A stretch of 64,000 nucleotides of DNA from Takakia lepidozioides (Eukaryota > Plantae > Bryophyta): contig CM060733.1 in assembly GCA_030704615.1 (NCBI GenBank), positions 4,712,001 through 4,776,000 on the forward strand, given 5' to 3'. This document shows, one piece after another, positions 1 through 64,000 of this stretch (its first letter is position 1; every line of letters starts with the position of its first letter). The notes beneath the pieces were generated by a model. The model was not told the origin of the DNA, did not search any database, and saw only the letters and a list, made by a program, of their open reading frames with translations. A program made the position numbers and the translations under genes.

Positions 1-968
1 AATGTGACTTTTTTTTGCCATTGCCTGCGATATGATCTTCGGAGACATGTAGAAATGATTTGCATACAAGTTGCCGCTCCCCATCAGCACAAAGTTCTTT
101 CTTTTCTTTGCCTTGTAGACATTGTTGCTCCTCTCTCTTCGCACGCTCGTCTCAGCTCCTTGGTGGTTGTCATGGATGCCGGGGAAGTCACTTCCAAATC
201 TTCCCAACCGATGTGCAAAAAAATATAGGGTGCAATATATTTTGAAAAAAAAGAAAAAGATTTAAAATTAATAATGGGTACATTATATTGTGATTAGGGA
301 ATTTAAATGAATATAGGGTTTAAATTAATTACTCATTTTTTTTAAAAATTAAGATAATTATAGGGTTAAGACAATATCTGTGGACACGTGTCGTCCAGTG
401 ATTAGTCCTTGGATAAGTGTCGTGCATTTAGAGTTTAGGGTCTAATGGTAAGGGATGGGGTTTGAGCGCGAGGTATCCCCTTTTTCTAATGGTAAGGGAG
501 GGAGCTTCCTGTCGATTGTCATTCGTGAGGGCCGGATATCACAAAATTACTTTCGAATCCCTGTGGATTGGTAGCTACGAGAAACCTGCTGGATAGGCAT
601 GATTCAAAATATGAGAAGAAAGGCATGGAGCAGGTGGGGGATATCGTGACAACCTATTGATCTCCTAAATAGACCAACCACCAATTATGGTGTTATTAGA
701 GGACAATTTAAATTCAAATATAATCATACTGACAACAAGTAGATTCAGTTATTAGTTCAGTCACTATGACTTTCGATAGTGCAGAACATTTACACCTTGA
801 ATGATGATGATGCGAATGCTTCAAATGAATTTATTTCAACCAAATAACAAATTAAATTGTCTTGAAAAAAACATTATTATTAATTTAAGATTTTTAATAT
901 AATAAATTATAACTAAAATATCATATTAAATTTCACCATATTACAAAATGCCTATCATTTTTAATATT

Positions 969-1521
969 AGCGTCTTCAATGCACAAATGGGCCTCGCCAG
1001 TACGGCCCATAGGTGAGCAGATAAACCCACCGCCTATTCACCGGGTCCGGATTCCGATTTTTTTCTAAGTCCTGGTTCTTCATACCCTCCAAGAGACTGA
1101 CTCCTCCAGACTAACTCCAACCATCGAGAGGACTGGCGAGCGGACTGACAACTTGCGAGCGGACTCCAACTGGTGAACGCACTTACTCCAACCTTCAACC
1201 GGACTGGCAGACCCTCATCAGACAAAATATATATTTATTATTAACACACATTACTGCCACGGTGTCACCTAGCAGGATTTGAACACCAAACCGCATGCTT
1301 ATTATAAGTTGCTCTTTACTACCACACTACCCGCTGCTTTCTACAATGCCTTCAAAAAATTAATGTTTTATCATATGTTTGTGGGCCCAACAGACTGGCT
1401 TGCCCCCGCATGCTCAGTTGAGCAAATTGAGCCCGACGGGTAGGGGGTGCCCCATCCGTCGCGACCCCCTCTCCCACATGCGAGCCCCGCCGCAACCACA
1501 CGTGCCCGCATTGAAGACACT
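969..1521. mobile_element. PIF/Harbinger (Tourist-like) MITE
   Basis: Terminal inverted repeats AGCGTCTTCAATGC (969) and GCATTGAAGACACT (ends 1521) in a TTA/TAA context. Non-coding. A homologous copy starts at 8681. Confidence 0.7.
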
Positions 1522-3348
1522 AATATCAAACAATAAGAAGCTTACAAAAGTGTGTAATTATAAGATACTCAAAAAATACCCATTTATTTTACGTGTCATA
1601 TAGAAGTGATAGAGAGTGACTTCCCTAGGCATGGATGCCGCTCCTCTCAGCAGGTCGCTGCCATGGTTGCAAAAACACAAGCTCCTAGACGGTCGAAATT
1701 CGTTTACTTCCGCATGTCGTGAACATGTGCGACTGCATCCTCCACCAAATTGGTGGTAATGTTTGGAATTTTGTGGCGGCCGGTGGCTTAAGTGCCATGC
1801 AGGGTGACCGTTGGGGTGCAGCTTCGAGCAATTTTAGCGATGGCATCTGCATCTTGTCGTGACCGCTGGACATGCTATTAAGGACCTTGACAGTGGTGGC
1901 CAATTCTGCATCATATCGAGCGATACTATGAATCACAAATATAAGGCAACATATACATTTTTTATCACATCAAGTGCTACGATTGGTACAGCTATGCAAC
2001 GAGAGACAATTGGTCTCTCACATTTCCAGTACAAGATGATTGAAAAAGTGAAGCGGTAGAAAAAATGTGGATTCACTGTTGAGTGTAATGTTAGACCAAG
2101 ATGCGTTGACATATGCAGATCTTGTGAAAAAATGCAACAAAAACAGAAATCTTTAGTGTTGATTTTGGCCCATGATACATCAAGCCGAGATCAATTCACT
2201 GGTGGGACCCATATTCAAATCTTGTCTTGAACTACGATCTTAGCCACTATGTAAGTTTTTCCGTGTCTTTGTTCCCACATTTGAATATATTTGCAATCTG
2301 GTTGCTTCTGATATGGAAAAGAAACCTCCTCCAGGTTTGAGAACAATCGTTGGGCGATGGATGGATGTAATAAGTAGGTTGCAATGGCTTTAAGACGCCA
2401 TATGTATTATCTTTTCACATGCAATGCCAGTTTTTCAGTGCTAGTTTTTCTTGAAAATCCAAAATTTTACGCTTTACATTGATTGTTAATACTGAATGTA
2501 ATATTATTTCCATATTTATTAATTATTTTATATTATTTATCAAATGTCCAGATTTTATCTGTCCATATTTACTTAAAACTGAGTTTTTATTTTAGTCTAA
2601 AATAGATAGATCTATTCAGCGTTTTTTTAGAGAGAGATAGAGAAGACTCCGGCCGAGGTTGACGTAACTAAGAGCCACTTCGCCTTGCGGCTACTGCCCC
2701 CTTTCGGGGGTGGGAGCGTTTATTTTTTATTGCTAATTTTCGTCAGATTTTACCTTAAAATAAAATAAAATATTTTGTCTCAATTTTCTGTTTTTTCCTG
2801 GATGAAATCGCCCAAACAAAATAAACTATAGATGAATTATTCAAATATGGATGATATAAGTGGATTAAAGTACAAAAGTGGATGATTCTATTCTAATTCC
2901 AGTGGATGAACAGAATGTACGACTATTTTTTGCAAAACTCTATAGCCACTCGTGCTATTTTTCAAATTTTATAAAAAACCGCTAAATCTATTTTATATAA
3001 TAAAGATATATTACTATATCATGATATAATCATTATTAAATATTTTAGTAAAATATAAAAGAAATCTCATTCCTCCATCAATGCACAAAAATCCATCGAC
3101 TTATCTCAACAAATATTTATTGAGCCAAGAAAATGAATAATATCTCATGAGTCATTGTGCACAAGCCCACATTTCCTCTGTTGTGCCTAAGGGATGCAAT
3201 AATATCATCATGGTTTGAAGAAAAATCATTTAAGCTTAAAGACCCATAAAATACGAGTTCCTTTTAAAGTATAGTTTTTTATTCACAAGCACAGCTTTAG
3301 CCAATTCCATGCTCTTTACCAACCAAATCCACCAGGTCTCCTCTTGTT

Positions 3349-3974
3349 CATGGTTGGGCGGTTCTTGCATTTGTGAAAGAACCTTCGGTTCCGATTCCAT
3401 AATTATTCCAAGAGACGGTTCCAGTTACCGGTTAGTTGCTGAAAAAAACCACCAGTTCTCGGTTAGATTCCGGTTCTATTTTAAAAATATATTTATTTAA
3501 TACAATTAGATTTAAAATATTTTATCAATATAGGAGATTAGTTGGTACATTAAATAACAATGTATTCACATATTTAAAGTAAAATCCAGGGATTTTATTA
3601 GTTTTCATTAAGATTAAAAAACAAAAAATAATAAACAAAAATGCGTTAAATAAACCTGTAGAAGAAAATGGATAAAATTTTGTGATTTGAAACTACTAAT
3701 ATAATTAATTTATCCTGCATATGCTAACAATTTGATTAATGAACTTATGACTCTCAAGGATTAAGCCCAAGATGTCGTGGAGCTGGATATTGAACCCAGG
3801 ATCTTAAGGCGCTAAATCATCGAATCCAGGATCTCTTAGAGCAGAGCATTAAAGAGGTTTTGTCATGAGGGCCAACCAGGTCTCCATTGGGTTACACCAT
3901 ATTATGCCAATGGCCCACCAAGGGTTTTGGGAGTATCCTAAACCGGTGTCCAGGCGGGTAACCGCCCAACATTG
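3349..3974. mobile_element. degenerate hAT-type MITE
   Basis: Ends CATGGTTGGGCGGTT and AACCGCCCAACATTG resemble the TIR of the intact hAT MITE at 61341-61685. Subterminal CGGTT/AACCG motifs are present. The flanking 8-mers match only partly (CTCTTGTT/CTCTTTAC). Confidence 0.45.
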
Positions 3975-6900
3975 CTCTTTACCCTTTAGAGTCCTCTTAG
4001 ACCTATATGCATCTCGAAACTTTTTGATCATGAACTTGGTGATTCGCTCCTTATCGATTATTTTTCTTTGGAGTTTCCTAATTGTCCATATGTCAATTAG
4101 TTCCGTACTACAATCTCTCATAGGTACTCTGGAGCTAACAACCGCATCCCAACTTTCCCAACTATGGACATGTGCATATCTCCCATGGTCTTCTTTTTGT
4201 TACTTAGACTCGAATTGGAACTTGACAATGTGGATTTTGTAGAGTATGGGTCATGTGCACTTTTCTGGACCTCAAAACTGATGCACGTCGTTTGAGTTTG
4301 GTCTAAGAGATTCATCATAGTGCAAAGCTGGTTCAATGAACTATATTTCTGCTCTGTAGATTGTGTTGATTCAATCTGGTCTTCTTTCGGATAGTGTATC
4401 ATCCGACCAGGGGTGTTTACAGAGAACTGTTGATGGACGTCCGGTAAGGGCCATGAAGATCGCTGCCTGAAAGTCATCTTTCGTAACTATTGATGCTGAC
4501 ATACTCTGCGTTCAATATATTTCCTAGTTGTCATTCCGAACGTGATGTTGCGCTGACACGTCTGCATCTTGTATAAGTGATATGGGAACCCCATGTCCAA
4601 ATCTCTCTAATGTCTCGACAATGGTCTTAGAACCTTTTCAAAGCAAAATATTGTTCGAATCTTGTCCATTAAATTCATGCTTGTGGAATAACTCGCGGTC
4701 TCGTTGAGTAATCCAGGTAGTGGTTGCAGGCTCTTTTAATCCTCACAACTCAAAGTAATTTTCTTCAACTACACAAAGTCGAAGGCTCTGAATGTTCTTT
4801 GAATGTTCTTTAAGATCACTAGAGTTGCATAAGCTTCTTATAACGAAAAGGTTTTTTTTTTTTTTTTTTTTTTCTACTTTCTCTTTCTGAATAGAATGTG
4901 TGCCTTGTCATTTGTATAGTGTTAGTTCTCCAAAATCACCCATAAATGTCTTCAACGTTTCATTTGAATTGAGTTCCCGCATTAAAAAACACAAAATGAA
5001 CAAGAGAAAGTTCTCGATCCTGAATGTATATCTCATTTACAGATTCTTGCTCTTGTTTGAAATTAGCGTGATTCTTTTTTAACTAATGGATTGGTATGAT
5101 CTTTGCAGCTCCTTACAACACTCATATTTGTATTGGAGGTTTGATGTTCCATAAGATAAAATTCTCGTAGATATTTACGACCAAATAAACTATGTGCTCC
5201 AAATTTTAGAGCCTCAGTTGATTTTTTTTTAAAATTCTTTCCTAGGAATTTGGAGGATCTTAACTTGTAGGAGATAAACCAAAGAGTACGCTTGGGCTAA
5301 CTCCAATTCCTTCACATAAAGAAGGTGTTTGTGACTTTGCCGTGGTTATATGACAATTGATTGAAGGTTGGAAAAATTGTCTCCGCTTGGACAATTGGAC
5401 TATATGCATTTAAACTATCAAATGCATCATCTTATTCTTCATCGAAACAAGGAACTATGGTATCTAGTTCAGCAAATATTTGACACATCTGAGGACTTTC
5501 ATATCCAAGTCATTTAGATAATCTCGCATCAAATCCAATAAATCATTATCATCCATTTTTGCCTCTGAAACTTGTCCAATATACTACTAATGTATAAATC
5601 TACCTCTAAAACTTTCCAGCCTAATACAACATTTTTAGAAGAGGAAGAAGTGGTGTTCATGCATCATTTGTAGCCAAGATCATTCTTCGCATATGAACCA
5701 ATGATCTTTTGTGAGGCTCTTTGGTACCTGCAAAAGATGCAACCACTTCCAAATCTCTCTTCAATGTTCGTCACCTCCTAAGCCCTCTTTAGTGCAATAT
5801 CGAATGATGTCATTACCTCCGAAGTCATCTGCAGTGGAACATCGAAAGATGCAACCAACTCCCATGCCCTCTTCAATGCAACAGCAAGCGCGTTCTTGTG
5901 GGCAACGCTGAAGTCCATGTGAACCTTTTCCAGAAAGCTATGACAGACCATGAAGCGATTCCTGAATTCGTAGCCATGATTGACAATGAAACGTTGATTC
6001 TGAAAAGAGAGTAGATATTGTCTAATGAATATTGTCTCATGAATGAGTTTACCTACAACTATGATTTTTGAAAAGATCGATTTCAAAGTAATATTTAATA
6101 AACCGGGATGTGGCGGTCATAAATGTTCAAGAAAATATTTAATAAATTGGGACCGTCAGCTCTTGCGATCATGATTTTTAATAAAATATTTAATTAATCA
6201 GGACCGCCAGAAGTGACGGTCCTGAATGTTCAAGGAAATTTTAATAAATTGGAACCGTCAGCTGGCGGTCACGATTTTTAAGAAAATATATAAATTCGGG
6301 ACCGCTAACTCTGGTGGTCATTATTTTAAATATATATATATAACAAAACGGGATCAGCAGCTCTTGCGGTTGTGATGTTCATTTATTTATTGGATAAAAC
6401 CTGGACTACTACAGTTTGTGTTTCGATATTTTAATCTTCTTTTCTCGCGAATATTGGGGTGCCATTGATTTGCGGTCTCGATTTTACTTGTAAAATCAAG
6501 ACCGCTAGCGCTAGCAGTGCTGATTTTTAATTTTATTTGAAAAAACAGCAAAATCAAAACCACCGGGGTCCAGCGCTGGGGGTCCCGATTTTGTATTTCA
6601 TTTTATTTATTTATTTATTTATTTTATAAAAAAATAAAAAAAATTGGGTTCACAACTTCAGTCGCTTAAATGCCCAACCTGAGCCGCTCATATCATCAAC
6701 TTCAGCCGCTCAGGCCTCAAAATAAACTAAAAATGTAAAAAATCAAAACTAATCAATGAACTAAAGTTAATTGTTTAGATCAATATATTTCAATGGTTTA
6801 AATCCAATACCTTACTTTTAACTTTATGTATCAATGTTTCATGCAAATCTATCTTCCAAGAAGATGACGACTCAAATTGTTTTCTCAAGTTTAACAACCA

Positions 6901-7236
6901 TAATTCAGGTTTAATGTTAATTATTTACGATGTATGGTACAAACAAAAATGAGTACTAAAAATAAAAGTAATTGAAGTAAAATAACCAAGATGTTGGATG
7001 AGAAGACAACATTGGTCACTCTAGTTGTAGCCACTTAAGTTCAACGTTCTGAAAACAATACATGTTCGAGCTTACAACCACTTCAAATATAATAATAATA
7101 ATAATAATAATAATAGGAATAGTAACTAAGTCAAAATTTAAATTTAAACAAAATACAATAAAATCCGTAGTAAACCACTACCAGACACCAAGGTCTTGTC
7201 ACAATTTGAGTCCATATTCAAAAATAAAGTTTCTAA

Positions 7237-8052
7237 CACTATGCCAAAACATGATTTTCATGACTTTTTTTATTTAGATGTCATGGTTTTCATATCTAAA
7301 ACCATGACTCAAAGAAGCATTGATCATAAAACGTCATACATATGACTATGTCTATGTATACACTTCAAAAGAATGAAGGTATGGTATTCGGCGTTGTACC
7401 AAGTTGTCACATGCAATACATGTTTTTTTTAATAAATTAATTTTATTTTTAATATATTTTTAAATTCAAATATATAAAAAAATCATGCACATGGTGCCGC
7501 GGTAGACCACATAACACCGTGCATTTTTTAAAATTAACTGGTATATATGAATAAATATATTGTATGTTATTATATACAATAAAAACATAGTATGTGTACA
7601 TATGCAATTAATAGCTTTATTGGTTAATAGGTAGTGTAGTAGAAGTAATATTCAAATGGTCAAAGGTTTAAACTCCACATACAATTAGATAAATAACTGT
7701 GATATGATTGATTAGCATGTGGGAGCTCTAGGTGATCGACATGTGGCTAAAATAATGTAAAGAATGTCACGTGGCACGGCGCGGCCCGTCATGTGCTCTA
7801 GGAATTGTTTTGAAAAAATACTCAAAAAATATTTCTTAAAAAAACCTTGATGAGTTGCGCCCTGCTTGGCATAACAATTTTTGAATATTAATTTATTTTT
7901 TAATCATGAAACTAATACATATTGGAGTCATTTTCGTGACTCAATCAAAATGATCATGCTAATGACACGGTTGTCACGACACTCGGCCAAAAAGTCATAT
8001 GTGACCAATATAATCATGAAAAGAGCTATAAAAGCTGTTTTTTGTATTAGTG
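7237..8052. mobile_element. non-autonomous CACTA-like element
   Basis: Begins CACTATGCCAAAA and ends TTTTTTGTATTAGTG, with clusters of CATGAC/GTCATG motifs near both ends. No clean 3-bp TSD. Confidence 0.45.
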
Positions 8053-8680
8053 TGGTCAGCATGAAGAAAAACCGAAACAACAACTATCCGTGACGACAAT
8101 GTCTATTTAAGATTAAAAGAATCAAAATAATTTAATAATTTTACATCTAAACAAATAATATAATATAATTTTAACTTAATAATATAGTTTAAACTTGTAA
8201 GTATATTTTTTAATTATAAAAAATTAAGCAATCGCCAATGTTTAATATTTTAAAAAAATGAAATAAATCGACCACCAAAATGTTGGTCAGTATTTGAAAT
8301 TTAACAAAAACAAATGACTGTAAAATTGGTGGTTGTTTTTTTTTTAAAAACAAATTAAGCGATCGCCAATCTGGCGGTCGTTTAAAATTGTTTTTTGAAA
8401 GAAATTAAATCTTTAAAATTTCATCCAAGCACACCAATACATAAAAATAAAATAAAATAAAAAATGGTGGTCGTTTTTTCTATATTTAAAAAAATTAATC
8501 AACCGCCAATCTTTATATTTTAAATATAAGTAGGAAATAAAGCGACCGCCAAATTGGTGGCCGCAAGTTGAAGTTTAACCCAAAAGTATTTTTTTTAAGA
8601 AATTGCAAAATTTATGGTTGTTTTTGTTTAATTTTAAAGAGTTAAGCGACCGCCAATCTGGGGCAACGATTTTTAATAAT

Positions 8681-9112
8681 AGCATCTTCAATGCGCATGT
8701 GGGCCCCTCCAGTACGGCCCATGGGGTGAGCTCATAAGTCCACCGCCCATTCACCGGGTCTACCGAGTTTTAATATTTTTCTAAGTCCTTGTTCATCTAC
8801 TGCGGCAGACCTTATAGTGAACTAGGCAAAACCTCCAACAGACTGACTCCAACCTTCGAGCGGACTGACAGACCCTCCAGCAGACTCAGACAAAATATAT
8901 TTTTAATAACACACATTACTGCCACAGTACCACCTAACATGAATTGAACATCAAACCTTGTGCTTATTATGCGTTGCTCTAAACCACCACATTACCCACT
9001 GCTTTTTGCAAACCATTTTATATGCATATTTCAAGTATTTTGTGGGCCCCAGCAAACTCGCTTGCCCGACAGATCCACCCAGAAGATTAAGTTCGACGGG
9101 TAGGGGCGTGCC
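8681..9112. mobile_element. 3'-truncated second copy of the Harbinger-like MITE at 969
   Basis: Starts AGCATCTTCAATGC and is colinear with 969-~1450 (CCAGTACGGCCCAT, TTCACCGGGTC, AACACACATTACTGCCAC). Confidence 0.7.
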
Positions 9113-9189
9113 TACCTAAGTATGAAAACTCAGGTTGTTGTGAAAAAAAACAGTGATACCTTTACCCTAGTATTACAATGTACACATAT

Positions 9190-9490
9190 GCAATTATTGT
9201 TCAAGTTTCCGGACCTTCAGGTACTTAGATGGGCCTATCTTCTTGCCAATTGCTCCAATTTGGGTGGGATATGGCTTGGTGAATTTATTACAAGTAGCTG
9301 GGTGATGACTATATGTTTTCTTACAAAGCCATAAAGTTTTCTAAGGGGTTTTGATTTGGGTCCCAACAGATGTGCACTTGTCGTTCAAGTTTCCGGACAT
9401 TCAGCTATTAAGATGGGCCTATCTCCTTACCAATTGCTCCAATTGTGGTGTGATATGGCTTGAAAGATTTCTAACACCTAGTGTGATTGA
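9190..9490. repeat. local direct duplication (~110 bp core, ~185 bp spacing)
   Basis: GTTCAAGTTTCCGGAC...AGATGGGCCTATCT...CCAATTGCTCCAATT...GATATGGCTTG occurs twice. Confidence 0.75.
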
Positions 9491-10569
9491 GATATGGTGG
9501 CCTCCAGAGCTCTCAATTTTTTTAAGGTGTTGTGATTTGGCCCCTAGAATATTTACATTTTTTGTTATTATATTTCAATGAGAAGCCAATCTAGCGGTCG
9601 TTTAATATTCAGAAAACAAAGAAAATAAAGTAAAATGGCGGTCGCTGGTTAAAATTTAACCAAAAAATAATAATCACCAAAAAAATAAAAAAACTCAACT
9701 GCAAAATTGACGGTCGTTTCAAAAATTAATTGACCGCGAATATGACGGTGACTTTATATATTTTTCTTTTAAAAAAATGATTGTCAATTTTCAATTGTTA
9801 AAGTTTAACCAAAAAATAAAAAAACTCTGCATAGTATGTGGTTGTTTTTAAAAAAAAATTTACAAGCGACCACAAATGTGGCTGTCGCTTAATATTTAAT
9901 AAATAAATCGACCGTCAAAGTGGCGGTCGCTGTTTAAAATTTAACAAAAAAAAAGGTCAGCTGCTGAACACTTGGTGATGAGAGCACAATTGGGACCACT
10001 AAGTATTTGCAGAATGTGTGCTCCAGTAAGGCATCTGATTTCAATTCAAGAAATCTCCCTAGCATAACATGAATTTGATGCACATGTTCTTCTTAGACAT
10101 CAGACAGCAAGACAGCAAAGAGGGTTTCTCCCGTGTCTAAATCATTTTGCTAAGTGAAACAAGTGCAGTGACAATTTTGCGGATGCTCTTAAATATTATC
10201 ATTAGAATAGAAAAACATCTATTTGAAGGCATCTGGAACATACGTCGGAAAGAGAAAATGTGAATAGAGAAATTGAAAGACATGTTATGTTGTCAACAGT
10301 GGGCAGAGAAGAAAAAGAGTGTGTGCGTGGTTTCATCCATTTATTGGTATTCTGCATCATTGGGTCATGTTCATCTTTCATTATGAAAACCATTCGGGTT
10401 AGCTTCCTCCGTCCCTCGAATGATGGAAGCTGGACAGTAATTCTGCTCAATTTTAACCTTCTTCCGTTGATGGGGGTAATCGTGGAAAGGGTGAAGGGGT
10501 ACATACTCATCTTCATCAAAGCTGGAATTTCATCAGATATCATTTTGCCTAATAGATCATTTGTCAAAA

Positions 10570-12250
10570 TATAATACATTAATAAAATATAATTTTGATG
10601 TATTTGTGGCAGAAATTAGCTTAGCTTCATTTTCAAATGGTAATTTATGTCATAAAATATTTAAAAAAAATGGTTCTGTATGATGGGCTGGATGAAAATC
10701 TGTAAATCTTATAATTCAATTTGTACGATATACATAATTACTCAATGCATCACGTCATTATAAAATTTTATTCTTAATCGGTTTTTTTTATGATGTACTG
10801 AGACCAATATTGGATGAATGTAAGATGTGAAAGGTTTTATGGTCTCATCGAATATAAGTCTATGGGATGAAGAGATAAGTGTTAGATTTTTGAATAAATC
10901 GCGCTCGATGTTGTACATGTGCACTGTTGATGTAATAAACAGCTTCATTTATGTGAATTAGAGGTATATTAGATAATGTAATTGTTGCTTCTGCTTACTA
11001 AGAACATAAGATGAAATAACTTTTAATTGTATTTTGATTAAATTTGTAAGTCCTAATTTCATAGCATCATTAGTTTTTAAATGGGCATTCCATAATAAAG
11101 ATATAACTGGAGGTACTATGTCTCATGATCAGTACCTTCACCTCGGGGATATTCCCATCTTTGAGTTGTTTGTGGGATTGTATTTACAAAAGTTCATAAG
11201 GAAATCCATATTTACACGTTGTAGAATTTTTTTATAACCATATCGGTTACATTTATGAATTTGTTTTCTCTGAATAATATGATGTAATTTGTAATCCAAA
11301 GAATCTGAAGTTGTGGATGTTATTTTGGGTAAGCAATCTATGATTTCATTTGTAATTCTATCTACATCTCGCGAATTTATCCATAAAATAATATGAGCAT
11401 GAAGAGACCCTCGGTGTTTGAATTTCATATCGAATAATATAATGAAAACTCTATCTAATATATGATATTTATTTAAAATAAAATACTTCATTATTTGAAT
11501 TCGGGTATGAAAATGATGAACACATTCTATTGCACAATCCGACCAATTATAATTATAATTAATATTTTTAGCAATCTCTTCAATATCACCGCGTTTCAAA
11601 TATTTCATCAATAGTTAGTGGGAAAAAAAATGTGACATTCCATATTTTTCAACCATTACAAGTAAATCTCTTAAAATTATTTATGATATTAAGGAGATCC
11701 AGGAATAGATGATGGAACTCTATACTTAATAATATATTTTTTACTTATTTCGCTATTAAATGACATTGTTGTATTTGATACATGAGATTTTTTTTTAAAT
11801 ATAAAGTAAACTGTGAAAATAAAGTGTTACATCTCATTTTTAAGTATCCATTTAAACCATCCTTAAATTTGTATAATATCATTTTCCATGTGAAAATAGA
11901 AAAATAATAATTTTTTTAAAGTTATTTTTTAATTTATATTTGGATGCATATTTTCTGATGTTATATCCTTATGTATTAATTAAAAATGGTCTACTAATTA
12001 CAATATGTATATTTTTAATATTATAAAATTTATTTTGATTATATTGAATTGTATCCGAAACATGTGTTACATAATCTAAAATTGACATAGATTGTAAATT
12101 AGAACAGTTTAAAGTGTTCGTAATGACCATTCCGATACAAATTTTTCAACTATCATTTGTATACATTGATTGGGAAACACACACACACGCCGGATGTATG
12201 ATTTGACAATTCAGATAATGTCATAGAATTAAAAATTTGTTGTCCGTCTA
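10570..12250 (-). mobile_element. decayed Helitron-type Rep (HUH endonuclease) coding region
   Basis: HUH motif 'KHRGSLHAHIILWI' in ORF 11138-11611. Upstream frames give PGSP and 'RDLLVMVEKYGMSHFF' (motif-1 region). Downstream frames give LLWNAH, PIDLYSMRP and RFTDFHP...EPFF. Many stops and frameshifts; boundaries approximate. Confidence 0.75.
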
Positions 12251-14984
12251 TCATTTGTCCGTAGTAAGGCGTGAGCATGAGAGAAGTCGTGAAGCCTAAG
12301 GGAGACCTACGAGCCTAAGTCCTACAAAGCTCACTACTACGATATTTTCAAACAAACTTTCACTTTTGTCGAGACAGAAAGGTTGAGACAAGAAGGTTGG
12401 GGTCTACTGATACGAGTTCAGTGCTAAGAGCTGTGGAGACAGGAAGGTAGGGGTCCAGTGCTAAGAGCTTTTCAAACAACATTCAAATTTTTTTTAGACA
12501 GGAAGATATATAAACATGGGAAGATACAACAACACAGGGAAACGTATCACAATGATATCACAACGCAGTACAGAAGCCCCTTCATCTTTGGTTGTGTCTG
12601 TTGTAGCAAACAATGACCTCGTAACAACTCCTGTTACACAGACAGAGCTGACGCTAACAAGAGGAGGGCGCGGAAGGAAGTTGATGTGCATGCGCACAAA
12701 AGCCCCAGACACTTCTTCAAGTAGACTCCCGATTCCATTCTTGCTTACTTACAACTCTCGGGACTCCTAGGAGACTCCTATGGGACTCCTAGTTTCAAGT
12801 ACATTTTGATTCTTTTTATTGCTTACGACTATGGGATTGTATGCAACGTCCTGGTCGTCCTACGGATGGGAAGAAAATAAAGTAAAGTTATCATAAAACG
12901 AACATGAAGATCTATTCAGATGCAGATAAACTTACAGTAACCTGATTATGTGTAGAAAACCCAGTCAAGTAAGGATTGGGAGTTTGAGAACGCGTACCTT
13001 CAATATGTTGTTTTATAATAGAGTGTTCTGCCGCAAAATCAGAGTGAATTATCAAAGGTGCTCCAAACTTAGAAACTGCATTATGATACCATTTGAAAAA
13101 GGTTTTTCTTTCTTGTTTCTTGCAACGATGATTGGATTTAACAGATTTTGAGCTAATATAGTTGATAATTTATTATTGATATATTCTCGATTAGTACATG
13201 TGTTTTCTTTATGATTCCAAACAATTATCGTATTATCTAAAATTGATCTTTTTGTTCTACTTCGGCCAATCCATATTCATTATTATTTTTTAACAACTTA
13301 AACTTATATCTATCACAGTTAATAATTGTACATGTAAAGGATGAGATTTTAGTTTTTAAAAACAAATATAAGATGGTAAAAAATATATCATTTGATATTT
13401 TATTTTAATGTTTTACATATTTATTACACACATTTAATGTATTTTCTTCAATATTTTGTGAATGATATTTTAGATATATATTTACTATTTGATACGGTGA
13501 TGTGATACAACTCGGATTTTTTTCATTTTCTTGAAATTTTATAGATAACTATTAAAATTTATTATTCCACATATTGAGCAACATTTCATTTTAGACACCA
13601 TTGTAGAAGTACATTTTTTCCAATAATACTATAATTTATTAGCATTATACCATGAATCAGAGTGTGGAAGGAATTGTCGTTTTTTTTTTGTCATACAACA
13701 TAACTTAGCAAATATTCGACGTTCATGAATACATCAACTCATATCAATAGTTAGATAATACAGTATCCAACTTCACTTTCAACAAATATAGTAATATATG
13801 AAAACTAAATAAATAAAAAATATATCATTAACATCATATAGTTTAAAGTTGGGTTCCAAGGATTCTCACCGAGTATTATGTGTTGATCTCCCTTCACGTC
13901 CAATATCACATTTGTTCACAGTTTTCACGATCGCGTGACGTGTGTCCTATTACTTTTGTGAAGTTGCACGGACTATCACCTTTTAAGTCCGATGTATCTT
14001 TCTTCACAAGGTCTTTAAATACAGTTCAACTTCATGGTGCAGGGTCACAAATAAATTCTACAACCACTCACTTGTAACTACACAGTGCTCTTAAACATGT
14101 ATCAATCGAGTTATATGTTTAAAGATCTATTACACAACATTCAGTCTCAATTTTATTTTCTAGACATCCAAAGATCATACATGTAACAATTTGATTCTAA
14201 GTATTTCACTTTATTTTTTCTCTCTGCCGTAATCACTTAAGAGAGTTTGATTATAAGCGACTTTGTCAAAAATTGAGGAAGATGTACGGAAATATTGGAA
14301 GAGACTGGAAAACTCTAAAAGATTGTGAAAGACTCTGAAAAACAGCAACAAATTGAAAGCAACAGGTGAAAAGACTATAGAAGTTCAGAGATAGAGATTG
14401 TGCGAGTTCATCGTGAAGTTAACATACATATATATACTCTTGAAGATAATAACATTAAATAAATACATACATCAAAATTTTAATTTGAAATATAATTAAT
14501 AATAATTGTAAATAATTATTAATCACACCAACCACATGTAACATTCATTACTACAAACTGACCAAATATATAGAAACTGACAAAATATATAGGTTGTCAT
14601 AATTTATTATAAATGAAACAAAATTTTATTACTGATAAGTATCAAAACGGTTGTTGGTTACATTAATGATGACACTCACCAACTCCATTATTTATAAAGA
14701 TTCATAATAATTATTTCTACCAACAAAATGTATTAATTTAAAAATATAACTAGTAGTAGTTATGAAGAGTTATAGAAGATATTAATTACATACCCATAAT
14801 GAATTTAAAGTAACAGACAAAATCTCAAGGCTTGCATATCACATGTAGCATCCGTTACAAAAACCTCATAGAATATATGGTTGTCAATAAAGAATTTTTT
14901 TATTTACAATAAATATCATCAATTGTTCATCGGACACGCTCAAATCTTTATTACAAATGAAGCTTTTAAAGATTCCTACAACTT

Positions 14985-15372
14985 TAAAGCCGTTCTAAAA
15001 AATCCATAGAGAGGAAAAAATGTAAAATGCTATTACATTCGCCTAAGGAGCCCTTAGAGCCGCTCTAATGATTCCTTAGAGCGGGAAAATAAAAATAAAA
15101 ATAATTATTTATATTCGCCGACTCGTTAGAGCCGCTCTAAGAAGTTTTTAGAGAGAAACAATAGATATATATAAAATGCTATTTACATTCGCCCGAAGGA
15201 CTCCTTAGAGCCGCTATAAGGACTCCTTAGAACGGGAAAATGGAAAAATGTAAAGTGCTATTTACATTCGTCCTAAGGACTTCTTAGAGCCGCTCTAAGG
15301 ACACCTTAGAACTGGAAAATGGAAAAATGTAAAATGCTATTTATATGCGCCCTAACGACTCCTTAGAGCCAC
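14985..15372. repeat. 79-bp tandem repeat (~5 units) built on nested palindromes
   Basis: TTTACATTCG-like anchor at 15182, 15261 and 15340. Consensus core CTAAGGACTCCTTAGAGCCGCTCTAAGGACTCCTTAG. Confidence 0.85.
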
Positions 15373-16189
15373 TCTTCAACATAAACCGCCTAGTAAAATC
15401 AAAGATGGTTTTTTGAAATTTATACCTTTTATTGATAATTTTGTGCTAGAAATACTTGCTAGTACAAAAGATCGTAACCAAGCCAATAGATTAGAAGATT
15501 GGTATATTTCTAGTCTGGATACATATAAAAACGATTACAATAGAGTTTCTGGTCATCCAACATTAAATTTATCCGTTAATTCCAGGGGATGGAGGGTGAG
15601 TTAGGCGAGTTTGGCCAAAAGAGAGGTTGAAGTGCAATAAATGTCAAAAGAGCAGGGGATTAAAATACAAGAAAAAAAAAAAGATAGGACCAAACTCAAA
15701 ATAGCACCAAAATGAGAGCAAAACGAGTTTCCTGCATTTGCTTTTTGGCTTTCCTCTAGGGGTACGTGGTGCGGCGTGGATACGCGCAAAGTGCCTAGGA
15801 GAGGTATAATGGGGATGTATCAGGGGACGGAAGGCATGGTCACGTAACGGATAACTTTATTATGTAAAAAAAATTGGTTTCTAAAATATAATAAAAAATA
15901 TTTGATATATTTTTACAACCAAGAAATCATCAAAATTCATTACACTCTTATTATGCCACTTGAATGTTACATCAATCTATAGTATATATGATATTCAAGC
16001 ATGATATCAATATAGTAAATGCAACTTAAATATTATAAATATTTAATTATTATAACAATTATATATAAAATATATTATAAATAGATATATAAAAATATCT
16101 TCATGTAGAGTGTGAAAGAATTTCCGTTCCGTCCGCCCTCCGTTCCATGCTCCTGCCAGGCCGTTTTGCAGGCCCGGAATTCACCACCA

Positions 16190-16493
16190 TAGGTTACCTG
16201 TTTTCATTTCTGTAACTCCTCATTGGCAGCTTCCCTTTGGACAAGCTGTGTATTCTCTAGGCTGCATGCATCCTAGGCCTCATGGTGTCACATTGTAAGT
16301 CTCATATTGACTCGTTTCTCAGTTTACGGTTCGAGAGTTATCCAGCACGGCCTACTGTGAGTTTAAGCCTTCTGGCAGCCTTAGGGCAATCAAGGGTTTT
16401 AATTTTTTCCCTTCAATAATCATTCAATAAAGTTTCATCCAGGGTTCCGCCCCTGTTCACTGTCAAAAAGAAAAAAAAAAGAAAAAAAAAAAG
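16190..16493 (+). mobile_element. 3' end of a non-LTR retroelement with poly(A) tail
   Basis: AATAAA followed by GGGTTCCGCCCCTGTTCACTGTC and an A-rich tail (about 16465-16493). 5' boundary uncertain. Confidence 0.5.
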
Positions 16494-16654
16494 AGAATTG
16501 GTCAAGCAGGTCTTGACTGCAGCAGCCATGATAATGCTTTGTGGATTGATCTAATCGGTGAAACAGCAGCAATACTGCATATTTCTCTTGTTAAGAAGGT
16601 TATTCTTCCTTGTCACCAGGGCATCAAAGTAGATCGTTCCCTGGTATCTGAAAG

Positions 16655-17727
16655 ATGCTTGGAATTTGGTTGGGGTGTAGCCTGGTTTTTGGTTGAAGCA
16701 ACTTCTGCTCAGCTGCCCACTGGTGCTTTTCATAGACAAGTCCAAGATCACCAGACGTCAGACAGAAGGACACAAAGGAGGCCTTTTGGATTGAGGGTTG
16801 GTCAAATCCTCCTTGGGTGAAAGCAGAGCTAGCTGCCATGATGCAGAGTGGAGCACAAACTTCTCATGGTGGAGGTAATGGCCTATGGACTCTGGTCGGA
16901 CATGGGCAGGAGACAGATTTGAGTACCATGCTCAATCTGGCTGGCAAGCACCTTTAGTGCGAATCGACAAGAAATATTCTGGAACAAGTGGGTGGTGTGA
17001 GGACATTATGTAAGGAAGGACGAATCAAAGAGGCCCTGCACATGTTGAAGCAAGGAGATTTTCAGGGAGACTCCGATACTTATGTCTGTGTCTTGCAGGA
17101 ATGCATCAACATGAAAGGCCTAGCAGGTGCATGCACACATGATTAAAAGTGGATTCAAGCCAAACATCTTTCTCCTCAACACCCTTGTCAACATGTATGC
17201 CAAATGCGGGAGTGTGGTGTATGCACGTAAAATGTTTGATGAAATGCCTAAACGTGATATGTTTACGTGGAATATAATGATAGCAGGATGTGCCAAGCAT
17301 GGGTCTGGTAGGGAAGCCTTGGAACTCTATGAGGAAATGAAACAGAGAGGAGTTCCGCCAAATAGGGTCACCTTCATTTGCATTCTTAATGCGTGCCAGC
17401 CTGGCAACCCTTGAAAAGGGCACAGAGATCCATGCTGACATCATGATGATCACATACAAATTTGGAGAATACCCTTGTGTCGACGACATGTATGCCAAGT
17501 GTAGGAGCGTGAAGGATGCACGCCAAGTGTTTGACAACATGCCTAAAGGAGATGTAGTGTCATGGAATGCAATGATCAAGGATATGCTCAGCATGGGTAT
17601 GGTAGGGAGGCTTTGGAGATCTGTGAGCAAATGATAGGGGAAGGGGTGACACCCAGCAAGGTCACATTCATCAAGTATTTTACAATATGGCTGAACGAGA
17701 TGTGGTCAATGCTCTTGTTGACATGGA
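16655..17727 (+). pseudogene. PLS-class PPR pseudogene fragment (inverted paralog of the 24626-27077 copy)
   Basis: PPR motifs (NTLVNMYAKCGS, FTWNIMIAG, DVVSWNAMI) are spread over shifting frames. The 5' region aligns to the reverse complement of 26880-27120. Confidence 0.85.
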
Positions 17728-17915
17728 CAGGCGTGAGACCAAAAGAAAAGGCCACCTTCTCACTATGTTGAAAGCGAGAAAACTCCTTTCTGCTCCTCCT
17801 CCACATCATGCAATAAGAAGTGTGTGTCAGGCACATATCCGGCCTCCTTTGACCACCCTGACAATCTCTTCAGCTTTCCTTGATTTGTGGGTGCAATTTT
17901 ATCCTCCACAACAAA
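17728..17915 (-). pseudogene. isolated DYW-domain fragment
   Basis: [26 protein letters not shown] and HSEKVAFSFGL in shifting frames. Confidence 0.85.
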
Positions 17916-19166
17916 GGATACTAGCAAAATGTGTGTTGTATCACAATGCCAGTGGGATTGTGACAATCTGTATTTCTTTTGTAACCACAGAGCACAGCAG
18001 ACATGATTTGCGTTGTTGAAGAGCAGTCCTTTCTTGAGCTACGCATGTGGTTGATCAGAATTAAGTATGGTCACCAGTGAATTCAAGGAAAAACTTTGTC
18101 GCAGAGAAGTTGAGAGATTTGTGAGCAGCAGTACCCATGGAGAAAATCCTGCCGTGACTGGCTTTACCGAAAAAGCTTGGACAGGGGGACCTCCAAACTG
18201 GATGATCTTCTTGCAAGTGTTTGGCCGGAGCAGCCAGTATCTCCATACATGTTTGACAGCTACTGTTCCTACCTCTGACAGCCTTAAGATTGCTTACCAT
18301 CGATTTTATCCAGCAGTGCAGTCCATGAGACCAAATCTTGTTCAGCCAAGTTTGTCCAACACTCGGTGCGCATCCTTTACACTCCCAAAGAGTAACCTTC
18401 AAATTAATACATAAGGAAATTCCAGGGCTTGTTGAACTGAGCTTACCAATAATATTTACTATATATATATATATTGTTGACTACTTTATTTCTTGAAGGG
18501 GAACTGACTCCCGAGTCAAAAGAGATGCAGAAGAGGGTTGGTGGCTCTGTACATCTGGACAAAAGCGTGAAGGTGCTCCTTATATCCAGTTTCCTTTTAC
18601 TACAACATATTTTGTCATAATGTCTCTTCATCAGATTTAGGTCATGTCTATTAATTGCTCTCCAGTCAGAATTTTATTGGAGGGAGTGAGAGATGCATGA
18701 TAGCATAGTGACCTGGCTTTGCAATGACTCTAGTTCTGATGCTCTACAGTTCACCTAAAAGCACAGTGATCAGCAGGGAAACTAGAAAGGGGAACTCCCG
18801 ATCTGATTCAAGGCTGGAAAGTATGAACAAAACTATACTTATCAACTAAACCAGAAATTGAGTTTGACAATCAACAACAGACACCAGAGTAAGTCTTCCT
18901 CAATCTTTGGGGATTCCTTTCTGGTGCAACATGTCAACCTTCAATTTGTTCATCCATCTGGTTGCTTGCAACAACTCTGCAAGAAGGTTTTCTGTAACAT
19001 TACTGCTGCAGATAAATGTTCATACAGATCATCACCATGGACAGCCAACTACAAGCACACACTGACGGCTGCAGTAATGACATGCTCACCCCAAATACAT
19101 GACAAGTTGATCACCTTTCCACCATAAGGTGCAAGAAACAGCACTTCTTTTATGCATGTTGCCCAT

Positions 19167-20624
19167 TCACCAGTAATCTCCACAAGAGCAAACCCCATCT
19201 TGGAAGTGGTGAAACCGGTTGGCATCCCGTACAACAACTTCTCGCCTAAAAATCTTTGAGATGAACTTGCTGGCGGTGTGGCAGTCACCACACACGCGGA
19301 GGTTCTTGATGATGCGGATAGGTGTCCCAGGTGGTGTTCTGATGAGTCCAAAAGCAATGGCCAGCTTCTCACTGTGGTGGAAAAGAGAAATCTCCTTTTG
19401 CTCCTCCTCGACATCATGCAATACAAACTGCATGTCAGGCACATACCCCGCCTCCTTCATTCGTCCAGACAATCTGTTTAGCTCAGCATGGATTTTGTCA
19501 ATGTGTGGATGCACTTTGTCTGCTACAACAAATGTATGTACCTGATTGTCAACCTCAATGCAGCTGTGCCCAGGCTACTTTTTGACACCTCTATCCTCCA
19601 TCATTTTTCTCACCTTTGCTTTATCATCCCACCTCCCAGCCGCAGAATAAATGTTTGATAGAAGCACATAAGTGGAAGCCTGCTGTGGATCCCACTTCAG
19701 AAGGGATTTTGCTGCACGTTCTGCTACCTCCACATTGCGATGAATTCTGCATGCACCAAGCAAGGCCCCCCACACCAAAGCACCTGGCTCAATTGGCATT
19801 TTCTTAATGAAGTCTTCTGCCTTGTTCAATTGCCCTGCACGGCCAAGAAGGTCCATTATGCAGCCAAAATGCTCAACTGTAGGAGTGAGGCCGTGATCTG
19901 CACTCATGGAATCGAAGTACTGAAGGCCATCATCTACAAAGCCCAGATGGCTACATGCTCAGAGAAGAGATATAAATGTGATCCCATCTGGTTTGAAGCC
20001 CTCCTGTTGCATTTGTCCAAATAGTTGGAGGGCTTCCCTACCAAACCAATGGGCATATCCGGCTATCATTATGTTCCATGAGACTCCATCTCGTTGAGCC
20101 ATGTTGTCAAACACTTCACGTGCCTCCTTCATGCTCCCACATTTGGCGTACATGTCCACAAGGGTACTCTCCAAGTTTATAGATGCAGTGCTGCCAGGCT
20201 GGCACACACATTGAGAACGCAAATGAAACTGACCTGGTCAGGTGTCACCCCTTCCTGTATCATTTGCTCATACATCTCCAAAGCCTCCCTACCACACCCA
20301 TGCTGAGCATATCCAACCATCATTGTGTTCCATAATTTAGCCATATTGACAAACACTTGACATGCATCCTCCATACTCCTGCATTTGGCATACATATTGA
20401 TAAGCGTGTTCTCCAAATTTATATGGCGGAATTCCAGCTTTCACAATGTCAGCATGGACCTCTTTGCCCTTTCCCCAAGCTGCTAGGCTGGCACAAGCAT
20501 TGAGAACAGAAATGAATGTGACCTTGTCAGGTGTCACCCCTGCCCATATCATTTGCTCATACATCTCCAAGGCCTCCCTACCACACCCATGCTGAGCATA
20601 TCCGGCGATCATTGCACTCCATGC
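19167..20624 (-). pseudogene. PPR-E1-E2-DYW RNA editing factor, 5'-truncated and disrupted
   Basis: DYW domain intact (HSEKLA, CGDCH, CSCGDYW*). In-frame TAG at 19575-19577 just before the PG box (VKK*PGHSCIE). Frameshifts and deletions in the upstream PPR motifs. Confidence 0.9.
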
Positions 20625-20825
20625 TGACAATCTCTTCAGCTCAATCTGAATTTCCTTAATTTGTGGGTGCAATTTTATCCTCTACAACAAAGGCATGTAT
20701 CCGGCTGTCAACCTCAATGCATTGTGGCCGGGCTCCATTATAAGAGACCTGTCCTCCATCATTTTCCTGACTTTCACATCCTACTCCAACCTGCCAGCTG
20801 CAGCATAAACGTTCAATAGCAGCAT

Positions 20826-23472
20826 CTAAGGGCAAGCATACAATGGATCCAATTTCAGAAGGCACTTAGCCACACGTTCTGCTCGCCCCAGATCACCATG
20901 AATTCTGCATGCACCAAGCAAGGCCCCCCACACGGAGGCACCTGGTTCCACCGGCATTTTATTGATGAAGTCCTCTGCCTCATCCAACTGCCCTGCACGT
21001 CCAAGAAGGTCCACCATGCAGCCAAAATGCTCAGTTGTTGGAGTGAGGCCATGATCTTGACTCATGGAATTGAAGTAGTGACAGCCCTCACCCACTAGGC
21101 CTGTATGGCTACATGCAGAGAGCAAACATACAAAGGTGACACCATCCGGCTTGAAGCCTTCCTGGTGCATTTGTTGAAATAGTTTCAGGGCCTCCCGGCC
21201 ACACCCATGCTGACCATATCCTGCAATCATTGCACTCCATGAGACCACATTTCGTTCAGCCATACTATCAAACACTTGACGCGCGTCCTTCATCCTCCCA
21301 CATTTGGCATACAAATCAACAAGGGCCGTCTCCAGAATGATATTTGGGACAATTCCAGATTTCATAAAGTCTGCATGGACCTCTATGCCCTTTGCCAGGG
21401 CTGTCAGGCTGGCACACGTATTAAGAATGCAACTGAATGTGACATTGTCAGGCGTCACACCTTCCTGTATCATTTTCTCATACATCTCCAAAGCCTGCCT
21501 ACAACATCCATGCTGTGCATATCCTCCAATCATCACGTTCCATGACACCACATCTCGTTCAGCCATTTTGTCAAACACTTGTCGCGCATCCTTCAAGCTC
21601 CCACATTTGGCATACATGTCCACAAGGGTATTCTCCAAATTTACAGATGATGCAAGTCCAGCTTTCATAAAGTCAGCATGGACCTCTTTGCCTCTTTCCA
21701 GGTCTGCGAGGCTGGCACAGGCATTGAGAACAGAAATGAAGGTGACCTTGTTGGTTGCCACCCCTTCCTGTATCATTTGATCATAGATCTGCAATGCCTC
21801 CCTACCACAGCCATGTTGAGCATATCCAGCAATGATCGCACTCCATGAGACCACATCACGTTCAACCATATTGTCAAAGACTTGACGTGCATCCTTCATG
21901 CTCCCACATTTGGCATACATATCAACAAGCGTATTTTCTAAATTTAAGTACGATTCAAGTCCAGCTTTTATGATGTCGGCATGGAGCTCTTTGCCCTTTA
22001 CCAGGGCTGCCAGGCTAGCACATGCATTGAGAACACAAATGAATGTGACCTTGCTGGGCATCATGTCTTCCCGTCTCATCTGCTCATACATCTCCAAAGC
22101 TTCCCTACCAAACCCATGGTGAGCATATCCTGCAATCATCACGTTCCATGAAACCACATCTCGCCTAGACATACCGTGAAATACTTGAGAAGCATCCTTC
22201 ATTTTCTTGCATTTGGCATACATGCCAACAAGGGCAGTTTCCAGAATGATATCTGGCACAATTTCACCTTTGATGATGTCAGCATGAACCTCTTTGCCCT
22301 TTTCCAAGGCTTCCAGGCTGCCACATGCATTGAGAACAGAGATGAATGAGAACCTATTGGGCACCACCCCTTCCTTTTGCATTTTCTCATAAATCTTCAA
22401 AGCCTCCCTCCCACACCCATGCTTAGCATATCCTGCTATCATTGTATTCCAGGTAAAAATATCTCGTACACACATTTTGTCAAACACTTGGCGTGCATCC
22501 ACCAGACTCCCACACTTCGAATACATATTGACAAGCACGTTGAGAAGCAGGATGTCTGGCTTGACTTGACTAGAGATAATGTGGCTGTGCACCTGCTTCC
22601 CCTTTGTTAGGCTTTTCATGTGAATGCACTCCTGCAAGAGACAGACATAAGTATGGGAGTCTGCCTGAATGTCTTGTTGGAGAAAAATGTGCAGCGCCTG
22701 TTTCAGTCGTCCTGCCTTACATAGTTTCCTTACATACTCACAATTCCGTTTGATTCCATCTTGAAGCCAGTTGGATTGTCGGTAATACTCACATTTGTCC
22801 TCAGACCACGTTTGATCAGGCTCTGCCCTTAGATGTTCTATGTTCACTCCGTGACCTGTGTGCAAACAGCACTAGAGCCTAAATCCTTAGCAGCTCAAAA
22901 GAGTCTGAGTATTATTGAGAAATGATTGGATAGGGCTGTCCTAAAGTAAGCTCTCTCATGGGCCCTTGTGGTCCTGTGTGGCTGGTATAAAGTTTTCTCT
23001 CAACCACAATAAGACTGACATAGAATCACAGCAGTATGTGACATCTGTGTGGGATTGGGAGTTACAAAAGCACTGGAATCAACGAACTATCCATACCAGA
23101 CCTTACAACACTTCATTCCCGGATGATTTTCCTGGACAAAATGAATGCAATTTCCCATGGACTGAATCACTATGGAACCTGGATGGCTCCGACCACACTG
23201 TCTACAAACCCAAAAGAACACAAAGAGTAACATGTCTATAACATGTCTATACCTTTCTTCGCTTGCACTGGAGACTCAGGAGGCGTAGTCGTTGGAGCCC
23301 TCACTTGCATTGGTCTCGGACCCGCCATTGCCAAGCTGCATGCCCATTTCAGCCCCACAGTCTGGCCCTTTACTATGCTGCATGTCGTGAGGCCTCCTTC
23401 CCATTCCTTCAAAGAAAAAGGCAATGCATTGGGCAGGGAGAATGCCTGGAGAGCGCCAGAGCACGCTGCCAT
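20826..23472 (-). CDS. PLS-class pentatricopeptide repeat protein ending after E1; predicted exons 23472-23253 and 22855-20826, ~749 aa
   Basis: Uninterrupted P-L-S array plus E1 in the 679-codon ORF. An upstream ATG exon with transit-peptide-like sequence ends AAG|GTATAG (phase 1) and joins in frame at CACAG|GT. Frameshifted E2 and DYW-start remnants lie at 20625-20825. Confidence 0.8.
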
Positions 23473-24625
23473 CCCTACCTAGGTTTTTTCAGAACATATA
23501 ACACTGAGAGAGAGTCGCAACTCCGAGAGTCGTAATTCTCACGGACATTGCACATTGTTCCTTGCTTGGTCTTTTGTAGAAGATTCAAATCGCCTTCTTC
23601 TGCACCATTCCCTTTCTGTAAGAGAGAGACAAAGAGAGAATTATGGGACAAAATGGAAGAAAACATGAGAGGAAACAAAACCAGAGCCAAAAAACAAAAA
23701 CTATTGCTCGAGTGATTGTCCAAGGGTGAAGAGAGAGAGCCTAGAACTTGATTTCCAAAAATGTAACAGTTGTAGTTGTGCATGTGTGGATGGGTATGCG
23801 GTGTCTGCGGGACGGTAAGTTACCTATGCACACTTCTCTACTCTTCTTCTCTCACTACTTCGAGATCCGTGGGAGATTCTTGTGTCTATTCCGAAATGCC
23901 CAATCTGACGTCTCCAAGGATCAGAAAAGCTATTAGCATCAGATCTGCATGAGGCATTGAATCTTAGACAATACATTGAACAATAGTTGTGTGGAGGGTC
24001 TCTCTTTCTTGTTTCATGCTCCATAAGCTCTTTGCGGCTGGTATGAAGTATCATTACATGTCATCCCTTCGTTTTGGAAACTTTTGTCCACTGTTTCTGC
24101 TACAACCAATTCATCTGCAGGTAGCAAATCTTGTTTAGTAAGTATGATGTGTTGGATGGGTTGCTTTGGGAACATTGCTGGGACTTGCTCATAAATTGGT
24201 AAGAATTACAACATAATTGGCAGAGTTAAATGACCTGATCCTGTTTTGTGCTGTCCCATACTAACTGGCTTTGCAACTGCCATTGCACAATTTCATCTCT
24301 ACCTTATTTCCCACAATTGAGGGGAACACCCCTCTCCAGCTCATAGGAGTATAATAAGGTCCATGTGTGGACCTTTGTACTTTGTACCCCATTTTGCGCC
24401 TCTCCTACAGTTCTTCTGCTTTAAGGTTTCCTGTGGTTACAATGCAGTTATTGATGATCACACATTATTGTGATCACCATGCCCAGCTCAGAGTGGGAGC
24501 AGAACTGACTGTCGCATTGAAAGACAAACATGCTTCTTTCAACGTCAATCGTAGCAAAAAAGTAATGCCAATTTGACCTTTGGCCCTGGACTGAAGGGAT
24601 TCACTTTTAGTGCAAGTTGCTCAGT

Positions 24626-27077
24626 TCACCAGTAATCCCCACAAGAGCAAACCCCATCTTGGAAGTGGTGGAAAAAGCTGGCATCACGTACAACAATTGC
24701 TCGCTCAGCAATCTTCGAGATGAACTTGGTAGCGTGTGGCAGTCACCACACACTCGTAGATTCTTGACAACGTGTATAGGTGTCCTAGGGGGTGTCCTCA
24801 TGAGCCCAAAAGCAATGGCCAGCTTCTCACTGTGGTGCAAAGAGAAACTTCCTTTTGCTCCTCCTCCACATCATGCAATACAAAGCTTGTGTCGGGCACA
24901 TACCCAGCGACATCATCTGTCCAGACAATATTTCTAGCCCAGCATGGATTTCTTTGATTTGTGGATGCACCTTGTCTCCTACAAGGAATGTGTGTACCTT
25001 GTTGTCAAACTCTATCATCAAACATATGTCGCGCATCCTTTATGCTCCCACATTTGGCATACATGTTGACAAGGGTATTCTGCAGATTACATATGGTGCA
25101 ATTCCAGATCTGATAATGTCAGTATGAACTTCTTTGCCCTTCTCAAAGGCTGCAAGGCTGGCACATGTATTGAGAACCCCAATGAATGTGATCTCGTCAG
25201 GCATCAGCCCTTGCCTCAACATTTTCTCATATAGTTCTAATGCCTCCCTACCACACCCATGTTGAGCGTACCCTGCTAATATGGCGTTCCACCATATTGT
25301 CAAACACTCGACATGAATCCTTCATGCTCCCACACTTGGCATACATGTCCACAAGGGTATTCTCCAGAATTACATATGGTACAATTCCTGCTTTCAGGAT
25401 GTCTGTGTGTACCTCTTTGCCCTTCTCCAGTGCACCTATGCTGGCACATGCGTTGAGAACACTAATAAATGTGACCTGGTCGGGTTTCACTCCTTTCTGT
25501 ACCATATGCTCATACATCTCCAAAGCCTCCTTACCACTTCCATGTTGAACATATCCTGCAATCATCGCACTCCATGAGACCATATCTTGTTTGGACATGT
25601 TGGCAAACACTTGACGTGCATCCTCCATGCTCCCACATTTTGCATACATGTCCACCAGGGCAGTCTCCAAGTTCAAATATGACACAACTCCAGATTTCAT
25701 GATGTCAGCATGGACCTCTCTGCCCTTCTCAAGGGCTGCCAGGCTGGTACATGCATTGAGAACACATATGAATGTGACCTTGTTGGGTTTCACTCCTTCC
25801 TGTGTCATTTGCTCATACATATTCAAAGCCTCCCTACCACATCCGTGCTGAGCATATCTGGCAATCATTGCACTCCATGAGACCACATCTCGCTGAGCCA
25901 TATTGTCAAACACTCGATGCGCATCCATCATACTCCCGCATTTGGCATACAGGTCAACAAGGGTATTCTCCAAATGTATATATGATGCAATTTCCAATTT
26001 TAATTATGTCAGCATGGATCATTTGCCCTTTTCCAGGGCTGCCAGGCTGGCACACGCATGGAGTACACAAATGAACGTGACCTTGTTGGGCGTCACCCCT
26101 TCCCGTGTCATTTGCTCGTAGATATCCAAAGACTCCCTAGCAGACCCACACTGAGCATATCCTGCAATCATTGCATTCCATGAGACCACATCTTGTTGAG
26201 CCATATTGTTGAACTTGACACGCATCCTTCATGCTACCGCATTTGGCATACATGTCGACAAGGGCAGAATGACATCTTGCATAATTCCAGCTTTCATGAC
26301 ATCAGCGTGGACCTCTTTGCCCTTTTCCAGGACTGCCAGACTGGCACACACATTCAGCACCCAAAATGAATGTGACCCGGTTGGGCATAACCCCTTCCCG
26401 TTGCATTTTTTCATATATCTTCAAGGCCTCCATAGTGTACCCTTGCTTGCCATACCTTGCTATCATTATATTCCACGTAAACATATCCCGTTCAGGCATT
26501 TTGTCAAACACTTGCCATGCATCAGCCACACGCCCGCACTTGGCATACATATTTACAACCGTGTTGAGGAGAAAGATGTTTGGCTTGAATCCACTTTGGA
26601 TGATGTGGGCATACACCTGCTTTCCCTCTGCTAGACCTTTCATTTTGATGCACTCCTGCAAGGCACAGACATAAGTATTGGAGTCTGCCTGACTGCCTTG
26701 TTGGTTCAAAATGTGAAGTGCTTTACATAGAGTCCTTACATGCCCACAAGTGCCAGAGGACTTCTTGTTGATCCCTGGTGTTGGCATTTGCACATGATAC
26801 TCAAACTCACCCACCAGTGTTTGACAAGACTCTGTCCTTCGACCATAATCCCGAAACCCAATGGATTCTGCTGGACCTTGTGTTGTGACAGCTAGTTCTG
26901 CTTTAACCAAGGGGGGTTACACCAAGCCTCAGTCCAGAAGGCCTCCTTCGTGCACTTATGTCTGAAGTCTGATGATCTTAGACTTTTCTGTGGTTTCCAG
27001 TGGGCAGCTGAGAAGCCATACCTTCTTATACCATAGCCTTCCATAGACCACCCTCTACACACCAAAGCTCCAAGCAT
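24626..27077 (-). pseudogene. PLS-PPR-DYW pseudogene with internal deletion of the E domains
   Basis: PPR motifs across several frames (for example ORF 25248-25997). The PPR array is fused directly to IEFDNKVHTF near 25020. DYW ends [10 protein letters not shown] at 24626. Confidence 0.9.
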
Positions 27078-27974
27078 CTTCCAAATAGCAGGGCATAACC
27101 TTGAATAGAGATACCAGAAAACTGACAAGATAGTGAGCTTCATTTGGCGAGAATTATCGTCCATATCACCATTGGCAATCACAATGCAGTCCACAAAACA
27201 TAAGTATTCCAGCTTCAGTCCTCCTGGACAAACTGTTTCGCATCCTCAAAGAAGATCGCCTCACCTTATCAAATCTGTTGTCCCACCAGAGTAAAGGATG
27301 GGAGAAGAATTTCTCCCAGAGCAGTTCTATGCTCATTACTTGACCTGCATGCAAACAGCACTAAAACCTACATCTTTAGTAGCTCGGGGAATGCTTGTAT
27401 AGGCTTCCCATAATCTTTCCCAGCCCATTCCCAAGCACCGTGTGATGGGCAAAGAACTTATAGTCCACGAATCACATTCTGTGTTGGATTGGGACTAATG
27501 AAACAGCGCTGCAATCGACTGTGTTTTCTAGCATGATGTCTACCAGCCCTTGGATCACGACTCAATTTACCGTGACCGTTCTGACGTTGAATGCGGTCTG
27601 GGCTGAGTTTCCGTACCTTGGTGGATAGAAACCCCACTGATGACTTTGGAGGATGGATAACCCGCTGGGACTGTGTAGGAGTACGTGGGATCGCGCTGAA
27701 GAAAACTTTCTTTTGCCCTTATCCATCCCTTGGTGCGACTGGCAATTGTTCTGCATTGCTCCACACCAAAGAAATTTGTGTCACATCTGTGGTTTCGCAT
27801 TACCGTCCATGTGATGAACTCAACTAATTTGCTCAGACATATTGTGGGGATTTCCGTGGGTCATCTGCAAGTACTATTATCACCTAGTCTCACGGGTACT
27901 GCCAAAGAACAGGGTATCCTACAGGGGTAAGCCTTGTAAAACTCTCTCTCTCTCTCTCTCTCTCAATTGTGAAA

Positions 27975-28687
27975 TTATCAACAAGGGTTTGAAGTACGAG
28001 CATAGTATCTGGCTAAAACTGAATTTGAAGGGCGGCATGAGTACAAAGGACCTCTTTGTTGGTTGTGTTTACATGCCCACAGAGGGGACCCTTAGTGCTG
28101 ACGCAGACAAGGCCTTCGAAGATGTAAAGCTGGACTGTGCTTCGTTCCTTGCCGAAGGTCAGGTGGTACTATTGGGGGACTTCAATGCCCGGGTGGGCAA
28201 AGGGATCCATCAGGACGATATCATTGGACCTTTTGGTGAGGACGAGCTGAATTCTAATGGCAGACGTTTAATTAACTGTCTAGAAGAGCTTCAGCTTCTG
28301 ACCTTGAATAACAGGACAAGAGGTGACCAAGTGCAGTGGACTCGTGAGAAACCCCAAACGGGGGAACGTTCCATTGTGGACTATATCATAATGGACATAA
28401 TTTTGTTCCCCCAGTGTGCCAATGTGTTGATCGACAGAACTGATATTGGTACCTCTGACCACTTCCTGGTTTGGACTGAGATCAAAAGGTGTTTTCCCAC
28501 CACCAAGAGATCTGTGAAAAGTTCGATTCGGAAGTGGCGCATAGAAAAATTCCACAATGAGGAGGTCAAGGCTGAGTACGTCCAGGCCTTGCAAGAGGCT
28601 CTCCCTCATTTTGTCCAATCGCTCCAAGAACTTCAGTCACGCTCGGTTAACGCAAGAAATGAAGTCGAAAGAGCAGTGGACTCGTAG
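27975..28687 (+). mobile_element. LINE APE-endonuclease fragment (same family as 47193-49830)
   Basis: VLLGDFNARVG, SIVDYII and SDHFLV motifs. About 28458-28645 is near-identical to the reverse complement of 49645-49830. Preceded by a (CT)n tract. Confidence 0.9.
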
Positions 28688-29128
28688 ATAACATTTGGAT
28701 TTAATTAGTTAGTATTCCTCATCACTTTGATAAGTTCGGATAAATTTTACATGGACCCGAGTTACGGGTTTCATCCTGAGTTTGAGTTAATCCGTAAAGT
28801 GCAGAAAACTGAGCACGAAGTCAGAAAAGAGGGCACCAAATCATAAACTGGGGATGAGGGCAACCGCTGCCATGGCGCGAGCTAGTGAGCTCTGACCGCC
28901 CCCGCCTCGACGACTAACAAAACTCGGCACCGAACTCCTTTCACCCCATTTTCCTAGTCCTGGCAGTTTGGTCCCGTGTTTTTTTCTAGTCGTACCGCTT
29001 GATCCTGAGTTTCGAGTTTCATACCGAGTTTTGGCCAAACTCAGGGTTCTCATGCCGAGTTTGGGACCCTTTGGGACACTTTACGGATAACTCTAGTGCA
29101 TTGCTCGAGTTTGTCTCTTTCATTCAAG

Positions 29129-30312
29129 ATGTCTCTCAAGCTCTTCGGCATGCCCGGTTCCACTTGCACTAGTCGGGTGTTGACAACTCTGTATGAGAAG
29201 AATGTGAGTGACTTCGTCATTGAACGAGTGAATTTAGCGACAGGAGAGCAGAAGAAGCCGGAGTTCCTGAAGCTTCAGGTGCGAGGTTGTATGCTTTGAA
29301 CATTCAGTGCAGAATGATCCTTGAGTTCCGTCTCTGCTCTGAATTCTCTGTTCGTCGATTCCATCGATTTGTATCCTATCAGATTCTGTTCAGCATTAGC
29401 TCCCTGAAGCTGTCCAAAGATCGTAGATCGCTTATGGTTTGAAAGTACGCACGGTTTTTGAGGCTCCTGCTTGTGTAGCTCGTCTCGTTAGTTTGAACAC
29501 TCCAGCGGTCCACACCTCCATTGTCGTTTCTAGGAGCTCTAATGGTACATACAGGGCTTTCAGACAGGCCCATCAAGTCACTAACCTACGAGCTGTCTTT
29601 CATGCAGCCTTTCGGAGTAATTCCAGTCCTGCAAGATGAGGATTTGACAATCTTTGGTGAGACCAGCAACCTAGCCTTGAGCTCAATGTTGTTGTTAGGT
29701 TGCGATGAATTCCTTTAGACGCCAATGCAGGATCGTCTCTAGTTTGAACAAGGAGCATTCACCGGGCAATGCAGACGGAATATTCTGTCAGAATGTTGAT
29801 TGTTAGGGAGTTGTGATATTATCAGGGTTTAACCTTTGAACTATGTGGAATTGTTTGCAGAATCTCGTGCTATTGCCAGATACGTTGCTGAAAAGTACTC
29901 AGACCAGGGCACACCTTTGCTCGGTAAATATCTCAAAGAGAAGGCTCGAGTTGAGGAGTGGATAGAGGTCGATTCCCAGAATTACAACCCTCTTATCTCA
30001 TCCATAGTCTTCGACTGTGTGTTTGGCCCAATGAGAGGATTGCCAACTGACGAGAAAGCTGTGGAGGCAAACTTGGAGAAATTGGGAAAAGTATTGGATA
30101 TATACGAAGCACACTTGGCTCAGAACAAGTATCTGGCAGGAGATTTTTTCAGCCTGGCAGACGTTTCTCACATTCCCTACACAAACCATCTCATAAATGT
30201 GGCTAAGAAAGGTGATGTGATTACCTCCAGGAAGCATGTGAATGCATGGTGGGAAGACATCTCCGCCCGTCCATCCTGGAAGAAGGTACTTGATGGGGCA
30301 GCCAAGAAGTAG
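29129..30312 (+). CDS. GSTF: glutathione S-transferase, phi class (exons 29129-29278, 29608-29656, 29861-30312; 216 aa)
   Basis: STCTSRV active-site region, QPFGVIPVLQD, ESRAIARY and YLAGDFFSLAD. Two GT-AG introns at the canonical phi-class positions. The spliced frame is open. Confidence 0.93.
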
Positions 30313-32060
30313 GTAGATCAACTTTGCTAGTCACAATCTTTTGTAGTGACGCACAGACATTTTCTCAGTTCTTAGGCTGATCATCCGGTTGGAGATAATG
30401 AGTGGTTTGACAGCAATCTGCTCATTTTATATTGCACAACTCATCCTCTGAAACACCAGTGCTCAGAACAGATCTTATATGGCATCCACTGCCATATCAA
30501 CAACAGTCTTGCAATAAGTAGATCAAATTGAGAGGTGTTAGTCACATTCTTCTCTAGTTGATGTTCACGCATTTTCTCTTCACTCGTGCTGCGCATCTAT
30601 TTTTGCAATAATGATCCAGGGGGTCATCAATCTGCCACCATTTCTTATATTGAATGACTCTGTACCATTCTAGTATCTTAAGAGAGGCATATGCATGAAG
30701 AATGGATTCAGCAGTCAAACACACCATGAGTCAGAGTCTCCCTCTTCCACAATGTCTTCCAAGTGTTTTAGGAGGGGTTCAATCAGAAGTCCAGTGAGAA
30801 ACCAAGAACAAACTCGAGAAGCAGCCTCCTACAATATGGGGAATCTATACAAACTAGGCCTCATCAGAACATGAACTTTAGTGCACTCATCTCACAAGTA
30901 CAACATCAACAATTATCGTAAATTCTATCCTCTTGAGTTGCAGCCAAGCAAGGACTAATAAGTTACAAATGACTATGTTTACTCTGAGGTGGGAAGACTT
31001 TCTAGCTAGCTAACATATCATCAGCACAATTTCACTCGTCTTTACATTTATACAGGGAGAATTGGTCATGGCTACGGCATCCCTAAATTACAAGATTGGC
31101 AAGTGCTTTGTAAACTGAGTTTTTTTGCAACATTTGATGCTCGTGCTGTGCAGTGTGTAATCTTCTTTATTGTGCATTGACTCAAGCCACAGTTCACTTT
31201 CCACAGGAGGAGTAAATTTATCAGGACATTGCTTCAAGTAACTTTGTACAAAGCCATGTGCAGTTCCACATTTGTGCATCTGCAAAATAACTTAATCAAA
31301 TACAATTGGTAAAGTGCTTCCTCAAATGCGTACTCAACTGCCAGAGAACACACTGCGGCACATGGATGTGATATCATGGATACAACCCTTGTCATGGCCA
31401 AGTCATGTCAACATGAGCGACACCTTGATAGATTAGAAGACTGAGCTGCCAACCTTGGCACCTACAAAATTGCTTTTACTCATTAGCTTAGAAAATAGGC
31501 GGTAAGTAGACACTTCTGACCCCAGACCACTTCTCAGCTGTTCCTTTTTCACTTGAACCCCTGGCAGGGTAGGTGGGGAGGAAATCATAGCCAAAAGGGA
31601 CTTAGTCAAGCCTTGCCCGAGAGAGATATGTTCATCGCGGATTAGGATTTCCACTCACCAGGGTCGGAAGCGCACTTTCGATATCGTTAATGAACTGCTC
31701 ACAGCAATCCACTAGAGACTCGACCTTGAGAGAAGGGAAGGACTTGTGCAGCCCAGTCCAGTTGACAGAGCAAGATGGCCATTCCCTTATGTGCCGTATG
31801 AGGAGAATCTCAAGGCCCCAGCCCTTTGATCTTATGCCAAACTGTGTTCCACAGTTTCACTATATATTGGGTCGTGGCTGGTTCACACCTGCTGGACGCG
31901 TGGAAACCTTCATATACTTCTGCATATATGCTCACCTCAAGTGTGATGAAAGAGTCCAGGGGTCCCACCGCATATATCGCATCTTTGAGGGATATAATGC
32001 TTTTTGAGTTGCTCCACTGCGGTATACGTGACATGGTGAATTCCTCAAGAAGTGAATGGA

Positions 32061-35000
32061 TCAAATTGGAGGTAGATGCACCAAAGGATCAACTGTTTTA
32101 CCATCCTTATGAATTTCAAAGTGAAGGTGGGGGCCTGTTGAGTGCCCAGTATTACCGGAGAGAGCAATAACATGTCCTTTCCGTACAAATTGGCCAGGCT
32201 GTACATGTAAGTCGTCACAATGGGCATAAAGTGTAACATAACCATTGCCATGGTCCATACACACAGTCTTTCCATATCCACCCTTCCACCCTGACCATGT
32301 CACCTGTGTAAAGCATTAGATTGGGATGTTGGTTAGTAAGAATGCGAGACAGAATGGATGTAAAAATGAACTGAAAACTTATACAATGTCCACAGGAACC
32401 CCCGAGAGTTTATCAAGTCAAGAGCTTATAAGGCAGTAGTGCGGAACAAAATTGACAGGGAAAAAGTGGTTCATAACATCCACTGCATATCCAGAGGAAC
32501 ACATGCCTTTGGTGCGCTAGTATCTGACATCCTCAGCTCTTTCATTGGATGAGGACCTTCTTGCTTGTAAGACCTCTGATTTCATGGGGGCATGTTCAGA
32601 CTTTTGGTTTGGACGTTCTTCAAATTTGATGCAGAAACGGGGCTAAGCGTCTATAAGAGCTTTGGGCCTGTGGTGTCTTTTGTTGCTTGTGAGGCTTCTG
32701 GTCCTTCGTGGCTTTTTATTGGCTTTGCTGAATGTGTTACATGTGTTGATCCCCTTTCATCTTGAATAAACAAATAAATAAAATAGGGAAACAAAAGAAG
32801 ACAGAACACAAGGAAGAGCATTTGTTCCATGGCCAGGAGTCCCAAAGATCCTAGGGGACCAAAAGAAAGTTCAAGTGAGATTTCAACAACCAAAGTAGGA
32901 CTGGACCCTGATTTGCTTAGTAGAGTTCACAGACTGAGCTTGCCATGGGCCTGCACCAATTGGACCCAGCAGGAGGGGCAGAAGCAGGGAATGAGAAGAG
33001 TCCCCATTGTCCAAAACATCCATAAGAAGAGAAAGGAAGAGGGGAACTCACTTTACCACTTGTTGCTGCAACTACTGCAGTCCCACGTTCAACAGCAATG
33101 TCAATGCCATTGTGAAAGTACCACCGCCCATCTGCATTCCACCACAGCAAAACTCAAGGTTTCTTCATCTTCTGAATGAACCAATCTTAGTACCGAGCGG
33201 CCTTCATCCACTAATAGACAAGGGCTCATGGACACTGGCAGTTTTCCGGCACAGGCATTTGCCACTCAGGAATCACCGCCAGTTCTACTGTTGCCCACAC
33301 CTGCAACCACTAGCCCAGTCACTACTGAACTAAGAGCTGGTTCCTGGGTTGAAATCCACAAAGGCATATGCGTGGACACCACACTCTGCAATGTCCACAG
33401 CCAGGATCTGGGTGCTGCAAACACCTCAAAAGATGGAGTACTAAACAGTCTCCAAATGCTTTCGGGAAGAATAAAGTAAGCACAATGAGATAGTCATACT
33501 AGGTGTAGCCCTAAAAATGAACACAGTCCAAATTAGGCTCGGTCCTTACAGGCCAAATTAGGCACTGTTAAGCAAGATCCAGCAGCCTTTATTTTCTTCA
33601 TTTGTTTGGCATAACAGTTGGACTGGGATGGGTCTCCAATGACAACTCCTATAGCATTTTGAATCGAACTCTTCATGAGATGAGTCCATTTATGAACACA
33701 TGATCCACTCAAACAACGCACACCGAAAGGACATGCAGGTAGCATATTTGTTGTGGTTTACATGAAAGGAACGTTTGATTGGTCAGCATCCCTCTACTTA
33801 CACCTAACAGGCTTTGCCCAGGGTTGACAAAGTCATTTGTACACTTTGCAGCTACAGCGTTCAGATCTAAAACTTACCTTTCCAGCCATAGAAGGAGCTA
33901 AGCCAACCACCTTGGACAGGAAGGCCAAAAGGCTCTGGCCGCCACTTGGGCAAAAGTGCCAACACGATCTTGTTCCCTGCCAGTGGTCTCAAGGCCGGAA
34001 CAGTTGCTAGATTTTCTGGTCTTAGTAAATATGGCAGGGGAGGCATCTGGGACACCGTCGCATAAGCGCTTCTTCGGGGTGTTGGAATGATGAGCTCTTG
34101 TCCCAAGTAGAGATGACTTGAGCCCTGCCAGCATTCCACACGTGAGACTTCAAATCAGATGATACAGCTATCAGTAAATCACATTGCATGCACAATCAAA
34201 CAAAGCCCTCTCTTCCCCCCTTCTGTTTGGGTTAATAGCAGAAATGCAACACACTCTGTGTGATCCTCCCTTCTCTCCGGTAGATTCCTACCTTGTCACA
34301 GATAAAAGGACATGCAAGCTGACAGTCCAAATAAACAAGATGGCCTTGTGGAGTTACGTTTATTCTGGATGTGATGTTGTTGAGATGCATGCTACTATAT
34401 GGACTTTGCCTGGTTCAGGCAGTCAATCAGTAGGACTCATATTCAGCTGACCAAAGTCGTCCACTAGTGGATTTAGAATACTGACCTGTGTATGAGGTAA
34501 ATAGCCAATATTTGCACAAAGGACTGTTAATGCAAACCCAATGCCCAGGTTACCTATAAAGCCAAACTCCGACTAATGGGTAAGCTACATAGCCTTGGGA
34601 GTACACATACAGGCCTAGCATTGCAAGAGGGAAAAGGTGAGAGACCTGAGGTAAACTGTTGCATTTGCGTATGTCATCAATGCTCACATTGTAATCATCC
34701 GCCAGGCTCCACAGGGAATCACCCCAGTTGGCTATGACGCGCTTCTCCTTCTGCTTGCGGTCCCCTGTCATCACATGCGAGGGATCTGTTCATGTCTGTA
34801 TGGACTTTTGACTTACGACATCAATTACGGTGGCCATTGTAAAGTGTTATCCTTTTCTTCACCCTCCCTCTTTTCTCTCTCACCGTTAGCTTTTAGGATC
34901 CAAAATGTGTGGCAGCTCACCTCCATTCAGCCATCTTTGGGTTTTTTTGGGCGAAGTTTGGTTTCCTGCTCTATTTTGTCCGATGGGCTTTCAGCCCAGA

Positions 35001-36148
35001 CAGGAAAAGTTAAAGCTGCATGTGATAAAACAAATGACTCGCAAAACAATCCTAATTCACTACAAGTCTCGTTTCAATTGAAGATAAACATTGTACAAGG
35101 TGGGTAGGTGACCATGTAGGGAATGGCCGACCGACCTAAGACTTCTGGCTAATGCACCTAACTACACCAAGAGCACCAGCAAGTGTCAAGAGGCACAGAG
35201 GCGATTAAGGGAGGAAGTTAAGACTCACAGAAATACTTGCGCTTGGAAATAGTGAGTCCTTTTCTTGGTATAAGCAAGGCTTGTCCAGGCTGCCATTACA
35301 CCATCTTCTTTCATTAATGCGATTTCCTCCATGTATCTGAATTTGTGCATACCCTCTATGCCTAATCACACTCATCCTGAGGCTCCACTCTTAAACACAG
35401 CTACAAAATTTTCCGTACAAAAACATGGGCGCCCAGATTTCATCCATGTGTGTACCGTCAGCTGCACAAGTAAAGGATCGCATCACGCAATCTAACGTAG
35501 ATTCTTCAGTCTATGTGAAGGGACCTATCAGACAGGGGATTTGAGGATCCCTCACAACGGTTGTAAGTTTTGCAACTTCATCATCTGCACCACCATGGTC
35601 ATGTGCAGTACATTTCTGCCCAATGCGAAAATTCAAAGCAAGTTGGTTGTTATTATTGCACGCTCGAGTAATAACGACCATCAGGCTCCTGATTTCGAAC
35701 TTCTTCCAGTGCGTCTCTTTCTCTAAGGAACGCTTAGCTGCTATCACCATAGTGCTGATCACTGCATGCCCCACCCACATATACCGGCAGAGAGGCCAGA
35801 CAGTGAAAAGATAATGCATACCTTAAGACTCTCAATGTTCGCAATGTTGTTGACACGCTGCAGGACATCAATCGGGATTCCCACTAATCTGGAAATTTCC
35901 GACAAGCAGTCTCCATGCCGAACCACCAGGGTCGAGAACTCGGTAGCCTCGTGGCGATCCCGCTTCTTCCCCCCTTTTACTCTCTTACTGATTGCAAGTG
36001 ACAGGGTTGACTGACTCCCACATGCCCAAGATTGCAGAACTTGAACTAGCACTCCAATCTTGCTTCCTGCCTCCATAACAGGCTGCGAGCCTCCCATCTC
36101 CGCCCTCTCGCTGTGATCTATAAGCTTCTCCGTCATCCATGCCGTCAT
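32061..36148 (-). CDS. LysM-LysM-M23 metallopeptidase (DipM/NlpD-like plastid peptidoglycan hydrolase); apparent 1-nt frameshift in one exon; 5' end uncertain
   Basis: Predicted exons ?-35822, 35289-35229, 35015-34921, ~34785-34646, 34124-33878, 33131-33052, 32303-32061. LysM1 VVRHGDCLSEIS...PGQALLIP and LysM2 WGDSLWSLA...LGQELIIP. M23 motifs HNGID, YAH and STGPHLHFEI. Confidence 0.85.
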
Positions 36149-37172
36149 CTCTGTAAGTACTCCGAGTTCCAACTATCTTCCCTTTTTAAGTCACCAGAAT
36201 GAAGGACTAGCGAAGCCTTCCAATGCGCCTGCAATGTCCTCCCGGCGCATGAGATCTCAACCAACCAATCAAATATCTCGCCGTAGGCACTGATCTATCA
36301 GACCAGTCTTCTTTCCGTTTACCACATGATATAGAGGCATACACGGCTTCGTGATGCGGCCCACTAGTTCTTGTCCACGAAAGAGCTGGCTAGAGATTTC
36401 TGCGTCCCGATTTAACTCTCCAATCTATGATCGACCCACACGCTGATGAGTATCTTCACCAGCCTCCAATTCCCACAAAGTAGATCCTCCACGCAGTAAC
36501 ATGATGTCCATTCTGTTAGACAGGAAAGCCAAAGAGCCGGTGAGGTACGATGGAGGCTTGATGTCCGCATCAAAGCCACTGAACCACGATCACGCCAGGT
36601 TCAGACAAGCCAAACTGAGAACATTTCGTGCCCCCGCCGCACGCAATTGTCCTCGCGACTAAGCCAGACGAGCGAGACTCCGCACTTCCAGTCAAGGAGA
36701 GATTGCAGATTAAAAAACTACCTCCCGCAGTCAAATGAAAGCAGCAATACGATCTCCTACTACCTACAACAACGAGAACGTTGACTATCACCGAAAAAAC
36801 AACCAGATGCAACCAGCACTATGTACCGTCTCCTCTCAGACTACCTCCGTGGTGGTGATAGAATCAAATGCAATCACAAGAAAGCAAATGAAAGCACCAC
36901 CATGCACCATTCTGACACTCCCTTCACGAAACAGAAACACCTAATGGCAGTTGATCAAAAGAAAGAAAGTATGTAAGAACGCGTGAACCAATGAAAGCAG
37001 CACTGCGGCTCTGCGATGGAAGGACAATGAATCATAAAAGCTGATCAACGCTCAGACATTGCCAGCTCTCAAGTGAGCGAGCACGACGCCCTATCACTGC
37101 CCCACACACACGCCCCGAAAGCCTGCACCCCGACAGACAGCCATCCATCAGACCCTCCACCACAAGGAATCA

Positions 37173-37300
37173 GAGCCAGGAAACGGATGACATTCGTTTG
37201 TGCATACATGATTCTGAGCCAGGAACGGACGACATTCGTTTGTGCATACATGATTCTGAGCCAGGAATTGGACGACATTCGTTTGTAGATGCATGATTCT
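37173..37300. repeat. 42-43 bp tandem repeat x3
   Basis: GAGCCAGGAA...GACATTCGTTTGT...CATGATTCT units start at 37173, 37216 and 37258. Confidence 0.9.
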
Positions 37301-38049
37301 CGCATGCGACTGGGGGCCCTCTTTTTCTACGGGCCAGGTGGGACAGACAGCACCAGATGAATGTGTTGTACCTTATCCATGATCATCCGTGATCTGTTCA
37401 TCCCGTACCCTGACGGAGTTGACCGTAGTTCCATCCGTGGTGAGGTGGGGTTGACTTGAGGTCAGGCCCAACGGCACTCTGGGCAGTGGGCATTCAAATA
37501 ATTTCTGTTTCGGTATATGAGGCCTGCATTTTGCAGGCGCCTTTAATGATAATACAACAACAACGACAAAACCAAATGTTTTATCCATTATATTTTTTAC
37601 TTTTATTGAAATGGGACGGAGCCTGGCCCTGTAGTAAATTGCCAGCATGCTGTTTTTTTGTTTTTTTTAAAGAACAGTGGAATGGCTCTGGAAAAGTTTA
37701 TTTAGAATTACTATTAATAAGACACGAAATCTAAAAACTCATAAAAGTCGCCTTATATAATTTACTTATTCATTTATATTTATTTATTTCTTATCACAAG
37801 AGGGGACAGATTCCCTCGCACATTTTATCCAGCAGGGGATAATTTTGTTCCTCTTAGATGATCACTTCTTCATCCACTTGTTCTTGGTTTCTTACAGAAG
37901 GGAGAGCCAACATTACAAACCATTGTGTGAACGATTCTTGAGTGGGGATGAATGTAGTTGTACAATCCCCACAAACTTCTTGATAGGGAGCTAATAACTG
38001 CAGGCTTGGTACTGCACAACACATGTTTTTTTTTTGTTTTTTTTTGTGT

Positions 38050-38258
38050 CAGTGGCAATAGTAGCTCAGTTGGATACTGCACTGAGTGCCACCCAGATGA
38101 TTCTGGGGTCAAATCCTGCTACTTGACGGGTGTGGTATGTTCTTCTCCCCCTTCCCTGGGCGGTGTCCCATTTTCTCCTCTCGCTATCAAGGGGCTTGAT
38201 TTGTGAGCTGTCGCTCCCAGGTGTTTCCTTTTCAAAAAATAAAAAAAATAAAAAAAGA
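38050..38258 (+). mobile_element. tRNA-derived SINE
   Basis: A box TAGCTCAGTTGG, B-box-like GGGTCAAATCC, shared body ending GCTGTCGCTCCCAGGTGTTTCC, then an A tail. Several copies in the window. Confidence 0.88.
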
Positions 38259-38623
38259 AGTGTAAAGAAGAAATAATTTATTTATTCATTTAAATGGATA
38301 ACTAAAATCCATAAAGGGAGGCTATAATAACACCCAGCGTTAAGTCAGGTACAGCACACCTCATCCTCTGCTCAAATCCGGGGCACCCATTTGTGGAACA
38401 GAATACATTGATCCTTCAATCAATGTCATGTCCTAAATGCTGTTATTTTTCGGCTTGACCTAATTGATGCCAAATTGGGGAGCAAGTGGTGGTGTTGTCC
38501 TTTGAAGGAAAGCATATGACCTTTGGTGTCAGAGGAGGCCCTTTGGTGCCTCCTATAATTTGTGGCTGCTCCCCTTCATGTTTGCCCTCCCCTTCCCTAA
38601 CTAACTCTGCAGCACCCTTCTGC

Positions 38624-38625
<2 letters not shown>

Positions 38626-38657
<32 letters not shown>
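38626..38657. repeat. (CT)n microsatellite
   Basis: Read directly from the sequence. Confidence 0.9.
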
Positions 38658-38659
<2 letters not shown>

Positions 38660-39267
38660 GTATGCACCGAGAGAAAAACTCTAGCTCCTCTTACTCTCCC
38701 TCTCTCTCTCTTACACAATTTCCTAAATCCGGTTGTCACATTGTCGCCAAATCTATTTGTGTCACTGTGTTTGATATCTCTCTCTTGTTCACTTTTGCAT
38801 GGTTGATTTCCGCGGAACTAGATTGTATCTTCGATTCATAATTTCACTAGCTAGTATTGCCTCTCTCCTATCTCACCATATGTATCCTCTCTTTTCCACA
38901 CATCATCATAATTTATTTGATTTTCATTCTTTCTAGGCTCTAATTGGGGTTTACAAAAAAATCAATAGCATACCTTGTAAAGTTACCATCAAAAAGTTCA
39001 ATTAGCTAACAAATTGTAGCTAAAATTTTGGTAGTGGAGCTACAAGTTGCGTGATCACTGGCAATAAAGACCCCTGAATATTGGTTGGATTTTCCAAGGG
39101 TTGGGAACTGCCTCAAAACGAACATCACTAGAAGAACGTATGGTACAAGAAACAGACACACAAATTGTGGGAGCGAACAACGACTATGAAACCCAGTGTA
39201 TGTGAATACACTAACACTTCGTTGTGAGACCAAACACAAAAAGTGAATCGAAAAGTAGGCCGGCAAG

Positions 39268-42012
39268 ATGAATCACGGTTTGTTAACGGAGCGTGCGCTC
39301 CGTAATGTCTTTGAAATCACAAGCTACATCAGCTTCGGAACCGCAGATGATCCTTTCCCATACCCCATTAAAGCCCGTATGTACAAGATCTTTTTCCCAA
39401 ATTTGTATAATATTGCAGGAGGTCGCAAAATAGATTTTTCTGTATACCTTTCATATCGATGTGTTGTGTTAAATTTCCGCATTTGAAGATTACTAGCATT
39501 ACTACAGTTTGGGATTTTATCTCAATATTAAATGCATAATGTAATGCTGTGGGAAAATGCAGCCAAAAGGAGTGCCTTCTATGGCAAGCAGATTCAATCA
39601 CACACTCCAAAATTGGGATTCCAAACCAATGATGTGTTCTTCCAAAAAGAACATCCTTGGGTTTTTGATGTATGTATCTACACTCATCATATTACTGTTT
39701 GTTGTGATTTATGTAAATCACTTGAAGGCTACCAAGTCACATGAAAAATTGGGTAAATCATTAAAAAAAAGATGTATAACATGATGTTTATTTCACTGAC
39801 ACGTCATTGAATCATTGTGTTTTGTCAAATAGTTCAATCCTGAATTCAAACAAGTTAGTAAGGATAGTATAAGTGCTATTTGTCAATATGAAATTTCCCG
39901 AATTAATGTTTTCACATATTCCCTCACGGTGTTCCCTTTGTGTCTATGGGGGCCAGGGTGATCTATATGTCGACAGAAACATGTATATACAAGCACAGCC
40001 AGAGAGGTTTAAGGGCTTCCTTAGCTCAGATTTTTCAAAGATGGATGAGTTCAGCAGTGTATGCCGCACTGAACAATACCGCACACAACTCAAGGTATTG
40101 GAACACCTTTAAGACTCTCATGGCATTCCTTATAAACCTTGTAAAGTTAAGGACACAATCTTCAGTCAAAAACTAATGATACTCCAGGAAAATTTTATAT
40201 TGAATGATAAGAAGAATAAATGATATTCTGATATTTAGGAACTTATATATTTTGTCTACACCAAATGTTTATCTCACAAATAATCTCATTAGTAACCAGA
40301 TGGAGGAGAAACATGGAAAAAGATCCATTGCAATGGCAGAGGAGACAATGAAGAAATTGAAAGAGCAATACCCACAACTTGGCAAGCACATACCGACACG
40401 GGTAATTGAGTCCAAACTTTTGTTTTTCCAAACAAAAGAACTAGTCATTATGTTTCAATTCATGAGATTAGAGGTGGAAAATGGTGGTTTTCTTCAACAT
40501 GAGTTTGCAATGGTTATGGTACGGTAAGTTGACGCATCCTGCATTTGAATGACTTTAACTTGATTGTCCATTGGCAGTTTGATGGACCACAATTCCAATA
40601 CGATGTTGGAAGAGCCGGACTTGCGACCACAAAACATTGCTCCAAATGCCACAAGCAAACATATTACTGTCAACATAATATTGCCTATTGCAATAATAAT
40701 CCCACGTTAGTCAAGGTGAAAAATCTAGAATTCCACATGGGAGATATCATTTTACTGAATTTTACTATTGTATTGTATTTTTATTTTTATTGTTTCCAAC
40801 CCCAGCAAACTGTGCCTTAAGTGGGAAAATAAACCCCCTTTCTGAGCCATGGAGGCATTACAGGGGTAGAGCCCCAGCCTGAAGGCAGAGAGATAGAATA
40901 TATTCGAACCCCAGACCCATAGGCCAATACCCAAGTGGCTTACCAGGCCACAGCCCTGTTGTGTCAATTTAACCTAACTATCAATTAGCAAACAATTACA
41001 TCAGTGATATATATGCTCGATATTGTTCCTATTAATTTTCAGTCAAGAAAAACCTTAGTCTCTAATTAAAACAAATTTCATTTTTGACAGAATATTGCAT
41101 CTAAGCATGACACATCATACTGTGGAGAGCGAACCCAGATTATGAAGTTAATGCCTTAATGTATTGTAGAATTGTAACTTAACTAAAACCGTAATTGTTT
41201 TTTTTCTTTAAAAGGGAAACACCTGGGAGCGACAGCTCACACAAATCAGGCCCCTTGATAGAGAGAGGAGAAAATAACCTCTCAGTAAACTCGCCGTAAG
41301 GCTTTCCGATGCGAAACTGCGCAGGGAAGGGGGAGAAGAGCATACAACACCCATCAAGTAGCAGGATTTGACCCCAGGGTCATCCGGATAGCACTCAGTG
41401 CACTTTACCAACTGAGCTACTGACTGTTGGTGAAACTTAATTTTTCGTAAATCGTAATTTAAATCACTAATAAAGATATAGGAGAAAAATAAGAAAAATG
41501 AAAGAGTCATCTAGATATTGACACAAACAAGGTTTCTAAACTACAGAAAAAGGTTTTTAACCAACAGTCAGTAGCTCAGTTGGTTAAGTGCACTGAGTGC
41601 GACCCAGACGATTCTGGGGTCAAATCTTGCTACTGACGGGTGTGGTATGGTTCCTGGGTGGGGCCCCATTCCTACGCCTCATGGCGGGTTACTGTGAAAA
41701 GAGGTTATTTTCTCCTCTCGCTATCAAGGGGCCTGATTTGTGAGCTGTCGCTCCCAGGTGTTTCCCTTTAGAAAAAAAAAAACAAAAAAAGGTTTTTCAA
41801 AAACAAAAAGGAGTAGTAACCATACACTATTTCCGTTTTGTATACAGGAAAGTGGTGATTATCCGACAGCATCAAATGAATATGGAAGCACAGCAGCAAC
41901 TGCAAGTTATGCTAAGCCGCCGTTTGCTCGAAAGCCCATAGTAAGGGATACCTTCTACAGGAAAACAAATATTTTCTTCCCAAAGAAACAACCCACAGGC
42001 TTTTTAGGATAG
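39268..42012 (+). CDS. putative flagellar/cilia-associated protein, 6 exons (39268-39376, 39563-39669, 39957-40094, 40300-40401, 40578-40715, 41848-42012; 252 aa)
   Basis: All five introns are GT-AG with matching phases and give one open frame. Motifs TSYISFG, GKQ...PK.G, GFLSSDFSKMDEFS...TEQYR and FARKPIVRDTFYRKTN recall uncharacterised flagellar proteins of algae and protists. The function is recalled, not searched. Confidence 0.78.
41197..41430 (-). mobile_element. tRNA-derived SINE (minus strand, intron 5)
   Basis: Reverse complement of the 38050 family, including CCAACTGAGCTAC and a T tract. Confidence 0.88.
41560..41790 (+). mobile_element. tRNA-derived SINE with target-site duplication
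   Basis: Same family. AAAAAGGTTTTT occurs on both sides (about 41547 and 41786). Confidence 0.88.
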
Positions 42013-42806
42013 AGAGTTACACATCTGAGACCATAGCTTCACAACATTTTTCACTTTACTGCGTATTCAGAATACAGTATGGTAAGCATTCAGTTGGCAA
42101 TTTTGTCAAAGTGAAATGTTCTTCAGTATTTTCTCAGAACATACATACTAACCATGGAATGACATATTAAAGATTATATTATGTATGAAAGATTATTACT
42201 TCTTGGCACCAAATTTTCGTATTCAGTGGTCATTAGGTTGTACATGATGAGGTAGAGCCCATAAGGGTAAGAAAATTGATGACTGTTGACGTTGATATGA
42301 TGGCTTTTTACTACAAGTCACTCCAGCAATCCAATTCTCAGGATTGCTGCAATGTCTGTGTGAGGCCTTTCCTCGTGTTTCAAATGAGGTCAAATGAGTG
42401 AATAGTATCAACAGGCTATTCAATCATAAAGCTGGAGGCTCGTGCTTATGAGTCGCTTGATAGAATTTTTTACAATACTGAACCAAACAAGCAGCAAATA
42501 CTTGAGTCTGTATCCACACGTGAGAGTCAAACAGGTAGAATATATATTATTAGGCATATCTTTTGCCACCCCACAACATCTCTGAGAACCCATCCCATTC
42601 CCTGAAAGAGGAACAATCAACGCAATTTGGGTCACAATTTAAACGGTCATTCTCCACTGACAAGTCTAGCGACTTGTCCAGCAATGCTTGGAATCATAAT
42701 AAGTCGTTTCCAAAAACATTTTCGCAAGAGCTACTAATGGTATATTGGACTACAATCAACAAGACCTGGGGTAGGTCGATTTGGAGTAAAAATATTGGTG
42801 ACTTGG

Positions 42807-45800
42807 CTAGAGCCCTACTAGTCCCCTCACAGCCTCAATTTCCTGTGCACGCTGTTGGCCTTCTACCAGGACTTTGTGAGGCACAAATTTTGTACTTTGT
42901 GATCTTGGTGTAGATAGGGTTGGTCTCCACAGTATCTCACTCCCTCTTGCGTTGCTTACTGGTATTACGCTCCTGGAAGTCAAAATGCCAACTGGAATGA
43001 TTATCTCTCTTCTTTCTGTGCTCTGTGGACATATCTGGCCTCTCACTCCCCTATGCAAAAGGCACGACGAATTTCAAAGGTAGCACCTGTGTAAGGTAGA
43101 CAGCTGCGCTAGCAATGCTTTCAATACTGGCTTTCAGTGAAAATGCACAGGCTGTGAGAGATCGTCGTTAGTCTCCACAGAAACGTAGCTATGGATATCC
43201 TCTTTGGGGGCAGAAGCTAAGCCCTCACTGATCACGAATGCAAACTGCCAACTCCAAGTTGCCTATAAGGTATCTCCAAACTACATATACCACTAGGAAC
43301 CAAGATACAACATCCACAGGGGCTGTAGGGACTAAATACAGTTTGAAAGAAAGAAATGAAATGGTACTTTAGAACGAAAGAAAATCCATGATCTTTATAC
43401 CATCTATGGCTGCCTCAAAGAGCTTATGGGACAAAGAAAAGAGAACAGAGAAGAAAAAAAAAAAAAATGTACTCATAAAACGTTGTTTGCCGTAGCCCTG
43501 TGGCCATAGACCAAGCACCCAGTTTGGGTGGAACAAAAGGGAGCATATACTGTAACTATCTTTGTGAGGGGCTCACTCGGGTAGTGTGACTTACCTTGAT
43601 AGAGACAATTACTTCGGGTTTGCTAGATATCCTCTAGAAAGCCCTTCACACAAGCATCAACTTGCTGTGAGTGAGGTACCCAACAATTAGACCCCTCAAC
43701 AGGGCCAGGACCTTAGGCTCAGCCTCAAGATTTTGAAAATTGGTGAGAGAATGTACTCATAAGACGTTGTTTGCCGTAGCCTTGTGGCCATTGACCCCGC
43801 GCCCACTTTGAGCGGAACCCAAAGGGAAAGAATCTACCTTTGTCAGGGGCTGATGCCAGTAGTAAGACTTACCTTGGAATAAACAATTGATCCGGATTTT
43901 CCAGATATCCTCTAGAAATGCTTTTACACAAGCATCAACCTGATGTGTGCGGTTAGCCCAATAACTAGGCTCTTTATGGTGATGGGTTTTGGATTGGCGG
44001 TTTTGGTTGTGGGTCCCAAGAAGGCATGGGCTTTTGGCTCAGCCTTGAGACTTTCAAAGTTGGTAAACAGAGAGTGACAAAGGATGGTTCTGTGGGTTGA
44101 TTTGTCCAAGAAAATGCATCAACAACAAGGTATTTCTTTACATACATTCACAATTCCCTTGATAGATTTGAAGAGAGTGTCTCTCTGGTGAGGGAACCCC
44201 GGACAATGAAGTAAATGAATATTGTTTTCAGGTTGCCCACACAACCGGCAAGTGCACTCTCCCTTTCCTCTCTGCTTGTGTTTGATGTTCAAAGGTGGGC
44301 TTCCCGCCCTGAGTTTAAGTTTCAGTCTAGTGCCGAGAGTGGGAGAGCGATCCATTTGGACAATGTCTCCACTCTAGTCCTTACATGTCCAAGAAGAAAA
44401 AAGCAACATGGTATCATCAGTGCTCCTCTCACTGTATTGGAGAGATGATTGCGTAAGACAAAGGTGCAAACAAAAAAATGGTTGGTTTACACACGTGTTG
44501 AGAGGAGGGAGCCTTGAATCTTGCCGTGCTCGGAGTTCAGCAGCAGAAGTGCGGTGCACTATCCCTCCTACAGACTTGGCTGTCTCCAGTAGTGCTAAAC
44601 TCGCCCTTTGCTCAGCAAGATTCTGCACATATCCAGCCAACACATAAACAAGGATAGAAACGAAGCAGTGCAAATTATTGAAAAGAAACCAAGGCTGCAG
44701 ACTTTCTAGACCATGTCTATAGGATACAACTCTTAGTTGGGTGACAGAACTCGTGAGCTCTACTATAAAGTAAAACTCCTTTGTCAGCTTCAGCTGGGTG
44801 GCAAACGGGGTAGCTTGCACAATTACCACTATTGTATAGTGTTATTCAGTGCATGCAACTTGAATGGCTAGATAGACAGAGCAGTTTTTCAATTCCTCCT
44901 ATAAGGTAAGGTTTTCTTTGAAGTCCCTTCTTTCCCCACTGCTCAAAATATTCCACCCCATCCCCACCCCACTCTTCTTGCTCTCAGCATAGTTTCCAAT
45001 CATGCTTGCCAATGGACTGCTGCAAGCATGGGAAGTTATAGATCAGTCAATTGCATCTACAGCTATCCTGCCCTCAACTTCGTGTCACAGTTGTAGCAAT
45101 TGCTATTGAGTTGGCCAGTTTATGCAAGGTAGCTTCCATAGGTCTAGTTATTGACTCTTAAGGTGTGGCTTTCTTGCACATTGGCTGCTATTGCATGCAA
45201 ACAGAAAAGAAAATAGTAGCAGCAATTCGTCACACTTCCTTTGTGTTTGACAGCAATAGAGGGAATCCTGGCCCTTTGACAGCTCAACTGTACCCACAAG
45301 AGGTGTCTTCATGACAGACTTGGATTGATCTCAAGGCCTTTAGAGCACACTCCGATTCATCATGATGATAAGTTGTCAGAGGTTACAATGGCTTGAGACC
45401 TAGCATCAAAAGTCTTCCATCCTTGCTACACAACAATCCCAAGCCATGATCTCCAGCGTGGAACTCAACTCACCTCACATGTATGAGTCGCTATGTCTGC
45501 GTGAGGAAGCGAATCCATTTGCTGGTCGTCATTAACCATGCACGTAACCAAATCACATCAACCAGTGTAAGAAAGGAAAGCGATAACTTTTAGCCTCTAT
45601 TCGAATCTTAAATTCACCTTGAGAGGGCGTGCTCTTTTGTCAAGAGATCACCTCCAATATTCTTGGGTGTAACCTCAACATAGACCTATTGAACTTAAGC
45701 CTGAGACTTCCTCCACAGTGGCCTTAGTGCCCTAATCATAAAAGCTACCCGTTGATAAGTCCTCTGGTAAAAGGAGGAAAATGCCAGCTGAAGTAGAAAC

Positions 45801-48800
45801 AAGTAGTTTAGGTGAATCATACAGAAGAATGCATACTTAGCCACACTTCAGCAATTTGAGTACCTGACATGCTGACGGCCTGGGAACAGTGTCTGCAGAA
45901 GCCAATGACACCCGATGCACAGGCACAGGAGGCATCACAGGTAATTTCTTCTTGGGAAGTGGAGGTGTTGGATAAAACTCATACTGCTGTTGGTGTTTCT
46001 TGCGGTCTTCGTTTTGCAGTCTGCCCAGTACTTCCAAATAACTGCAACCCCATTTCCAAGTCAACAATGGAAGCTCTGTTTTTACATTGTCTGGAGTGCT
46101 CTCATGAGGCCATCACTTGGAAGTTTTCTGTGACTATAATCTCAATTTTTCCTTTTGCGGGGAAAGTAAATATGTTACTGTGTATGTTCCCACTTAAAAA
46201 AAATACGTACTTGTATCTAAATGAACCCTTCGAAAATCCATTGCCATCCAAGGGCACTTGTGCGCCCCCAGTCTTTGGCACTGGCATACCTGTCAAGGGG
46301 CTGTACAGCTGCTGATTCTCTGACCTGCAAAAGGTGTTTCTTAGGCAAGTGTCCCTTACCATGGTCTACTTTAGAGGCAACCTAAAAATCGACATTTTAA
46401 TGTTTCCAAGTTCGTTGGAGAAGAAATGAAATCAAATGGTGCTTTACAACGTCCACGGAAAGCTCATAGAGCTTATGGGACGAAATGGAAGAAACATGAG
46501 GGAGGAAACAAAACCAGAGCCAAAAATAAAACTGTTGCTCCAGTGATTGTCTAAGGGTGAAGGCCTTGTGCAGGTAAGCTGCCAAGCATTTCTGATCCTC
46601 AAAGTGGAAGAAAGTAGTCCTCACAGTGGTACCTTCTAATGTCCGCGGGAAGCTCAAAGAGATTATGGGACAAGAGGAAGAAAGAAACAAGAGAGGGGTG
46701 ACAAACAGCCCAAAAGCAACTAAAGCTCAAGGGATTGTCTAAGAGTCAACTTAATGCAGATAAGCTGCCAGAATTCCTGTTCGTTGTAATGGAAGACCTC
46801 CATGAGAGATTCATCATCATAGAGATTATCCTAGTATCTCAGAGAAATGAAATGAAATGAAATGGTGCTTTATAACGTCCGCGGAAAGCTCATAGAGCTT
46901 ATGGGACAAAATGGAAGAAAACATGAGAGAGGAAACAAAACCAGAACCCAAGAATAAGAACTAATGTTCTAGTGATTGTCTAAGGGTGACGGCCTCGTGC
47001 AGGTAAGCTGCCAAGCATTTCTGATCCTCATAGTGGAAGACTTCAGTGAGAGATTGGGTTCCACTGAATAAAGAAAGAAACATTATAACACCCTGCTACA
47101 AAGTAAACCATCACCAAAGACTTCGTTACTGGGTACTGAAGTGCCTCAGACTAGAAGAGGAAGAAGAACAAGATTATAACACCGACAAGAGATTGTACTC
47201 ATAAGACGTTGTTTGCCGTAGCCTTGTGGCCATTGACCCCGCGCCCAGTTTGAGCGGGAACAAAAGGGACAGAACCTACCTCTGTCAGGGGCTGACGTTG
47301 GTAGTAAGACTTACCTCCATATATAGAATTAATCTGGGTTTTCCAGATATCCTCTAGAAATCCCTTCACACAAATGCTGTGTGTGATTTGCCCAAAAACT
47401 AGGCCTCAGGAGGGCCTGGGCTTTTGGCTCAGCCTCGAGACTTTCAAAGTTGGTAAACAGGGGTACAGGCACAATACCCTTAATAGATTTGAAGAGAGCG
47501 TCTCTTTGGTGAGAGAACCCCGGACAGTGTATCAGAAAATGAATACTGTCTTCAGATTGCCCACACAACGGGCAATTGCACTCTCCCTTTCCTCTCTGCT
47601 TCTGTTTGCTGTTCAAAGGTAGGCTTCCTGCCCTGAGTTTAAATTTCAGTCTAGTGCCGAGAGTGGGTAGACCCTTGAGGTCATCCAAGATGTCCTCCCT
47701 GTTGGAGTGTCAAGGTTATAGCCCTTGCACGGCACTTTGAGAACAGAATGGGACGGGTAGCTCAGTGGTAGAGCACCCCACCGGAATGGGGGAGGTCCTA
47801 GGTTCAATCCCTAGCCCGACCACACGCCAGTGGTTTTCCAACATGGTATCAGAGCCAAGGTTGGGGCGGTGGTCAGAATGGGTGGGCATTAGCTATAAGG
47901 GCTATGCCTTGAGGGGGAGTGTTGGAGTGTCAAGGTTATAGCCCTTGCACGGCACTTTGAGAACAGAATGGGATGGGTAGCTCAGTGGTAGAGCACCCCA
48001 CCGGAATGGGGGAGGTCCTAGGTTCAATCCCTAGCCCGACCACACGCCAGTGGTTTTCCAACACTCCCCCATGTCACAGACTGGAAACAAGTTCAGGGAA
48101 GTTTTCTGCCTAACTTCATTTTCATCAGACAATCTCATGGCAACAGACATGGCTGAGGACACTACAGCCTCTAAGTCAGATTTATCCAGCAGGGTCAAGA
48201 CTTGCGGATCCAGGTCCAGGTCCTTGAGGATCTCTTCTACTCTCTTCTGCCAGGACTTAGCCTGTTTGACAGGGCGGTCCTGTTTCCAAGATATAGAGTC
48301 GATTAACTTAGGATATCTGGTGTTGGGCATATGTTGCAGCTGACCCCACCATCTGACCTTGAATTCATCTCGTCGGGAGCTTAAGGACGGAATGCCAAAC
48401 TCACCCCGAACAGCCACATTGGCTGTTTTGGAGCATGCTGACATACACTCCTTAAGCACCCCCACTTGAATGGATTCTAGAGACTTAGCCTGGTTGGAGT
48501 TATCAACCCATATAGCAGATCCGTACTCCAAGGCAGGTCTAATAACGCGACAAAGCATGGTTTTCTTAACCTCAGAGTTGACCCCTCTGCAGTGGAAAAA
48601 TTTAGTGAGCCCCAGAGCTTTGCCCTTGCCAGTTTGAACAACTTTCCGGATATGTGCATCCCAATTACAATTGGAGGAGAACTCAACGCCCAGGTAAGTG
48701 TAGGAAGGGAGGACCGGGATCTCTTGACTACCCCACTGTCACTTGAGATCACTTCCTCCCTCTCCTCTGTCGTTGAATGCTACCACTGCACATTTGCTGA

Positions 48801-51800
48801 CATTAGCCTCTAGCCCCCAAAGATCAAAGTATCTCTTCGCGCAATCAATCAACTCCTGGAGATTGGTTGGAGTCTCCCCTATGCCTGCGAAGTCATCCGC
48901 AAACATAAGGGCCGGTATGGTGGTATCACCCACCCTTAACCCAAATCCCTCACTTTCCACATCCTCGAGGAGTTTATTGATGAAAACATTGAAGAGCAGA
49001 GGGGAGAGAGTACATCCTTGAGCTACACCTTGGTCTATGTCAAAGAAGTTGGACTTCTGTCCGTTAACAGTGACACAGCTTTTGGTGTGAGCATACAAGT
49101 TGTGGACAACTCTCCACATCTTTCCCTTGATCCCACAAGACCAGAGGCGGAACCATAGGCCATCTCTCCACACTGTGTCATAAGCCTTTTTGACATCCAG
49201 GAAAAAGACATAAGTGGGTTTCCCTTCTTTTTTCCTTCCCTGGATAATCTGGCTTAGCGTGAAGATATGATCCACACAGCCCCTGTTTCGCCGAAAGCCA
49301 GCTTGGCCTTCGTGGAAACAACCTCTAGACTCCAGATCAACCTCGAGACGGGTACTTATAACTCTGCAGAATGTCTTGCCAACAGCATTGAGGAGCGTGA
49401 TGCCACGGTAGTTCCCTGGTTCTTCTCTGTCACCCTTCTTGTATAGATTGACAATGACCCCCTGTCGCCAGCGAAAGGGGATCATTTCAGTCTTCCAGAT
49501 AAGGTTAAAGAGGAGAACTAGGGCCTCTATCATGGGATCGCCACCGTGCTTGATAAGCTCGTTGACAATACCATCAGGTCCACCAGCTTTATATCCATTT
49601 AAATGTTCAATTGCTTCCACAATCTCAGAAGAACTAATGGGAACAGAGCGTGACTGAAGTTCTTGGAGTGATTGGACAAAATGAGGGAGAGCCTCTTGCA
49701 AGGCCTGGACGTACTCAGCCTTGACCTCCTCATTGTGGAATTTTTCTATGCGCCACTTCCGAATCGAACGTTTCACAGATCTCTTGGTGGTGGGAAACAC
49801 CTTTTGATCTCAGTCCAAACCAGGAAGTGGACACCGACAAGAGAAATGAAATGAAATGAAATGAAATGAAATGGTGCTTTATAACGGAGAAAGAAAGAAA
49901 GAAAGAGACTATAGTGTGTCAGCAAGGGCCTTGAGGGTCCAAGGGACAGAATACAGCAAAGAACCATGAAAGTAAAGGGTGTGGAGGGGAGTAGTACCAT
50001 GACACGACGCTCTTTCCGTATCGAGCTAGTGGTTCAATGACTCCCACACCTTGCCCCAAGCATGAGGGCGACCCCCAAAAGCCCATATCAAATCCTAGTG
50101 GCCTTGGCACATCCAACTCCAACCTGGCCCATCCTCGAAAGAGAAACCTTTGTCAGCCTTGCTATCTTGGAAAACCTGTGGGATCTCTCCATTTGGAAAA
50201 GCAGAATATAAAACGTTTCGAGTGCTAGAAACCCCAAACTTCATTCTATGTGCTTGACGTTTCCATTCCAGAAATACTTTAAGTTTGTACCAAAGGGTGC
50301 ACAGATTCACTGTTTTGAATCTAAGACAGGCAGGTGAATTGTTCTGAGAGCCTTGCAGATTTACTGTGAAGAGATTTGGACACTAGTGCCAGACATTTTT
50401 TGAGAAGTGTCTAGACCCCTATCCAAATGGAGAGAGCTGGATTGTCCGATGGAATTCTACTAAAACACTGCCGCACGTGGAACCAACCAAGAGTGCTCTG
50501 GAATTATTACATTGTATTCTGAGGTGTGCCAGTACAGGACTTGTGGTCAATGCAATTAGTTCAGATGAAAAGAAATGGAGTCCCTAAAGGCTGTGTATTG
50601 ATCCCACCACGGGAATATAAAAGTGAAACCAAAGCAACTTGCATGACACATGGCAAATATCCATAATTTACAGGTGGGGAAAGGAGACATACCCATCACA
50701 ATGTTTGAGGGCCCTTGAGAAGTTTTCATACCTTCAACCCAACATACCAGCTAAAGTCAGGTTTCCTAGCAGCAATTTATCACCTTGGGACAACCTCCAA
50801 AAAGCAATGGGAATAACTCATTACTTGAAACGGCCTGAAGAATTTCTCCACAAAAGCACATCTGCTAGAATAATATAGGTTACAAATCTTCCACATATCC
50901 TTTCTCCACAGCCAAATCCTCCTCTGCTTTGGTTATTCACTTGTCCCAAAGTTTGCATGGCATCCGTCACCAACATTTGTAACTTCCAACCTTTTGGTTC
51001 AGCACTGAAATGAGAACTTGGGACTCAAGAATGCATTGGAAGATTCTTCAACGTGCCATTCAATGCTCCTTAATGCCTTTCTTTTCTTTTACATATTTGC
51101 TACACATAGCTACAGTTATGTATTCTCCATAAGTGCGTTTACATCAGGACGGGTGCAGTAGAATTTGTGGAGCCATTCATCACATTGGCCTGTTTGTGCA
51201 GAACATAATGGCCATGGTGTACAAGTGAGAGTTTTTGGGAGTATCATCAGTGCCATGGAAAAAATACTAAAGACATCTTAAGACCTCAGTAATCAGCAAT
51301 TATTACAGCAGGCTAATTGACAGCTTACTTGACACTCCCTAGATTGTCAGGGTCTGCAAATTTCAGAAGTTTTTTGAATTCACCATCATCACAATAAAAT
51401 CCAAATTGTTCCAAACTGTAGCGGAAGGCATCGTAGGTCACCTGCCAGTCATCATACATATTGTCCATTGAGCTGATAACTCATACATGCTGCTGACTAG
51501 CAAAATGTCGAGGAGAGAGGGGGCATCAAATAAGTGTAAAAAGCAAGGCTCGTGTCTACAGTAGAAGATAGGAATTTATTTCCTATCTTTCTCTCTATGA
51601 GACAAGGCTATGGTACACCTGGATAACCTCGACTGTTTTGGTTGGACAGTGCTAACACATTCTTGTCGAAAACCATTTGAATATGAGCCTTCCGTTAAAT
51701 TAAATTGCTCGGGAGGTGTAAAAGAGGTCATCCTGAGAGCTCTTCCAATGTGGCCCTTGTCAATTAAACTCTACAATAGCGCTGTTTCTGACATTCGGCT

Positions 51801-54722
51801 CAGTCTTTATCTAGCAACTATCTCTAATGCACTCTGACCCTGTAGACTTTCTGAAATATCCTTCCTCTGAAATCTGCAGCAAAAGGGCCGGGGAGTGTTG
51901 CAAATAACAGCTTTCCTAACACACCCTGAGCTGACTAAAAACACATCAAGAGGATGTCCACTCAGAGCTAATACTTGCTTTAGATTGTAGAAATTAAGAG
52001 TACTCTAGATTGACCAAGATGCCGCTCACAATACTGCTACGTATTACTGGGTTGCTCGTCACATTTTAAATTTTACCAAGTCTAAGCCAAAGTCCATCAT
52101 GTGCCAGTCATAGGCTTTCCCGATGATTGCAATAAAGGGATAGAGTGCACTTCCTGCCTTCACAATCTGGTTGAGCATAAATACGTATTCAACAAATGAC
52201 CATTCATGCCTCCCTTTCGAGATGCATCACTAACTCTATGGTTGAGCTCTCAGCAAAATTATTTACCTACTGCACTCAACAATGTCATGCAACGACAGTT
52301 ACCAGGATCTCCCTCCTTGAACAGATTTATAATGATGCCAGGCAAGGTTGAACAAACATTTGGAGAAAGTGAATGAGCGAGAGAGACGCTGACCGAGTTT
52401 ACAGTGGGCTGAGGCTGGCCCCAATGTCTGCACATATTAGGCAGTTGCTCGGCCCTCCAGTACATCTGTCACAGCAACAGGAAGAATCAAGTACATGCAA
52501 ATGGCTTCACACAGCTGCATAATAGGGAGAGCCAAAGATTATGTTTGGTTTGACTTGTCTATGCCAGAGAAGACTGGTTCTTGGAACACCATAATGTGCA
52601 TACAATGGTTAGCAGGCTCATTTATCATAGATATTGAGAGTGCTAGAGGATATGCTCCTTTTGGTGCTAGCCATCAGGGTTGAATTGAAAACTGCAACTG
52701 ATAGTTGGCCTCCACCAAAGACCTACTTTGTTCCCAAAGACATAACCTGGAGAGGGAATGCTCCTTCATTTTGGAGAGAACGCGCTAGAACTGCAGCTGT
52801 ACAGAGGCAGGCAAAAAGAAAATGGTAAAAGCTGCCACAACATGAAAAGTAAACTTACATTGTCAAGTATCCTCTCAGCAACATTGCTCTTCTTCTTGTG
52901 CGGCGGAAGCTTTCTGAACTTCAGCCTCTTATACTCTGGTTCACGCAACATTTCACTGATATCATCCTTTGTGGAGCTTTCTTAATGACTTCCATTCCTA
53001 ACTTCATTGTTAGAACCACATAGACAAAAGGGTTGTGGGGATGGTTTAGTCCAATCCAAAGTTCCTTCCTACCAGTCAGAAAACATACTCATTTCTGGAG
53101 TCTCGACTGGCTCAGTGGGATACAAGGGCTCAAGGGGGTCTGATTCTCTAGCCCGTATGAAACCAATTTGCTTCTTTCCAATATTGATGTCGTACAGGTC
53201 GAGGTTATGACCCCAGTAAGTCCTCTTCCTCCTGCACATCAGGTCATTCAGACAAGAAACTGCACAAATGAATGCAGAGCTCACCAACACTAACCTTGTG
53301 TCATAACAGAAAATGCGGAATTCTAAAGGAGTTCAATTCGACATCATTTTGTCCGCTTTAGTGCTTGATATGGAGAGAGATGGAGTGGAGATAAACTCCT
53401 GAGAAAAGGGGTCCCTACAGCCAAGTCCAGATTTTTGGTTTGCTGCCTTTGATTTCCTCAACATGTTCCCCTGGCTGCAAACATCTGCATGGGTTCTTAT
53501 AAAGTGATTCTGCATGGGTTCCTGGGATGTCACTACAGTCCAGCATCATACTATACGTTCTGTTCGAAAACTTCTGTAGAAGAGAAACCAATCATCAATA
53601 TTCAAATCTTAGGATGACGACATCTCCTACTGTCTTTCCATAAATCTTTGAAAGCCATGAAGGGGCTTTTGTACTTTGAAGATCCACTTGATTTCAGATT
53701 AATCTGGATGAAAAGACTAGAAAACATTTCAAAATGGAAGAATTTCTCGCCCCAGGTTTCAGCTAAGGGTCTACTCTTCAAAGCTTTTGCTACATAGGTG
53801 ACCTATTCCCTCTCCAACAAAACAGCCAGCATATTATTAGCAAGTTTGCTGCTCAGAATGCATGGAGACTAGCATTAATTTTTGATGCATAATCAATGCT
53901 ACAGTAGAGGTTTACCTTTTCACCTGATGGTATAAGGTTTGGGCCACTCGGAAGTTGGTAGTCGGGATCCAGGGGGTTGGTATGGCGGTTGGTTTGCAGT
54001 GTGCACCTTTCCTTTGCTGACTTGAATTCAGGTTTAATTAACCATACTTCCGGATAGGGTTTGTTCAGACACTGCATAATTTCCCAAAAACAAGAAAACA
54101 AAACAACGTCAGAAGTCTTTCATCAAACCATACTAACTATTTTGAGTTATAATTTGCATATACGGAATTGTTTCTTGCATTAATCGAGAATGACAAATAT
54201 CCACAGTAATACTGACTTGGGTGTTCGGAGGGAAAATGTCATGCACGTAAGGTATTTGCCATCAGCTTTATAGGGAGACACCATTTCTGTGAGACATGTC
54301 TGGGGATGACAATGAGGTGAACACCAGAGACGACAATCATGAGGTTTGACCAAAATGCCCTCAGCTCACAAGTAATCCTGGTAATCCTGGTAATCCTGGT
54401 GAAGTTATCTACGAAAACAGCGGGAGAGGAGAACGAAGCTACATCGTCAGTCCAAGGAAGCAAAAACACCAAGAAAATATCAAACGAACAAAATTACCAT
54501 GGGGTCCTTTGGATCCTGTATCGACACATTTCCTTGTGCTCCTGCAATGTCCTCCGTCATAAGGTTCCTAGAAATGCAGGCGGGCGGACAAGGATAATAT
54601 TGCTCCAACGTCTCAAACGGGGCATGGTCCAACGTTGTATCATAATTTGGGGAAGCTCGGGGAAGGGGCTCACAGTGACTGACTTTTGCTGCTGGAAAAT
54701 CCATAGCTGGATATGATTTCAA
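42807..54722 (-). CDS. multi-exon uncharacterised repeat protein of the type seen in flagellated eukaryotes (model incomplete; may be degenerate)
   Basis: Exon-like segments with splice signals: 54540-54720 (NLMTEDIAGAQ), 53915-54070 (RHTNPLDPDYQLP), 53070-53233 (LDLYDIN...SDPLEPLY), 52860-52985, 45840-46040, 44450-44640, and a terminal EIEAVRGL* at 42807. Not all phases could be reconciled. Confidence 0.5.
43468..44375 (-). mobile_element. two tandem 5'-truncated 3' ends of the 47193-49830 LINE family
   Basis: TGTACTCATAA.ACGTTGTTTGCCGTAGCC at 43468 and 43752, as at 47194. The second copy encodes LKLRAGS...CRLCGQ...HLLHCP. Confidence 0.85.
46421..47045 (-). mobile_element. three tandem ~200-bp copies of a (CATTT)n-tailed retroposon 3' end
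   Basis: GAAATGAAATGGTGCTTTA...GAGCTTATGGGAC...GATTGTCTAAG...TAAGCTGCCA repeated from about 46421, 46626 and 46842. Partial copies at about 23635-23730 and 43350-43445. Confidence 0.7.
47751..47822 (+). ncRNA. tRNA-like cloverleaf / Pol III type-2 promoter in the 5' LTR
   Basis: Acceptor stem GGACGGG/CCCGACC, D arm GCTC/GAGC, T arm CTAGG-TTCAATC-CCTAG. A box 47758-47768, B box 47801-47811. Anticodon loop non-canonical. Confidence 0.85.
47971..48042 (+). ncRNA. tRNA-like cloverleaf in the 3' LTR
   Basis: Identical to 47751-47822 except C>T at 47974. Confidence 0.85.
52130..52345 (-). mobile_element. degenerate LINE RT remnant
   Basis: GIIINLFKEGDPGNCRCMTLLSAVGK parallels GVIVNLYKKGDREEPGNYRGITLLNAVGK of the 47193-49830 LINE. 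Confidence 0.65.
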
Positions 54723-55999
54723 CAGCTACAATGAAATTGCAGCCAAACTTATTCTGCGTAACTCAGCCGCACTCTGTCATCTTCTGTTCTAACTACTCAG
54801 ATTGCCTATTTCAGTCCTACGCTATCGTCCATTCGATCCCTCTGATGGACTGGACGTCCTACCGCTCGCCGTTTCCTCCCGTGGTGACAAACCAGAACAG
54901 AAAAAATGCACTTCCGGGTGAAATGTAACAACGAACGTTACAGCAACAATTATCACATCATACTTCGTCACGATCCATACTTTCAGTGTGCCAACTTTGC
55001 CCTGCATGCGTCAGAGAAGACGAGATTCTGTGTGCCTCTGTCAAGGAGGATATCATGAAAAGAAGTTGAATAATGGCATAGAACAAGATCCCCGCTGAGG
55101 CAATCACTCCGCCAATCTGAGGAGCTCATGTCAATCCAGGCAGGAAAGGCAGGAGCGAGCAAGACGAAGAAGAGCGCGCGCTTTTCTAGGTCAGACCGCT
55201 CCATTGAATATTCCCTGTCTGGCCAATACCACCTTCTGCCGGCGCCGATGCCGGCGGTTTCGGTTCAATCCCAGGATAAGGCCTGGCGGATGATAAGCTC
55301 GCTGCATCCATCCTTTCGACCTCCACTGTGGAGGTGTGCCCATGAGGATTTGCACACAGATTTTCTTTTTTTTTAATAAAATAAAATGTTGAATCCAGTT
55401 TGTAGCTACATGGAATACAAAGGTTATTTTCCCTTGTTTTCTTTCAATATGACATGAAGAAGGGCTTCTTCCCCCTTTTACTAATTTAAAAAATGAAAAT
55501 GAAAAGAGAGGAAGCTGTAATTCATAATGGCATTTCCGTCTATGCAATCAAAGAGTGTAGAAATATAGAAGGTCTATCAGCCTCCATGGCACTTTCCCAG
55601 AGGTCATTTTTTCCTCTTGTATGTCTCGGACATTTAAGTCCTTGTCTATAAAGTTTTGAGGCTACCGTCCCTCTTCTTTAAAACAAATATAAATAAATAA
55701 AAATTTGTACAGAATAAAAAGCATAGATTCTTATGTTCAGTCAAGGTCCACACTCCGCGTGATCCCACTGAGGACAATTGCCCCAACCAGAATGGAATTG
55801 CCTTGCCTTCTTGCATCAAAATGTCCACAACAGAGTCTAAGAGCGGTGAGAAGAGAGGGAGGATAGAGGGACTATTCCGCACTATCTAAGCAAGAGTGAA
55901 GACAAGTCGGCCGCATGGTGGATAAGGTAAGATTCATCATTGGTGATTTCGCAAAACATATCTCCCTAAAATTCAAGTGTGTAACTTCTGAATCATTTT

Positions 56000-56755
56000 A
56001 TGATGATGATTATTATTATTATTATTATTTAGAGAACAGGGGACGGTGCCCTGGAAAATTTATTAAGATTATTTGAAGGGGAAAAAGTAAAACCCCGGAG
56101 TACACCATCGAGGTACACACATTGTAAACAGTGAATGGGAGAACGGACCTCCATCGGTAGAAAGAAAAACTAGGATATAACACCCTAATCCGGTTACAAC
56201 CTCCGGGGACGGACTTAGACATGTGCTATAGCAACATACGGGAGCCTAAGAGCTGGAGTAGGATTCGGCAAGGAGAGTAGAGCCCTAGCAAGCTGTCGTG
56301 ATGATGACTATAGAGCAGCTGATCCTGATTTACTCTTGAGTTTCAACGGAACTTGAGCCTGGCAGCGGTCTTGATATGGCGCCAGTCCATATCTCTGTCA
56401 AATTCTGGGGATGCCATGGAGGGGCGTGCGGATGCCTCTCCAGGAGTCGGGCGGGGAGGTGGTCCAGATGCATTCGTCTGGTGTCAAGTTGTTGATGTAG
56501 AAATGCCCATGATGAGCCCAAGTTGATCGGAAATCTGCATGGATGGATGCGGTGAGCTGTGGCCTTCTTGTAATGTCTTTGCATAATTTTGACCATGCTT
56601 CTAGCAGCAATCTGTAGATCCCAGAAAATACTAGAGAGCAAAGCATATAAAGAAGTTGTTTCTCCAGAGAATAACCAAGAACAGCGCGCTTTCCATATAT
56701 GCCAAAGAGTAGAGGATCTGAGACATTCGATGGAGGGCTTTATTTTTGGATGAGG
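56000..56755 (-). mobile_element. L1-type LINE 3' end with (TAA)n tail
   Basis: LWHIWKARCSWLF motif typical of the L1 ORF2 C-terminus. TTA repeat at about 56010-56030. Confidence 0.75.
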
Positions 56756-57719
56756 TATCATAGTTTAGAAAATGTTCATGTTTTCACCTGTCTGATCATC
56801 TTTTTATTTTGCTTTTGTAAAACTTTGAACTCCTCTGTTGCTGTCGTTAAGCTTACCTCCAGGTTTTATTATGGTTCTTATTTTTGTATTGCTCCAATAA
56901 TTTTAAACAATAGAAAGCTGTCTATATCATATGGTTGGAGCTTGAGGTAGGACTTATCCTTGATGTCACATTCTACATTACATAGCTTCTACCAGCTCAT
57001 CAATGGGCATTGGTTTGAGATCAAAGCAATTATCAAATCAGGCCAGAGCGAAGTCTATTGATGAACATGTGCTGGAAGAAAGGTTGAGAATAATGTTGCA
57101 TGAGGTTTGAGTAACTCACACAGGTGTGGCTGAACTCCCGATGTACTGGTCAGCAGCTAAGCTGTACCCATCCCCAGTTTCAGCCATGTCTATAAACGTT
57201 CAGAGATGTGTTTGTCCATGATGCCAGTGGAAATCCAAGAATTCAAAATTTTGGCAATGGTGAGGCATTTTTTGTGTGCACGGTATAAGGACCCACAAGC
57301 CAAGAAGAAGTAGGGTGTATGCAAGGAGATCACAGATGGCGTCAGGTCAGTCTTCATCTCTGTAGAATCGTGTGCTTCAGCAGACCGTCACAGTCCAAAA
57401 TACCGGCGATTATTCATGAAGCTCAACATCATTACTTAGTTTGCTGCAAACACAACCTCGACTTCAATTTGCAGAGCAAAGGATCGTTTAGTCATATCTC
57501 AACAAACAATCCAAACCGAGCGCAATAAGAGAAAGTAAAGTTGCATGGTCGATAATACCACATGGTCGAAATGTATGTTTAGGGGTATCAATATTGCCAG
57601 GAAGCAATGGGGTTGTAGTTACAGGTGTAATTAGCTCCCAGGTGTTTAAAATTTAAAAACAAATTAAATAAAAAGGTGTAGTTAGCCGCTCGGAAGTCGT
57701 CCCTAGAATTTTTGGGCCA

Positions 57720-60120
57720 TGGAAACAATCTCAGGGGATCATTACGCTTCTTTACAAAAAGGGTGATCGAACAAACATCACCAACTACCGCTCCTCAACG
57801 TGACATACAAGATCACTGCCAAAGCCCTCTCCCTTAGGCTCCAGCCTCTATTCCCTGCCATCATCAGGCCAAATCAGACAGGTTTCATTAGAGGAAGGTA
57901 CATTATGGATAATCTTCTTCTGGCTCAAGAAATACCCCACTTCGCAACCCACTCGGACCAGGCCATAGCCCTGCTCCTTCTGGACTTCGAGAAAGCCTTT
58001 GACCGGGTCGAATGGTCCTTCCTTATTGGGGCTTTGACCAAAGTGGGTATCCCACAGTCATTCTATCAATGGGTCAAAATTCTTCTCCTAAACTCCAGTA
58101 GTAGAGTCATCATTAACGGCCGCCTCTCCCCCTCCTTCCCTCTCTATCGTTCGGTGAGACAGGGTTGCCCGCTAGCACCCTTCCTTTTCCTTTTCGTGGC
58201 GGACTCTCTAGGGTATATGTTACAAGCCAATCAGGATATCATAGGCCTTAGAATCTCCAACTATAATACCCAGCTACCTACGCAAATCAAAGACTTTATG
58301 TTTGTCGATGACACCTTCCTCATGCTCCAAGCCAACCCTTCAAACCTAGATATTGCTTCCTCTATACTGCAAACATTTTGTCTAGCCTCTGGTTTCAAAG
58401 TCAATTGGGCCAAAACATGCGCCATCCTAGTTGGAGACCTCTCTAAATCCCAGATAGGTACCAGCCCCTCTTGGGGCTCACAACTAGGCCTATATTCCTG
58501 GCTGCAACCAGGCCAGTCCACCACTTACTTGGGGTACACATTCGGTAATATAGATCTGTCCGATGAACAACATTTTGCTCCAACCCTTGCTAAGCTCAAA
58601 AGGAAGTTAACTTTTTGGGGCTCCAAGCATCTCTCCATCACAGGGAGGGCATTGGTAGTTAACCAAATTCTCTCGGCAGACATATGGTACTTCTCCTCCC
58701 CTTGGCGCCCTAACCCCACCCAAATCAAACAGGTCAGAGCCCTCCTCAGGAACTTCATTTGGGGAGCCCAATCTACTACCCAAGGCAGGATAAGACCACA
58801 AGTTTCTTGGAAACAAATTTGCCTCCCCAAAAAACTCGGGGGCTTGGGAGTCATTGACCCTGATACAGAGATTACGGCTTTACTAGGAAAATGGGTTCCA
58901 AGATTCTTTGGGCCTGAAGGAGGTTGGTGGAAATTCCTAGTGGCAGGGAACATCCTAGCCACCTCCCCCCTCCCCAACACTGCGTGGAAACCATCTCTCA
59001 GATGGGTGGTGCAAGGCTTTAAACACAAGCTTGTGGGATCACCTCTCTGGACCACTATCTGGCAGGCTTGGGCCAAGCTCAGGCCTTTCCTCAAGAAAGA
59101 AGATGCTCAATCATATGAGGAGACCATCCGTCAACAACAACAAAAACCTAGCCCCTCAACGAAGACAAGCTAAAAGTTGGTCCTTCTGGGACCACGCAGG
59201 CCTCTCCCAATTCAAAGACATTTGGAGCAACCATGCATTCTTGGAAACTGCATCTATATCCCAAACCATAGGTGGGAATAGGGCCTTTGCTGGGTATTCC
59301 TTGGTAAAGGCCTCTATCCCTGCCACCTGGTTATCAACCCTACAACCAGGGCCTTCTACTCCAAATTTCCACTTCTGGACTCTCGGCATTCAGAATCTCC
59401 ATAGCAAACTGACCATCTTTTTTATTCTCCAGAGAAACACTACCTCCCTCTCTTCCCTTTCACATCGACCAGGTTACAATGTTCCTGTCGCTCACTAGCT
59501 ACCAACCCTGTCAATTCCCCATTTTTCCACACACCCCTATTAGGATATGCTGTTGGTCCTCACCAACAAAAGAGATGAACCCTCAACCTGACCCTACGCT
59601 GCCCATCAACACCTGGCTGGCTAGCAACTCCTTCATTTGGATCCTAGGCAGGCCACTAGCGGAGCTACAATTCGACCCCAAAGAATGGGCTTGGTCTTTC
59701 TCTCGGTCCCCAGTTCCCTTCTTCTATATACCACTAAGAAAGCCTACAAATCCCTGGCCAACCACCTTCCCCTTAACACCAAATGGAAAGTTAAATGGCA
59801 ATCCTATGGTTTCAACAATGAAAATTGGCAAGCCATCTGGAGAAATATATGGAGCAAGAATAGACCAGCTAAGATCTCAGCATTCCTCTGGCAGATCGCT
59901 AACCGAGCTCTAAAAGTAGGGGAATGGCTTCAATTCCTGGAGGCTTTACTCTGCTCTTGCTGCCATGCTGGCATTTTAGAGACCTTGGAGCATTGCCTGC
60001 CACGCCCCAACAATGATCTGGCCAGTCGTTAAGGCTTTTTATAGAGACTGGGATCCTCAGCCATGGCCGATTCTAAGCCTGCTTGAGACCATAAAGAATT
60101 CCATTGCTTGCCACCCGCCG
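57720..60120 (+). mobile_element. L1-clade LINE ORF2 fragment (RT + zf-RVT), frameshifted
   Basis: QTGFIRGR, LLDFEKAFDRV, VRQGCPLAP, MFVDD, YLG, GGLG, KISAFLW and C..C...ETLEH. Confidence 0.92.
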
Positions 60121-61340
60121 ATAGTGACCCATGGCTCAATCATCATCAGCATTATCAAAATAGACTTGCAACACATTTCCATCCCCAAATGCATGCTGCA
60201 GTGGTGCGCTTCCACGTTCAAAGTATGGGCCCTCCTAGACCTCTCCAAACCACAGTTTAAGTGAAGCTGTACATACAAACCCATGCCGAACTCGCAGCAG
60301 ATCACATCAGTAAAGGGGTGGAGAGGTGGTGGAATTTCCAGCTATTCAAACCTGGAATGTGCAGTTGCCATTGCGATCAACACTGCAGTATAACATGAGG
60401 TGGTGGTCTTTTTTATTAGTCTAATCTCTCTGCACCACCACAATCACAAGCCATAGCAGGAACATTCATCCTGCCTGTGGGGACATTTCCATTTCATTGT
60501 GTCAATTTGGCCTTCTGGACCTCCTTGAAGTAGTAAATTTCTTCCTTCCATGCTATCTGTTTGGCACACACCTAAAACTGCAAATTCCTAGGAAAAGCTT
60601 ACAACATGTTTTAAGTTAAAAGTTCAGATAATCTCCATTCAAATGGTAGAAAAGCATTCCCACATGAGGGTAGGACAATAATAATGCCTCACAAGTCAGG
60701 TTAAAGGGTCCCACCGTCCTAAATCCAACCAACTGGAGATATGATAAACCCACAGAGTGAACAATCCCCTGTCCCCAATCTGAGATCCTGTGAGATTATT
60801 ACTTATTGCGAACTCACTATGACACACACACAAAAACAGTGACCCAAACTTATCGGGAAGCGATTGCTGCAAGGCACCAGATGCAACCCTGCTGACCCTC
60901 TGTTGTCCCCTACCGTCATTCCCCCAGACGCATACACACAAGCAGACAAAGACAAAAACCCATTGGCCATTGGGTATCGCGGGAAGGTGAAAGGTGGCCA
61001 CTGGGTCTTCTGTTGATTGCAATATGCTAGATTGTTGATGATTTCATCATGGAAAAGAGAAGGTCCAAGAGATAGAGAGGGTTGATGATTCTACATGGCA
61101 GCACCTGCGCCGCGTGGTGGCCGTCGAGTAGTCTCTACTTGCGTACAACCCCATCTGTGACCTATTTCCATCCTACGACTGTGATCAGAAATATTTTAAT
61201 GCTAAGTTTCTTGGGCCCACGGAAAAGAGTTGGGTCTCCATCTCAGGAGCGTTCCTTTTGTTCGGATGGGCCCAAGAACTTGGCGCCATAAATCATGCCA
61301 TCTAGGCAGAAATGTCATTTTCTTGGTCTTGGGCCCGGAC

Positions 61341-61685
61341 TAGTGTTGGGCGGATAGAGAGTCATCAGGATATCAATAGTAGGATATCAATGTATCCGGA
61401 TCCAGATCCGGCAACTATTTGATATCCGGCTATTATTTTTTTCCGGCGGATATATAAAACGGAGGATCCGGATGGGATCCTACCCGCCGGATATAAAAAA
61501 GTTTAATAACATCTGGATATGTAGCCAAAATACCGGATCTCAACCGGATATAAGATTATGCATAACCGGCGGATATTAGAACTGAAAATTATTCTAATAT
61601 GCGGATCCGCATGATATATCATTCTCTAATTTGTCAAGTATCCGGACCCGGCGGATATTTAAGAAAAACTAACCGCCCAACACTG
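61341..61685. mobile_element. hAT-family MITE
   Basis: TIRs TAGTGTTGGGCGGATAG and CTAACCGCCCAACACTG. Perfect 8-bp TSD GCCCGGAC (61333-61340, 61686-61693). Many internal CCGGAT/ATCCGG motifs. Confidence 0.92.
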
Positions 61686-61864
61686 GCCCGGACCCTCGTG
61701 TAAACCACTTGGGCCTGATTTGAGGCTCTTGACCAATAGGATTTCTTGTTTCTAGATTGGTCTTGGGCCCGGGCCCTCGTGTAAACCGGCCCTAACAGTG
61801 CGGAGCAACGCGTAGCCCTAGTTTTGTAAATTTAACTTGAAGGCTCACCACAGTCAATAGTGCA

Positions 61865-62117
61865 CCACCAATCGGTAGCTTAGTGCCACCCAGGTGATTC
61901 TGGGTTCACCTCCTGCTACCTTGCCGGGTGTGGTATACCTAATCTTCTCCCCTTTCCCTTCCCTTGGGCGGTGTCCCTAGAGCCTTGTGCTCGGCGCCTC
62001 ATTTGGCGAGGTTAATATGAAAGAGGTTAATTTTCTCCTCTCACTAATTAAGGCACCTGATTTGTGAGCGGTTGCTGCCGGGTATTTTCCTTTAAAATTT
62101 AATAAAAAGTAAAAAAT
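61865..62117 (+). mobile_element. diverged copy of the tRNA-derived SINE
   Basis: Body matches the 38050/41560 family (GGGTGTGGTAT, GAGGTTA.TTTTCTCCTCTC, CCTGATTTGTGAGC) and has an A-rich tail. Confidence 0.75.
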
Positions 62118-62801
62118 AGTATACTGAGTGTCGCCGAGATGGGTCCGGGTTCAAATTTTTCTACCTTGTGAGATGTGGTATATTCATCTTCTCCCCACTT
62201 CTCCCCATGAGGCTTGTGCTCACCTTGTGATGGCCCAATCTCTCCTCATCCTTAATTTGCCTATTTCATCCATGCGACGATACTCATTCATCCGTATAAA
62301 TTTTTGGCTTAAGTACCGTTAAACAATTACACTCATGGTTAGTCTAGGGGATAGTTAGCTAGATGGCAGCATCCATGCCCTCCATTTAATCTATGGCTGC
62401 AAATAGGTGCCGCGGGTTCAGCCTGTTGCGCCTCGCCACACGGCATGCAAGCAAGCAGCTAGGGTTTGTATAAAGACGGCGGCCTAACACAGCTCAAGGC
62501 AGCATGTGTACTCTGGTGTTACTGTACATGTGAAGCTTTTGAACAGGCAGTGGATGAGAACTTTGGGTCACTGGGAATTTGCGGAAAATAGCAAAGTGGC
62601 TTTCTTGGACAATGATTCGAGCCTCGACAAGAGATATCTAGGAAAAGGTCTCTGGTTCAAATCTGGTCGTAGGTTTGTGGAAAGAAAATGATTAATAAGC
62701 TTAGATGACTCAGATGACAGTGGACACTTGCCAAGCCATCGGCATAGGCTTTCTTGGAACCTCGACGGGAGATATATCAATATGATTGGATATATTACTA
62801 T

Positions 62802-64000
62802 TCAATAAATTGATGGAAAGAAATAAGTGGGACCTTGATATGGGAGACGCACTTGGATACATATAAGGAGATTGCACACTACGCTTAGATGGGCTCGATA
62901 TGTGAGAGGCATATTGGAGACGCCCTTGGATACATAGGAAATTGCACTTGGGCTTAGATGACATTGGATACTTGGGCCTCTACATGGGAGATACACTTGG
63001 ATACATAGAAGATTACACGTGGGCTTAGATGGGTCTTGACAACATGGGAGATGCACTTGCAACATTCCAGCCGCACTTTTCGCCAGGATATCAACGAGCT
63101 GCCCTTTGCACATATGAAGAGCAGATCGGGCATGTGCCTCCAGGTATTTGTCATAACCTACAATGCAAAGTATGTCCGCGAATTCTTGTTCCAATGAGGC
63201 TGAGACCTCCAGAGGTGCCTCGTCGTAGGGGAAGTCGTCCGGAGGATGTCTTTCCATGAACTGATTGGATTCGTCGTTGCCGCCGGCACCATTGCCCAAG
63301 AGCAAGTTAGGTAATCCTCCATGAATGGTTCCCAGCGTCGTGCCACAAGCGTGCACAAAGAGGCCATCCTGCAGGTCAGGGTGAAGCATCTTCAGGACAC
63401 GGACCTGATGCTTGCATAAGTTTCTCTTCATTGCCCATGGGCACGTGCAACAACCCCAATCGCAATCAGGATTGTAAACAATGTATGTTGTGCCGGGGTG
63501 GTTGCTGCTGAGAACGTAGGCTGGTTCATCAGGACCCAAGGGAAGAGTAACATTCTCAGCAGGAATGTCTCGTGCCGCAAGTATAGAACTGGATATGTAC
63601 TTTTCGTGTTTGTCATTTCTTATGAACCCGTGGGTCTTCAAATGGATTGTGTACCATTAGTGTGTTAGCACACGGCCAGTGAGTTCCCATATAAGCCAGT
63701 CCACTCTACGACCACTCATCTTGCCTTTCCCCATGACAAGTCTTGCCTTCAGATTTCCATGGTATGCCTCAATGCTTGCGTTTGTGTCTTGGCTCGCATG
63801 AGGGACATGGCGGGCTGCTGTACACCACATTGCTATTTTGGGCTTCCAGTACTGTTTGATATAGTCAAGAAATTCATGTCCTTTCGGGTATTTTGACCTT
63901 ATACGACGGATTCTCCTTGCAACCCACCGAAGCGTTCTTTTCTCGTTGCGTGGTCCTCCTCTACAGTACATGAGGTCTCCCATATCCTTCAACAAGTTTA
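62802..64000 (-). mobile_element. Mutator (MULE)-type transposase C-terminal part with SWIM zinc finger; in-frame stop at 63657; runs off the window
   Basis: TNASIEAYHGNLK (catalytic E region) and CTCPWAMKRNLCKH (SWIM). Short tandem repeats of the ATGGGAGATACACTTGGATACATA type at about 62835-63060. Confidence 0.85.

Follow-up and report, generated by a model that had tools for sequence, protein, structure and literature searches.

The window, meaning the whole 64-kb stretch of Takakia lepidozioides DNA analysed here, contains at 47700-48063 a non-coding element of 364 bp that consists of two LTRs of 144 bp each and an interior of 76 bp (Table 1). It lies in antisense orientation within a dead LINE, whose reverse-transcriptase ORF spans 48739-49800 and whose broken ORFs continue past the insertion site down to 47329. 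Protein searches gave no close relative for the LINE reverse transcriptase, the best named matches being those of Ectocarpus at 50-57%. A PPR ORF is also encoded in the window, with matches at 50-54% identity that are best in the lycophyte Diphasiastrum, followed by Ginkgo, ferns, and mosses, and a protein atlas placed the host no more narrowly than in Streptophyta.

A preceding sequence-only reading had described a TRIM at this place, and its LTRs, target site duplication (TSD), primer binding site (PBS), polypurine tract (PPT), and A and B boxes were all found where it had put them. The PBS is complementary to the 3' end of the plant initiator tRNA-Met. The interior is too short for a protein and by eye contains no TTTT. 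The two LTRs are 99% identical, with the one mismatch being C at 47754 versus T at 47974 in a CpG context, which is the single CpG-to-TpG change that had been claimed, and the copy is a complete and recent insertion. Each LTR amounts in essence to a tRNA-gene-like unit, with 51 nt upstream of a 72-nt cloverleaf that contains the A and B boxes, followed by an 11-nt trailer, TTTT, and the terminal CCAACA; the upstream part (47700-47750) would be the U3 region, provided that transcription starts at the first nucleotide of the tRNA-like unit.

Table 1. Features of the 364-bp element and of the LINE that carries it (positions in the 64-kb window)
Feature	Position	Strand	Basis or remark
Dead non-LTR retrotransposon (LINE)	47329-49800	-	Pfam RVT_1, 1e-33; broken ORFs
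Left TSD, CTCCC	47695-47699	.	sequence; single CTCCC in empty-site contigs
5' LTR, 144 bp, TGTTGG...CCAACA	47700-47843	+	direct-repeat detection and sequence
LTR part upstream of the tRNA-like unit, 51 nt	47700-47750	+	position relative to the Rfam match
tRNA-like cloverleaf, 72 nt, in 5' LTR	47751-47822	+	Rfam tRNA, ARAGORN, minimum-energy fold
T4 run in 5' LTR	47834-47837	+	11 nt past the tRNA-like 3' end, 6 nt short of the LTR end
PBS, TGGTATCAGAGCC	47844-47856	+	only match in the 64-kb window (pattern search)
Interior, 76 bp, non-coding	47844-47919	+	sequence and repeat boundaries
Inverted repeat, left arm	47897-47911	+	ends directly at the PPT; repeat search, folds
PPT, AGGGGGAG (purine run)	47912-47919	+	abuts the 3' LTR; sequence
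3' LTR, 144 bp	47920-48063	+	repeat detection, ARAGORN, Rfam
Inverted repeat, right arm	47931-47946	+	starts 11 nt inside the 3' LTR; repeat search, folds
Second tRNA-like unit, in 3' LTR	47971-48042	+	Rfam tRNA, 54.4 bits; ARAGORN
Second T4 run, in 3' LTR	48054-48057	+	sequence
Right TSD, CTCCC	48064-48068	.	sequence; single CTCCC in empty sites

That the element has been inserted precisely into the LINE is proven by empty paralogous sites, as contigs of other LINE copies cross the position without interruption. Contigs related to this LINE number in the thousands in sequencing runs of the same organism, and 30, 5, and 4 contigs in such runs pass straight from the letters of 47699 to those of 48069, with only one CTCCC in the empty site. 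Inside the 64-kb window, a search for the rejoined flanks found no empty site, and the second LINE copy that could be aligned (44143-44343) diverges ahead of the insertion point and carries no information on it, so that the empty-site evidence comes entirely from the contigs of the same organism. If a tRNA pseudogene region had been duplicated locally in tandem, or if the assembly were at fault, a bare direct repeat spaced by 220 bp would be accounted for and nothing more. This explanation has a negligible probability and was rejected, as it is contradicted by the empty sites and by exact contigs that span LTR, PBS, interior, and the start of the next LTR in two runs from two other studies, and as PBS, PPT, TG...CA ends, and 5-bp TSD are all rightly placed.

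The claimed cloverleaf with consensus boxes and an odd anticodon loop is borne out by Rfam, ARAGORN, and folding alike. With a gathering score of 29 bits for the Rfam tRNA model, the proposed covariance-model check of 47751-47822 gave 56.6 bits (E 4e-11), and the unit in the 3' LTR reached its 54.4 bits with an E-value of 2e-10. The minimum-energy fold of the 5' copy is a cloverleaf; folding energy alone does not set the tRNA-like part apart (z -0.5 and -0.2), while the covariance-model score does. The A box of the 5' unit, TAGCTCAGTGG, is located at 47758-47768 and the B box, GGTTCAATCCC, at 47801-47811. The tRNA-like core occurs at only these two sites in the 64-kb window, with no occurrence expected from shuffled sequences. 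It is degenerate and cannot serve as a working tRNA, since ARAGORN reports both units as 'tRNA-???' without an isotype, the non-canonical anticodon loop CCGGAAT (47781-47787) has a C instead of U at position 33, the stems contain two mismatches (A3/A70 and A31/G39), and the anticodon GGA would require the long variable arm of a tRNA-Ser, which is absent from the Rfam alignment. Such elements inflate tRNA gene predictions, and masking them is advisable in plant tRNA annotation.

By the evidence of assembled contigs, the element has numerous family members in this organism, and a diverged form of the family occurs in at least one further organism. In assembled contigs from runs of the same organism, the LTR is covered by many distinct contigs, with subfamily variants at 47737 and 47749 and one divergent LTR contig that shows 19 differences over 141 nt. 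Contigs of the second organism contain joints of the interior end to the LTR start as well as a homologous U3, and the consensus of their tail retains CTTTTCACA immediately before TGG. The tRNA-like part is present in the family contigs of both organisms, in the second one at very high summed depth. Metagenome contigs scanned with a pattern of A box, B box, and PBS and with the LTR core gave no match, nor did viral contigs in one scan. Two of the findings that the sequence-only reading had named as speaking against it, a lack of other copies and a one-off SINE insertion, are not what the contigs show. An ordinary TRIM that received a single SINE or tRNA gene in one LTR, which was then copied to the other LTR, would be an oddity rather than a family feature. 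Such an event has been proposed as the origin of the Helenus and Cassandra lineages in general (PMC10886601) and may describe the distant past of the family; as an account of the present element it is very improbable and was rejected, being contradicted by the tRNA-like part in the contigs of both organisms and at the same place in a relative from Selaginella.

Elements of this kind have been published in 2024 as Helenus, and what is new here is a second plant host together with mechanistic detail. Helenus elements are TRIMs with tRNA-derived sequence inside their LTRs (Kojima 2024, PMC10886601). Their published sizes range from 311 to 1263 bp, the plant and fungal members have 5-bp TSDs, and a link to Copia has been drawn (PMC10886601). 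Their boxes follow the motifs TRGCY...YGG (A) and GGTTC (B), isotype and anticodon disagree in most families, and the only plant Helenus known in 2024 was Helenus-1_SMo of Selaginella moellendorffii (PMC10886601, DataS1). The Takakia element has two LTRs and a short non-coding interior within 364 bp, a PBS directly after the 5' LTR and a PPT directly before the 3' LTR, CTCCC as a 5-bp TSD on both sides, a non-functional tRNA-like part, and with TAGCTCAGTGG and GGTTCAATCCC also the published A and B box motifs. The name Helenus, which the sequence-only reading had put forward tentatively, was thus the right one, as the element agrees with the 2024 description in every testable respect and the Selaginella member is alike module by module. 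There is little doubt that the element ('TRIMp3') is a TRIM of the Helenus type mobilised by an LTR element, and it can be expected with nearly the same confidence that it is a complete, young, and non-autonomous member of this type, for which an autonomous element of the Ty1/copia type supplies the copying proteins.

The comparison with Helenus-1_SMo was done by eye and with short patterns at a limit of three mismatches, using the letters given in the supplement of that paper. By eye, all modules are common to both elements and stand in identical order. Both LTRs start with TGTT(A/G)GA and end in an identical 10-nt tail, TTTTCCAACA, the PBS TGGTATC(A/G)GAGC differs by one base, the PPT ends with GGGGGAG in both, with GGGGGGAG as the end in Helenus-1_SMo, and both have a 5-bp TSD. 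In the tRNA-like part, 55 of 72 positions are identical by eye, or 52 of 59 when the anticodon arm, most of which differs, is left aside; D arm and T loop agree completely. In both elements the anticodon loop is degenerate and lacks U33, and pair 31-39 is mismatched. Helenus-1_SMo, too, has an inverted repeat around PPT and LTR start, with other arm sequences. Apart from the hosts, a moss and S. moellendorffii, the two elements differ in total size (364 bp in Takakia versus 325 bp), in the LTR part upstream of the tRNA-like unit (51 versus 32 nt, not alignable by eye), in the trailer between tRNA-like unit and T4 (11 versus 6 nt), and in the interior (76 versus 85 nt), which shows little similarity beyond PBS region and PPT. 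Among the Selaginella-derived patterns, the one for the LTR-tail/PBS junction agreed in 21 of 24 positions and the one for the D-arm block in 23 of 24, each with no match expected by chance and with this element as the only hit in the window, while the 27-nt T-arm block (23 of 27) falls just past the mismatch limit. The pattern of the PPT/LTR-start junction did not match the plus-strand junction within three mismatches. A match of that pattern to the reverse complement of the 3' LTR end and TSD was taken as a coincidence.

It can be suggested only tentatively, and is rather doubtful, that the two elements form a single lineage, passed on vertically since before bryophytes and vascular plants parted. 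The common modules (tRNA arms, PBS, T4, integrase ends) are each functionally constrained, and two independent assemblies of them are conceivable. If there were one lineage, its age as an LTR parasite would amount to several hundred million years, and the paired cloverleaf with its compensatory changes, the weak T4 terminator, and the Copia PPT hairpin would all have been retained for that long, and propagation would need the tRNA fold itself, beyond the promoter boxes.

As to the autonomous partner, cis signals point to Copia, which is the likely donor of the proteins because of the 5-bp TSD, the initiator-Met PBS, and the inverted repeat around PPT and LTR start. In Ty1/copia elements, an inverted repeat has been described with its left arm at the PPT and its right arm beginning about 18 bp inside the LTR, so that PPT and LTR start come to lie in the loop (Bousios 2010, PMC2829016); the arms average 19-28 bp in Sireviruses and 'classic' Copia elements (PMC2829016). 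The Takakia element has the same layout, the same type of PBS, and the same TSD length, whereas it lacks gag and pol, its right arm starts only 11 nt inside the LTR, and its arms are shorter, comprising 14 bp with a small internal loop. Of these, 9 nt form a perfect repeat that was detected by the repeat search, and 5 bp were added by eye; the arms are paired in the minimum-energy as well as in the centroid fold of a putative 307-nt RNA. The 'Conserved Hairpin Site' of fungal GalEa Copia elements was considered as a match and rejected, being a different structure after the 5' LTR. No autonomous Copia element with the same PBS or termini was found in the 64-kb window.

The T4 run that follows the tRNA-like unit escaped the sequence-only reading. 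It is the single TTTT of the 5' LTR, and a transcript of RNA polymerase III would have to run past it. Exactly four T follow the tRNA-like part in the Takakia element, in Helenus-1_SMo, and in all 25 rust Helenus LTRs that were read. As a T4 is a minimal, incomplete Pol III terminator at which termination is partial (PMC5725217), the run fits as a candidate for a leaky terminator and for the border of R and U5. RNA polymerase III would start at about 47751 by means of the internal A and B boxes of the 5' LTR, and the majority of transcripts would end at the first T4 as short dead-end RNAs. A fraction would pass this site and end at the T4 of the 3' LTR. The resulting genomic RNA would measure about 305 nt and have an R of about 84-87 nt at both termini, together with a U5 of about 6 nt and a U3 of 51 nt. 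Only a minority of transcripts would in this case serve as template, since the T4 of the 5' LTR, at a distance of 11 nt from the tRNA-like unit, would end most Pol III transcription ahead of the PBS. The genomic RNA would then be packaged with Gag and Pol of Copia, with tRNA-iMet at the PBS and the PPT as primers, and its integration would duplicate 5 bp. A scan for promoters and terminators found nothing, the model behind it being bacterial and the host a eukaryote.

That Pol III makes the transposition template is the reading to which we incline, if only slightly beyond an even chance. An involvement of Pol II, with a promoter in the upstream LTR part or by read-through from neighbouring DNA, appears unlikely and yet deserves attention, as this polymerase would not be hindered by a T4 in the 5' LTR and as the use of Pol III by Helenus elements has had no experimental validation according to Kojima 2024 (PMC10886601). 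The cloverleaf would in that case have been retained for packaging into tRNA-packaging Copia particles, for export or stability, or as a TFIIIC chromatin boundary, and it agrees with this that its stems stay paired beyond the A and B boxes when compared with Helenus-1_SMo, with four pairs being changed on both sides (by eye: acceptor 5-68, anticodon 29-41 and 30-40, T stem 51-63). Against Pol II speak the exact T4 after the tRNA-like part, which is conserved in plant and fungal Helenus elements and has no obvious use for Pol II transcription, the upstream part, which has a mere 51 nt and shows no conservation when the moss element is set beside that of Selaginella, and Cassandra, the 5S analogue, which has been reported to be transcribed from its own Pol III promoter. 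The recent Takakia copy offers material for examining Pol III transcription as the template-making step of an LTR element, and the exact T4 together with the Copia-type PPT hairpin makes the Pol III model concrete and testable by mutation.

Among the known systems, SINE2 elements likewise begin with a tRNA-like part whose A and B boxes are presumed to drive Pol III, are non-coding, and are parasitic on an autonomous retroelement. SINEs are copied by LINEs, lack LTRs, PBS, and PPT, and have variable TSDs and an A-rich or LINE-like tail, whereas the element described here has LTRs, PBS, PPT, and a 5-bp TSD. The Helenus elements of the Pucciniales also have 5-bp TSDs and TGT...ACA ends. Their tRNA-like unit stands in the 3' half of the LTR, with exactly T4 and a short tail behind it, the PPT is bracketed by an inverted repeat, and a dependence on Copia has been inferred; their LTRs are mostly longer, and no sequence similarity to the Takakia element was seen beyond the generic tRNA boxes. 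Cassandra, likewise a plant TRIM that is non-autonomous, has an iMet-type PBS, a 5-bp TSD, and LTRs that carry the gene unit of a small RNA, complete with an internal promoter and a terminator for Pol III. Its unit is 5S rRNA-like, and the elements have 565-860 bp and have been reported from ferns to angiosperms, whereas the Takakia element has a tRNA-like unit and 364 bp, and the Rfam search, which gave no 5S rRNA match at E-values up to 1, matched tRNA. Of the two names that had been put forward for comparison, Helenus fits and Cassandra does not, and a young multi-copy family in a further non-seed plant, very distant from Selaginella, indicates that plants maintain TRIMs with tRNA promoters beside the 5S-based Cassandra.

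The element at 47700-48063 combines the replication signals of an LTR element, with cis signals of the Copia type, and a transcription unit that resembles a tRNA gene, around which they are arranged. Checks for repeats and motifs, together with Rfam and ARAGORN, found in their places all the features that the sequence-only reading had described for this miniature LTR retrotransposon (TRIM). The LTRs start with TGTTGG and finish with CCAACA, and the interior of 76 bp begins with the primer-binding site (PBS) TGGTATCAGAGCC, whose complement is the 3' end of the initiator tRNA-Met of plants and which occurs only this once within the 64-kb window, and ends with the polypurine tract (PPT) AGGGGGAG. 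Read on the minus strand, the end of the 3' LTR with the target site (48056-48073) resembles the junction of PPT and LTR start (GGGGGAG TGTTGGAA), because the target CTCCCCC is pyrimidine-rich; this is taken as a coincidence.

Features of the element and its surroundings (TSD, target-site duplication; T4, run of four T)
Feature	Position	Strand	Remarks
5' LTR	47700-47843		144 nt, direct repeat
3' LTR	47920-48063		144 nt, direct repeat
TSD CTCCC	47695-47699 and 48064-48068		flanks the element on both sides
T4	47834-47837 (5' LTR) and 48054-48057 (3' LTR)		11 nt past the tRNA-like unit, 6 nt short of the LTR end
LINE reverse-transcriptase ORF	48739-49800	minus	broken ORFs extend across the insertion site
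LINE, further loci	57800-59173 and 27842-28687	plus	
PPR ORFs	20826-26910	minus	one intact (679 aa), then two shorter (249 and 202 aa)

The element sits antisense within a dead LINE. When contigs of public runs of T. lepidozioides were compared with 47200-47919, 30, 5 and 4 contigs of other copies of this LINE were found to join 47699 directly to the letters of the window from 48069 onward. These are empty sites with CTCCC present once, so the insertion of the 364 bp was precise and duplicated 5 bp. An assembly artefact is ruled out by contigs in two runs, from two other studies, that are identical to it from the B box onward, through the end of the LTR, the PBS, the interior and the PPT, as far as into the following LTR. 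The LTRs are 99% identical, and as their sole difference in 144 nt (C47754 versus T47974) lies at a hypermutable CpG, the LTR pair indicates a recent insertion, as the sequence-only reading had concluded from the same difference; one differing site is too few for a useful date.

LINEs of the type that hosts the element are hugely repeated in the contigs of T. lepidozioides. The best named relatives of the LINE protein are from the brown alga Ectocarpus, with just 50-57% identity, and there is no close plant relative among the matches listed. Next to the LINE remnant, at 46418-47040, there are dispersed short direct repeats with lengths of 77 and 82 nt and identities of 62-92%. The G+C content is 32-38% at 1-16000 of the window versus 41-46% in the remainder. 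The best protein matches of the PPR ORFs are 50-54% identical, with the lycophyte Diphasiastrum first, followed by Ginkgo, ferns and mosses, and the shorter two of these ORFs are probably a decayed paralogue. The PPR genes mark the host as a land plant, and the low identities point to a non-seed plant that has no proteins in the database.

Each LTR carries a tRNA-like unit of 72 nt, for which the Rfam tRNA model (gathering score 29) gives 56.6 bits at 47751-47822 and 54.4 bits at 47971-48042. ARAGORN called both units tRNAs of unknown isotype, and the 5' copy has the cloverleaf as its minimum-energy fold. The in-register anticodon is GGA (serine). A function as tRNA is ruled out by C at position 33 in place of the universal U, by mismatches at the pairs 3-70 and 31-39, and by the lack of the long variable arm that serine would need.

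TRIMs with tRNA-derived sequence in their LTRs have been defined as Helenus, with hosts among the rusts, some further fungi, six animal phyla and one plant, Selaginella moellendorffii; the TSD of the plant and fungal members is 5 bp, and the fungal members seemingly depend on Copia (Kojima 2024, PMC10886601). The kind of element is already published. Every property of Helenus that can be tested on a sequence was found here, and the first assignment as a TRIM with a tRNA-like gene in its LTRs was correct. In the literature searched, no report of Helenus in mosses or Takakia was found. The element is a member of a family and not a one-off: many distinct contigs of T. lepidozioides cover the LTR, and in one of them 19 of 141 positions are different. 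Both LTRs of the element have T at 47737 and 47749, where C accounts for most of the contig depth when summed, which places the element in a minority subfamily. Contigs of a second organism have the same architecture, including joints that link the end of the interior with the start of the LTR; there the sequence ahead of the tRNA-like unit shows about 77% identity to the element (by eye), and the LTR tail is CTTTTCACA, followed by TGG. Five further organisms contain 16-24% of the sampled words. As a separate observation in the second organism, some contigs leave the tRNA-like part at 47817-47818 and go on with an A-rich tail where the LTR tail would follow, and the tRNA-like part has a summed depth far greater than that of the interior, with a low consensus agreement (0.5-0.6); this pattern may reflect a SINE-like relative of the tRNA unit in the LTR, or else numerous solo LTRs.

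Directly before the PPT lie 15 nt (47897-47911) whose reverse complement is found at 47931-47946, beginning 11 nt within the 3' LTR. The pairing comprises 9 and 5 bp on the two sides of a small internal loop, and the putative RNA shows the hairpin in its minimum-energy fold as well as in its centroid fold. The Selaginella member, Helenus-1_SMo, has a perfect pair of 11 bp in the same place, although with different letters. In the first part of DataS1 of Kojima 2024, at least 20 of the 22 Helenus families of rust fungi show the inverted repeat by eye, with the reverse complement of the PPT-side interior end located 10-25 nt into the LTR, and three pairs of sister families there have compensatory changes in the hairpin (for example LTR-1_PGr versus LTR-1_PSt, and Helenus-9_PSt versus Helenus-6_PTrit). 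The main text of that paper (PMC10886601) contains no match for 'hairpin', and 'stem' twice, on other topics. The same inverted repeat at the junction of PPT and 3' LTR has been described for Sireviruses and about half of the classic Ty1/copia elements (Bousios et al. 2010, PMC2829016). The repeat of the rust Helenus families equals this Copia repeat, and the hairpin is not new as a Copia feature. Taken with the 5-bp TSD and the initiator-Met PBS, it lends independent support to a Copia partner; no such partner is found in the 64-kb window.

Each LTR has only one TTTT, and none was seen in the interior. Helenus-1_SMo has the same layout, exactly four T follow shortly after the tRNA-like part in 25 of 25 rust-fungus LTR consensus sequences in the first part of DataS1, and the wasp families have six. 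Four T are the minimum for a Pol III terminator and cause a partial stop only, at least six being required for full termination in human cells (PMC5725217); Kojima 2024 mentions a terminator for Cassandra alone, not for Helenus (PMC10886601). Pol III would start at +1 of the tRNA-like unit in the 5' LTR, and the first T4 would end most transcripts, with a minority reading through and stopping at the T4 of the 3' LTR. Such a read-through RNA would be about 305 nt long, with 84-87 nt of R at either end, about 6 nt of U5 and 51 nt of U3, and Copia proteins would reverse-transcribe it in trans; the weak terminator would do what the ignored 5' poly(A) signal does in retroviruses. Under the main rival explanation, which may still apply, Pol II would transcribe the element and the cloverleaf would act in packaging, in stability or as a boundary. 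The use of Pol III by Helenus has been published as a proposal only, under the name 'TRIMp3', without experimental validation (PMC10886601).

The comparison of the element with the consensus of Helenus-1_SMo, taken from the supplement of PMC10886601, was confined to short patterns and inspection by eye. The order of modules is common to both, as are the LTR start TGTT(A/G)GA, the last ten LTR bases TTTTCCAACA, the PPT end GGGGGAG and a degenerate anticodon loop, and the PBS differs at one base. The tRNA-like parts, 72 nt in both, are identical at 55 of 72 positions, or 52 of 59 without the anticodon arm; upstream of them and in most of the interior there is no alignment. Within the window, the Selaginella patterns for the LTR-tail/PBS junction (21/24) and the D-arm block (23/24) match the element only, with no chance matches; the T-arm block agrees at 23 of 27 positions, slightly beyond the limit of the pattern search. 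Four stem pairs, namely 5-68 in the acceptor stem, 29-41 and 30-40 in the anticodon stem and 51-63 in the T stem, are changed on both sides and still paired. Common descent is the probable explanation of these likenesses, but the two could have been put together twice from the same building blocks, as every common module is under functional constraint. Different source tRNA genes could also be part of the cause of the compensatory pairs. The element adds a second, distant plant host for Helenus and a probable deep link to the Helenus of Selaginella, and the two sequence regularities, the PPT hairpin and the T4, make the model of Pol III transcription with Copia help testable.
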